Positions 1 through 41,843 of a stretch of DNA of 41,843 nucleotides are shown one piece after another. Position numbers and translations under genes: made by a program. The stretch covers positions 1 to 41,843 of the forward strand of contig MNUP01000003.1 in the NCBI GenBank assembly GCA_001871075.1. Direction: 5' to 3'. Positions within the stretch are counted from its first letter, which is position 1, and every line of letters starts with the position of its first letter. The stretch comes from Candidatus Desantisbacteria bacterium CG1_02_49_89 (GTDB taxonomy: Bacteria; Desantisbacteria; UBA1551). Under the pieces are notes generated by a model. The model did no database searches. It saw only the letters and a list, made by a program, of their open reading frames with translations, and had not been told where the DNA came from.

Positions 1-17
1 TTCTTGTGGAATAGATC

Positions 18-920
18 TTATTTGATGCTATAGTCAGCAATATATGTGTAAGATGAGAAGAAATCTTCAAGCCATTTTCCGATCAACGGCCAGTAGTCTG
101 ACATGGGTTTTGACACCGTCTTATCTTTTTCTTTGACTTTCCACTGGTCTTTTTTTACGGCTATCACCTTGCTTGGTTCCCCCGGGCCTTTGATGTTGAC
201 CGAGAACGCGAGGACATCCGGATTATTCGGGGATTTCGCCGGAGCGTAAATATCAATAATGCAGTCGCCGATCTTTATCGTTTCATCCGAGAATTTCATG
301 ATCGTAACCTGCACCAGCGCCACACCGTCAACGCCCAATTCGGTCCTGAGCGCGGAAAATACTTTTTTGGGTAGGTCACCGCCGGACAAGAACCTTAGTC
401 CGGGAGCCGGGAGCTTCCATAGATCATAATTCAAGTATTCCCACGCAGGCGGTAATGCAAAACCTGCGCCCTGGGATTTAATCTCTCCCGGGAAAGTCTT
501 TGTGTCCAGCGCCTGGTAAGAACTTGCGGACGAAGCTGCTTCTAAGGGAAGAACTACAAGTTTTGTTGGCCTAAAACTTCTCTGGAATGACTGAACTACT
601 AAGGACGGAAATTCAATCGCCTGTTTTTTCATGTCGTCAAAGGTCGCGCCTGTTATTACCGCGCCGACCATTCCGCCAAGCAGGCCTCCTCCGATCGTTG
701 GTCCACGATAAGGAACCAGGACATATCTGGTGTTTATGCCCGCCACCACGATTTTTGTGGGCACAGCCACGATCGCGCCCTTCGTGCGGCTGAAGTCTGT
801 GATAACGTTAACATTCTTAGCGATGAAGTCCTTTGTTTCCTTTTCCGATTCAAACGCCATGGCCTGAACCGCTGACACGGCAATCGCCCCGATAACCGCC
901 AGAACCAATAATCTCTTCAT
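18..920 (-). CDS. Hypothetical exported protein (300 aa)
   Basis: N-terminal signal peptide (MKRLLVLAVIGAIAVSAVQAMA), glycine-zipper-like GGGLLGGMVGAVITG, AAGGAAGG RBS upstream; no family recognised. Confidence 0.75.
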   Translation of the reverse strand: MKRLLVLAVIGAIAVSAVQAMAFESEKETKDFIAKNVNVITDFSRTKGAIVAVPTKIVVAGINTRYVLVPYRGPTIGGGLLGGMVGAVITGATFDDMKKQAIEFPSLVVQSFQRSFRPTKLVVLPLEAASSASSYQALDTKTFPGEIKSQGAGFALPPAWEYLNYDLWKLPAPGLRFLSGGDLPKKVFSALRTELGVDGVALVQVTIMKFSDETIKIGDCIIDIYAPAKSPNNPDVLAFSVNIKGPGEPSKVIAVKKDQWKVKEKDKTVSKPMSDYWPLIGKWLEDFFSSYTYIADYSIK

Positions 921-959
921 TGCACCTTCCTTTACGTATTTGATATATATTTCTTATCT

Positions 960-987
960 ATTATATATATTTTCCATAAAAAGTCAA
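960..987 (-). promoter_or_regulatory. sigma70-type promoter for the 18..920 gene
   Basis: TTGACT (987-982), 16-nt spacer, TATAAT (965-960) on the minus strand. Confidence 0.55.
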
Positions 988-1054
988 GTAAAAGTTATAA
1001 AAAAACAGTGATCTTAATGTTTTTAATGAAAAATGTATTTAATATGTTTTTGAC

Positions 1055-1082
1055 TTGACATTTATTAAATTTATGATAAAAT
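1055..1082 (+). promoter_or_regulatory. sigma70-type promoter of the membrane operon
   Basis: TTGACA (1055-1060), 16-nt spacer ending TGA, TAAAAT (1077-1082). Confidence 0.6.
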
Positions 1083-1165
1083 AATTACATATTATATATT
1101 TTCCTGATTACACCGATTAATGATATAGTTTTATATTAGTAAATATGACACAACACCTTGATAGT

Positions 1166-1235
1166 TGTCATTGCGAGCGATAGCGAAGCAATCTGTATAC
1201 GAGATTGCTTCGTCATTTCATTCCTCGCAATGACA
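1166..1235. repeat. Palindromic element (TGTCATTGCGAG...GAAGCAATC...GATTGCTTC...CTCGCAATGACA)
   Basis: Nested inverted repeats visible directly; resembles a widespread bacterial palindromic repeat/MITE type. Confidence 0.75.
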
Positions 1236-1401
1236 GATTAGTCGGCGATTTGTGTTACAGGGCATTAGTAATATCTTAAATCTGTGTAATTGTCATTCAG
1301 AAATCGGAGTGATCATTAGTTAAAAATCGGTGAAATTCGTCGTAGATACGACTTAACCCGCAAAGAATGTTGCGAAGCAAAGATCATCAGAAGGAGTTAT
1401 T

Positions 1402-2262
1402 CTGGAAAATTTTAAGCCTTTTGCCTGGCAGGGCATATCAATAAGGATCCCGGAAGAATGGGATCTCGGTGCGGTTTCGGGCGACAGCAAGGAAGGATAC
1501 TTCCGCCTGGACGACCCGGAAGACGTGCGCCTTGAACTCAGGTGGCGCAAGGAAAAGGATAAGGCAGACCTTGAAAAAGTCCTGAAAAAATACATTGACA
1601 GCCTCAAGGAAGGGGTAAAAAGAAAGAAGTTTTCGTTCTCCGAAATAAAACCGAGGGATATATTCGCGGATATACACCTGCGCAACAAGGAGAAGAGGAT
1701 ATTCTCCTGGAGATCCGGGAACAGGGAAGTGCTGAACCTGGTCGCGCAGTGCAACGAGTGCCATAATATAATAATGGCCCAGGTCTCCGTGACGGAAAAG
1801 GACGCTGAAAAGATACCGGAAATTTTCGCGGGCCTTGAAGACCACGCACAGGGTGACTTGGCACAGTGGGCGGTATATGATTTTAAATTTTCAATGCCGG
1901 CCTATTATACCCTGGATAAATTCTCGCTGAGAAGCGGGTACCTTGAGTTCAATTTTTTAGGGCCCGGCGCCGAGTTAAAACTGAGAAGGTGGGGCCTTGC
2001 GGGAATGCTGCTCAAGGGCATGGCACTTGAGAAATGGGCGGCAGGCGTTGCGCCCAAAACACTTAAAAGGGAATTTTCAAAGATCGTGAAAAAGGAAGAG
2101 CCGCTTCACGAAATAGTGGAGCTTGCGCTGAAACGCTGGAGCTGGTTCGCCTTCTACGCGCGCCGCTGCACGGAAGTCAACAAGATATACGCGCTTGAAT
2201 ACAACGGCAGGAAGGAAGAAGCCCTTTTTAGCCGCATAGCGGCAAAAATCCAGTGCCATTAA
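1402..2262 (+). CDS. Hypothetical soluble protein, first gene of the membrane operon (about 286 aa, probable CTG start)
   Basis: Frame open from the TAA at 1354-1356; AAGGAG at 1391-1396 lies 5 nt before an in-frame CTG at 1402; the extension (FKPFAWQGISIRIPEEWDL) resembles the internal segment LAQWAVYDFKFSMPAYYTL. Confidence 0.75.
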   Translation: MENFKPFAWQGISIRIPEEWDLGAVSGDSKEGYFRLDDPEDVRLELRWRKEKDKADLEKVLKKYIDSLKEGVKRKKFSFSEIKPRDIFADIHLRNKEKRIFSWRSGNREVLNLVAQCNECHNIIMAQVSVTEKDAEKIPEIFAGLEDHAQGDLAQWAVYDFKFSMPAYYTLDKFSLRSGYLEFNFLGPGAELKLRRWGLAGMLLKGMALEKWAAGVAPKTLKREFSKIVKKEEPLHEIVELALKRWSWFAFYARRCTEVNKIYALEYNGRKEEALFSRIAAKIQCH

Positions 2263-2269
2263 AAAATAA

Positions 2270-2366
2270 CCACGGAGACACTGAGGCACAGAGATTGTAA
2301 GTTAGAGTTTCATATATCCGGAGAATAAAAGCTATAATTTTTCTCCGTGTCTCAGTGCCTCTGTGG
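2270..2366. repeat. Intergenic inverted 9-mer repeat pair (CCACGGAGACACTGAGGCACAGAGA ... TCTCCGTGTCTCAGTGCCTCTGTGG)
   Basis: The two arms are near-perfect reverse complements around an AT-rich loop. Confidence 0.8.
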
Positions 2367-2382
2367 TAGAGTTTATTTGAAA

Positions 2383-2760
2383 ATGCTAAAACAAAAAGAA
2401 AAAGCGCCAAAACTTACAAGAAGGGACATCCTGGATTCCCGCCCGGTGAGGAACGCGGACTTAAAGTGGGAAAGAGCGGAAAACGGGGAGGTACGCATAA
2501 CCCTTCCCCTGCGCAAGACCTGGTGGGCAGGGATCCTTTCCAAGGTATTCACGGCCCCGAAGCAGAGGGTCCTGGGCCTTGACGAGATCGGGACCAAGGT
2601 GTGGGACGCCTGCGACGGGAACAGGACCGTGGAGCAGATGATCCAGCTGCTGAGCGATGACCTTAAAATGAACCGCAGGGAAGTGGAGACATCTCTTCTG
2701 CATTACCTGAAGACCCTGGGGTCGCGCGGCCTTATAGGGTTCGCAGTAGATAAAAAATAA
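2383..2760 (+). CDS. PqqD-family / RiPP recognition element (RRE)-like protein
   Basis: LDEIGTKVWDACDGNRTVEQMIQLL...LLHYLKTLGSRGLI matches the PqqD pattern; ATG at 2383 chosen as start. Confidence 0.8.
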   Translation: MLKQKEKAPKLTRRDILDSRPVRNADLKWERAENGEVRITLPLRKTWWAGILSKVFTAPKQRVLGLDEIGTKVWDACDGNRTVEQMIQLLSDDLKMNRREVETSLLHYLKTLGSRGLIGFAVDKK

Positions 2761-2882
2761 AATCGTTCATCGTTCATCGTTCATCGTCAGATTTTCTTTT
2801 TTCCCCTGTTTAAAAGGGGAATGCCGGGGGATTGCGACGCACGAAGCACGACGGACGATGCACGAGATTCAGGGGGGATAAC

Positions 2883-3503
2883 ATGGCGCATGAAAAACAG
2901 GAAAGACAGATCCACATGCCTTTGAGCGAAGCGTTCAAGATAGCGATTAGAAGCCTGCGCATAAGGTTCTGGAGGGCGATGATCACGACGCTGGGCATAA
3001 TGCTGGCGATCGCGTTCCTGGCGTCCATACTTACCTCAAACGCCATAAGCGTCAACCTTAAACTGGCGAGGGAAGAGATCCCCGCGCAGAGAGTGTGGGT
3101 TGTTATAATGTCCCTGCTGGTCTGCGTAGTAGGTATAACCAACTCCATGCTGATGGCGGTGACCGAAAGATACAAAGAGATCGGGACAATGAAGTGCCTC
3201 GGAGCTCTTGACAGGTTCATCATAGAGCTGTTCCTGCTTGAGTCAAGCCTGCAGGGTTTCATTGGCTCGCTTATAGGGACTCTGGGCGGGGTCATAACGA
3301 TGATCATCATGTATGCTTCCAAAGAGGGCGGCAAGGTCGGCGGCGCTCTGCAATTCTTTAAGAGTTTTTCGCTTACAGACATAGGCTGGATAATCCTGGC
3401 GTGCGTCGGCATAGGAGTGGCGCTTTCCGGCATCGGCGCGCTTTATCCCTCATACCGAGCCGCGAAGATGGTCCCGGCTGACGCAATGCGGGTCGAGCTC
3501 TAG
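2883..3503 (+). CDS. Small FtsX-like ABC permease lacking a large periplasmic domain
   Basis: GITNSMLMAVTERYKEIGTMKCLGA and YPSYRAAKMVPADAMR FtsX motifs; GGGGG RBS before ATG 2883. Confidence 0.85.
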   Translation: MAHEKQERQIHMPLSEAFKIAIRSLRIRFWRAMITTLGIMLAIAFLASILTSNAISVNLKLAREEIPAQRVWVVIMSLLVCVVGITNSMLMAVTERYKEIGTMKCLGALDRFIIELFLLESSLQGFIGSLIGTLGGVITMIIMYASKEGGKVGGALQFFKSFSLTDIGWIILACVGIGVALSGIGALYPSYRAAKMVPADAMRVEL

Positions 3504-3672
3504 TAATCCGATTAGCGCAACGCGGCGGCTCTTCGTGTAAGGTGCCCGCCCTGCACAAAGGCAGGGCGAGGTCTCGCCCCGATATTGATCGGGGCGGATA
3601 ACGTGTAAGGCAAAATCGGTGTAATCATAACCTGAAATCTGTGTAATCATATTTAATTTAAAGGAGGAAGAA

Positions 3673-4431
3673 ATGGCAGAAGAAAAGGCAGCTGACGAAA
3701 GGGTTGCTACAGTAAAGACGACGGGCCTTGTCAAAGAGTTCGTGATGGGCTCGGTCGTCGTGAAGGCGCTGCAGGGAGTGCATGTTGAAATAAAGAAAGG
3801 CGAATATATTTCGATCATGGGGCCGTCCGGCTCTGGCAAGACTACCCTTTTCAACATGATAGGGGGGCTTGACAAGCCGACTGACGGTAAGGTTTTCATA
3901 GACGAAATAGATATAGCTCAACTGGACGCCTACGAACTGGCGTGGCTGCGCTGCAGGAAAATAGGGTACATATTCCAGTCGTTCAACCTCATACCCGTTA
4001 TGACCGCCATTGAGAACGTCACCCTTCCCATGATCTTTGCCGGCACTCCCAATGACCAGGCGATGGACAAGGGGAAGGAACTGCTGGAGCTTGTAGGCCT
4101 TGGGGACCGCATCAAGCACAAGCCCCTGGAGCTTTCGGGAGGCCAGCAGCAGCGCGTTGCCATAGCAAGGTCGCTGGCGAACGATCCTGCGATCGTGCTC
4201 GCCGACGAGCCGACCGGGAACCTGGACCTGAAGACCGGCAAAGAGATCATAAGCCTGCTGAAAAGGCTGAACAGGGAAAAAAGCGTTACGGTTATTTCCG
4301 CGACCCACGACCTTAAGATGATAGACGTTTCGGACCGCATTATATGGATCCGCGACGGAAGGGTCGAAAGGATCGAGGAAAGAGAAGAAGTCAAGATGAA
4401 GGTGGGAGAGATCGAGGGAGAGGACGCGTAA
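3673..4431 (+). CDS. ABC transporter ATP-binding protein, LolD/MacB type
   Basis: Walker A GPSGSGKT, LSGGQQQRVAIAR signature, LADEPTGNLD, ATHD; AAGGAGG RBS. Confidence 0.95.
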   Translation: MAEEKAADERVATVKTTGLVKEFVMGSVVVKALQGVHVEIKKGEYISIMGPSGSGKTTLFNMIGGLDKPTDGKVFIDEIDIAQLDAYELAWLRCRKIGYIFQSFNLIPVMTAIENVTLPMIFAGTPNDQAMDKGKELLELVGLGDRIKHKPLELSGGQQQRVAIARSLANDPAIVLADEPTGNLDLKTGKEIISLLKRLNREKSVTVISATHDLKMIDVSDRIIWIRDGRVERIEEREEVKMKVGEIEGEDA

Positions 4432-4609
4432 TAATCTTTCGTGCATCGTCCGTCGTGCATCGTGCGTCGCAGAAACAGTTACTCGTTACCCCCTGCAGGT
4501 TTCTACGAAACCAAAACGCGGGGATCTTCGGCTGGTTACTAGTTGCTCGTTAAAGTTTTTACGATGAACGATGAACGACGAACGTCATTTTGCAGGGACG
4601 GGGGTGGAT

Positions 4610-6592
4610 ATGGGTAACGGGACGAATGTTGGGAAAGGATTTACGCCCAGAGCGTTCATTATCGGCATAATCTGCGTGCTTTTTCTTTCGATCGCGACGC
4701 CTTACTGCGACCTTGTGCTGAGGAGCACGTGGATCGGTTCCACGTTCCTGCCCATCGGGGCAATTTCGATATTCGTGGGGCTGATCCTCGTTCTGAACAC
4801 GATCCTTAAGGCAATGAAACTGGGCCTGAACACCTCGGAGCTGTTGCTGATCTACTGCATGATGATATTCGGCGCAGGCATCCCGTCGTTCGGGCTTTCG
4901 GTCCTGCTCATACCCAACATGAGCGCCCCGTTCTACCTGGCGAATGCCACCAACAAATGGAATAATTTCCTGCAGTACGTGCCGAAGTGGCTTGCCCCGC
5001 AGGACAAGGACGCGATAAGATACCTTTACGAAGGCCTTCCGGACGGCGCGAGCATGAGCATGCCCGCGCTTATCAGGCAGATCCCCTGGAAGCCGTGGAT
5101 CAAGCCGCTTTTCTTCTGGTCAATACTGGTGGCGGGGATCTACCTTGCCATGTTCAGCCTGGTTGTCATACTGCGTAAGCAGTGGGTGGAGAATGAGAAG
5201 CTCGTTTTTCCCACAGCGACCCTTCCGGTCGAGATGGTTACGGTCGAGCAGGGAACGCCTTCTTTCTTGCCCAGCTTTTTCAAGAACAAGATAATGTGGA
5301 TCTTCTTCGCGATACCGGCCGTCATATACTCGCTCCAGGGCCTTCACTATTACTTCCCCGCGATCCCGCAGATAACCCTTTTCCTTGACCTGGGGCAATA
5401 CCTTAAGGACAAACCCTGGAATGCCATGAAGTATATGTGGATACGCGTTTATTTCGTTGCGGTGGGTTTTGTTTTCCTGCTGCCGCTGCAGCTTGCTTTC
5501 AGCCTGTGGTTCTTCTATTTCTTCTTCCAGCTGCAGTCTGTCACGGGGAGTTTAATGGGATTCCCGATGCCGGAGATGGCAGGATATCCGTGCAGGGCTT
5601 TTGCCGGATACCAGATGGCAGGCGCGACCCTGACCTTCGCGGTCCTTTCGTTCTGGGGCATGAGGGGCCACCTGAAGGATATTTTCGCCAAGGTGTTCAA
5701 AAATGACCCCAAGGTTGACGACTCCAATGAGCCGGCGTCCTATAAGTTCGCGGTGTTCGGCCTGATAGCAGGCATACTGCTTATCGCGGTCTGGGGAATG
5801 ATGGCAGGGGTTAATTTCTGGCTGATGCTCCTGGTAGCCGTTATATATTTCCTTATTCTTGTATCGATGACCCGGCTTGTTTCCGAGGGCGGGATGTATT
5901 ACGTGCAGCAGCAGTTCAGGCCCCTTGAGCTCATAATACCCTTCACCGGCAGTGCGGCGATAGCTCCCGCAAGCATAACAATGATCGCGCTTTTCGAGCA
6001 GGCATTCGTGCGGGACATCAGGGCGACGCTCATGCCTTTCCTGATGGACGGCTACAAGATATCGGATTCAATGAACGTCAAAAAGAGGCAGGTCACCATA
6101 GCGATGGTGTGTTCAGTTGTCATAGCGGTGGTGGTTTCCTACGCGGCAGTGCTTGCTTTTATGTACAAGTACGGCGGCGTGAACCTTGATAACTGGTTCA
6201 CCCAGGGCTATCCGGGAGGCGTGACAAGCTCCCGCATTGCGGACCTTCTGAACAGGCCGAGAAAGCCCAGCATCAGGGACATAATTTCAATGATCGCCGG
6301 TGGCGGCGGGATGATATTTTTGCTCTGGATGAGAAGGCTTTTCCTGTGGTGGCCGTTCCACCCGCTGGGGTACATCATGGGAATTTCATGGCCGGTACTC
6401 CAGCTGTGGTTCTCGATATTTATAGCGTGGCTCGCGAAGGTCATAGTCCTGAAGATCGGGGGCATAAAGGTATACAGGATGCTTGTCCCCGGGTTCCTGG
6501 GGTTGATACTGGGAGAATTCGTGACGATCGGCGTCTGGGCACTTGTTGACTTCTTCCTCGGCGTCAAAGGACACCAGATCCTGTTTATATAA
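4610..6592 (+). CDS. Polytopic membrane protein, OPT-like (DUF6785/DUF6784-like) putative peptide transporter
   Basis: Many hydrophobic helices; LRKQWVENEKLVFP resembles the OPT E.L.FP motif; C-terminal WWPFHPLGY and GLILGE. Confidence 0.75.
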   Translation: MGNGTNVGKGFTPRAFIIGIICVLFLSIATPYCDLVLRSTWIGSTFLPIGAISIFVGLILVLNTILKAMKLGLNTSELLLIYCMMIFGAGIPSFGLSVLLIPNMSAPFYLANATNKWNNFLQYVPKWLAPQDKDAIRYLYEGLPDGASMSMPALIRQIPWKPWIKPLFFWSILVAGIYLAMFSLVVILRKQWVENEKLVFPTATLPVEMVTVEQGTPSFLPSFFKNKIMWIFFAIPAVIYSLQGLHYYFPAIPQITLFLDLGQYLKDKPWNAMKYMWIRVYFVAVGFVFLLPLQLAFSLWFFYFFFQLQSVTGSLMGFPMPEMAGYPCRAFAGYQMAGATLTFAVLSFWGMRGHLKDIFAKVFKNDPKVDDSNEPASYKFAVFGLIAGILLIAVWGMMAGVNFWLMLLVAVIYFLILVSMTRLVSEGGMYYVQQQFRPLELIIPFTGSAAIAPASITMIALFEQAFVRDIRATLMPFLMDGYKISDSMNVKKRQVTIAMVCSVVIAVVVSYAAVLAFMYKYGGVNLDNWFTQGYPGGVTSSRIADLLNRPRKPSIRDIISMIAGGGGMIFLLWMRRLFLWWPFHPLGYIMGISWPVLQLWFSIFIAWLAKVIVLKIGGIKVYRMLVPGFLGLILGEFVTIGVWALVDFFLGVKGHQILFI

Positions 6593-6894
6593 ATACATTT
6601 CAAATTGTAAATTTTAAATTGCAAATTGAAATTCGAAAATATACAGTGAAAACCACACGAGAATATTGCGAAGCAAAGAATTTTAAATTGCAAATTTTAA
6701 TTCCTTAAATTTGACTTTTGCAATTTATCCCCGCAGATTTCTTACCCTGTGAAATGCAAAGCATTTCCAGGACTTGAGTCCCTGAAATCGCATTCGCGAT
6801 TTCTAGGGGTGAAATCTAGACGCTGGGATCCCTTAGGGACAATTTGACTTTTAAAATTTATTTTGTCTTGAACTATAAAAAACAGGGGGATAGC

Positions 6895-9800
6895 ATGAGA
6901 AAAAAGATCTTTGTGGCTTTAACGATACCGCTGTTCTGTTTGTCCTTTATTCTTTTCACGGAGGCGCAGGATGATGAGTCAACAAACTACGCTTCCATTG
7001 CCGGCATTGTCGACGCGGGACGGCAGGCATCGGTCATACAGTACCTGGCGGGCCTGAAGTCCAGGATCACGGGCCTTGAAGGCGCGGACGCGGCAGCTTC
7101 GTACATTCAGGCGAAGTTCGCGGAACTTGGCCTGAGGGATATCCGGACCCTCGAATTCCCGGTCGTGGTGCCTGTTGAAAAACGCGCCGCCCTCACTGCC
7201 GCCGGGGGCAAATACGAACTCCATGCCCTCTGGCCCAACCTGACCAATCCATCCACTCCTGATTCCATAACCGGGCACATCATTTACGCGGGGACAAGCA
7301 AGCTGTATGAATACAACCAGAAATACGTGACCGGTTCGATAGTGCTGCTTGATTTTAACTGCGGCGGGGACTGGTTCAACGCGTTCCTGCTTGGAGCGAA
7401 GGCGGTCATATTCATTGAGCCGTCTGAAACCCTAAGGGGCGAAACGGAGAAAAAATACCTTTCAATACCCCTGTGCGTCCCCAGGTACTGGATCTCCCGC
7501 TCCCAGGGCGAAGCCCTCGCGAGAGCGGTTTCAGGCAAAAAGGAAATAATAGGCGAGCTGAGGTCAGCGATGGCCTGGGAGAAAAGGACGGGGAAGAATA
7601 TAGTCGGTTTCATACCCGGCCAGGACCCCAAGCTCAAGAACGACCTTGTGATAGTGGAATCATTTTACGACGCCATTTCCGTGGTGCCTGCCCTTGCTCC
7701 GGGCGCCGAGGATGCGTGCGGCATTTCCGCGCTGCTTGAGGTGGCAAGAACGCTTAAGGCATTCCCTCCCAAGCGCACGACCATGATACTCGCGTCCAGC
7801 GGCCACTTCCAGGGCCTTGCAGGCATGAAACATTTTATGAACTACTGGAACGAGCAGGCAGGCAAGGAAAAAGAGGGGAAAAAGACTACGGAAGACAACC
7901 TTGCTTTCAAGAAACCCGCGAAGTGCTCGAGCCGCGAGCCCTCGATATCGTATGTCCCGGACAGCGCGTTCGACGGAAAGATGAACACAAGATGGTCCTC
8001 GTCCCAGCGCAGGAGGGATGATGAATGGCTCACGGTGGATCTGCAAAAGCCGGAAACGATCGCGCAGATAGTTCTGCAGTGGGAGCTTTCATACTGCCCC
8101 AGATACGTTCTCATGTCTTCAGTTGACGGCACATCGTGGGACACTATTATTGAGGCTAAGTCCAATAAGGGCGGGGAAGACGTTGTAGCGTTTACGCCCC
8201 GCACAGCAAGGTACCTGAAGATGCAGCAGCTCAGCAGGGTTACGGGCTCAAGCGGCTGCTCGCTGTGGGAATTTGAGGTTTATCCAAAGCAGGTTACGGC
8301 GGTTACGGCGGTGCAATTCCCCGAGATCGCCCTGTCTATCTCGCTTGACCTTTCCAGCCGCGGAGAGGGAGTGGGCATTTTCTACAAGGGTTCTTTTTAC
8401 GACCAGAGGGAAGACGACCTGAAACCCAAGTATTCATCCATGGGGATGATGTGCTCGACATACGCTTCCGCGATAAGCGAGGAGCTGGGATTACCCGAGC
8501 AGTATTTCGCCAACGGCATAAACCCGCTGAAAGGAAGGTCGTGGAGGACGTTCATCCCCACCGACATGGCTTTTAACGGCGAAGCGGTGACGCTGTTCGG
8601 CAGGACAGGCATTACGCTTGCCTCGACAAATGACGGCCGCCCGCTGGTGGATACTCCGCTGAACAAGTTTGACAAGATCAACGTTTCAAACCTGGGCAGG
8701 CAGACGAAGTTCGCGGCCTGCCTTGTTAACAAGATGGTCAACGGCCCGAAGATGCTGACAAAACTCGACATCCCCAATTACGCCTGCACGCTGAAGGGAA
8801 GGGTTGTTGAGTTTGACCCCAGGGTGTCTTACATACCCAACACGCCGGTGCCCGGCGCCATAGTCGCGGGAAGGGGAAGGGCGAAGATCTTCACCGGGGT
8901 GCGCGGGGAGCTGATAGACATCGCAAGCTTTGAAGGAGGAGAAAACGGGACAGACACGGCGTCCTTTAAATTCATAGGCCTGCCGTCGGTCAGGACCAGT
9001 TTCATCCCGCCCGAGAACAAACAGCAGGTCGAGGCGTACATAATAGACACCGGAGGCCAGGTCATATACGCTCCGGATATGGGAGAGCAGGGAGCAAAGG
9101 CGTATCCGATATCAGTGCCGCTGGACTGGGCCGAGAAAGAGGCGACCGTAGTCGTTTTTCCCTGCGTGAGCGTGTCGATGTATGACCTGATCGACCAGAG
9201 GTTCTACAAGACGTTCCAGTCGGTAAGCGTTTTCGACGGAAAGACCAACGCCGAGCCCACGCTTTACGGGTTTTCTTTCCCAAGGCAGATGGGCACGTTC
9301 TTCCAGGAGCCTGCCGCCCTCATCTACATGAGGCCGAACGAGCTCCTTAAGGTCACAATGGGCGCGGGCATAGTGGGCACCCAGTTCACGCTCTTGAACT
9401 CGACCGAGACCGAACCACTGGGCCGCGGGTATAAAGCGATGTTCCACTCAAGCGTTCCGCTCACGCCGTACAAAGTGGCAAAGGACATGTGGATCCTTGA
9501 CAACTGGAGGATGGGCATCCTGAAAAGGCGCGGCATCGAGAATAACCGGCTTGAAGAGCTGCACCGCCTCGCGCTGAGGGACCTTACCAGGGCTGACACG
9601 GCGCTTGCCGCCATGGATTACGAGCATTTTATAAGGTATTCCCGCACAGCGTGGGGTTTTGAATCAAGGGCTTACCCTGATGTGCGCGCCACAGGCGACG
9701 ACGTTGTCAAGGGGGTCATATTTTATTTATTCCTGCTCCTGCCTTTCGCGTATTTCCTGGAAAGGCTTTTCTTCGCGTTCCCCGACATCAGGAAGCAGAT

Positions 9801-11748
9801 CGTGGGGACATTCGCGCTATTCCTTATAGTATTCGCTGCCCTCAGGTACGTGCACCCGGCGTTCGATATAACGCTGACGCCGTTCATGGTGCTGCTGGCG
9901 TTCATAACGCTTGCGCTTGCGATACTTGTCATCGGGATCATTATGGGCAAGTTCGACGAGCTGTTCAAGGAATACAAGAAGAAAGTGACGGGAGTTCATA
10001 CCACGGACGTTGGGCGCATAAGCGCCACAGCGACCGCGTTTTCGCTGGGCGTGTCCAACATGAGGAAGAGGAAAGGGAGGACCGGCCTGACGTGCGCGAC
10101 CCTGATACTCCTGACATTCACCGTGCTTTCGTTTACGTCCGTCAAGACCTTCATGCGCTCAAGCAAGATGTCCCTTGAAAAGCCGGCGATGTACGAGGGC
10201 CTTCTTTTCAGGGAGAGGAACTGGGAGCCGATGGAGGAAACGACCTACAAGATCCTGTACAACGAATTCAAGAATGAAACGAACCTGTCGCCCAGGGCGT
10301 GGTATTATTCAACGATGGTCGGGAACCAGTCGTTCATAGACCTTAAGAACGGCCAGAACAAATACACCATCACCGCGATAAACGGCCTAAGCCCCAACGA
10401 ATACAGGTTAAGCCCGGTATATGAAAGGGCGCTGACCGCAGGAAGGTGGTTTGAAGAAAACGATCTCTTCTCCTGCATCCTGCCCGCAAGCGTTGCCAAG
10501 AGCCTGGACGTGGGGATAGGCAGCGAGGTCATGATATTCGGGCTTCCGTTCAGGCTGATCGGCATACTCGACGAGGATGAGCTCAAGAACATCATCGACC
10601 TTGACGAGGAAGAGATAACCCCCGTTAATTACCTTGCCATGTCCGAAAGGATGACCCAGCAGAGCACGGCCGAATCACCCGAAGCCCCGCCCCAGAAATT
10701 CATACACCTGATGCCCCACGAGATAGCGTTCCTGCCTTATGCCACACTGATGAACCTCGGCGGCCAGCTGCGCTCAGTGGCGCTGGGCGCAAAGGACTCA
10801 GCGCAGGTGAAGGAGATCCTGGCTGACGTGATGCCCAGGCTTGCCCTGAACCTGTTCGTTGGAGAGGAAGGAAAAACCTATTACTCAAGCTCCATCGGAA
10901 GGACATCCTTCTCAGGCCTGCCCAACCTGTTCATACCCATACTTATCGCGGCTTTCATAGTGCTGAACACAATGCTGGGTTCGGTCTTTGAAAGGGTGAG
11001 GGAGATCGGGATCTACAGCGCGGTGGGGCTCGCGCCCTCGCACATCGCCGCCCTTTTCCTTGCCGAGGCATGCGTTTACGCGACCGTGGGTTCTGTTTCT
11101 GGATACCTGCTGGGCCAGGGCGTTGCCAAGATAATAACCGCCCTGCATCTTTTCCAGGGCCTGACCCTTAATTATTCCTCTGTTTCCGCGACCGGTTCCA
11201 TCGGTGTTGTCATCCTGATGGTGATACTGTCTTCCATATATCCTGCAAGGAAGGCATCCACGCTTGCGGTGCCGTCGGTAGAGAGGAGATGGAAGCTTCC
11301 GGAGCCTGTGGGCGACAGCTGGCATTTTGAGATGCCCTTCACGGTCACCGGGGAAGAAGCGAGGGGGATAAACGCGTTCCTGAAGGAGTTCTTTGACGGG
11401 CACGTGGAATATTCAATAGGCGATTTTTACACCGAGCCGGGCAAGCTTTTCGAACTTTCTTCGCAGTTCGGGACCGCGTATAAGCTGGCGCAGATGGCGT
11501 GGCTTGCGCCGTTCGACCTTGGGGTAAGCCAGGAGGTCAGCGTTGACACGGAGCCGATCAAGACCCCCGGAGTTTACAACCTTTCGCTCAACATTACCCG
11601 CAAAAGCGGCGACATCGTGTCCTGGAAGAGGACCAACACAAGGTTCGTGAACCACCTGCGGAAACAGCTGCTCCTGTGGAGGACCCTGCTTCCTGAGGAA
11701 AGGACCAGGTACGCCAAGAAAGCGGACGAGCTGATCACCAAAGCCTAG
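6895..11748 (+). CDS. Large fusion: signal peptide, PA/M28-peptidase-like ectodomain with inserted F5/8 type C (discoidin) module, TM bundle, MacB-like periplasmic region and FtsX permease (about 1617 aa)
   Basis: SRITGLEGADAAASYI, NIVGFIPG, PGAEDACGISALLE (M28-like); AFDGKMNTRWSS...EWLTVDL...SLWEFEVY (discoidin); NTMLGSVFERVREIGIYSAVG and YPARKAS (FtsX); GGGGG RBS before ATG 6895. Confidence 0.85.
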   Translation: MRKKIFVALTIPLFCLSFILFTEAQDDESTNYASIAGIVDAGRQASVIQYLAGLKSRITGLEGADAAASYIQAKFAELGLRDIRTLEFPVVVPVEKRAALTAAGGKYELHALWPNLTNPSTPDSITGHIIYAGTSKLYEYNQKYVTGSIVLLDFNCGGDWFNAFLLGAKAVIFIEPSETLRGETEKKYLSIPLCVPRYWISRSQGEALARAVSGKKEIIGELRSAMAWEKRTGKNIVGFIPGQDPKLKNDLVIVESFYDAISVVPALAPGAEDACGISALLEVARTLKAFPPKRTTMILASSGHFQGLAGMKHFMNYWNEQAGKEKEGKKTTEDNLAFKKPAKCSSREPSISYVPDSAFDGKMNTRWSSSQRRRDDEWLTVDLQKPETIAQIVLQWELSYCPRYVLMSSVDGTSWDTIIEAKSNKGGEDVVAFTPRTARYLKMQQLSRVTGSSGCSLWEFEVYPKQVTAVTAVQFPEIALSISLDLSSRGEGVGIFYKGSFYDQREDDLKPKYSSMGMMCSTYASAISEELGLPEQYFANGINPLKGRSWRTFIPTDMAFNGEAVTLFGRTGITLASTNDGRPLVDTPLNKFDKINVSNLGRQTKFAACLVNKMVNGPKMLTKLDIPNYACTLKGRVVEFDPRVSYIPNTPVPGAIVAGRGRAKIFTGVRGELIDIASFEGGENGTDTASFKFIGLPSVRTSFIPPENKQQVEAYIIDTGGQVIYAPDMGEQGAKAYPISVPLDWAEKEATVVVFPCVSVSMYDLIDQRFYKTFQSVSVFDGKTNAEPTLYGFSFPRQMGTFFQEPAALIYMRPNELLKVTMGAGIVGTQFTLLNSTETEPLGRGYKAMFHSSVPLTPYKVAKDMWILDNWRMGILKRRGIENNRLEELHRLALRDLTRADTALAAMDYEHFIRYSRTAWGFESRAYPDVRATGDDVVKGVIFYLFLLLPFAYFLERLFFAFPDIRKQIVGTFALFLIVFAALRYVHPAFDITLTPFMVLLAFITLALAILVIGIIMGKFDELFKEYKKKVTGVHTTDVGRISATATAFSLGVSNMRKRKGRTGLTCATLILLTFTVLSFTSVKTFMRSSKMSLEKPAMYEGLLFRERNWEPMEETTYKILYNEFKNETNLSPRAWYYSTMVGNQSFIDLKNGQNKYTITAINGLSPNEYRLSPVYERALTAGRWFEENDLFSCILPASVAKSLDVGIGSEVMIFGLPFRLIGILDEDELKNIIDLDEEEITPVNYLAMSERMTQQSTAESPEAPPQKFIHLMPHEIAFLPYATLMNLGGQLRSVALGAKDSAQVKEILADVMPRLALNLFVGEEGKTYYSSSIGRTSFSGLPNLFIPILIAAFIVLNTMLGSVFERVREIGIYSAVGLAPSHIAALFLAEACVYATVGSVSGYLLGQGVAKIITALHLFQGLTLNYSSVSATGSIGVVILMVILSSIYPARKASTLAVPSVERRWKLPEPVGDSWHFEMPFTVTGEEARGINAFLKEFFDGHVEYSIGDFYTEPGKLFELSSQFGTAYKLAQMAWLAPFDLGVSQEVSVDTEPIKTPGVYNLSLNITRKSGDIVSWKRTNTRFVNHLRKQLLLWRTLLPEERTRYAKKADELITKA

Positions 11749-11875
11749 CTGACGCCTGATTACACCGATAAAGAATTTTATTTTTAAATCTAATCTGAGT
11801 AATCATTGTTTAAGAAATCTGTGTAATCATTACTAAAGAAATCTGTGTAATCATATTTAACGAAAGGAGCCGATA

Positions 11876-13879
11876 ATGGAAGAACAAAAAGAAGAGGTAG
11901 TGGTAAAAAGAGAGCAGACCTCTGTAGGCTATACGCGCGAAAAAGCCCCCGTGGAGTTTATTGACGGTTTTTCGCTGCGCACTGTAATAGGGGCGTTCTT
12001 CGTTGGTTTTGTCATGATGCCTGCTTCAATATACCTGGGCCTTGTCGCAGGGACAAGCCTGGGCGACGCTGCCCAGTGGGTTACCATCATACTCTTCAGC
12101 GAAGTCGTAAGGCGTTCGTTCGGCACGCTGAAAAAGCAGGAACTCTACATGCTCTATTACATAGCGGGCAGCCTTATAGGTTTTGCCGGAGGCCTTGCGC
12201 TTTCAGGCGGAGTTTTCTCCTGGATGATATGGAACCAGTATGTTATCAGCTCCCCCACCGCGGAAAAATTCCGCATTGTCGAATACCTTAAGGCGGAAGG
12301 CGTTAACTGGATCGCTCCTTTCCCCGGCTCTGAGGCGCTTATCAACAGGACGTTCTTCCACAAGGACTGGATCCCGGCGATAGTGCTGATGGTTATCCTT
12401 AACGTCCTTGCAAGGATGAACTGGCTGGGGCTCGGGTATTTCGCGTTCCGCGTGACCTCTGATTTTGAAAGGCTTCCCTTCCCGATGGCGCCGATAGCGG
12501 CTCAGGGCGCGACCGCGCTTGCCGAGGTGAACGGGAAGCGCGAAACCTGGAGATGGAGGGTGTTCAGCATCGGCTCGGTGATCGGGGTGGCGTTCGGGTT
12601 AATATACATACTCGTCCCCACGTTTTCAGGCGCGATCTTCAACAAGCCTTTCCAGATCCTTCCCATTCCTTTTATTGACCTGACCACGAACACGGAGGGA
12701 ATACTGCCTGCCGCCCTTACAGGCCTGAACACGGAGCTGGGCAGCATGATGGCAGGATTTGTCATTCCTTATCATATAGTGCTGGGTATGTTCATAAGCT
12801 CGGTTATCTGCCAGATAGGCCTTAACCCCGTCCTCTACAACGCGGGTATACTGCATACCTGGAGGAAGGGGATGGGCTCGATCCCCACAAGCATGGCGAA
12901 CAGCCTGGATTTCTGGCTGAGCATCTCGATAGGAACGGCGCTTACAATCGCGATCCTGGGTATATTCAATGTCGTGAAGGCATTCACTAAGAAGAAAAAC
13001 GCAGGCGAAAGGGGAAGCTTCGCGCCTGTGCCCGGGCGCGGTGATTTCCCGATAAAACTCGCCCTGGGCCTGTGGCTGGCTTCAACGCTTGGTTACATAA
13101 TAGTATGCCACAAGCTTGTGCCCCTTTTCCCCATATGGCTTTTTGTTGTATACGGGTTTATATGGACCCCGCTGAACACTTACATTTCGGCGAGGATGAT
13201 AGGCCTTACCGGAGGCGGGGTCGGGTTCCCTTACCTGAAGGAAGCAACGTTTATCCTGAGCGGCTACAAGGGCGTGGCGATATGGTGGGCTCCCGTACCG
13301 CTGTTTGACCACGGATGGGCGGCCCAGAGGTTCAGGGAAGTTGAACTCACAGGCACCAAGATTATGAGCGTTATCAAGGCGGAAATTTTCATGTTCCCCG
13401 TAATGCTTCTGTGCAGCCTGATATTCTGGTCCTTCATCTGGAAACTGGGGCCGATACCGTCCGCGATATACCCGTACGCGACCAAGTTCTGGCCCCTGCA
13501 CGCGATGTACCAGTGCCTGTGGTCTACCGCTACGGTAGAAAAGACGAGCTGGATGCTTCAGGCGATCCAGCCGAAATGGATACTGCTGGGGCTTGGTACC
13601 GGCGGCATTCTTTACGGCATAACAGCCTGGATGGGCGCGCCCATACTATTTTTCTACGGACTGCTGGGCGGCATGGGGGGCTGGCCGCATTACACGATCC
13701 CGTTAATGTTCGGAGGGCTTCTTGGCAAATACGTCTTCACAAAGCAGTTCGGGCAGGAGAAGTGGAGGGCGTTTGCGCCTGTGCTCGTTGCGGGATACGC
13801 ATGCGGCATGGGCCTGACGGGAATGTGCGGCATCGCGATAGCGCTGATCTCCAAGGCCGTATATCAAATGCCCTTTTAA
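11876..13879 (+). CDS. Polytopic membrane protein, OPT-like putative peptide transporter (second, divergent)
   Basis: Many TM helices; DFERLPFPMAP motif; AAGGAG RBS. Confidence 0.75.
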   Translation: MEEQKEEVVVKREQTSVGYTREKAPVEFIDGFSLRTVIGAFFVGFVMMPASIYLGLVAGTSLGDAAQWVTIILFSEVVRRSFGTLKKQELYMLYYIAGSLIGFAGGLALSGGVFSWMIWNQYVISSPTAEKFRIVEYLKAEGVNWIAPFPGSEALINRTFFHKDWIPAIVLMVILNVLARMNWLGLGYFAFRVTSDFERLPFPMAPIAAQGATALAEVNGKRETWRWRVFSIGSVIGVAFGLIYILVPTFSGAIFNKPFQILPIPFIDLTTNTEGILPAALTGLNTELGSMMAGFVIPYHIVLGMFISSVICQIGLNPVLYNAGILHTWRKGMGSIPTSMANSLDFWLSISIGTALTIAILGIFNVVKAFTKKKNAGERGSFAPVPGRGDFPIKLALGLWLASTLGYIIVCHKLVPLFPIWLFVVYGFIWTPLNTYISARMIGLTGGGVGFPYLKEATFILSGYKGVAIWWAPVPLFDHGWAAQRFREVELTGTKIMSVIKAEIFMFPVMLLCSLIFWSFIWKLGPIPSAIYPYATKFWPLHAMYQCLWSTATVEKTSWMLQAIQPKWILLGLGTGGILYGITAWMGAPILFFYGLLGGMGGWPHYTIPLMFGGLLGKYVFTKQFGQEKWRAFAPVLVAGYACGMGLTGMCGIAIALISKAVYQMPF

Positions 13880-13984
13880 ATACAGTCATGGGTCATGTGT
13901 CATGAGTCATGAGTAAAATTGTAAATTTCGTGACTTCGTGACACTTTCGTGTCTTCGTGGAAATCTGTGGTTCCGGGGGGATTT

Positions 13985-14677
13985 ATGAAAAAGACATTTG
14001 TTTTCTTAGCGGTTGTTTTAACTTTTAACGTTCAACTTTTAACTTTTAACTGTTTTTCGGAAGTGAAAGGGCTTGTCGGGTACTGGAGTTTTGACGAAGG
14101 AAAAGGAACTATCGCGAAGGATTCCGCGGGAAAGAGCGACGGGGAGCTGCAGGGCGACCCGGAATGGGTTGAAGGCAAAAAGGGGAAGGCGCTTTATTTT
14201 GACGGGGCGGAGCAGACGGTCATAATACAGAATTCGGACAGCCTGAGTTCCGCGGATATCACGGTAATGATGTGGATCAAGGCGGATGAACTGCGCATCC
14301 AGGGCCTTGCCGATAAATCGAGTTCCGCGGATTCCTGGCGGTTATTCATGGACAGCGATGTTGGGAATGTCGAGTTTGACGCGTGCGCTGACCAGTTCAA
14401 CGCTTCAAGCAAGGCAAAAGCCACGGCGGGGAAGTGGTACCACGTGGCAGGGACGTTTGAGTCCGCAACCAAGAAAATGAAGATATATGTTGACGGAAAA
14501 ATGTCAGGCATTTTCGCGAAGGCGGAGACAGCGGGCAACGACTTTGACGGCAGTATCCAGATCGCTTCTCCCGAGAACAACAGGTTCCACGGCGCGATCG
14601 ACGAGGTGAAGATCTTCAACAGGGCTCTTACGGCGGAGGAGATCGCGGCGGAAACCGGAGTTGCGGTCACGCAATAG
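13985..14677 (+). CDS. Secreted LamG-like (concanavalin A-type jelly-roll) protein
   Basis: GLVGYWSFDEGKG, GKALYFDG, WYHVAGTF...KIYVDG, FHGAIDEVKIFNRALTAEEI; signal peptide. Confidence 0.9.
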   Translation: MKKTFVFLAVVLTFNVQLLTFNCFSEVKGLVGYWSFDEGKGTIAKDSAGKSDGELQGDPEWVEGKKGKALYFDGAEQTVIIQNSDSLSSADITVMMWIKADELRIQGLADKSSSADSWRLFMDSDVGNVEFDACADQFNASSKAKATAGKWYHVAGTFESATKKMKIYVDGKMSGIFAKAETAGNDFDGSIQIASPENNRFHGAIDEVKIFNRALTAEEIAAETGVAVTQ

Positions 14678-14730
14678 ATAAGTTTACAAAGTTTATATAG
14701 TTTACAGAGTTTACAAGTGAGATTTTATTT

Positions 14731-14766
14731 CCTTCTCCCCTCGCGGGAGAGGATTAAGGTGAGGGG
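14731..14766. repeat. Palindromic repeat family CCTCTCCC...GGGAGAGG...GGTGAGGGG; further copies at about 19987-20022, 26706-26740 and 41648-41699
   Basis: Four similar copies seen in the window. Confidence 0.75.
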
Positions 14767-14770
14767 CAAC

Positions 14771-14808
14771 AAAAAAAGGCGGGGAATTTTCCCCGCCTTT
14801 TATTTTTT
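14771..14808. terminator. Bidirectional intrinsic terminator between the convergent membrane operon and carB
   Basis: AAAAAAAGGCGGGGAA-TT-TTCCCCGCCTTTTATTTTTT, with A tract before and T tract after the stem. Confidence 0.9.
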
Positions 14809-14816
14809 ACAAATAA

Positions 14817-14867
14817 CGCAGGTTAAAACCTGCGGCTACCTATTAGGGCGGGCAAGCCCGCCCCTAC
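14817..14867 (-). repeat. Two GTAG-type REP-like hairpins in tandem
   Basis: Minus strand reads GTAGGGGCGGGCTTGCCCGCCC then GTAGCCGCAGGTTTTAACCTGCG. Confidence 0.6.
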
Positions 14868-14888
14868 GCTGACACGCTGACACGCTTT

Positions 14889-17800
14889 TTATTCTTTATG
14901 GTATTCCTGCAGGCTTTTGATCCCGATCTGTTTCTTGGTAAGCGACTCTATGCCGTTCACAGCGGCCTGCGCCCCGGACACGGTGGTGATTATCGGGATG
15001 TTGTTCATGACCGCGTAGGCGCGTATTGAGATCTGGTCAGACTTGGGTTTTTTCCCGGAAGGGGTGTTTATCAGGAGCTGTATCTCTTTGTTCTTCATCA
15101 TGTCAACAACGTTGGGCCGGCCCTCGTGGATCTTCTGCACTTCGGTCACCTGAATGTCGTTGTTTTCAAGCACTTTCGCGGTCCCTTTGGTCGCGAGTAT
15201 CCTGAATCCCAGGTCGGCAAGTTTTTTGGCTATGAAGATCATGGAGCGCTTGTCTTTTTCCTTCACGCTTATGAACACGTTCCCTTTCACCGGGAGTATC
15301 GTGCCTGCCGCGATCTGGGATTTCGCGAACGCAAGCCCGAATTCCCTGTCAATGCCCATAACCTCACCCGTGGATTTCATCTCCGGCCCCAGGATGGGGT
15401 CAACGCCCGGGAACCTGTTGAAAGGGAACACCGATTCCTTCACCGCGACGTGGGTTATGTCGACTTCTTTCTCTATCCCCAGTTCCTTGAGTTTTTTTCC
15501 GACCATTACTTTTGACGCGATCTTCGCCCACGGAACGCCGGTTGCCTTGGAAACGAACGGGACTGTGCGGGAAGCCCTGGGATTCACCTCAAGCACGTAT
15601 ATCGTTTCGTTCTTTATAGCGTACTGCACGTTCATCAACCCTATGACCTTAAGCTCTTTTGCCATTTTATAAGTGCTTTCTTTTAACTCAGCGATTACCT
15701 TGTCGCTCAGGGAGAACGGGGGGATGACGCTCGCGCTGTCCCCGGAATGGATACCCGCCTCCTCAATATGTTCCATTATGCCGCACACCACGCATTTGTC
15801 ACCGTCAGCAACCGCGTCCACGTCGATCTCTATGGCGTCTTCCAGGAACTTGTCAACCAGGATCGGATGCTCGGGTGACGCCTCAACGGCGATAGCCATG
15901 AATTCTTCAAGCGATGATTCATCATACACGACCCTCATTGCCCTGCCGCCCAAAACATAAGAAGGGCGCACCATGACCGGATACCCGATCTCCGAAGCTA
16001 TCTTCTTCGCTTCTTTGAACGAGAACGCGGTGCCGTTCTCAGCCTGTTTTAATTTGAGCTTGTCAAGCAGCTGCTTGAAACGTTCCCTGTCCTCGGCTAT
16101 GTCTATGCTGTCAGGCGAGGTGCCCAGTATATTAACGCCTGCCTTCTGCAAAGGCACTGTAAGGTTAAGAGGGGTCTGGCCGCCCAGCTGCACAATGACG
16201 CCAAGCGGTTTTTCCTTCTCTACAATGCTCAGAACGTCTTCCAGGGTGAGCGGCTCAAAATACAGCTTGTCCGACGTGTCGTAGTCGGTGGACACGGTCT
16301 CGGGATTTGAGTTCACCATTATGGTCTCGTATCCCAGTTCTTTGAGCGCGAGCGAGCAGTGCACGCAGCAGTAGTCGAACTCAATTCCCTGCCCGATGCG
16401 GTTTGGCCCCCCGCCCAGGATCATGATTTTCTTTTTATCCGATGTTTCCACTTTATCTGCTCCGTTATAAGAACCTGTCTTCGACAGAACCTTGTTGCTC
16501 GATTGAAAAGTCGAGAGCCTGTCGCAATAAGTGGAATAATAATAATAGGCGCTTGCCCCGCTCACAGGGACCTTGTCCCATGCTTCTGTCTTATTTATTT
16601 TTTTTCTCTGGTTCCTTATCTGTTCTTCAGGGATACCCAGGATCTTGCCCAGGTACCTGTCACTGAACCCCCATTCTTTTGCTTTGCGCAGCAGGGCAGT
16701 GTCCAGTGTCCAGTGTCCAGTGTCCAGTTTTTTATTTTTAAGTTTTGACCTTTGACCTTTGAGTATGAGTTCTTCCTCAAACTCCACCAGCTCCTTCATC
16801 TGCTCAATGAACCATTTTTTTATTTTCGTCTTCTCATACAGCTCGTCAACGCTCACTCCCTTGCGCAGGGCCTCGTACATTATGAACTGCCGCTCGGAGC
16901 TTGGGTCCCTGAGCAGGTCCCTGAGCTCATCGGCTGAGAGCTTGTTGAAATTCTTCGCGAAACCCAGGCCGTACCTGTTGTTTTCAAGCCCGCGTATGGA
17001 TTTCTGGAACGCCTCCTTGTAGTTCTTACCTATGCTCATTATTTCGCCTACAGCCTTCATTTCAGTACCGAGCTTGTCTTTCGCCCCGGGGAATTTCTCG
17101 AACGCCCACCTGGCGAACTTTATGACCACGTAATCGCCGGACGGCGTGTATTTGTCAAGCGTTCCGTCCCGCCAGTAGGGGATGTCCTTTAAAAGATCGC
17201 CGCCCGCAAGGCGCGATGATACCCATGCGATCGGGAATCCGGTTGCTTTTGAAGCAAGCGCCGATGAGCGCGATGTCCTGGGGTTTATTTCGATCGCCAC
17301 TATCCTGTCATCAAAAGAGTTGTGCGCGAACTGTATGTTGGTGCCACCGATAACGCCTATCGCCTCCACGATCCTGTATGAATATTCCTGTAGTTTGTCC
17401 TGGACTTCTTTTGATATGGTAAGCATCGGAGCTGAGCAGAAAGAATCCCCTGTGTGCACTCCCATGGGGTCTATGTTCTCGATAAAGCATACGGTGATCA
17501 TGTTGTTTTCTCTGTCCCGCACGACCTCAAGCTCAAGTTCCTCCCAGCCGATCACCGATTTCTCTATAAGGATCTGGCCGATAAGGCTTGCCGTAATGCC
17601 GCGGGCGGCCGTGAATTTCAATTCTTCCTCATTAAAAACAGTTCCGCCGCCGGTCCCGCCCATGGTATAGGCTGGCCTTACTATCACGGGATACCCCAAT
17701 TTCTTGGCGATCTCAAGCGCTTCCTCGACAGAGTACGCGAGGTCGGACTGGGGCAGGGGTATGTCCAGTTTCTGCATTGTTTCCTTGAATGCCAGCCTGT

Positions 17801-18182
17801 CCTCGCCCCGTTCTATCGCATCCGCCTGAACGCCTATAATGCGGGTCCCGTATTTCTGGAGTATGCCTTTTTTGAAAAGGTCCGAAGCCATGTTAAGGCC
17901 TGTCTGGCCACCAAGGTTGGGAAGCAGGGCATCCGGCCTTTCTTTCTCGATGATCTTTTCAATGAATTCAGCTGTCAAAGGCTCGATATAGGTAATGTCT
18001 GCCATGCCGGGATCAGTCATAATAGTGGCGGGATTTGAGTTCACAAGAATGATCTTGTATCCCATAGAACGCAGAGCCTTGCATGCCTGCGTCCCTGAAT
18101 AATCAAATTCGCACGCCTGCCCGATGATTATCGGGCCCGAACCTATTATTAATACCTTGTTAATATCAGGCAGCTTTGCCAT
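14889..18182 (-). CDS. carB: Carbamoyl-phosphate synthase large subunit, full length
   Basis: [17 protein letters not shown], two ATP-grasp halves (GVHTGDS, GIHSGDS, EVNPRASRT), C-terminal MGS domain. Confidence 0.97.
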   Translation of the reverse strand: MAKLPDINKVLIIGSGPIIIGQACEFDYSGTQACKALRSMGYKIILVNSNPATIMTDPGMADITYIEPLTAEFIEKIIEKERPDALLPNLGGQTGLNMASDLFKKGILQKYGTRIIGVQADAIERGEDRLAFKETMQKLDIPLPQSDLAYSVEEALEIAKKLGYPVIVRPAYTMGGTGGGTVFNEEELKFTAARGITASLIGQILIEKSVIGWEELELEVVRDRENNMITVCFIENIDPMGVHTGDSFCSAPMLTISKEVQDKLQEYSYRIVEAIGVIGGTNIQFAHNSFDDRIVAIEINPRTSRSSALASKATGFPIAWVSSRLAGGDLLKDIPYWRDGTLDKYTPSGDYVVIKFARWAFEKFPGAKDKLGTEMKAVGEIMSIGKNYKEAFQKSIRGLENNRYGLGFAKNFNKLSADELRDLLRDPSSERQFIMYEALRKGVSVDELYEKTKIKKWFIEQMKELVEFEEELILKGQRSKLKNKKLDTGHWTLDTALLRKAKEWGFSDRYLGKILGIPEEQIRNQRKKINKTEAWDKVPVSGASAYYYYSTYCDRLSTFQSSNKVLSKTGSYNGADKVETSDKKKIMILGGGPNRIGQGIEFDYCCVHCSLALKELGYETIMVNSNPETVSTDYDTSDKLYFEPLTLEDVLSIVEKEKPLGVIVQLGGQTPLNLTVPLQKAGVNILGTSPDSIDIAEDRERFKQLLDKLKLKQAENGTAFSFKEAKKIASEIGYPVMVRPSYVLGGRAMRVVYDESSLEEFMAIAVEASPEHPILVDKFLEDAIEIDVDAVADGDKCVVCGIMEHIEEAGIHSGDSASVIPPFSLSDKVIAELKESTYKMAKELKVIGLMNVQYAIKNETIYVLEVNPRASRTVPFVSKATGVPWAKIASKVMVGKKLKELGIEKEVDITHVAVKESVFPFNRFPGVDPILGPEMKSTGEVMGIDREFGLAFAKSQIAAGTILPVKGNVFISVKEKDKRSMIFIAKKLADLGFRILATKGTAKVLENNDIQVTEVQKIHEGRPNVVDMMKNKEIQLLINTPSGKKPKSDQISIRAYAVMNNIPIITTVSGAQAAVNGIESLTKKQIGIKSLQEYHKE

Positions 18183-18311
18183 CTTCTCTCCCCTTTGAGA
18201 TAAGTTAAAGGTTAAAGTTAAAGGTTAAAAGTTAATGGCTCAACCGCATTTTTTTATTTGATGAACCGGCTTAAACTTTCAACCTTTAACCTTCAACTTT
18301 CAACGTTATTT

Positions 18312-19616
18312 TTACACCCAGCCGCGCAGTTTCATTGCGTCCGCGACTCTTTTCACCGCGACTATATACGCGGCGACCCTCATATTGACCTTGAATTTCA
18401 GAGATGTGTCAAGCACGTCCTTGAATGACTTCGTCATTTTCCTGTCAAGGCGGGAATAAACCTCTTCCTCGCTCCACTGGTCGCCGGTCATGTTCTGGAC
18501 CCATTCAAAATAGGAAACAGTCACGCCGCCCGCGTTGCACAGGAAGTCCGGTACAACAAATACTCCGTTCTTGTAAAGGACTTCATCAGCCTCAGGTGTT
18601 GTGGGCCCGTTGGCGAGTTCCGCCATTATTTTGGCTTTTATCTTTGAAGCGTTCTTGCGGGTTATGACGTTTTCAAGCGCCGAAGGGATCAGGATGTCCG
18701 CGTCAAGCTCCAGGACATCTTCGTTAGATATGGGTTTCGTGCCGGGAAAATTGACAACCGAGCCTGTTTTTTTCTTATGCGCGAGCGCTCTATCCGGGTC
18801 GATCCCGTCAGCGTTGTAGATACCGCCTTTTGAATCGGTAACCGCGATGATCCTTGAGCCAAACATCCTTTTTCCGATTATAGCCGCGAAAGTGCCGGCG
18901 TTGCCGTAACCCTGGACAGCTATCGCCGCTTTCTTAAGGTCTATTTTTAAGTGTTTTGCCGCTTCCCTTACTGTGTAAAGCCCGCCCACAGCCGTTGAAT
19001 CACCCCTGCCAAGGGAACCGCCGGCCTCAAGGGGCTTGCCGGTTATTACGCCGGGGCAGTAATATCCCCTGATCTTGGAGAACTCGTCCATCATCCATGC
19101 CATCATCTGGGGGGTTGTATATACATCCGGAGCGGGGATATCTTTTTCCGGACCTATTACAGGATAGATCAATTCAATATATTTGCGGCTTAGCCTTTCC
19201 AGTTCTCCGGGGGACATTTCTTTGGGGTTGCATATGATCCCGCCCTTGCTGCCGCCCAGGGGGATGTCTACTACCGCGCATTTCCAGGTCATCCATGCAG
19301 AAAGAGCCCGGATCGTATCGATCGTTTCGTTCGGATGGTACCTGATACCGCCCTTGCAAGGGCCGCGCGCGTTGTTATACTGCACCCTGAAGCCCTTAAA
19401 AACCTTTACCGAACCGTCATCCATCTTTACCGGAACCGAGAGACGAAGTTCGCGCATCGGTTCCCTCAGGATCGCGTGCGTTCCCGGATCCAGTTTCAGT
19501 ATCTTTGCTGCCGTATCCAGTTGCTCCTGCGCGTTCTTGAAAGGATTTAACTCCTCCACGCCACTCCGGCGGGTCGCCGTTGAGGCGACTCTTCTACCCT
19601 GAAGATCTTCTGCCAT
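18312..19616 (-). CDS. gdhA: Glu/Leu/Phe/Val dehydrogenase family protein, most likely glutamate dehydrogenase
   Basis: GPCKGGIRY, GGSKGG, DIPAPD, QGYGNAG, ELANGP, NAGGVTVSYFEW; GGAGG RBS before ATG 19616. Confidence 0.93.
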   Translation of the reverse strand: MAEDLQGRRVASTATRRSGVEELNPFKNAQEQLDTAAKILKLDPGTHAILREPMRELRLSVPVKMDDGSVKVFKGFRVQYNNARGPCKGGIRYHPNETIDTIRALSAWMTWKCAVVDIPLGGSKGGIICNPKEMSPGELERLSRKYIELIYPVIGPEKDIPAPDVYTTPQMMAWMMDEFSKIRGYYCPGVITGKPLEAGGSLGRGDSTAVGGLYTVREAAKHLKIDLKKAAIAVQGYGNAGTFAAIIGKRMFGSRIIAVTDSKGGIYNADGIDPDRALAHKKKTGSVVNFPGTKPISNEDVLELDADILIPSALENVITRKNASKIKAKIMAELANGPTTPEADEVLYKNGVFVVPDFLCNAGGVTVSYFEWVQNMTGDQWSEEEVYSRLDRKMTKSFKDVLDTSLKFKVNMRVAAYIVAVKRVADAMKLRGWV

Positions 19617-19651
19617 TTTAAACCTCCCCGTTCTGGGAGGCACTTTTTATT

Positions 19652-19730
19652 AAAAAAAAGTGCCCTTTAGCCCCATTGTTTATGGGATCCGGACACCGTT
19701 GTCTACACACGCAGCACGTCATTGTGCCGC
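19652..19730 (-). promoter_or_regulatory. ANTAR-type dual hairpin and overlapping terminator in the gdh-carB leader
   Basis: mRNA P1 GCGGCAC-AAUGAC-GUGCUGC; P2 GAC-AACGGU-GUC; terminator GUGUCC...CCCAU-AAACA-AUGGG...GGGCAC followed by U8. Confidence 0.75.
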
Positions 19731-19758
19731 ACAGCCCATTTATAATACATTAATTAAT

Positions 19759-19786
19759 AGTATAATTAAAAAAATGATTTTGTCAA
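19759..19786 (-). promoter_or_regulatory. sigma70-type promoter of gdh-carB
   Basis: TTGACA (19786-19781), 16 nt, TATACT (19764-19759). Confidence 0.7.
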
Positions 19787-20032
19787 GCGTCGAGCAGATT
19801 TTTCAGACTCACAAAGCGCAGTCCCCCCTGTATGTTCCAAAAGAATCCCCGCGCTTAGGTTTATAAAAACCTGCGGGGACAATCCTAGTTTCTTTCATTC
19901 TATCGGAGCAAGGGGGGGCAAGTGGAGTATATTTCCGATGAAAATTCATCGGGACGCAGACCCGCCCCTTTAAATTTCCTTTTACTCCTCTCCCCTGGTG
20001 GGAGAGGATGCGGGTGAGGGGGGTGCCTTTTT

Positions 20033-21805
20033 TCATTTTTCGTAAGTGGAATAGTAATAAGGGGTCTTTGCCTCAAATTCCGCGGCGCAGGTGTCCACAA
20101 GCTTGAAACCAGGCGCAATGCCGTATTTTTTGCGCAGGTTCCTTATCGAGAGTTCGTCGGTTCCTGCAAGGCGCGCAAGCTGGGCGTCGCTGAACCCGTA
20201 TTCCTTTGCCCTGCGCAGCAGGGCAGCTGAAAGCTGAAAGCTGAAAGCTGAAAGTTTCTTGCTTTTGACCTTTGTCGCCACTTCGGCGACCCGCCGTTGA
20301 GGCGGGAGCTTTGACCTTTGAGCTTTGAGCTTGATTTCGTCCTCAAGCTCCACGATCTGCTTTATATTGTCCAGGAACCATGGGTCGATCTTTGTTATGT
20401 CATTAATTTCTTCAATTCCCATCCCTGCCTGCATGGCGTATTTAATAAAAAACACCCTTTCCGCATTCGGTGTTTTCAACCTATCTTTTATCATTTCCAG
20501 CATTTCATCGTTTATTCCTTCATTTTGACTTTTGCAATTTGCAATTTGACTTTTGACTTGCTTTGGCAGAAATTTATCATCCAGCCCCTGCGCCCCGATC
20601 TCAAGGGAGCGCAGGCCTTTCTGCAGGGCTTCCTTAAAAGTTCTCCCTATCGCCATGGTCTCGCCCACGGATTTCATCGATATCGTGAGCGCGGGGTCAG
20701 AGCCGGGGAATTTTTCAAACGTGAAACGCGGGATCTTTACCACGCAGTAATCGAGCACGGGTTCAAACGATGCGGGGGTTTCTTTGGTAATATCGTTGGG
20801 GATCTCATCAAGCGTGTACCCGACTGCAAGCTTCGCGGCGATCTTCGCTATGGGAAAGCCCGTTGCCTTGCTTGCGAGCGCGGAGCTGCGCGAGACCCTG
20901 GGGTTCATTTCAATGACCACCATCCTGCCGTTTTCAGGATTTACCGCGAACTGGATATTCGAGCCGCCGGTCTCCACGCCGATTTCCCGTATGACCGCGA
21001 TCGCCGCGTTGCGCATGATCTGGTATTCCTTATCTGACAGCGTCTGAGCAGGGGCAACGGTTATGCTGTCCCCGGTATGAACTCCCATCGGGTCAAAATT
21101 TTCTATGGAGCAGATTATTACCACGTTATCTTTTAAGTCGCGCATTACCTCGAGCTCAAATTCTTTCCAGCCGATTATGGATTCTTCGATCAAAATTTCA
21201 CTTACCATGCTTTCTTCAAGCCCCTTGGATGCAATTGTTTCAAATTCCTCAATGTTATAGGCAATTCCGCCGCCCGTTCCTCCCAGCGTGAAGCTGGGAC
21301 GGATTATCAAAGGGAATCCTGTCTCGCCGGCAATAACCCTTGCTTCTTTTATATTGTATGCCTGAGCGCTCTTCGGAAGGTCCAATCCTATTTTTATCAT
21401 TGCATCTTTAAAAAGCTGGCGGTCTTCGGCTTTTTTAATTGCCTGAAGGTTTGCACCGATCATTTTAACATTATATTTTTCAAGGATGCCTGATTCGGCG
21501 ACTTTTACGGCGATGTTAAGGGCGGTCTGCCCTCCGAGCGTCGGAAGCAGGGTATCGGGCCTTTCCCTTTCGATTATTTTCCCGGCTGTTTCCGCAGTTA
21601 TAGGCTCGATATAGGTATGTTGCGCCATTTCCGGGTCGGTCATGATCGTTGCGGGATTTGAATTTAACAGTACGATTTCGAATCCCTCGGCTCGAAGAGC
21701 CTTGCAGGCCTGCGCCCCGGAATAGTCAAACTCGCAGGCCTGGCTGATGATAATGGGCCCGGAGCCGATGATCAGAATTTTGTGTATGTCCGTTCGTTTT
21801 GGCAT
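20033..21805 (-). CDS. carB: Carbamoyl-phosphate synthase large subunit, N-terminal half only (carboxyphosphate and oligomerisation domains)
   Basis: [30 protein letters not shown] ... [21 protein letters not shown]-stop; ends at the inter-half boundary. Confidence 0.9.
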
Positions 21806-21888
21806 TTCAACTCCAGCAAAACCGTCGAACGTCGCAAGTCGGACGTCGTTCGTTAAATTCTTTTACGTAAGACGCTCGACGTACGACG

Positions 21889-23088
21889 CTATCTGTCCAT
21901 GAGGCGGACAAACTCTCCGAATAAATATTGCGAGTCGTGAGGGCCGGGTGAAGCCTCCGGATGATACTGCACCGAGAAGATAGGTAATTTTTTATGCCGC
22001 ATCCCTTCCGGAGTGTTATCGTAAAGATTTACATGCGTCATTTCAATGTCTTCGCTGCCGAATGAATTGATGTCAACGCAGAACCCATGGTTCTGCGCGG
22101 TGATCGCGATCTTCCCGGTTTTCAGGTCCTTGACAGGATGGTTTCCGCCGTGATGCCCAAATTTCAACTTATACGTTTTTCCTCCCAGCCCCAGCCCCAG
22201 CATCTGGTGGCCCAGACAGATGCCGAATAATACCGTCGTGCGTCGCCCTTGCGGGTCGTGCGTCGTGCGTATCAAATCCCTGACGGTTTCAACAACGTAG
22301 GGGACCGCGGAGGGATCGCCAGGGCCGTTTGACAGCAGGATGCCGTCAGGTTTGTATGCCAGTATTTCATCCGCGGTTGTTTGCGCCGGAACAACAGTTA
22401 CGTCGCAGCCTTCCGCGGCAAGGCTGTTCAGTATGTTATGCTTGACCCCGCAGTCCAATACCACCACATTAAACCGTCGTGCGTCGTGCGTCGCGCGTCG
22501 TGCGTTTTCTGCTGGACACTGGTCGCCACTTCGGCGGCCCGCCGATGAGGCGGGACACTGGCCGCTGGACACTGGACACTTGTTTTCCCACTTGTAGGGC
22601 TTGTCACAGGTGACTTCCCGGACCAGATCAACGCCTACAAGGCCGGGAGACGCCTTTGCTTTTTTAACAAGCCTTTTCCCGTCCGGGTCCTTAGTTGAAA
22701 GAACGGCCTTCATGGCTCCTGCAAGCCTTATGCGGCAGGTGAGCGCGCGGGTGTCAATTCCCTCTATACCCGGGATCTTGTGTTCCTTCAGGAAATCACC
22801 CAGGCTTGTCCTTCCGCGCCAGTTTGAGAAGATCCTGCTGCATTCCTTGACAACGAAACCTTCAAGGAACGGCTTCCTGGACTCAAAATCCTCCGGGTTT
22901 ACGCCGTAATTCCCTATAAGGGGGTATGTCATGCAGACGATCTGGCCTTTATATGAAGGATCGGTAAGTATCTCCTGATAACCGGACATGCTCGTGTTGA
23001 ACACGACTTCGCCGCAGCTTTCCCCGTCTGCGCCGAAGGATTCTCCTTCAAATACGGTCCCGTCTTCCAGAGCCAGCATCGCCTTCAT
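21889..23088 (-). CDS. carA: Carbamoyl-phosphate synthase small (glutaminase) subunit
   Basis: GEVVFNTSMSGYQEILTDPSY, SNGPGDP, GICLGHQ, QYHPEASPGPHD. Confidence 0.97.
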   Translation of the reverse strand: MKAMLALEDGTVFEGESFGADGESCGEVVFNTSMSGYQEILTDPSYKGQIVCMTYPLIGNYGVNPEDFESRKPFLEGFVVKECSRIFSNWRGRTSLGDFLKEHKIPGIEGIDTRALTCRIRLAGAMKAVLSTKDPDGKRLVKKAKASPGLVGVDLVREVTCDKPYKWENKCPVSSGQCPASSAGRRSGDQCPAENARRATHDARRFNVVVLDCGVKHNILNSLAAEGCDVTVVPAQTTADEILAYKPDGILLSNGPGDPSAVPYVVETVRDLIRTTHDPQGRRTTVLFGICLGHQMLGLGLGGKTYKLKFGHHGGNHPVKDLKTGKIAITAQNHGFCVDINSFGSEDIEMTHVNLYDNTPEGMRHKKLPIFSVQYHPEASPGPHDSQYLFGEFVRLMDR

Positions 23089-23192
23089 ACAAACCTCTCT
23101 ATGTTTGACACAGATTCACACTGTAATAATCACTGTAATCATCTTTTAATAATCACCGTAATCGTCAGTTAAAAATCACCGTAATCATCTTT

Positions 23193-23262
23193 AAAATAAA
23201 AAGCCTTCCAGGGCGTTCTATGCCCGGAAGGCTCCATTGCCTCAGGTATTACATTATACCTA
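23193..23262 (-). promoter_or_regulatory. ANTAR dual hairpin and overlapping terminator in the carA leader
   Basis: mRNA P1 AGGUAU-AAUGUA-AUACCU; P2 AGGC-AAUGGA-GCCU; terminator AGCCUUCCGGGC...GCCCUGGAAGGCU-UUUUAUUUU uses the P2 3' arm. Confidence 0.9.
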
Positions 23263-23266
23263 AGGT

Positions 23267-23294
23267 ATTATAACATAAAACATGATAATGTCAA
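23267..23294 (-). promoter_or_regulatory. sigma70-type promoter of carA and the half carB
   Basis: TTGACA (23294-23289), 16-nt spacer ending TGT, TATAAT (23272-23267). Confidence 0.8.
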
Positions 23295-23386
23295 GCGTCG
23301 GACAGATTTTTAAAGCTCATAAAGTGAAGATTCTGCCAGCTGGCGCGGACAACCGAATCCCGATGAATTTTATCGGGACGCAGTCT

Positions 23387-24082
23387 TTAGACCTTTTCAA
23401 GCTCCGTGGCCAGGATTATCGCTTCAGCGACTTCTTTCATTGATTTGCGGATATCCATGCTTTTTTTCTGGATACGCCTGAAAGCCTCTTCTTCTGTCAG
23501 GCCCTGCCTCATGAGGATGCCCTTGGCGCGGTCAATGATTTTCCTTGTTTCAAGCTCCTCCTGTATCTCCCGGGATTTCAGCATGAGCTGGGCATTCTCG
23601 ATGACGACCGCTGCCTGGTTTGCGATCGTGCTCAGGAGGTTTATTTCCTCCTCGGTGAATTCGTGCGGTGAATCGGTGTAACAGTTCAGCACCCCGATCA
23701 CTTTGCCCTTCACGCTCAGGGGGACGCTGAGCAGGGAACAGAGCCCTTCCTTTTCGGCTATGTCGTGGTTTATATAGTGCCGGTCCTTTTTCACGTCCAG
23801 CACAGCAACCGGCCTGTTTTCCTTCGCGGCCCTGCCGGCGATTCCCTCGCCCAGCCTGATGGAATTCTTCTTCCTGTATTCTTCGCTTATGGATTGGGTC
23901 GCGCATATGGCAAGTTCTTTCTTTCCGTTCAAAAGCAATAGGGAACAGATCCTGGAGTTCATGACCTCGGCGGTGATGGAAACAATGGAATTCAGGATGT
24001 CGTCAAGACACATATTTGACGTCATCATTTTCCCGATCCTGGAAAGCGCCTCTATTTGTTTGCCGTACGTGGCTGCATTCAT
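23387..24082 (-). CDS. GAF-ANTAR one-component RNA-binding antiterminator
   Basis: GAF (LGEGIAG...SLLSVPL...VIGVLN...LLSTIANQAAVVIENA) followed by ANTAR (LETRKIIDRAKGILM...EEEAFRRIQKKSMD...MKEVAEAII). Confidence 0.95.
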   Translation of the reverse strand: MNAATYGKQIEALSRIGKMMTSNMCLDDILNSIVSITAEVMNSRICSLLLLNGKKELAICATQSISEEYRKKNSIRLGEGIAGRAAKENRPVAVLDVKKDRHYINHDIAEKEGLCSLLSVPLSVKGKVIGVLNCYTDSPHEFTEEEINLLSTIANQAAVVIENAQLMLKSREIQEELETRKIIDRAKGILMRQGLTEEEAFRRIQKKSMDIRKSMKEVAEAIILATELEKV

Positions 24083-24124
24083 TTTAACCCCAAAATATTA
24101 TGCGCCTCAGCCCGCGGCTCCACG

Positions 24125-24595
24125 TTATGCCAGCAGCAGGGCAGGCGAGTGGACCGAATGTATGAGCGATGCGCACCCCGTTCTTTTAACCGACTCTTTT
24201 TCCTCAAGGATGCTTATGTCAAGGATCTCCGCGAGCGCTGAAGTGCCGTTTCCGATAAGCCCTTTATAGGCACCGAGTACAGCGGTTTTAAGCTCGCCGA
24301 TCCTGCGGATAAGGCGCCGGTTTCTGTTCCTGACCACCACCAGAAGGTCAATGTCCGAAGTGATGCCCGCTCTGTCATCCACGGTGCTGCCAAAAATGTA
24401 GACTGCCTTCACCACCGGGCAGGTTGCGCGCAGGTATGTGGAGATCCGGCGCGCAAGACAGTAGCGGAACATACTGTGCGCCCAGGTATCGCCTGAGTGC
24501 AGGTAGTCCATGATCATTGAAGCCTTTCCGTTTGCCTTGTTTCGGCAGGACCTCAGGGCTTTTTCAACAAATTTTTCCGCCGAACCGGCGTCCAT
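24125..24595 (-). CDS. Small Pol-beta-superfamily (minimal) nucleotidyltransferase-domain protein
   Basis: VYIFGSTV...SDIDLLVV motif; positioned between the glutamate-synthase-family gene and the ANTAR gene. Confidence 0.75.
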   Translation of the reverse strand: MDAGSAEKFVEKALRSCRNKANGKASMIMDYLHSGDTWAHSMFRYCLARRISTYLRATCPVVKAVYIFGSTVDDRAGITSDIDLLVVVRNRNRRLIRRIGELKTAVLGAYKGLIGNGTSALAEILDISILEEKESVKRTGCASLIHSVHSPALLLA

Positions 24596-24623
24596 TTTCT
24601 CCTGCTTTAGCTGTTGAAGCGGG

Positions 24624-26240
24624 TCAGGCGGAAGCCAGCGTGGGCTCTTTGCGGTTCTTCACCTTCACGGCGCGCCCGTTTAAAATGCTTTCCACCTCTT
24701 TCCAGTCAGACTCCATGACAAAAGGAATGCCCGAAACATCGGATGCTTCCCGCGTCAACGCGACAATATCATCCCTGGTTATGTGTTTCAGGGCGAATTT
24801 CCTTTCGCCCGCCATAAGCTGCCGCAGGCCCGTAACGAGCCTGTCATAATAGGTATACATGCCGATCGCGCCGGCGGGTATTTTTGAAAAGTCCTTGCCG
24901 TATTTATCTTTCAGTTTTTCGGCATTGACAAATACCTGTTCGATCGAGTCGCCGTATTTCTTGTATTCGGGCGGGACCTTTCCTTCCTTAATAAGGTTCC
25001 CGACGGTCTTTGCGGCCATTGTCGCGGCGAAGGTAGCCCTTCCCATGCATATAGCCTTTACGTACGGCGCTCCCAGCGCGAGGGCCTTGAAAATGTGATC
25101 TTCCAGCGAAAACCCGCCTGCCATCGCAACGGGGGGGACATGCATGCCTTTTTCCTCGATCTTTCTCAGCATGTTATAAAGCATGGATTCAAGTTCCACT
25201 GTCGGGATCCCCCACTCGTTCATCATCCTCCATGGGCTCATTCCGGTCCCGCCGCTTGCGCCGTCCACCGTAAGCAGGTCTATTTTCGCGACGGAAGAAT
25301 ATTTTACCGCCCTTGCCAGGTCTGCCGGGCGGTACGCGCCGGTCTTAAGGGTCACGTACTTGAACCCGAGTTTCCTGAGCCGCTCAACTTCCTTATAAAA
25401 TGCTTCTTCTTCAACCATTCCGAGGCGTGAGTGCCTTTCGAATTCCTTGATCGCCCCTTCCTTGTATGCTTTCTGGACCACGGGGTCTTCGGGATCAGGA
25501 TACACGATGTATCCTCTTTTTTTGAGCTGCAAAGCCCTTTCTATTGTGGGGAGCTTAACTTCTCCCCCTATGTCTTTCGCGCCCTGTCCCCATTTCGGCT
25601 CGATCGCTTCCACTCCCAGCTCAAGCACGTATTCCGGAACTCCGAGCCTTCCGTCTTCAATGTTATACTGGACCACGATCGCGCCGCTGCCATCATGCCA
25701 TTTCTGGTAGCTCTTGACCCTCCTGTCCATTTCCGGGGATTTCACGACCCTGCCGTTCTTGATCTCGCTGTCAGGGTCCATCCCGCAGACGTTCTCGCCT
25801 ACCACCACCATTGTGCCGCAGATAGCCGCTCCGACCGCGGTGTCCTCCCAGTTTATGCGGGCCACATCTGTTGAACCCAGCGCTCCGGTGAAAAACGGGA
25901 CATCCAGTTTCAGCCTGTTTTTGGACCCGATCTCGGTGCCAACATTCACTGAAGGGAAGGTGGCTTTGTCCGAATCCGCCTCTGTTCCTACCGCTCCCAC
26001 GCAGGTCCCCTGAATATTAAAATGCGAGAAATCTATAGGGTAATCTTTCTCGCTTCCCGCCACGATCTTTCCGTAAGGCTGGGGATAGAGAAACTCCCTG
26101 CCTCTTATGGCTGACTTAGCCACCTCGCACAGGCCGACGCACCCATCCATGCATGTTACGCACAGCCCGGATACGGGCGACGCGTTCACCCTGTTCCTTG
26201 TCCCTGTTGCGGGACTCGCATTAGGCTTGCTGAACGACAT
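24624..26240 (-). CDS. Stand-alone FMN-binding glutamate synthase family protein with an N-terminal Cys cluster
   Basis: CVTCMDGCVGLCE; EPKWGQGAKDIGGE; TVDGASGGTG; AMAGG...FKALALGA. Confidence 0.85.
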   Translation of the reverse strand: MSFSKPNASPATGTRNRVNASPVSGLCVTCMDGCVGLCEVAKSAIRGREFLYPQPYGKIVAGSEKDYPIDFSHFNIQGTCVGAVGTEADSDKATFPSVNVGTEIGSKNRLKLDVPFFTGALGSTDVARINWEDTAVGAAICGTMVVVGENVCGMDPDSEIKNGRVVKSPEMDRRVKSYQKWHDGSGAIVVQYNIEDGRLGVPEYVLELGVEAIEPKWGQGAKDIGGEVKLPTIERALQLKKRGYIVYPDPEDPVVQKAYKEGAIKEFERHSRLGMVEEEAFYKEVERLRKLGFKYVTLKTGAYRPADLARAVKYSSVAKIDLLTVDGASGGTGMSPWRMMNEWGIPTVELESMLYNMLRKIEEKGMHVPPVAMAGGFSLEDHIFKALALGAPYVKAICMGRATFAATMAAKTVGNLIKEGKVPPEYKKYGDSIEQVFVNAEKLKDKYGKDFSKIPAGAIGMYTYYDRLVTGLRQLMAGERKFALKHITRDDIVALTREASDVSGIPFVMESDWKEVESILNGRAVKVKNRKEPTLASA

Positions 26241-26352
26241 TGTCTCCCTCCTTCCTTTAAGATATGATTACGGTGATTGTTTACTGATGATTACGGTGAT
26301 TAAATATCTTGAATCACTGCAATCTCTTTTAGAATCACTGTAATCAGTCTGT

Positions 26353-26436
26353 AAAAAAAAATAAACGTCTTCCTTGCCATGAACCGGATGGTTCACGACT
26401 GTAGAGGTCATCCTCTACGGAAGACGTCCTTGTTCC
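26353..26436 (-). promoter_or_regulatory. Second (distal) attenuator in the leader of 24624..26240
   Basis: ACGUCUUCC...GGAAGACGU-UUAUUUUUUUUU terminator closing two internal hairpins; bulged P2-like GGGAAC-AAGGAC-GUCUUCC overlaps its 5' arm. Confidence 0.6.
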
Positions 26437-26547
26437 CCCTGTTCCGATACATCAGAGTGACAGGGGGGTTCGATGCATTCCATGCATCTCTGTCCTACGA
26501 AGCCCGTCTTTTCTGCTCCAAGAGCTTCCGGAGGGCGTAGTAGGACC

Positions 26548-26615
26548 AAAAAAAAGCCTTCTCTCCCGTCATCGGGAAAGAAGGCAGCTCTGCCTTTCTG
26601 ACACATAACCGTGTC
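26548..26615 (-). promoter_or_regulatory. ANTAR-type dual hairpin and terminator (proximal) in the leader of 24624..26240
   Basis: P1 UGACAC-GGUUAU-GUGUCA (non-consensus loop); P2 AAGGC-AGAGCU-GCCUU; terminator GCCUUCUUUCCCG-AUGA-CGGGAGAGAAGGC-U8. Confidence 0.75.
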
Positions 26616-26625
26616 AACTGGATAT

Positions 26626-26653
26626 AGTATAACACAAAAAATACGGTTGTCAA
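26626..26653 (-). promoter_or_regulatory. sigma70-type promoter
   Basis: TTGACA (26653-26648), 16-nt spacer ending TGT, TATACT (26631-26626). Confidence 0.75.
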
Positions 26654-26912
26654 GTTATTATTGATTTTCAAGCAGAGCAGAGCATTTTCACCCGTTTTAT
26701 TGTATCCTCGCCCCTTGTGGAAGAGGATTGAGGTGAGGGAAGATTGGAGTAGGGCGTTTATGTCCGTGAGTTTAAATTTCCACTTTGAAAAAGGGGGGAC
26801 TTGTAATTGAGCAAAGTGTCTACGCTCGTTACGTTGTTGCAGCAACTCCTCTTATTCACTTTGTTTTCGCTCGTATAAATGAATAATAAAAGACGAAAAT
26901 ATACGATTTTTC

Positions 26913-26941
26913 TTGACTTTTAACTGAAAATATGGTATATT
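26913..26941 (+). promoter_or_regulatory. sigma70-type promoter of the lexA-like gene
   Basis: TTGACT (26913-26918), 17-nt spacer ending TGG, TATATT (26936-26941). Confidence 0.55.
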
Positions 26942-26983
26942 ATAATTAGCAATAGACGATGAAACAGGAAAGGGGAAAGAGAA

Positions 26984-27598
26984 ATGGGGGAATTGCTGAC
27001 TGCAAAACAAAAAGAACTGTGGGAGATCATAAAGGACTTTATAAAACAAAATAAAGTGCCACCTACATACGAACAACTCAGAGATGCGCTAAAAGTAAAA
27101 TCACTTGCTACTGTTGCTGCTCGTCTTAAAATGTTGGTCAGAAAAGGTTTTATACAGGTAATGCCCGGGGTAGCGCGCGGAATAAAACTTTTAAAAACAA
27201 GCGAGGATCAGGTCTTGATTAGAAAGCCCTTATTAGGTACTTCTGCAGCGGGTCCGCCCGTTCTGGCGGAAGAAAACATAGAGAAGGAAATTGAATTTGA
27301 CGCTGACGCAGTTAATTCCATCCCTGACTTTTTTCTGAAAGTTAAAGGCGATTCCATGATAGGAGCCGGGATAAATGACGGCAACCTTATAGCAGTTAAA
27401 CAAAACGTTCAACCCAATAACGGCGACATAGTAGTTTATATGGTTGACAACGAAAGCACGATAAAAAGATTTTACCAGGGCAAAGACTGTATAATATTGA
27501 AAGCAACAAATGACAACTACCCAAATATTATAATTAAAGACACCGGAGACTACTCCGCTGTCGTCGGCAAAGTAGTAGGAGTTTTAAAAAATAATTAA
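26984..27598 (+). CDS. lexA: LexA-family repressor (winged HTH plus S24 autopeptidase)
   Basis: LTAKQKE...PPTYEQL...LVRKGFI...ARGI; Ala-Gly cleavage site (AAGPP); catalytic GDSM and TIKR. Confidence 0.85.
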   Translation: MGELLTAKQKELWEIIKDFIKQNKVPPTYEQLRDALKVKSLATVAARLKMLVRKGFIQVMPGVARGIKLLKTSEDQVLIRKPLLGTSAAGPPVLAEENIEKEIEFDADAVNSIPDFFLKVKGDSMIGAGINDGNLIAVKQNVQPNNGDIVVYMVDNESTIKRFYQGKDCIILKATNDNYPNIIIKDTGDYSAVVGKVVGVLKNN

Positions 27599-27616
27599 AA
27601 AGGGGAGGTACAAAAA

Positions 27617-27949
27617 ATGAACGAGAGTGAAAAAAAAGCACGCGAGTTAATACATTCCGCAGTCTTTAGAATTATTCGCCAGGCAGAACCCATTCCTATA
27701 AGTGAGTTTTTTAATAAGACAATAGGAGAGGTCATGCCGACGACGCCAACCCCACCAGGATGGGAAAATTTTTGGTGGGAGTCTTTGGCGATAGAAATTC
27801 AAAGACTATTTATTTTGGAAGGGCGCTACATTCTTGATTTTGATGAAAAATGGTTGGAAGATAACAAAGATAAAAAGTGGGAGGAATTAATTTCATATTT
27901 AGCAAGTGGAAAGCTGGTACCTTTCAAGAAAGAAAAGGAGGAGAAATAA
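27617..27949 (+). CDS. Hypothetical protein (110 aa)
   Basis: Strong GGGGAGG RBS; co-oriented and closely spaced after lexA. Confidence 0.75.
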   Translation: MNESEKKARELIHSAVFRIIRQAEPIPISEFFNKTIGEVMPTTPTPPGWENFWWESLAIEIQRLFILEGRYILDFDEKWLEDNKDKKWEELISYLASGKLVPFKKEKEEK

Positions 27950-27950
27950 A

Positions 27951-29129
27951 ATGAAAGAAAATATTTTAAAAAAAATATCCATCGGGTCGGTAGTGTGTAT
28001 AAGTTGCTTGCTATTCGCATCTAATACATTTGCATTTAGCGCAAGAGTAGAGGAAACCTCTGGGAAAGATAGAAGTAGTCTCGAATACGCAACTCAATAT
28101 CGTATCCTTGTAAATAATATCGAACCCCCACTCACTACAAATCAGACAGAAGACACAAAGACGTTTGGGTTGAAAGAGAAGGAGAGCGGCAAGACTGTTA
28201 TGATAACTTACTCACTGGGCTCAGGATTCCCAAATGACGATGGTACATATAATAATGTAATATTGTGGGGTAATTTTGCAGTGAACAAAAAATATGAATT
28301 AATTATAAATTATCCTGATGGTATAGTTACCAAAAATGAATTCGGTGAAGAAAAAATAGAGGAGAAACATTCTATTGTTGATATTTTTGGCCGGGACCTC
28401 TCTTTTCAAATCGGAGCGCACGAAGTGGGGGGGACAGACGAAATCGGATTTGATTATGATTTAGAATGGAAAATGGTTCGTTGGTCTCTCGGCAGAATGA
28501 AAGACCATGTTTTTAATATTTCATTAGTTGCCATTGGGGATTTAGGTACTAATCCAAAAGACCCTATGATCCAAAGCAGCTTACGAGAAAGCTCCGTTTT
28601 GGATTATCGCTGGCATTGGTACTGGCCCCTTGTAAAATATACATATCCTATGGGAGTTAAATGCAAATTTGCTGAAATTGAAAGCACCCAAGATTTTAAA
28701 TTGGTTGATTACACATTTAAATTTGGTTTTGCTATGGCTCTTCCAATTATAGACCTACCAGTGTTGTGGTGGCATTCTTTTGCTAAAATTAATATGCCGT
28801 TTTTCCCTTGTCTTTTTTATTGTGGTTACACTTTTGCATCAGAGTTAAGGAACATAGACAGCATTCAATCAAATATTCGCGGAAATCGACTGGACGCCGA
28901 ACTTATATATGCTTTTCCCATTTGGAAAGATAAAGATTTTAGTATTAAATGGTGGGCGTTTTACAATTTTGAAAATCAAACATTTGCAAATATGGTCGAT
29001 ACCGATATTAAATTTTATTTTAACCAAGACAGAAAAGCTGGGTTTATTGTAGGATACCAAAAAGGAGCACTCCCGCCCGAATTTAAAAATTCAGAAGCGG
29101 TTAAAACAGGTTTTACTTGTAATTTTTAA
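27951..29129 (+). CDS. Hypothetical exported protein, possibly an outer-membrane beta-barrel
   Basis: GGAGGAG RBS; signal peptide ending in AFA; aromatic alternating strands; C-terminal Phe (GFTCNF). Confidence 0.65.
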   Translation: MKENILKKISIGSVVCISCLLFASNTFAFSARVEETSGKDRSSLEYATQYRILVNNIEPPLTTNQTEDTKTFGLKEKESGKTVMITYSLGSGFPNDDGTYNNVILWGNFAVNKKYELIINYPDGIVTKNEFGEEKIEEKHSIVDIFGRDLSFQIGAHEVGGTDEIGFDYDLEWKMVRWSLGRMKDHVFNISLVAIGDLGTNPKDPMIQSSLRESSVLDYRWHWYWPLVKYTYPMGVKCKFAEIESTQDFKLVDYTFKFGFAMALPIIDLPVLWWHSFAKINMPFFPCLFYCGYTFASELRNIDSIQSNIRGNRLDAELIYAFPIWKDKDFSIKWWAFYNFENQTFANMVDTDIKFYFNQDRKAGFIVGYQKGALPPEFKNSEAVKTGFTCNF

Positions 29130-29159
29130 TAAAATTTAATACCAAGGTTGGTTTTCAAC

Positions 29160-29187
29160 TTGACATTTCCTATTTTCCTGATACAAT
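29160..29187 (+). promoter_or_regulatory. sigma70-type promoter of the restriction-modification genes
   Basis: TTGACA (29160-29165), 16-nt spacer ending TGA, TACAAT (29182-29187). Confidence 0.65.
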
Positions 29188-29242
29188 ATTGGACAAAAGT
29201 TCCAAGTGTCTAATATTTAAAAAGCACAGGGAGGAGAAAAAT

Positions 29243-31063
29243 ATGGCCAATGAAAGAATAACAGAGGATATAATAAGAAAACATTTTAATGCTTACTCTA
29301 ATGAATGCATAATTGAAGAGCAAAAATCTTCAAATCCTAAAATTGATAAATTATTGAAAGCTGCTTCCAAAAAAGGAGGTGGAAGGGGATATCCGGAATT
29401 TATTATCTCTCTTAAAAATAGCTCTGTATTTATTATAGTAATTGAATGTAAAGCAGATATTACCAAACACCAAAGTACTACATTAGACAAATATGATGAA
29501 TATGCGGTAGATGGGGCATTGTTGTATGCTTCCTTTCTTTCTAAAGAATATGATGTATTAGCAATCGGTGCAAGTGGACAAAACTTGACGGAGTTTAAAG
29601 TTTCACATTATTTATACTTAAAAGGAGAAAAGAACCCCATCCATATTTTTAGCAACAAATTATTAGACATAGAAAGCTATATCAATGGTTATTTAAAAAG
29701 TCCTGAAAAATTCAGACAGGATTATAATGCTCTTCTTGATTTTTCAAGGGATTTAAATGTGGAATTACACCATCATAAAATACCAGAAAAAGATCGTGCA
29801 TTATTAATCAGTAGTATTCTTATAGCATTAGATGATAAAGCATTTCGTAAGGCATACAAAGAATATGAGAAACCAGAAGAACTTGCTAAATTTCTAGTTG
29901 ATACAGTTTCAAATGTTTTGCGCCATGCCAATTTAAATGGGAAAAAATTAGACGATCTTAATATTCAATTTAGCTTTATTCACCTTAATGCATCATTATC
30001 AACCAAACAGGGCGTGTTACAAAATTTGATTGATAGTATTGATGAAAATATAAACAAATTCATAAAAACACATGAATATTACGATGTATTAGGGCAGTTA
30101 TATATCGAATTTTTACGATATGCCAATAGCGATAAAGGGTTAGGTATTGTTCTTACCCCACCCCATATCACAGAATTATTTTGTGAGTTGGCAAGTGTAA
30201 ATAAAAATAGTGTAGTATATGATAACTGCTGTGGTACAGGCGGTTTTTTAATCAGCGCATTAAGGAAAATGATAAAAGATGCAGAGGGTGATTTAAAAAA
30301 GGAAAAAGATATTAAAGCTATGCAAATCTTCGGAGTTGAGTTTCAGGCAAATATTTTCGCTCTAGCTTGTTCTAATATGTATATACACCAAGACGGTAAA
30401 AGCAATGTTATTAATAGAGATTGTTTTTACGCTGAAGTTATAGAGCAGGTTAAAAAATATAAGCCCACTGTAGGTTTTTTAAATCCACCATATCAAGCAG
30501 ATAAAAAGAAAGATACTGAGGAATTGGAATTCGTGCTGAACAATTTAGAGGTATTACAACCAGGAGCAATTTGTGTAGTGATAGTGCCAATGCAATGTGC
30601 TTTGGCTCAAAAAGGAAAAAAGTATGAACTAAAGAGACAACTTTTAGAAAAACATACATTAGAAGCAGTATTATCAATGCCCGATGAACTATTTTTTGAT
30701 TCTGATGTGGGGGTGGTTACTTGCGTTATGATATTTACTGCACATAAGCCACATCCAACAGGCAAAGAAACCTATTTTGGTTATTATAAAGATGATGGAT
30801 TTGCAAAACGAAAAACAAAAGGCAGAATAGATGCTTTTGGTAAATGGGGAGACATTAAAAAAGAATGGGTATCATCTTATATAAACAGAAAAACAAAAGC
30901 TGGGTTTAGTGTGAATGAAATTGTTACCGCTAATGATGAATGGTGTGCTGAAGCATATATGGAAACCGATTATAGTCTTTTATCAAAAGAAGAATTTATC
31001 GATACGGTTAAATCATTTTTGGTTTTTAATGAACTATACATTAAAAAAAATGAAGCTAACTAA
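29243..31063 (+). CDS. Fused restriction endonuclease / N6-adenine methyltransferase subunit (BcgI alpha-like, Type IIB)
   Basis: N-terminal GYPEF...IECKA (PD-(D/E)xK-like); LTPPHI, DNCCGTGGFL (motif I), NPPY (motif IV); GGAGGAG RBS. Confidence 0.85.
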   Translation: MANERITEDIIRKHFNAYSNECIIEEQKSSNPKIDKLLKAASKKGGGRGYPEFIISLKNSSVFIIVIECKADITKHQSTTLDKYDEYAVDGALLYASFLSKEYDVLAIGASGQNLTEFKVSHYLYLKGEKNPIHIFSNKLLDIESYINGYLKSPEKFRQDYNALLDFSRDLNVELHHHKIPEKDRALLISSILIALDDKAFRKAYKEYEKPEELAKFLVDTVSNVLRHANLNGKKLDDLNIQFSFIHLNASLSTKQGVLQNLIDSIDENINKFIKTHEYYDVLGQLYIEFLRYANSDKGLGIVLTPPHITELFCELASVNKNSVVYDNCCGTGGFLISALRKMIKDAEGDLKKEKDIKAMQIFGVEFQANIFALACSNMYIHQDGKSNVINRDCFYAEVIEQVKKYKPTVGFLNPPYQADKKKDTEELEFVLNNLEVLQPGAICVVIVPMQCALAQKGKKYELKRQLLEKHTLEAVLSMPDELFFDSDVGVVTCVMIFTAHKPHPTGKETYFGYYKDDGFAKRKTKGRIDAFGKWGDIKKEWVSSYINRKTKAGFSVNEIVTANDEWCAEAYMETDYSLLSKEEFIDTVKSFLVFNELYIKKNEAN

Positions 31064-32003
31064 ATTATCAAACATATTTGATATTAAATATGGAAATGGT
31101 TTTGAATTGTATAATTTAAAATCATACCAAAAACGTATTATAAATACTATTCCTTTTGTTGCACGCACGGCAGAGAATAATGGTATTTCTGCTTTTGTCG
31201 AAATAATAAATAATGTTGTACCATTCCCAAGTGGTTTAATTACTGTTTCTGTAGGCGGTTCAGTTTTAGAAGCATTTTTACAGCCCGAAAGATTTTATAC
31301 AGGATTTCATGTTTTAGTTCTTTTTCCTAAATATGAAATGGAAATAGTTGAAAAATTATACTATTGTTATTGTATAAGAAAAAATAAATATAAGTATAGT
31401 TATGGCAGGCAAGCAAACAAAACTCTAAAAGATATACTTATTCCTAAATCTATACCTCAAGATTTTGTTATCATTAATTGTGAAAAATTAAATACTCTTA
31501 TCCCCCAAAGTATAATAAATCAAAAATTTGAATTAAATACAAACGATTGGCAATTATTTGAATTAAAATCTTTATTTACTATAAAGGGTAGCAAGACAAC
31601 ACCGCTTTTAGAATTAGAAGACTACGGAATTGGTAAATATCCTTATGTAACAACGCGAGCAACAAATAACGGAGTAGAGGGGTTTTATAATTATTATACA
31701 GAAGAAGGAAATGTACTAACCGTGGATAGTGCAGTTTTGGGTTATTGTAGTTATCAGCCATTGCCATTTTCAGCAAGCGATCATGTTGAAAAACTTATAC
31801 CTAAATTTAAAATAAATAAATATATCGCTTTATTTTTAACTACGATAATAAATTTAGAACAATATAGATATAATTATGGTATAAAATGCAGTCAAATAAG
31901 AATGCGTAAACTAAAAATAAAATTACCAGTAAAAAATGGTAAACCGAATTGGGAATTTATGGAACGATATATAAAATCGTTGCCGTATTCAATCTCAATA
32001 TAA
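31050..32003 (+). CDS. Restriction-modification specificity subunit with two TRD repeats (BcgI beta-like)
   Basis: Two repeats (LSNIFDI...PFVARTAENNG / LKSLFTI...PYVTTRATNNG; KYSYGR / RYNYGI), LPVKNGKPNWEFMERYIKSL; start overlaps the end of the MTase gene. Confidence 0.85.
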   Translation: MKLTKLSNIFDIKYGNGFELYNLKSYQKRIINTIPFVARTAENNGISAFVEIINNVVPFPSGLITVSVGGSVLEAFLQPERFYTGFHVLVLFPKYEMEIVEKLYYCYCIRKNKYKYSYGRQANKTLKDILIPKSIPQDFVIINCEKLNTLIPQSIINQKFELNTNDWQLFELKSLFTIKGSKTTPLLELEDYGIGKYPYVTTRATNNGVEGFYNYYTEEGNVLTVDSAVLGYCSYQPLPFSASDHVEKLIPKFKINKYIALFLTTIINLEQYRYNYGIKCSQIRMRKLKIKLPVKNGKPNWEFMERYIKSLPYSISI

Positions 32004-32030
32004 AAACAAAGGAACTTTTTTCCAGTAGTC

Positions 32031-32759
32031 TTAGTATGCATACATCCTTCCGTAAGGGCGGTGGGTGATAGGGCAGAGGACCGTGAACATATCCCTGCTG
32101 AATGAGCGGGCGTCAAGCGAAAATATCCCGCAGTATTCGTTCAGGAGCGGGAAAACGCGGTTCCAGGACTGTTCGTCCATTCCGTTTTTTCTCGCTTCTC
32201 CGCCCAGCTGAAAGTCTTCAACCTTTCCCTTTACCGCTATTATCCCTCCGTGCATTCCGGTGCCGATGTAATTCCCCGCGGGCTTTGGGTTTCCTTCCCC
32301 CAGAACAACGAGCGTCCCGCCGGCCATGTATTCGCCCGCAAAGTCCTGCACGCTGCCGCCTATAATGATCACCGGATCCAGGTTTTCGTATGATTTCATG
32401 TGTATCCCGACCCGGTATCCGGCATTTCCTTTTATATATATCCTGCCCCCGCGCATTGAATGGCCGACTATGTCCCCGGCGTCCCCGTGCACGGCTATGG
32501 AGCCCCCGCTCATCGTGTTGCCTGTCCCGTCCTGGCAGTTCCCCAGCACCGTGATGCCGGGTCCGTCCATAAAAGCGCCAAGGTCATTGCCGGGAGTTCC
32601 TTTTATCGTGATGAGGGCGGCGGCTTTTATCCCGTCGGCTATGTAGCGCTGGCCGTTGATACCCTCAAGGATTATTTCTCCTTCGCCGGATCCGGTAAGG
32701 CAGCGGATCTTTTCGTTCAAAGCCCGGTAATTCATTCCCGTCGCGTTAATAACCATCAT
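32031..32759 (-). CDS. Glutamate synthase GXGXG (C-terminal beta-helix) domain subunit, GltB3-like
   Basis: GQRYIADG, GNDLGAFMDG, GEYMAGG, GTGMHGG repeats. Confidence 0.9.
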   Translation of the reverse strand: MMVINATGMNYRALNEKIRCLTGSGEGEIILEGINGQRYIADGIKAAALITIKGTPGNDLGAFMDGPGITVLGNCQDGTGNTMSGGSIAVHGDAGDIVGHSMRGGRIYIKGNAGYRVGIHMKSYENLDPVIIIGGSVQDFAGEYMAGGTLVVLGEGNPKPAGNYIGTGMHGGIIAVKGKVEDFQLGGEARKNGMDEQSWNRVFPLLNEYCGIFSLDARSFSRDMFTVLCPITHRPYGRMYAY

Positions 32760-32867
32760 AACCTCAATTAGTTTACAGAGTTTACACAGGTTACAAGTTT
32801 ACAAGTTTTGACTCTATAAACTTTGCAAACTTTATAAACTATGTAAACTATTTTTGACGATGCACGG

Positions 32868-34154
32868 TTATATCTCAATGCCCGGTCCCGTGACCAGGTG
32901 TTTCCTGTATTCCTTAGGAAGGTGTATGAGCCCGAAGTCGTCGCTTAGAAAATGCCTGGCGAAATCCCCGGTGTCGATCCTGTCTTTTATAAGGCCGGCG
33001 AATATGCCGGCGCGGTCGATCCTGCCGACGAATATCGCTCCGACCACAAAATTGTCCTTCAGGACTATCTTTCTGTAGGAGCCTGAATCCTTGTCAAGCT
33101 CTGACAGGACCTGGTATCCGGCATCAGGAGTATCGGTAAGACCCATCGAGATCGTCGGTATACCGCACAGTTCCACCGAGTTCATCGCGAAGCTTCCCTC
33201 GTATGATCTCTCAACCCCGGCCATGTTAAGGCCCGCGATCCTGCCCTGGCGGGACGCATTGGGCCAGATCGCGATCGCGCGCGTCTTACCCAGGATCCTG
33301 TCGTAGACCTGCGCGACATCCCCGGCTGCATAAATATCCTTTATATTTGTTTGCATGTGCTCGTCCGTCAGTATCCCCCTGTCTGTCTTTATAGGCGTGT
33401 TTTTGACAATGTCTATGTTGGGAACCACGCCTATAGCGAGTATTACCATATCGGCCTTTAGGACCTTTCCGTTCGTAAGAGTGACCGCGTTCACATTCCC
33501 GCCTTTATAACGGATCCTTTTTACGGTATCGTTCTTCATTATCGCGCACCCGGCTTTTTTTAAGGCATTTTCCATGATGCCTGAGGCGTTCCTGTCAAAA
33601 GTGGCGTTCAGGATCCTGTCGGCCAGCTCAACTATACTGATCTTTATACCCAGTTCCATCAGGCCCTCTGCCGCTTTTAATCCTATAAGTCCCCCGCCGA
33701 CTATAACGGCACTGCCGGAGGCGCTGTTCTTTTTAATATAAGATCTTATGCCTTTCGCGTCATCCCAGGTCAGGAACGTGAAAACACCCCTGCCTTTTTT
33801 AACTCCCTGCGGGATTATGGGTTTGCCCCCGGTAGCTATGAGAAGCCGTTCAAATTTAACCGTTTTTCCGTTTTCCAGCTTCACTGATCTGTTTTTAGCG
33901 TCAAGCCCCGCGGCCCTGATGCCTGTTATCAATTCAATCCTATTTTCATCAAAGAATTTTTTGTCTCTGTAATACATTTTGTCTTCAGTGACCTTGTTTC
34001 CGAGGAAATATGATATAAGCGGCCTGGAATACGCCGCGCAAGGCTCATCCGAAACAATGGTTATCGTTCCTTCAGTATCCGCGCCGCGTATCGCCTCCGC
34101 TGCGTTTATTGCCGCTACAGAACCCCCGATGATTAAGTATTTCGTCTTTTTCAT
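32868..34154 (-). CDS. FAD/NAD(P)H-dependent oxidoreductase (pyridine nucleotide-disulfide/NirB-like), probable electron input to glutamate synthase
   Basis: IIGGSVAA, YSRPLI, ATGG, VGGGLIGL, IYAAGD. Confidence 0.88.
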   Translation of the reverse strand: MKKTKYLIIGGSVAAINAAEAIRGADTEGTITIVSDEPCAAYSRPLISYFLGNKVTEDKMYYRDKKFFDENRIELITGIRAAGLDAKNRSVKLENGKTVKFERLLIATGGKPIIPQGVKKGRGVFTFLTWDDAKGIRSYIKKNSASGSAVIVGGGLIGLKAAEGLMELGIKISIVELADRILNATFDRNASGIMENALKKAGCAIMKNDTVKRIRYKGGNVNAVTLTNGKVLKADMVILAIGVVPNIDIVKNTPIKTDRGILTDEHMQTNIKDIYAAGDVAQVYDRILGKTRAIAIWPNASRQGRIAGLNMAGVERSYEGSFAMNSVELCGIPTISMGLTDTPDAGYQVLSELDKDSGSYRKIVLKDNFVVGAIFVGRIDRAGIFAGLIKDRIDTGDFARHFLSDDFGLIHLPKEYRKHLVTGPGIEI

Positions 34155-34496
34155 TTTTTCCTCGCTGTGATCGGATGATTACGGTGTTTGAAAACAGTCG
34201 TTAGTCATGTGTCATGAGTAAAATATTTGATTAAAGGATTAAAGGTTTAACGGATTAATGGTTCAAAGATTGAAATCCGTGCTAATTCGTGGAAATCAGT
34301 GGTTGCAAAGGCAGTCATTAGTCATTTATAAAACCTAAAATTTCTCTGTGTCTCTGTGCCTCCGTGGTGATTTCTTTCGTGCCTTCGTGACACTTTCGTG
34401 ATTTCGTGGAAATCTTTTGTCTTTAAACTTTCAGCTTTTCCGCCCAGATTGAAATCTGGGCGAGACCTCGCCCCGACGTAACATCGGGGCGGGCAG

Positions 34497-34937
34497 CTAT
34501 TCATCCCGGCATACGATCGCGCCGTTAGGGCAGTTCTTCACGCAGACAGGTTCGTCCTCGCCGTTGCAAAGGTCGCATTTGGAAGCAACCTTCCTGCCTT
34601 CCTTTGTCCTTGATATCACCCCGAAAGGGCATACCATTATGCACATCCAGCAGCCCACGCACTTTTCTTCGTCGCACAGCACGGCGCCTGTTCTTTTGTC
34701 GCGGCGCATAGCTCCGGTAATGCACGCTTCAAGGCAGGGCGCGTCCTCGCAGTGCCTGCACTGCAAAGCGAAGGACAGGTGGCCCTTTTCCTCTACAAGC
34801 ATCTTCGGCTCCGGCTTGGGGTATTCACCCTTGTATGCCTTAATAATGTTTTTCGTCTTTGAATGCTGGACAAGGCAGCGTATCTCGCATATCCTGCAGC
34901 CCATGCAATATTCTTCCTTAATATATATGCGCTTCAT
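34497..34937 (-). CDS. 4Fe-4S dicluster (HydN/CooF-like) electron-transfer protein
   Basis: CMGCRICEIRC, CRHCEDAPCLEAC, CVGCWMCIMVCP, KCDLC...CVKNCP. Confidence 0.92.
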   Translation of the reverse strand: MKRIYIKEEYCMGCRICEIRCLVQHSKTKNIIKAYKGEYPKPEPKMLVEEKGHLSFALQCRHCEDAPCLEACITGAMRRDKRTGAVLCDEEKCVGCWMCIMVCPFGVISRTKEGRKVASKCDLCNGEDEPVCVKNCPNGAIVCRDE

Positions 34938-35050
34938 GATTACTCCTTATGAGATTACACAGATTTCTAAATGATGATTACACAGATAAAACATTTTTTA
35001 ATCGGTGTAATCTTTTGTTCATAATCTGTGTAATCAGGCGCCTCCGGCGC

Positions 35051-36604
35051 CTACCAGGATTCGCCCGCCGCTTTTATGCCCAGTATCCTTAGTTCCGTGT
35101 CGCTGAGGCCCACGCCGCGCAGGTGCTCGCGGTTACCGCGCAAAGATTCAATCGCGTTTATGCCCATTCCGCCCAGCATTTCCTTTATCTCCAGGGACCA
35201 CGCGCGCAGAAGGTTAACCAGCCTCTGCGTTCCGATCTCTGGGTTAAGCCTTTTTGTCAGATAAGGGTCCTGCGTCGCGATCCCCCAGTTGCATTTTCCG
35301 GTGTAGCACTTCTGGCAGAGGTTGCAGCCCAGCGCGACAAGGGCTGACGTGGCTATATAGACCGTGTCCGCTCCCAGGGCTATTGCCTTGATAACGTCGG
35401 CGCTGTTCCTGAACCCGCCGGCTGCGATCAGGGATGCCTGGTTCCTTATGCCTTCCTCGCGCAGCCTTGTGTCCACTGCCGCGATGGCAAGCTCAATGGG
35501 TATGCCCACGTTGTCCCTTATCGTCAGCGGAGCGGCGCCGGTCCCGCCGCGCAGGCCGTCTATCGCAACGTAGTCCGCTCCGGCGCGCACAACACCGCTT
35601 GCTATCGGAGCCACGTTGTGGACCGCCGCGATCTTCACGCCCACAGGCTTGCTGTAGCGCGTGGCTTCTTTCAGCGCGAAGATCAGCTGTTTCAGGTCTT
35701 CGATCGAATATATGTCGTGGTGCGGGGCAGGCGACAAAGCGTCCGTTCCTTCGGGTATCATCCTGGTCCTTGAAATATCTCCGGTCACTTTTTCTCCGGG
35801 AAGATGGCCTCCTATGCCGGGTTTCGCTCCCTGGCCTATTTTTATCTCGATAGCGCTTGCGGTTTCAAGGTAGTCCTTGTGAACCCCGAACCGCCCTGAA
35901 GCGACCTGCACTATCGTGTTTTTTCCGAATTCATACAGGTCGGGATGAAGGCCTCCTTCTCCCGTGTTCCAGAAAGTCCCTATCTCCCGCGCAGCCCTGG
36001 CAAGGGAAACGCAGGTGTTATAACTTATTGAGCCGTAGGACATCGCGGAGAACATTATCGGGATCTCTAACTTCAAAAGAGACTGGATGCTGGATGCTGG
36101 ATGCTGGATGCTGGATGATTGTTTTTTGTTTGCTGTCCACTGTCCACTGTCCACTGTCCACTGTATCCTGTCCGGCCTGCGCCCGATATAGGTGCGCAGT
36201 TCCATTGGCTCCCTGAGCGGATCTATAGATGGATTCGTGACCTGGGACGCGTTGAGCAGGATGTGGTCCCAGTATACGGGGTAGGGGCGGTCGCATCCCA
36301 TTCCGGTAAGGAGCACGCCTCCTGTTTCCGCCTGCTTTACCAGGTTGGCGATATCCCTGTATTGCCAGTTGGCATTCTCGCGGAACTGCGAGGCGCTGCG
36401 CTTTATGTTGATTGCCTTTGTGGGGCAGAACGATTCGCAGAAATGGCATCCGACGCATTTGGCGCTGTCGCTTTCCACCTTGTTTGTCTCGGGGTCGTAA
36501 GAATGGACGTCGTTAGAGCACATCCGCACGCATGCCTGGCATGCCACGCACCTGGATTCGTCCCTCTCAACCACAAAGTCCTGTAAAACCGGTCTCTTCG
36601 CCAT
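35051..36604 (-). CDS. Glutamate synthase FMN-binding subunit with N-terminal 2x[4Fe-4S] (GltB2-like)
   Basis: CVACQACVRMC, CVGCHFCESFCP; AMSYGS, NTGEGG, QVASGRFGV, IKIGQGAKPGIGGHLPGEKV, SPAPHHDIYSIEDL, CNLCQKCYTGKCNWGIATQ; ATG 36604 chosen. Confidence 0.93.
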   Translation of the reverse strand: MAKRPVLQDFVVERDESRCVACQACVRMCSNDVHSYDPETNKVESDSAKCVGCHFCESFCPTKAINIKRSASQFRENANWQYRDIANLVKQAETGGVLLTGMGCDRPYPVYWDHILLNASQVTNPSIDPLREPMELRTYIGRRPDRIQWTVDSGQWTANKKQSSSIQHPASSIQSLLKLEIPIMFSAMSYGSISYNTCVSLARAAREIGTFWNTGEGGLHPDLYEFGKNTIVQVASGRFGVHKDYLETASAIEIKIGQGAKPGIGGHLPGEKVTGDISRTRMIPEGTDALSPAPHHDIYSIEDLKQLIFALKEATRYSKPVGVKIAAVHNVAPIASGVVRAGADYVAIDGLRGGTGAAPLTIRDNVGIPIELAIAAVDTRLREEGIRNQASLIAAGGFRNSADVIKAIALGADTVYIATSALVALGCNLCQKCYTGKCNWGIATQDPYLTKRLNPEIGTQRLVNLLRAWSLEIKEMLGGMGINAIESLRGNREHLRGVGLSDTELRILGIKAAGESW

Positions 36605-36725
36605 AACACACCCCAAAAACGTCGTACGTCGTAAGTCATACGTCGTACGTTTCACGTCGAACGTCAAGCGTCTTACGTCGTGCGTATAAATTCTTAAACA
36701 TACGACTTACGACGTATGACGGTAT

Positions 36726-37832
36726 TTACGTGCGACTTACGACGCTCGACGCACGACGGTCATTAAGTTTGCCGATGACAGGCTCCCCGGCCCGCGGCAT
36801 CCACACCCTGTCCGGCCCGGGGCATATATCCCGTATTGCCGCTTCCTCGCTTGCGAGGTAAAGGGTTTCCCCGCTTGTTGCCGCGACCAGAGGCCTTAGT
36901 TTTATCCTGTCGTTCAGGCCGACCATATGCCCCGAGTTTCCCACGATCACGCTGAATGGCCCGTTCAGCAGGGCGCTTCCGTAAATGATCCTGAGGCTGG
37001 TGAAAAAGTCTTTTTCCTCGGGCGGCATCCTTTCTATGTCTGACCAGAACGGGGCCGCGAGTATTTTCGCCACGACCTCAAAACTGAGCCCGTGTTTCCT
37101 GGAGAGCAGGTCGAAGAGGTAGGCTATGACTTCGGTGTCCGTTGAGAGCGCGCACCTGTAGCCGAAATTCAGGAGATAGCTCCTGTTGATCCCGTAGGAA
37201 GAGATCTCGCCGTTGTGCACGACAGACCAGTCCAGCAGCCCGAAGGGATGCGCCCCGCCCCACCATCCTACCGAATTTGTGGGGAACCTTCCGTGGGCTA
37301 TCCAGGTATACGCGCTGTATTCGTCCAGCCGGTAAAAATGGCCTATGTCCTCGGGAAAGCCCACGCCTTTGAATATACCCATGTTCTTTCCGCTTGAAAA
37401 CACGAAAGCGTCATTTATGCCGGAGTTTATATGCATCACGGTTCTTGCCACATAGTCCTCTTCATTGCTGTTCCCGCCGCGCGGGCAAAGGAAGTAGCGC
37501 CACAGCATCGGCTTGCTGTCAATTCCCATGATTTTCCTGGTGGGGATGGGTTCGGTTTTCTCTATGGTATATTCCTTATTTAAATAATTTTCCGCGCAGC
37601 CCTTTGCCTGTTCGGTTTTATACATGACGTGGAACGCGTAGAGCCCCGCGTATTCCGGGTATATGCCGTATGCGGCAAAGCCCCCGCCGAGCCCGTTGGA
37701 ACGCTCGCGCATGACCGAAATGGAGCTGATCACCGCGCTGCCGTCTATCTTCTTTCCGTCCTGGTTCATTATGCCCACAACCGCGCACCCGGACGCCACC
37801 CGATAGTCTTTATCCGCTACCAGCTTTTCCAT
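36726..37832 (-). CDS. Glutamate synthase glutamine amidotransferase subunit (GltB1-like, Ntn type)
   Basis: SGCAVVG (nucleophile Cys after a short propeptide), [33 protein letters not shown]. Confidence 0.92.
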
Positions 37833-37944
37833 CTTTATTCCTTATTTGATTACACAGATTTCCAGCTAATTGATTACACCGATTAAAACAAAACCTTAAT
37901 TTCAGTTTTAATCTCAACCTGCTTTAAATCTGTGTAATCTATGC

Positions 37945-39378
37945 TTAGATATCAAAATACAGATAGAACTCATAAGGATGCGGCCTGAGGCGCACCGCGT
38001 CAAGTTCTTTCTCTTTTTTGTATTCCAGCCATACCTCTATGACGTCCTTTGTGAACACGCTGCCCTCAAGCAAAAACTTATGGTCTTTTTCCAGAGCAAG
38101 AAGAGATTCATCAAGCGAACCCGGCACGGTAGGCACCCTGCCTGCTTCCTCCTCTGAAAGATGATACGTATTTTTTTCAAGCGGTTTACCCGGGTCGATT
38201 TTATTCTGTATGCCGTCTATACCCGCCATCAGCATTGCCGCAAATGCAAGATAAGGATTTGCCGAACAATCAGGCGGCCTGAATTCGATTCTCTTTGTCT
38301 TCGGGTTTTCCGAATATACAGGTATGCGTATTGCCGCGCTCCTGTTCCTCGCAGAATAAGCAAGGTTAACAGGCGCCTCGTATCCCGGCACAAGCCTCTT
38401 GTATGAATTTGTCGTAGGAGCGCAGAAGGCCATTAATGCCGGCGCATGCCTGATAAGGCCTCCTATATAATACTTTGCCTCCTGGCTTATAAGCGCATAT
38501 CCTTTTGCGTCAAAGAATATGTTCTTGCCTTTTTTCCAGAGCGACTGGTGCGTGTGCATTCCTGACCCGTTATCCCCGAAAAGCGGCTTTGGCATAAAAG
38601 TCGCCACCATATTATGTTTTTTACAGATATTTTTTACGATATATTTAAACATCAGGCATTTATCAGCCACTGTCACAAGAGTGTCGAATTTCATATCTAT
38701 TTCGCACTGGCCCGCGGTGGCTACTTCGTGATGATGCACTTCTACGGGAATTCCGGCACCGATCATTTTAAGAACTATTTCACTGCGCAGGTCCTGCAAT
38801 GAATCGTGCGGCGGCACAGGAAAATATCCTTCCTTGTACCTGGGTTTGTAACCGAGGTTCGGGTTTTCCTCGCGGCCCGAATTCCATTCTCCTTCTATGG
38901 AATCCACGAAGTAATAACCGCTGTTTTCAGTCTGGTCAAAACGTATGTTGTCAAATATAAAAAACTCCAGTTCCGGGCCCCAGTAACTTTTATCTGCAAT
39001 GCCGGTACCCCTTAGATAATCTGCTGCTTTTTTGGCAACATTCCTCGGATCTCTCGTATAAGCCTTTTTTGTAATAGGATCGTAGATGTTGCAGAGCATG
39101 CTCAGGGTCGGCACCTCGCATACCGGGTCGATAACGGCTGTCTCGGGGTCCGGTATCAGTATCATGTCGCTTTCCTGGATCTTCTGGAAACCCCTGATGC
39201 TTGACCCGTCAAACCCGATACCCTGCTTGAAAATGCTGTTTGTCAGGTCATCCATCTCCGTCAGTTCTGAGGCGGGTATCGAAAAGTGCTGCCACAGCCC
39301 CGGCAGGTCGTTGAACTTCAGGTCCACGATCTTGATCCCTTTCTCCCTTACGAATTTCAAAACCTCTTCCGCTTTCAT
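37945..39378 (-). CDS. glnA: Glutamine synthetase type I
   Basis: FDGSSIRGF, HHHEVATAGQCEI, TFMPKP...NGSGMHTHQS, NSYKRLVPGYEAP, NRSAAIRIP, RIEFRPPD. Confidence 0.97.
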   Translation of the reverse strand: MKAEEVLKFVREKGIKIVDLKFNDLPGLWQHFSIPASELTEMDDLTNSIFKQGIGFDGSSIRGFQKIQESDMILIPDPETAVIDPVCEVPTLSMLCNIYDPITKKAYTRDPRNVAKKAADYLRGTGIADKSYWGPELEFFIFDNIRFDQTENSGYYFVDSIEGEWNSGREENPNLGYKPRYKEGYFPVPPHDSLQDLRSEIVLKMIGAGIPVEVHHHEVATAGQCEIDMKFDTLVTVADKCLMFKYIVKNICKKHNMVATFMPKPLFGDNGSGMHTHQSLWKKGKNIFFDAKGYALISQEAKYYIGGLIRHAPALMAFCAPTTNSYKRLVPGYEAPVNLAYSARNRSAAIRIPVYSENPKTKRIEFRPPDCSANPYLAFAAMLMAGIDGIQNKIDPGKPLEKNTYHLSEEEAGRVPTVPGSLDESLLALEKDHKFLLEGSVFTKDVIEVWLEYKKEKELDAVRLRPHPYEFYLYFDI

Positions 39379-39395
39379 GTATCCTCCTTTCCTTA

Positions 39396-40985
39396 TTAAA
39401 AGTATTTGTTTGTTATAGGCATCCTGCGGTCCTTGCCGAATGACTTGAGCGTTATCTTGGGCCCGATAGGCGCCTGCCTTCTTTTATACTCGCTGCTGTC
39501 AACCATTTTTATCACCTTCTCAGCCAGTTTCCTGCTGAATCCCTCTTTTACGATCTCTTCAAGCGTTTTATCTTCCTCGATATAGCTGCCAAGTATCCTG
39601 TCAAGCAGAGGATAGGGCGGGAGCGTGTCCTGGTCTTTCTGGTCCGGCTTCAGTTCGGCTGTAGGCGGTCTTGACAGGATCCTTTGCGGGATAACGGGTT
39701 TAACCGAATTCCTGTGCCGGGCAAGCCTGTAAACAAGGGTCTTGTATACGTCTTTTATGAGCGCGAACCCTCCGGCCATGTCGCCGTAAAGCGTTGCGTA
39801 ACCGGTGCTCATTTCTGATTTGTTGCCGGTGCTGACCACGAGATGCCCCAGTTTGTTGGATATAGCCATTATGATATTTCCCCTGATCCTTGCCTGCAGG
39901 TTTTCCTCGGTGATGTCCCTGGGCAGGCCCGCGAACTGGTTCGCGAGCAGGCTTGTGTAGAACTCAAGCGCCCGCTGGATGGGAATTACCAGCAGTTTTA
40001 TGCCGAAGTTCCTTGCAAGCCCGTCCGCGTCCTCTCCGGATATCCGGGAAGAGAACTGCGAGGGCATGAACACGCCCAGCACGTTCTGGGCGCCTATGGC
40101 ATCAGCCGCTATCGCGGCAACCAGCGAGGAGTCAATGCCGCCGCTGAGCGCTATCACGACTTTTTTAAAATTGTTCTTGCGCGTGTAGTCCCGCAGGCTC
40201 AGCTTGAGTGCGGCGTAAACTTCTTCTTCAGGCGCCATCAGGCAATTCTTTATGGTTACATTCCTCTTTTCGCTGTCATGGGTTATCAGGTCTTCCTCGA
40301 ACGGTTTCCCCCTTGAAATTATCCTTCCTTTTTCATCAACGATGATTCCGTGCCCGTCAAAGATCAGTTCGTCCTGACCGCCTACAAGGTTATTGTAGAA
40401 GATAATAATACCGTATTTTTTTGCCAGGTTCGTTATCAATTCTTCTCTTTTTTGTATCTTTCCGTATGAATAGGGTGACGCGTTCACCGCGAAGATCGCT
40501 TTTGCCCCGCCCGCTGCCTGCTGCTTTATGGTCTCCTCGTTCCATATGTCCTCGCAGATGCTAACGCCGAACTTCAGCCCGCCTTCCGAAAAAACCTGGA
40601 ATTGTTTTCCGGCTGCGAAATATCTCTTTTCATCGAATACACCGTAATTGGGCAGAAAGACCTTCCTGTGAATGCCGCATATTTTTTTCCCGCGTATGAC
40701 AGCCGCGGCGTTATAAAGGAACTTGCCTTTTCTGTCCGCGAAACCGACGATCACAGTTGCGTTTCCGGTGTTTTCTACGACCTTTCCAAGGCATTTCAGG
40801 TTGTCTTCAATAAACCCGGTTTTGAACAGCAGGTCTTCAGGCGGGTATCCCGTAATTGTAAGCTCCGGGAACGTTATCACGTCAGCGTGCGTTTTTTCGG
40901 CTTCCTTTATATGCCTTATGCACTTCTCGGTATTGCCTTTCAGATCGCCCACGATCGTGTTTATCTGCGCCATCACTATCTTCAT
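39396..40985 (-). CDS. nadE: Glutamine-dependent NAD+ synthetase
   Basis: Nitrilase domain (FPEL, KVFLPNYGVFDEKRYF, ICED) plus synthetase domain (LSGGIDSS, ENLQARIRG, TGNKSE, PPTAELKPDQKD). Confidence 0.96.
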   Translation of the reverse strand: MKIVMAQINTIVGDLKGNTEKCIRHIKEAEKTHADVITFPELTITGYPPEDLLFKTGFIEDNLKCLGKVVENTGNATVIVGFADRKGKFLYNAAAVIRGKKICGIHRKVFLPNYGVFDEKRYFAAGKQFQVFSEGGLKFGVSICEDIWNEETIKQQAAGGAKAIFAVNASPYSYGKIQKREELITNLAKKYGIIIFYNNLVGGQDELIFDGHGIIVDEKGRIISRGKPFEEDLITHDSEKRNVTIKNCLMAPEEEVYAALKLSLRDYTRKNNFKKVVIALSGGIDSSLVAAIAADAIGAQNVLGVFMPSQFSSRISGEDADGLARNFGIKLLVIPIQRALEFYTSLLANQFAGLPRDITEENLQARIRGNIIMAISNKLGHLVVSTGNKSEMSTGYATLYGDMAGGFALIKDVYKTLVYRLARHRNSVKPVIPQRILSRPPTAELKPDQKDQDTLPPYPLLDRILGSYIEEDKTLEEIVKEGFSRKLAEKVIKMVDSSEYKRRQAPIGPKITLKSFGKDRRMPITNKYF

Positions 40986-41092
40986 TTATTTTCCTTATGA
41001 TTACACAGATTTTGAACTGACGATTACTCAGATTAAGAATCGGTGTAATCTATCTGGAAATCAGTGTAATCATTCCGCTGGATTTTCAGCGG

Positions 41093-41203
41093 AAAAAGAA
41101 AAAGGCGTCCCCGGGTCATTCAATTCACCTTTAGGGTGAATCATCTTTGACCTGAGGACGCCTGTATCCTCGCAATTTAGATTACTTTGATCCGTGTAAT
41201 CTA
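41093..41203 (-). promoter_or_regulatory. Second (distal) ANTAR-type attenuator in the nadE-glnA leader
   Basis: P2 GAGGAU-ACAGGC-GUCCUC overlaps terminator AGGCGUCCUCAGGUCA...UGACCCGGGGACGCCU-UUUUCUUUUU; upstream hairpin UAGAUUAC...GUAAUCUA. Confidence 0.7.
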
Positions 41204-41344
41204 CCGCACTGGTTATCGCTGTGCGGTTCCGATCATCTTGTAATCGCTGTCATCGCAGTTTTTATCGCTGCGATCGTTTTTTAAATAAGAACCTGCTTCG
41301 CAGAACCTTGTTACTTGGCAACTAAGCGTCGTTGGCAAGTCGCA

Positions 41345-41414
41345 ATAAAAAAACCTTCTATCCCGGCTGCGGGACAGAAGGCTCCTTTACCTTCTCAACA
41401 CTTCATCATGTTGA
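41345..41414 (-). promoter_or_regulatory. ANTAR dual hairpin and terminator (proximal) in the nadE-glnA-glt leader
   Basis: P1 UCAACAU-GAUGAA-GUGUUGA; P2 GAAGGU-AAAGGA-GCCUUC; terminator GCCUUCUGUCCCG-CAGC-CGGGAUAGAAGGU-UUUUUU. Confidence 0.85.
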
Positions 41415-41418
41415 ACAT

Positions 41419-41446
41419 ATTATAGCACAATTTTTCAAAAAGTCAA
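41419..41446 (-). promoter_or_regulatory. sigma70-type promoter of the nadE-glnA-glt operon
   Basis: TTGACT (41446-41441), 16-nt spacer ending TGC, TATAAT (41424-41419). Confidence 0.78.
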
Positions 41447-41462
41447 GCGTCGAACATGTTTT

Positions 41463-41798
41463 TGTTCCGCAACATTCAAAATGTCACATTTGGGAACCTT
41501 AAAATGTCACATCGCTCATAGTTGGTACTCTCCGATTTTCTGCTCATCCTTTAAAACAATAATCTTTCTGTTGGGGATAAGACCCACGGTTACTTCCTGT
41601 TCTGGAAATCGTCCTACTTTCCAGGTTCTGCCTTCGAGAGTACCCACCCCCCTCACCCTACCCCTCTCCCTCGAGGGGAGAGGATAAAGGAGAGGGTGAT
41701 TATTACCTGATTTTTAAACCAGCCAGCCTAAATAATTTTCCCCCGGCTATGTGACACTTTGATTGTTCCCAATGTGACCTTTTGATTATTTCCGCACA
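41463..41798 (-). mobile_element. Internally deleted IS / MITE with TGT...ACA ends (IS481/ISNCY-like)
   Basis: Imperfect inverted repeats of about 50 bp, each with two AA(A/G)(T/G)GTCACA boxes; internal minus-strand remnant EGRTWKVGRFPEQEVTVGLIPNRKIIVLKDEQKIGEYQL-stop (41516). Confidence 0.7.
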
Positions 41799-41814
41799 GG
41801 AAAAAACCCACTTG

Positions 41815-41843
41815 TGTTCCGCAACATTCAAAATGTCACATTT
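41815..41843. mobile_element. Start of a second copy of the same IS end, cut by the window edge
   Basis: TGTTCCGCAACATTCAAAATGTCACATTT is identical to 41463-41491. Confidence 0.75.

Follow-up and report, generated by a model that had tools for sequence, protein, structure and literature searches.

The window is the whole stretch of DNA analysed, 41,843 nucleotides of contig MNUP01000003.1 from Candidatus Desantisbacteria bacterium CG1_02_49_89. According to the ORF list and translations, positions 1402-14677 are filled by eight + strand ORFs (p1-p8), which confirms an earlier claim, made in a first-pass annotation of this DNA, that eight co-oriented genes lie between a promoter and a terminator. 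The features are:

1055..1082, + strand: sigma-70-like promoter (TTGACA, 16 nt, TAAAAT, with TG; 11/12 matches)
1402..2262, + strand: p1, 286-aa cytoplasmic protein of no family, with an N-terminal PsbP/Mog1-like domain and a second alpha/beta domain
2347..2760, + strand: p2, small PqqD/RRE-type protein (PF05402, E 1.6e-9, 38.4 bits against a cut-off of 23.4)
2832..3503, + strand: p3, short 4-TM FtsX permease (PF02687, E 9.7e-20)
3673..4431, + strand: p4, ABC ATPase of the LolD/MacB/FtsE class (ABC_tran, E 2.2e-33)
4571..6592, + strand: p5, polytopic membrane protein, OPT-superfamily-like (DUF6785, E 3.1e-152; DUF6784, E 4.1e-30)
6895..11748, + strand: p6, giant fusion with Pfam matches to Peptidase_M28 (partial), F5/8 type C, MacB_PCD and FtsX
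7894..8283, + strand: discoidin/CBM32-like module of p6, aa 351-480 (E 1.5e-21 to 4zy9)
9709..9978, + strand: three additional TM helices within p6, strongly conserved, about aa 956-1045 (alignment of homologues)
11266..11748, + strand: cytoplasmic C-terminal domain of p6, alpha+beta, the family signature (model pLDDT 89, pTM 0.84)
11876..13879, + strand: p7, 667-aa polytopic membrane protein of no Pfam family, a distant OPT-superfamily relative
13949..14677, + strand: p8, secreted LamG protein (Laminin_G_3, E 3.2e-27)
14774..14801, both strands: bidirectional intrinsic terminator (12-pair stem, 7 GC pairs, T runs on both strands)

The promoter-like sequence lies within the sole stretch of the upstream spacer that is kept in the relative L189 (85% over 55 nt), and the terminator is common to p1-p8 and a convergent carB-like ORF (14889-18182, minus strand). 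Within the window, the spacers of 127-299 nt upstream of p4, p5, p6 and p7 contain repeats, and a tandem motif with 64 sites genome-wide precedes p4 and p7. Internal regulation inside the run is therefore possible.

Domain profile searches gave no Pfam or NCBIfam match for p1. Its structure model (pLDDT 86, pTM 0.82) matched CyanoP (2xb3; VIA Z 13.8, rmsd 3.1 over 138 residues), and the predicted fold is PsbP/Mog1. Judged from its relatives, the start of p1 at 1402 is right, with initiation at a non-canonical CTG or at ATT 1399: homologue alignments begin at residue 2-8, and L189 has the same ATT-CTG start downstream of its Shine-Dalgarno sequence. In relatives with both genes p2 comes after p1; it exceeds the Pfam PqqD cut-off over its winged-helix part, scores under the cut-offs of every NCBIfam PqqD equivalog, and possibly starts at ATG 2383 instead. 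The true start of p3 is probably ATG 2883, homologue alignments beginning at residue 16-24. Since only about 20 residues separate TM1 from TM2 in its translation, p3 has no periplasmic domain. The translation of p4 shows the Walker A, signature and Walker B motifs, and the protein is 64-76% identical to the ATPases of relatives. Its score against the LolD equivalog was 223.5 bits, under the cut-off of 307.75, and the MacB and FtsE scores were likewise under theirs.

Both p5 and p7, at about 670 aa, look like members of the OPT superfamily. Unlike the OPT family proper (PF03169), neither had a Pfam OPT match, even at E<=10, nor did either match a solved structure by sequence, and p5 is filed under DUF6785/DUF6784. 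However, three of 22 p7 homologues matched Pfam OPT (best 6.3e-7), and in the ESM Atlas p7 groups with 'peptide transporter' clusters (feature scores 0.97-0.98, TM 0.87-0.92) whose members carry OPT, DUF6785 clusters ranking lower (0.86-0.88). The earlier claim of two OPT-like transporters thus has indirect support. Compared with each other, the p5 and p7 profiles reached just E 0.12, with an E-[KR]-L-x-F-P motif aligned between them. Four paralogues of p5 lie elsewhere in the genome, and their surroundings vary: three have a gene for a giant secreted protein next to them or close by (with LamG in two cases, a beta-propeller with CHU_C in the other), and one sits among glycoside-hydrolase-like genes, two such Pfam matches being under cut-off. 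These contexts were counted for the uptake direction.

The ORF of p6 opens at TTG 6844, and the ATG at 6895 agrees with an identical database protein of 1617 aa (P0001). From the N-terminus, it consists of a signal anchor, a PA/M28-like pseudo-peptidase, the CBM32-like discoidin, a middle region without an assigned domain, the three extra TM helices, a MacB periplasmic domain with an FtsX 4-TM core, and a 160-aa cytoplasmic domain. The outer-domain profile matched the aminopeptidases 2ek8 (E 8.9e-22) and YwaD (1.4e-16), the transferrin receptor (5e-9) and nicalin (6e-7). In its PA and M28 folds p6 is like both the PA-domain aminopeptidases and the M28-fold receptors (transferrin receptor, nicalin, nicastrin), and on sequence grounds the outer domain appears to resemble the transferrin receptor, GCPII and nicalin. 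Aligned to YwaD (6hc6), the first zinc-ligand histidine becomes F274 and the Glu-Glu pair G320-H321. Across the p6 family, the former position is F, Y or A and the latter G/A then H (22/22 homologues each), the bridging aspartate being retained in 2/22 only. By this alignment, the M28-like domain is devoid of the canonical catalytic residues in all 22 family members, a loss of zinc ligands that it shares with the inactive M28-fold receptors. Because these residues have been replaced, the outer domain is more likely to bind than to cut. Such a reading is insecure, though, since D276, H321, D502, D597, R599 and D603 are invariant in the family and could together make up a novel catalytic or metal site. 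These polar residues, together with the fusion to an ABC permease, set p6 apart from the M28-fold receptors.

Several further modules of p6 are specific to particular lineages. Its discoidin matched 4zy9, the chitosan-binding module of a Paenibacillus glucanase/chitosanase; Poribacteria forms carry LysM (up to E 1e-17), and one homologue has a parvulin rotamase (PPIase) domain (E 7e-12). These add-ons appear to point to a peptide or glycopeptide ligand, but the glycan-binding ones, being confined to lineages, may serve localisation rather than cargo. Towards the C-terminus, E973, R974 and H1004 in the extra TM helices are invariant (22/22 aligned homologues), and the permease region matched the structures of MacB, YtrF, LolF and LolC by profile. 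The model of the C-terminal domain is an antiparallel sheet with helices; its fold matches were just middling (Z up to 8.1), and Foldseek returned nothing at E<=0.001.

Discoidin and LamG had been taken as hints at glycosylated substrates, but both proved to be local. The discoidin module is missing from the p6 homologue of genome G001, which has the arrangement p6-p7-p1-p2-p3-p4. In L189, a 77%-identical relative, the LamG gene is reduced to a two-piece, frame-shifted remnant, and no same-strand LamG match was found in 93 loci with at least 7 kb either side of the search gene. Paralogues of p8 gave more than 50 tblastn matches in the genome. On this comparative evidence, p8 is best described as a local add-on outside the conserved system.

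The remaining genes fall into two blocks: block A comprises the DUF6785 protein (p5), p6 and p7, and block B p1, p2, p3 and p4. The blocks adjoin in either order or occupy separate loci, and the seven families recur in three arrangements across several phyla, the taxa including Armatimonadota, Poribacteria, WS1, Latescibacterota, Gemmatimonadota, Planctomycetota and others. Counting only context-complete loci (those in which the search gene is flanked by 7 kb or more on each side), 49 were anchored on p6, and these contained p7 in 47 cases, always immediately 3' of p6, p1 in 43, the ATPase in 42 and PqqD in 40. Among 44 anchored on p7, p6 was present in 40, DUF6785 lay beside p6/p7 in 15, and the full order p6-p7-p1-p2-p3-p4 occurred in 15. 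L189 retains the order of the window from p1 to p7, including p5 adjoining p6/p7, with proteins 64-91% identical and gaps of 3-79 nt. When five genomes with a p6-p7 locus but no block B there were searched for a p1 homologue, all five had one elsewhere (E<=7e-52). This separate homologue adjoins FtsX and ATPase genes in the Brocadiia, Planctomycetota and Nitrospiraceae records, with PqqD also present in the first two; the Latescibacterota genome has it within a second locus (p5-p6-p7-p1-p2), and in the Abditibacteriota genome it stands alone. Finally, in a sample of 151 genomes from one phylum, the profile of the p6 C-terminal domain had matches in 127, mostly in one copy and up to three, in frames nearly all of about 1,300-2,250 aa (the few shorter ones were on short contigs).

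Gene-neighbourhood conservation had been proposed as a check on the first-pass annotation, and p1-p7 do co-occur far beyond chance across several phyla; a shared function is therefore well founded. Very probably, then, to judge from gene context, p1-p7 are one conserved multi-component cell-envelope system built of two blocks. The membrane block would consist of p6, p7 and, in some lineages, p5, and the energising block of p1, p2, p4 and, in many lineages, p3. A literature search found no description of this p1-p7 system, in line with the earlier statement that no characterised system has such a composition. It would thus be a widespread but unstudied membrane system.

The closest relatives of its core are the type VII ABC systems (MacB, LolCDE, FtsEX, YbbAP-TesA, YtrF, LolF), with which it shares a 4-TM FtsX core with a MacB-type periplasmic domain (p6) and a separate LolD/MacB-class ATPase (p4). 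In contrast to them, p6 also carries an outer domain of roughly 900 aa at its N-terminus, three invariant extra TM helices and a cytoplasmic tail domain, the partner p3 is stripped of its periplasmic domain, and p4 scores under the cut-off of every NCBIfam equivalog. To our knowledge, OPT-like, PqqD and PsbP-like proteins are not among the partners of characterised type VII systems, nor is any OPT transporter known to work with an ABC system. We infer a type VII (MacB-like) mechanotransducer assembled from p6, p3 and a pair of p4 subunits. The heterodimeric FtsX pair proposed earlier, reminiscent of LolC/LolE, is consistent with p3 and p6 both being FtsX proteins, but cannot be universal because p3 is absent from its usual slot between PqqD and ATPase in Poribacteria-type loci.

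Our leading, though tentative, interpretation is that this machine imports a peptide or glycopeptide. ATP hydrolysis by p4 in the cytoplasm would move the periplasmic domain and large outer domain of p6; the outer domain would capture the ligand outside the membrane and pass it on for uptake through p7 and p5, the OPT-superfamily permeases. On the cytoplasmic side, p1 with its PsbP/Mog1 fold and p2 with its RRE fold would bind either the peptide as it arrives or those parts of the machine that face the cytoplasm, and would thereby link cargo to ATP turnover. The OPT transporters that have been characterised act as importers. RREs, on the other hand, are known to us solely as leader-peptide binders, and we know of no role for one in any uptake system. 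Of the earlier interpretation, the shared system, the OPT-like pair and the LolD/MacB-class ATPase are kept, whereas LamG and discoidin are dropped as system parts.

The same components could be arranged for the opposite direction, although we consider this doubtful. A ribosomal peptide encoded elsewhere would be recognised in the cytoplasm by p2 and p1 and exit via p7/p5 or the MacB core, the outer domain handling or expelling it outside. Known RREs bring a ribosomal precursor peptide to an enzyme, and p2 has the PqqD/RRE fold. MacB-type pumps are exporters or extractors, and p4 is near the export ATPases DarD (darobactin, 211 bits) and L_ocin_972 (bacteriocin, 189 bits), both under cut-off; MacB, darobactin and bacteriocin exporters act on periplasmic or membrane cargo. 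However, we know of no OPT-family exporter. As stated earlier for the gene run, no radical SAM, YcaO or lasso enzyme is present, and none is conserved at the loci of relatives; neighbour clustering over 81 loci showed no conserved RiPP enzyme or precursor peptide nearby, a modifying enzyme being conserved in none of them, and neither the compact operons nor the upstream spacer held a precursor-like conserved small ORF. Unlike other PqqD/RRE proteins, p2 thus has no maturase or precursor in cis; its constant companions are a PsbP/Mog1-fold protein and an ABC system. The near-universal distribution in one phylum also differs from the patchy spread of RiPP clusters. That distribution, mostly single-copy, fits a housekeeping envelope role equally with nutrient uptake. 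An FtsEX-like cell-wall mechanotransducer, its outer domain binding or trimming peptidoglycan stem peptides and the OPT-like proteins recycling (glyco)peptides, is unlikely in our estimate. It would accommodate the LysM of Poribacteria-type p6, the proximity of the CBM32 to GlcN-oligomer binders, and a SPOR-domain gene after the ATPase in L059; moreover, type VII systems such as FtsEX and YbbAP-TesA are described as able to drive outer enzymes instead of transport. Yet each of these modules and neighbours occurs in certain lineages only, p6 lacks the canonical set of M28 catalytic residues, and no division or cell-wall genes are conserved near the 81 clustered loci.

Two further explanations seem highly improbable. 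An ABC pump, OPT-like permeases and unrelated small genes might lie together by position alone, as the long, repeat-bearing spacers of the window might suggest; the exact p1-p7 order is confined to this lineage, occurring in 0/93 context-complete loci but present in L189. Against this stand the recurrence of the families, even as two-block separate loci, and the co-occurrence counts. Equally remote is an anti-phage or CRISPR-ancillary membrane effector, a reading raised by the match of p6 aa 956-1514 to the PADLOC model CARF_m8--CARF_LolE_TM (PDLC01991, E 5.7e-62). The match spans profile positions 75-592 of 810, corresponding to the three extra TM helices and MacB core; the profile beyond position 592 is unmatched, and p6 ends instead in a different alpha+beta domain, without a Rossmann fold. 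The conserved neighbours include neither cas nor other defence genes, and the near-universal spread is unlike that of a defence island. The PADLOC family is probably a sister branch of the p6 permease family.

Eight consecutive open reading frames fill the plus strand of the window from 1402 to 14677, and these, together with their Pfam assignments, bear out the first-pass annotation, which had placed eight co-oriented genes here:

1402-2262, plus strand: p1, 286 aa, no Pfam family
2347-2760, plus strand: p2, 137 aa, Pfam PqqD (38.4 bits, cut-off 23.4)
2832-3503, plus strand: p3, 223 aa, Pfam FtsX (E 9.7e-20)
3673-4431, plus strand: p4, 252 aa, Pfam ABC ATPase
4571-6592, plus strand: p5, 673 aa, DUF6785 (E 3.1e-152) and DUF6784 (E 4.1e-30)
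6844 or 6895-11748, plus strand: p6, 1634 or 1617 aa, partial Peptidase_M28, F5/8 type C, MacB_PCD and FtsX
11876-13879, plus strand: p7, 667 aa, no Pfam family
13949-14677, plus strand: p8, 242 aa, Laminin_G_3

The p6 family is large: of 7997 proteins scored, 1755 reached E<=0.001. Each of the 120 best exceeds 1240 bits and is 1437-2528 aa long, and their names go no further than 'FtsX-like permease', 'M28 family peptidase' or hypothetical. A p6 scan of one genome per species returned at least 594 relatives among at least 598 pattern matches, and a p7 scan gave 530 among 597. The best 80 loci of each scan were retained, so that Armatimonadota and Poribacteria (taxon names throughout are those in the record titles) dominate the p6-anchored set. 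Within it, tblastn at E<=1e-4, which may overlook PqqD and FtsX genes that are short or divergent, detected p7 in 75 loci, p1 and the ATPase in 61 each, PqqD in 54 and DUF6785 in 2; LamG was found in 16, weakly and on the opposite strand. The p7-anchored scan reached wider, into Abditibacteriota, Latescibacterota, Gemmatimonadota, Planctomycetota including Brocadiia, Nitrospiraceae and others, and its 77 new loci contained p6 in 65 cases and DUF6785 in 20. When ORFs were clustered across 81 loci, the clusters present in more than 28 were those of the core only, namely p6 (with p3 merged in), p7, p1, the ATPase and PqqD; no further family extended across phyla, the next clusters (at most 28 loci) being lineage-specific neighbours.

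Linkage was also counted in context-complete loci, with at least 7 kb on either side of the anchor. In the 49 anchored on p6, p7 was present in 47, p1 in 43, the p4-type ATPase in 42, PqqD in 40, a short FtsX in 11 and DUF6785 in 1, while the 44 anchored on p7 held p6 in 40, the short FtsX and the ATPase in 18 each, p1 in 17, PqqD in 16 and DUF6785 in 15. Gene orders among these loci included p6-p7-p1-p2-(p3)-p4, p3-p4-p6-p7, p6-p5-p7 and p5-p6-p7; the order of the window itself occurred in none of the 93. It is repeated, however, in a metagenome relative, L189, with proteins 64-91% identical and gaps of 3-79 nt. All five genomes searched that have a p6-p7 locus without the cytoplasmic genes carry a p1 homologue elsewhere: together with FtsX and the ATPase in three (two of these also with PqqD), in a second locus of the order p5-p6-p7-p1-p2 in one, and alone in one. 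Finally, when 151 genomes were sampled from the phylum of one of the loci examined (L016), a profile of the p6 C-terminal domain found matches in 127 of them, mostly once per genome. The co-occurrence of p1-p7 across several phyla thus stands up to the neighbourhood check. Taken together, the linkage counts, the separately located p1 genes, L189 and the p6-tail profile argue that p1-p7 are one conserved system of two blocks, one formed by p5, p6 and p7 and the other by p1-p4, in which p5 and p3 vary by lineage and p8 is a passenger.

The LamG protein p8 and the discoidin module of p6 had been counted as parts of the system, and neither survives comparison. The LamG gene is reduced to two out-of-frame fragments in L189, and G001, the sole genome of the same order compared, has the arrangement p6-p7-p1-p2-p3-p4 without DUF6785, LamG or the discoidin module. 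The LamG (Laminin_G_3) family is greatly expanded in the genome of the window, where tblastn gave more than 50 matches, often tandem, spread over some 25 contigs. At three loci (L021, L062 and L042), mobile or defence genes lie between p6 and p7, the inserts being a DNA methylase with a Uma2 nuclease, a nucleotidyltransferase-HEPN pair and an IS200-like transposase; the p6-p7 junction tolerates insertions.

By domain content, we classify p1-p7 as a type VII (MacB/FtsX) ABC system with an unprecedented set of partners, predicted to operate by ATP-driven mechanotransmission towards the periplasm. The four-TM FtsX permease domain (PF02687) is present in both p3 and p6 (E 1.2e-15 for the latter). 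A periplasmic MacB-type domain between TM1 and TM2 is found in p6 (MacB_PCD, E 1.2e-7, 32.7 bits, cut-off 27); p3 has none, since only about 20 residues separate its first two TM helices. The nearest NCBIfam models to p4 are LolD, MacB, DarD, DevA and FtsE, all below their cut-offs.

The outer part of p6 resembles M28 peptidases (PF04389, partial, 33.4 bits, cut-off 21.3; YwaD, E 1.8e-11), and a family profile of the N-terminal part recovered the PA-domain aminopeptidases 2ek8 (E 8.9e-22) and YwaD (E 1.4e-16), aligning also with transferrin receptor and nicalin. In the alignment with YwaD, the first zinc-ligand histidine corresponds to F274 and the Glu-Glu pair to G320-H321. All 22 homologues have F, Y or A at the histidine position and G or A followed by H at the Glu-Glu position, and the bridging aspartate is retained in only two. 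At the positions examined (His, Glu-Glu and bridging Asp), the canonical co-catalytic zinc ligands and Glu-Glu pair are thus missing, apart from the aspartate of those two, and p6 is not a canonical M28 peptidase. Six residues, D276, H321, D502, D597, R599 and D603, are invariant across the 22. The outer domain would either bind a ligand, in the manner of transferrin receptor or nicalin, or hold a rewired site. For the discoidin insert (aa 351-480), the nearest match was to chitosan-binding CBM32 modules from a Paenibacillus glucanase (E 1.5e-21), and in other lineages the outer part of p6 homologues includes LysM (up to E 1e-17) or a parvulin rotamase (E 7e-12).

Past a middle region with no domain assigned, p6 contains three additional TM helices with invariant E973, R974 and H1004. 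The periplasmic MacB domain comes next, then the FtsX core and, at the end, a cytoplasmic domain of 160 aa. The model of this tail domain is confident (pLDDT 89) and shows an antiparallel sheet, but its fold matches were middling and unspecific (TBP, KA1, AHSA1 and START-like folds, none above Z 8.1), Foldseek gave no match at E<=0.001, and no fold is assigned. The PADLOC candidate model CARF_m8--CARF_LolE_TM does match p6 (aa 956-1514, E 5.7e-62), but the alignment is confined to the TM/MacB core and no CARF entries were among the fold matches of the tail domain; we judge a role in defence unlikely.

The first-pass annotation had called p5 and p7 OPT-like transporters. The Pfam OPT profile (PF03169) gave no match to either, even at E<=10, and p5 instead scored above cut-off for both DUF6785 (508 bits) and DUF6784 (104.4 bits). 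BLASTP detected no similarity between p5 and p7, profile comparison a weak one (E 0.12) in which a shared E-[KR]-L-x-F-P motif was aligned, and a sequence search of both profiles against solved structures returned nothing at E<=1. Pfam OPT is matched by 3 of 22 aligned p7 homologues (best 6.3e-7), some homologues carry the source name 'peptide transporter', and in the ESM Atlas p7 groups with clusters automatically named peptide transporter (features 0.97-0.98, structure TM 0.87-0.92), 15-33% of whose members contain OPT. DUF6785/DUF6784 clusters score lower against p7 (0.86-0.88), and some of these also carry OPT. It is likely, but not proven, that p5 and p7 are OPT-superfamily-like, which would predict proton-coupled import of oligopeptides or metal chelates.

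In the second block, p1 and p2 lie side by side, and the stop codon of one often touches or overlaps the start codon of the next. p1 belongs to no family and lacks a signal peptide. Its model (pLDDT 86, pTM 0.82) contains an N-terminal PsbP/Mog1-fold domain, best matched by cyanobacterial PsbP (2xb3, Z 13.8, rmsd 3.1, 138 residues), and matched also by MOG1 (5yfg, Z 12.1); Foldseek gave PsbP 6kac_P at E 3.6e-5. Further matches include the T6SS immunity protein TplEi, LpqN, DcrB and the Eag-type chaperone SciW, and a second domain has a weak likeness to the C-terminal domain of RseB/MucB (Z 7-8). The PsbP/Mog1 fold is typically a binding module rather than an enzyme; the likeness of the p1 model to it is one of fold only and no evidence of function. 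By eye, 16 of 20 aligned p1 members have a CxxC motif. For p2, the score against Pfam PqqD upholds its identification as a PqqD/RRE protein; all NCBIfam PqqD equivalogs fall far below cut-off, and a conserved insert lies between its strands.

How might these components work together? In MacB-type ABC proteins, motion driven by ATP is passed on to the periplasmic parts; the OPT transporters characterised so far take up oligopeptides or metal chelates, and RREs bind peptides. On the strength of these roles and the anatomy of p6, we propose that p6 (with p3) and p4 would form a mechanotransducer, that the receptor-like head of p6 would capture a peptide-containing ligand and hand it to p7/p5 for import, and that p1 and p2 would act on the cytoplasmic side, with physical contacts predicted between the parts. 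We hold this uptake reading tentatively, at somewhat less than an even chance; to our knowledge an RRE in an importer has no precedent. Nutrient uptake is mildly favoured by the contexts of four other DUF6785 genes in the same genome, which are mixed: three have giant secreted proteins next to them or nearby (LamG in two cases, a beta-propeller with CHU_C in one), and the fourth lies among glycoside-hydrolase-like genes that are partly below Pfam cut-offs. Export of a peptide made elsewhere strikes us as improbable; we give equally little credence to an FtsEX-like role at the cell wall coupled to recycling. A RiPP pathway is argued against by near-universal presence in one phylum and by the lack of a precursor or maturase. 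Indeed, the earlier observation that RiPP enzymes and an obvious precursor are missing extends beyond the window: no precursor peptide or modifying enzyme lies next to the RRE there, the clustered ORFs of the 81 loci include no radical SAM, YcaO or lasso enzyme, and comparison with L189 revealed no conserved small ORF upstream of the cluster.

A further reading, which we consider rather unlikely, is that a type VII ABC mechanotransducer with a receptor-like pseudo-peptidase head docks physically, via the three additional invariant TM helices, on OPT-superfamily permeases and drives or gates them, while a cytoplasmic RRE and PsbP-fold pair reads the peptide cargo. If true, this new class of hybrid envelope machine would belong to the core functions of Armatimonadota, Poribacteria, Latescibacterota, Gemmatimonadota, several Planctomycetota and allied uncultured phyla, and would include the first RRE working outside RiPP biosynthesis. 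Only a handful of type VII ABC systems are known (MacB, Lol, FtsEX and YbbAP), each performing different mechanical work outside the membrane. We found no published description of the p1-p7 system, and nothing relevant on DUF6785, DUF6784 or CARF_m8, in the literature; the branch is present in hundreds of species-level genomes and, for at least one phylum, in most of the genomes sampled. Solving its cargo would give a function to DUF6785/DUF6784, the p1 and p7 families and the p6 tail domain, would test whether ABC mechanotransducers cooperate with secondary permeases and whether RREs have roles beyond RiPP pathways, and might account for a basic trait, of the envelope or of nutrition, in phyla that are poorly known.

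The boundaries of the cluster have features of their own. The p1 start annotated at 1402 proved correct despite the lack of ATG, GTG or TTG, as homologue alignments begin at residue 2-8. The first 41 codons include no canonical start, yet the residues they encode are conserved across phyla, and L189 has an identical ATT-CTG (5148-5153; 1399-1404 in the window) behind its own Shine-Dalgarno sequence. This non-canonical start suggests that weak translation initiation is deliberate. A promoter-like site at 1055-1082 matches at 11 of 12 positions and lies in the sole part of the upstream spacer conserved in L189 (85% over 55 nt); such sites numbered 23 against 11.8 expected (sd 4.0). At the other end, a bidirectional 12-pair terminator (14774-14801) precedes the convergent carB, although terminator-like sites overall were not enriched (17 against 16.6 expected). 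The leader also contains a long imperfect palindrome (1166-1232), which lies 84-177 nt beyond the promoter-like site, about 170 nt ahead of the start of p1. It has many copies in the community, with depth up to about 5x that of its flanks.

Six of the eight spacers of the cluster open directly after the stop codon with a 6-8-nt tandem repeat, among them TCATCGT x4, GTCATGN x4 and AGTTTACA x4:

2763-2790, spacer tandem repeat
4437-4467, spacer tandem repeat
6600-6640, spacer tandem repeat
13885-13913, spacer tandem repeat
14680-14716, spacer tandem repeat
14868-14888, spacer tandem repeat

The 24 sequencing runs found were all of DNA, from groundwater or aquifer metagenomes. Assembled contigs break at the repeat-bearing spacers and depth there rises 2-5 fold, so these spacers hold multi-copy repeats. 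Among the contigs listed as matching the window, none bridges the p5-p6 spacer (6767-6823), where contiguity rests on two identical metagenome records and L189.

A further motif, AATC[TG]GTGTAATC, usually forms a tandem pair about 22-24 nt apart that ends 10-30 nt before a Shine-Dalgarno sequence:

3615-3660, plus strand, motif
11817-11862, plus strand, motif
ahead of the minus-strand genes that end at 34937, 37832 and 40985, motif
about 1278-1320, degenerate copy of the motif

The 2.48-Mb genome has 64 clustered sites before many different genes, counted regardless of what these encode, and the idea that the motif marks a nitrogen regulon was rejected on this ground. Across the whole window no Rfam family reached its gathering score, and none matched the motif, which may be a lineage-specific promoter or regulator site.

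Elsewhere in the genome, DUF6785 and p7 paralogues are located on contigs C94, C87, C31 and C135 (L010-L013) and C78 (L014). One of the four DUF6785 paralogues has an in-frame TGA, and a p7 paralogue, 62% identical, is split by a stop into two ORFs in a region that encodes a CHU_C protein of more than 2160 aa, a weak PorV-like match (below cut-off) and RmuC. Beyond the cluster, the minus strand of the window (14889-41843) is occupied by a nitrogen-assimilation block encoding the large and small chains of carbamoyl-phosphate synthase, glutamate dehydrogenase, parts of glutamate synthase, glutamine synthetase and NAD synthase, with a GAF-ANTAR regulator at 23387-24082. This block is interrupted on the plus strand by a low-GC island (26984-32003; 27-38% against about 50%) that carries a LexA-like S24 repressor together with two subunits, methylase and specificity, of a type I restriction-modification system.

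Follow-up and report, generated by a model that had tools for sequence, protein, structure and literature searches.

Rickettsia is the textbook case of selfish DNA carried in frame within proteins, and some REPs are reported to occur in this way too. The Rickettsia palindromic elements (RPEs) are short hairpin repeats found both between genes and in frame in functional genes, to whose products they add surface loops, as described in two papers (PMC3733652, PMC10969869). The REP and REPIN sequences that go with RAYT proteins bear GTAG or CGTC tags and include intragenic copies (PMC3733652, PMC3333891, PMC3116915).

The window analyzed here, a stretch of 41,843 nt from Candidatus Desantisbacteria bacterium CG1_02_49_89 (contig MNUP01000003.1, positions 1 to 41,843; assembly GCA_001871075.1, 150 contigs), harbors 60 extra base pairs in carB. 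They probably represent one member of a family of very small (~36-75 nt), non-autonomous and structure-dependent mobile repeats. On the best reading, the behavior of this family is that of REP or RPE elements, and its targets are (A/G)TAA(G)-like sites, in many cases stop codons. Like RPEs, with which the comparison is one of behavior and not of sequences, the element is found between genes and in frame within them. It differs from them in its sequence family, hosts and smaller size (36-75 nt), in its pair of dissimilar hairpins with a direct-repeat tag ahead of each, in its 5-nt terminal direct repeat, and in its occurrence across several phyla. With REPs it shares stem-loops flanked on one side by a short conserved tag, a high copy number, occasional copies in genes, and a suspected single-strand Y1/HUH chemistry, RAYT-like Y1 genes being present in the genomes. 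Its tag is AGAACC, however, rather than GTAG or CGTC, its units lie head to tail rather than in inverted pairs, and no REPtron-like Y1 gene goes with it; neither GGTTC nor GAACC occurs in PMC3733652.

IS200/IS605 elements likewise lack terminal inverted repeats, have subterminal hairpins, insert at a fixed 4-5-nt word and show an orientation bias. The two hairpins described here are nevertheless unlike each other and unlike those of the IS200 of the same genome, and no cognate tnpA was found. In addition, the word on the left flank is the same as that at the right end (ATAAG), unlike in IS200/IS605, which makes tandem arrays possible. Very small dispersed repeats of cyanobacteria were reportedly described by Elhai and colleagues in 2008. 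These, and MITEs such as Correia, are also tiny and non-autonomous, and they can nest and enter genes; classical (DDE) MITEs are distinguished from the element by their terminal inverted repeats and clear target duplications.

The Insertion in carB and Its Sibling

In carB, the word ATAAG at 16467-16471 recurs at 16527-16531, 60 bp further on, and the exact junction is ambiguous inside this 5-nt repeat (Table 1). The strand that reads AAGAACC is antisense to carB, whose frame remains open across the insert and reads YYYYSTY[CDRLSTFQSSNKVLSKTGSY]NG. The earlier note had proposed an in-frame insertion into an otherwise uninterrupted YSTYN, and comparison with orthologs bears this out. The CarB of the only order-level relative (G001) reads YYYST-YN and lacks the 20 residues (AFYYYST-YNSPDKVETS), as do those of five other genomes, and the insert is thus missing from 6/6 genomes and from 80/80 metagenome relatives. 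At the DNA level, the relative has TCAACGTACAAT where the present genome has TCCACTTAT[60 bp]AAC.

Table 1. Coordinates of the features discussed, in positions of the window.
Feature	Position	Strand	Remarks
carB	14889..18182	minus	carbamoyl-phosphate synthase large subunit, 1097 aa, open across insert; match to E. coli CarB 1bxr, E 9e-66
Element copy in carB	16467..16531	plus	65 nt including both ATAAG ends, net 60 bp; nhmmer E 2e-14
First tag, hairpin 1 and second tag	16469..16491	plus	tag AAGAACC 16469-16475; hairpin 1 CTGTC-TTC-GACAG 16475-16487; second tag AGAACC 16486-16491
Second module	16491..16531	plus	outer helix CTTGTTGC/GCAATAAG around inner hairpin CTCGA..TCGAG (16498-16515)
Long ORF, putative nadE	39396..40985	minus	name from the earlier note
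Sibling copy, nadE leader	41285..41349	plus	AATAA at both ends; antisense to leader transcript; nhmmer E 2.8e-13
Terminator-like hairpin and U7 tract	41347..41381	minus	hairpin 41354-41381, then U7 41353-41347; fold z -4.5
Sigma-70-like promoter	41419..41446	minus	TTGACT-16-TATAAT, 11/12, with TG; faces nadE

The spacer between STY and GGGPN measures 38 aa here, as compared with 17-35 aa in 80/80 metagenome relatives and 17-18 aa in 72/80. Linkers of 33-35 aa occur in 3/80 of them, with sequences unrelated to the element, whose peptide is found in 0/80. Since the best metagenome relatives of this carB are only ~57% identical, the insertion is not datable. In four groundwater or aquifer runs, possibly from one campaign, identical contigs span the insert, and no joint skipping it was found. 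The copy entered carB at a TTATAAG site, and ATAAG now stands on either side of it. Read antisense and in frame, it gives a 20-aa loop, and the gene stays open; the loop is located where the oligomerization domain meets the second synthetase domain.

The sibling copy that the earlier note placed in the nadE leader is real; there, AATAA occurs at 41284-41288 and at 41344-41348, again 60 bp apart. As had also been noted, it adjoins the U tract of a terminator, a strong terminator-like hairpin followed by U7 on the minus strand, and the U7 tract overlaps the end of the copy. ANTAR-controlled terminators have two hexaloop hairpins, the second of which overlaps the terminator. The ANTAR type that the earlier note gave this terminator is tentative. 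Rfam gave no match in the window, and a dual-hexaloop motif is not evident in the fold of the leader. The core common to the two copies, AGAACCTG..CAGAACCTTGTT, has an expected count of 0.00 in 100 shuffles of the window, and pairwise BLAST between them is weak (E 0.55); the significance of their likeness comes from the 18 full and two partial family copies of the genome rather than from the pairwise match.

Architecture and Folding of the Element

On the AAGAACC strand, the element consists of (A/G)TAAGAACC, a variable hairpin, AGAACCTTGTTnn, a second variable hairpin and nnAATA. The second hairpin is closed by nn/nn and TTGTT/AATAA, after which AATA(A/G) follows. All 18 copies of the genome have the AGAACC tag, and 17/18 have (A/G)TAAG at the left junction. 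The same word ends many copies, so that target and element end are inseparable, and as the end repeat lies within the conserved consensus it does not represent a clear target duplication. Terminal inverted repeats are absent, the ends ATAAGAACC and GCAATAAG not being inverted copies of each other, and the 5' end is unpaired in folds. The characterization of the element as a non-autonomous structured repeat with an A/T-rich, ATAA-type junction is supported.

The first hairpin had been said to covary by one base pair between the carB and leader copies. On the plus strand they read CTGTC-TTC-GACAG and CTGC-TTC-GCAG, respectively, which amounts to one pair more or less and not to a compensatory swap. 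Compensatory changes are plentiful among the other copies, and both helices covary. In hairpin 1, both sides have changed in 5/7 pairs. In a gapless alignment of 12 sequences, 96.4% of the cells are paired as against 83.6% after shuffling (0/500 shuffles reach the observed value), both sides have changed in 8/16 pairs, and slid controls are 24-54% paired. The nn/nn positions are complementary in 56/73 copies, the shuffled mean being 23.4 and the maximum 36.

The unpaired AAGAACC, the AGAACC and a TC/TC internal loop are invariant across phyla. A G.T pair in the outer helix of the second module is invariant in 12/12 and 18/18 sequences. This G.T and a larger number of canonical pairs favor the AAGAACC strand; the wobbles of hairpin 1 are mixed and uninformative in this respect (two G.T vs. 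seven C.A/A.C, several at the tag boundary). The hairpin loops are mostly TTC, TGC or TAC (26/62). Seen from the complementary strand, they are GNA triloops like that of the d(GCGAAGC) mini-hairpin, with TC/TC turning into tandem G.A.

Several likenesses were considered and set aside. ACCTTGTTAC matches the 16S 3' region in complement (1492R primer). This match was judged to be chance, since covariation with their partner is seen for the two bases that follow TTGTT. The distance from TTGTTx to a TAATAA-like box, 13 or 28 nt, is by eye wrong for a sigma-70 promoter. Among LexA boxes, attC, dif and rolling-circle nick sites, presumably none fits.

Distribution and Genomic Placement

A genome search of the kind suggested by the earlier note yielded 18 full and two partial copies by nhmmer, the carB and leader copies being two of them. 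Their net length varies from 56 to 74 bp (61-79 nt including the end repeat), and lengths go down to ~36 nt in other genomes (~36-75 nt), so that the idea of a conserved length in multiples of three does not hold. The mean column identity among these copies is 67%; they are mostly diverged and thus show no sign of a recent burst. Outside this genome, copies were counted with an exact-core pattern, and the reversed pattern, used as a control, matched nothing in any genome searched. The order-level relative has 36 copies, while 39 other genomes searched alongside have none. Further counts are 28 in G042, 18 in G045, seven in G043, four in G041 and one in G044, as well as 21 in G050, nine in G049 and seven in G047. 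The one large contig that has copies, from G049, has only nine. Patescibacteria genomes of 0.5-1 Mb contain 7-28 copies each, and the element is present in many Clostridia MAGs. The core is conserved across these phyla, with 7- and 11-nt words unchanged. The only archaeal copy comes from one bin, where its contig measures 2.6 kb, for which reason archaeal presence is doubtful. On viral contigs, which served as a control for chance, 97 pattern matches reduced to 72 distinct ones, with a hairpin in one, whereas 63/128 distinct matches on genome contigs have it. Rfam 15 gave no gathering-score match in the window and only noise at E<=10 for the carB copy; at E<=1, nothing fell on the element over 20 family loci. 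In one open-access literature library, its strings retrieved only primers and unrelated matches, which does not imply absence from print.

Most copies lie between co-directional genes, often beginning exactly at the TAA that stops the gene upstream, and the TAA of the element closes an upstream open frame of at least 80 codons in 12/59 copies. Of the copies between co-directional ORFs, 28 are co-oriented and five anti-oriented; a hand count for the present genome gave 15/18 co-oriented. Six of these 18 precede co-oriented tRNA genes by 15-63 nt, and Clostridia copies occur within tRNA arrays. At four tRNA loci, the 5' end of the tRNA is partly duplicated and the element is found within the duplicate; 3/4 of them have the 3' flank TGCTCAG in common. 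Head-to-tail arrays comprise up to seven units, with one ATAAG common to each junction. Units without hairpin 1 exist, and end repeats reach 8-9 nt (C16:10781; L025).

The suggestion that the element can add loops to proteins is strengthened by at least five more in-frame insertions in other genomes, in genes for ROK (two in tandem), GT2, ComF-like, amine-oxidase-like and GTPase proteins. Pfam domains extend across these inserts, which are multiples of three, open, and found in both orientations; the same antisense frame as in carB, NKVL.K.GSY, recurs within unrelated genes of other genomes.

Proposed Mobilization and Alternative Explanations

IS200/IS605 or RAYT elements with matching ends, which the earlier note had recommended looking for, were not found. 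The present genome has 10 matches to PF01797 (Y1_Tnp), and its sole canonical IS200 is bounded on either end by CCCCGCGGCTTGCCGCGGGG hairpins, unrelated to the element. Copies flank none of the Y1 genes; by nhmmer, 15/17 Y1 loci have no copy within 1.5 kb, and one of the remaining two is the IS200. AGAACC/GGTTCT shows no excess near Y1 genes over a background of 0.6 per kb. No Y1 match was obtained in G045, despite its 18 copies, or in G041, both of which are incomplete MAGs. TnpB was not found, and an IS91 Y2 gene is present only in the order-level relative, at a locus without the element. The Y1 genes of these genomes include diverged RAYT-like ones, with nine loci in the present genome. The element may spread as a folded single strand that a protein acting in trans would cut and join at (A/G)TAA(G), by a chemistry that would resemble that of IS200/IS605 or REP/RAYT. 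A Y1/HUH enzyme is a possible but tentative candidate for the mover.

Spread without any transposase is less probable and on the whole unlikely: the hairpin would stall replication, and the nascent strand would switch template at ATAAG or AGAACC, copy the element and return. This would fit the fact that inserts end with the word that precedes them (ATAAG for the element, AGAACC for hairpin 1), the long end repeats, the units devoid of hairpin 1 and the lack of a linked transposase, as well as the partial tRNA duplicates, whose TGCTCAG flank looks like carry-over from a donor. The carB and leader junctions are clean, however, without extra duplication, and template switching alone leaves unexplained how Desantisbacteria-like genomes, Patescibacteria and Clostridia come to share the same 7- and 11-nt words. 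The rest of the probability falls to a mover other than these two. A further reading, to which we give a similarly low weight, is that the family serves chiefly as a structured RNA, read from the AAGAACC strand and involved, for example, in intergenic or tRNA-leader processing, stability or termination, and that its copies in carB and in the leader are duplicates that arose by accident and have no function. The co-orientation of 28/33 copies with flanking genes, their proximity to tRNA genes, the invariance of the unpaired stretches and of the G.U pair, and the conservation of the core across phyla are in its favor. Nevertheless, Rfam has no match, copies in ORFs occur in both orientations, those in carB and in the nadE leader are antisense, and the loop and internal-loop motifs resemble stable DNA motifs of the other strand. 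Arrays of identical units and 7-28 copies per 0.5-1 Mb are, moreover, typical of selfish repeats, and an RNA function is itself compatible with mobility.

Two readings concern carB only. Post-transcriptional or post-translational removal of the insert, in the manner of an intron, a bypass or an intein, so that CarB is not lengthened, is suggested by the presence of so strongly structured an element within an essential gene. It is very improbable, as the insert is in frame and stop-free, matches no ribozyme or intron family and, with its 20 aa, comes nowhere near the length of an intein; the copies inside other genes also have lengths of 3n and are open, as expected if they are translated. Still more improbable, to the point of being negligible, is that the 20 residues are a native, lineage-specific CarB loop that resembles the leader by chance. 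The weak pairwise match and the 33-35-aa linkers of a few relatives might suggest it, but those linkers are unrelated in sequence, the segment is exactly missing in the order-level relative, 18 full copies share the architecture, and NKVL.K.GSY recurs in unrelated genes.

Implications

A mobile repeat family thus remains the preferred reading. The element is much smaller than the known in-protein repeats, and its 7- and 11-nt words are unchanged in distant, mostly uncultured phyla with tiny genomes. It is conceivable, if as yet short of probable, that the copies make up a cross-phylum superfamily, so far undescribed, of double-hairpin elements that are "AGAACC-tagged" and 36-75 nt long, with members in Desantisbacteria-like genomes, in Patescibacteria of several classes, in gut or rumen Clostridia and possibly in DPANN archaea. 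A conserved machinery would then propagate them, and their homing to (A/G)TAA(G), that is, to stop codons and tRNA positions 8-10, would give rise to operon punctuation, remodeling of tRNA 5' ends and new loops in essential proteins. The copies account for odd extra loops in conserved enzymes and for "novel" intergenic motifs in the annotation of MAGs. If one machinery moves the element, it would be a widespread, unrecognized shaper of compact genomes through stop codons, tRNA starts and protein linkers, and the element would be a convenient natural marker of it.

An in-frame insertion in carB

The frame that carries the element matches E. coli CarB (1bxr) with E 9e-66 over the 201 residues tested and stays open across the insert, which reads ...CCGTT ATAAG AACCTGTCTTCGACAGAACCTTGTTGCTCGATTGAAAAGTCGAGAGCCTGTCGCA ATAAG TGG... 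in the DNA and ...YYYYSTY[CDRLSTFQSSNKVLSKTGSY]NGADKVETS... in the protein. CarB of G001, the only order-level relative compared, has AFYYYST-YNSPDKVETS, without the 20 residues, and its DNA at the site (TCAACGTACAAT) corresponds to TCCACTTAT + 60 bp + AAC in the source genome, G000. These residues are absent also from five more distant genomes, and the element peptide occurs in none of 80 metagenome CarB relatives, in all of which the spacer from STY to GGGPN measures 17-35 residues (17-18 in 72 of them) vs 38 in the source genome. The protein and DNA comparisons thus show a precise in-frame insertion shared by none of the other sequences compared, the orthologues lacking it as the earlier note had anticipated. 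The insert aligns with about residues 545-555 of the E. coli structure sequence (1bxr), where the oligomerisation domain joins the second synthetase domain.

Copies and common plan

The further copies that the earlier note had proposed to look for were found: BLAST with both window copies, motif scanning and an nhmmer profile search yielded 18 full and two partial copies in the source genome (2.48 Mb, 150 contigs), among them the leader copy (...AATAAGAACCTGCTTCGCAGAACCTTGTTACTTGGCAACTAAGCGTCGTTGGCAAGTCGCAATAAA...). Their common plan is (A/G)TAAGAACC; a hairpin variable in both sequence and length, with 6-22 nt between the tags; AGAACCTTGTT plus two variable bases; another hairpin, also of variable length; and the two complementary bases followed by AATA(A/G/T). 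With the 5-nt end word counted, copies in this genome range from 61 to 79 nt, and the conserved length of 60 bp, a multiple of three, that had been proposed is therefore an accident of the carB and leader copies. Head-to-tail joined copies occur on C38 (three) and C88 (two), with one ATAAG or GTAAG per junction. Units without hairpin 1 recur (ATAAGAACC-TTGTT-hairpin-AATAAG) and may represent either a deletion between direct tags or a simpler ancestral module; some of them also lack one AGAACC tag (Table).

Table. Coordinates of element copies and associated features
Feature	Location	Strand	Remarks
carB	window 14889-18182	minus	frame open across insert
carB copy	window 16467-16531
leader copy	window 41284-41349		antisense to leader
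sigma-70-like promoter, TTGACT-16-TATAAT	window 41446-41419	minus, leftward	strong
terminator-like hairpin	window 41381-41354	minus	12 bp, G+C-rich; predicted in transcript
U7 tract	window 41353-41347	minus	after terminator-like hairpin
small GCGAT-containing hairpins	window 41100-41280	minus	several, downstream of element
second large hairpin + U4	complement of window 41100-41165		about 115 nt before start codon
partial copies without hairpin 1 and one AGAACC tag	G000:C38 24469-24512; C143 8210-8252
unit without hairpin 1 and one AGAACC tag	G042:C17 17550-17590
seven-unit head-to-tail array	G050:C21 4064-4360		45-bp period
tRNA-locus copies	G000:C21 5094-5310 (L003); C88 35470-35730 (L009); C112 10255-10430 (L010); C115 2700-3060 (L011)
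copies with TAA as stop	G000:C57 3124-3127; C76 10337-10340
canonical IS200-type tnpA	G000:C83 3400-3990 (L013 900-1490)		150 aa; PF01797, 137 bits
nine further Y1_Tnp matches	G000:C13, C100, C38, C80, C114, C23 (two), C111, C51		C51, fragment

Conserved structure

RNAalifold on the 18 copies of the source genome retains an outer helix, TTGTTnn/nnAATAA, in which a G.U is invariant (18/18) and three pairs are changed on both sides. When 12 copies taken from other genomes are aligned without gaps, 96.4% of cells pair under an explicit two-hairpin structure; shuffles give 83.6%, and none of 500 reaches the observed value. Both sides have changed in 8 of 16 pairs of this alignment, and slid controls are 24-54% paired. 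In 56 of 73 copies the two variable bases are complementary to their counterparts, whereas shuffling yields 23.4 such copies on average and 36 at most. Many copies contain ACCTTGTTAC in the core (e.g. window 16489-16498), which is part of the universal 1492R primer, complementary to the 3' region of 16S rRNA; this likeness was judged coincidental because its final two bases vary together with those they pair with.

Folded singly, copies form two hairpins whichever strand is used (z -1 to -2.7). The AAGAACC strand is favored by the invariant G.T and by more canonical pairs. The complement is favored by the clean hairpin-1 loops TTC, TGC or TAC (26/62), which become GNA triloops closed by C-G there, a mini-hairpin of the d(GCGAAGC) type (cf. 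the review PMC13037366), and by the short form's conserved TC/TC internal loop, which becomes tandem G.A.

Distribution across genomes

Exact matches to the core pattern, for which reversed-pattern controls gave 0 throughout, number 14 in the source genome, 36 in G001 and none in 39 other genomes of the same domain. Other carriers are G042, labelled a Shapirobacteria MAG (0.5 Mb, 28 copies), the Patescibacteria genome G050 (1 Mb, 21), G045 (0.8 Mb, 18), G049 (about 0.6 Mb, 9), G043 (0.7 Mb, 7), G047 (about 0.7 Mb, 7), the Clostridia MAG G041 (4) and a Pacearchaeota bin, G044; the single archaeal copy of the latter, on a 2.6-kb contig, is doubtful. A tandem pair as at G001:C49 was found also in a Candidatus Desantisbacteria record.

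A one-genome-per-species scan of 596 Gb gave at least 125 stretches with the core pattern, whose roughly 18 specified bases would be expected to match hundreds of times by chance in that amount of DNA. An anchored hairpin is present in 63 of the 128 distinct matches listed, and the hairpin-bearing matches listed also show the second module by eye; their sources are classes of Patescibacteria, many Clostridia from gut or rumen and some bins with other labels. As a chance control, a viral collection gave 97 matches, 72 of them distinct and one family-like.

Genomic settings of the copies

In the source genome, six of the 18 copies precede a tRNA gene of the same orientation (Lys, Gly, Ala, Arg) by 15-63 nt. 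At the four loci concerned, the left flank, over 8-18 nt, repeats the leader or the 8-9 nt with which the downstream tRNA begins (GGGGGTATA and TCGGAATGCTTATGCGGG, both exact, and GCGC(C)TGTA), the Gly locus repeating the tRNA leader as well, and the right flank is D-arm-like, TGCTCAG(GTG). The Lys flank GGGCCGTA, compared with GGGCCAGTA in the tRNA, is visible in the alignment, outside the repeats reported by the repeat search. Given these flanks, the element at the four loci is enclosed by a partial duplicate of the 5' end of the tRNA gene; entry at positions 8-10 of the gene (TA|G), with an intact gene kept or regenerated, would give such a picture. Clostridia copies are located in tRNA arrays, and most copies in G001, G042, G043 and G045 do not adjoin tRNAs. 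Flanking tRNA genes were also seen at L062, L077, L101 and L175, and a Gut-1 RNA (RF01706, 62 bits) adjoins the copy in L063, from an Acutalibacteraceae MAG.

Outside carB, Pfam domains extend across all five in-frame inserts. Three are in sense orientation, namely a tandem pair (2 x 19 aa) that splits the domain of a ROK-domain regulator in G001, 15 aa in a ComF-like protein and 14 aa after the NKxD box of a GTPase, both in G042. Two are antisense, one adding 14 aa (NFARNKVLAKQGSY) to a GT2 glycosyltransferase in G043 and the other 12 aa (SKNKVLPKAGSY) to an amine-oxidase-like protein in G042, and the antisense copies share the carB reading frame (NKVL.K.GSY). For a sixth candidate (L212), the true start is probably a short way downstream of the copy.

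The TAA of (A/G)TAAGAACC closes an upstream open frame of at least 80 codons in 12 of 59 copies (G000 2/16, G001 5/15, G043 2/7, G042 1/9, G045 2/9, G041 0/3), a rate that we judge to be far above that of random intergenic positions. Of the copies located between ORFs that run in one direction, 28 share that direction and five oppose it, by crude ORF calling with tandem copies entered singly; a hand count in the source genome gave 15 of 18, the exceptions being the copies in carB, in the nadE leader and on C71. A sense-strand stop codon as the usual target word would alone produce such a bias, as would an RNA role or insertion into the lagging-strand template.

The leader copy starts inside or after the U7 tract of the leader, upstream of an ORF that we take, from the first reading, to be nadE. 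The 143-nt leader stretch has a folding z of -4.5, and the predicted terminator is probably intact, since seven U remain. ANTAR control, which the earlier note assigned to this terminator, found no confirmation. The GCGAT-containing hairpins and the second large hairpin, downstream of the element, look like a multi-part attenuator.

Possible modes of spread

Insertions are precise, with the same 5-nt word on either side, a word also shared by arrays, and the structure is folded and conserved; terminal inverted repeats are absent from the element. By analogy with IS200/IS605 and REP/RAYT, a folded single strand would be recognized in trans and cut or joined at (A/G)TAA(G). Several findings speak against a simple version of this model. 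The earlier note had suggested a search for IS200/IS605 or RAYT elements with matching ends, but the one canonical IS200 of the source genome, flanked on both sides by identical CCCCGCGGCTTGCCGCGGGG hairpins, is unrelated in sequence and hairpins to the copy 96 bp downstream. The other Y1 matches there are diverged RAYT-like proteins or fragments, several with MPR..YH..RGN... and 160-340 aa; paralogues (25-58% identity) exist in G001, G042 and G043. Among 17 Y1 loci scanned, a single RAYT-like one is situated less than 1.5 kb from a copy, no Y1 match was obtained in G045 or G041, the search of the genomes found no TnpB, and IS91 occurs only in G001, unlinked to the element.

Spread by transposase-free template switching fits the rule, seen at two scales, that an insert ends with the word preceding it, as well as the tRNA-locus duplications, but does not account for core words that stay constant across phyla. 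A functional RNA would agree with much of the intergenic pattern but not with the in-gene copies in both orientations.

Relation to known repeats

The element matches no Rfam family, and a sequence-string search of the open-access literature returned nothing on it, which does not by itself prove that it is unpublished. It fails the defining features tested for REP/RAYT, for IS200/IS605 derivatives and for classical MITEs. In its behavior, it resembles RPEs and intragenic REPs, as described in PMC3733652.
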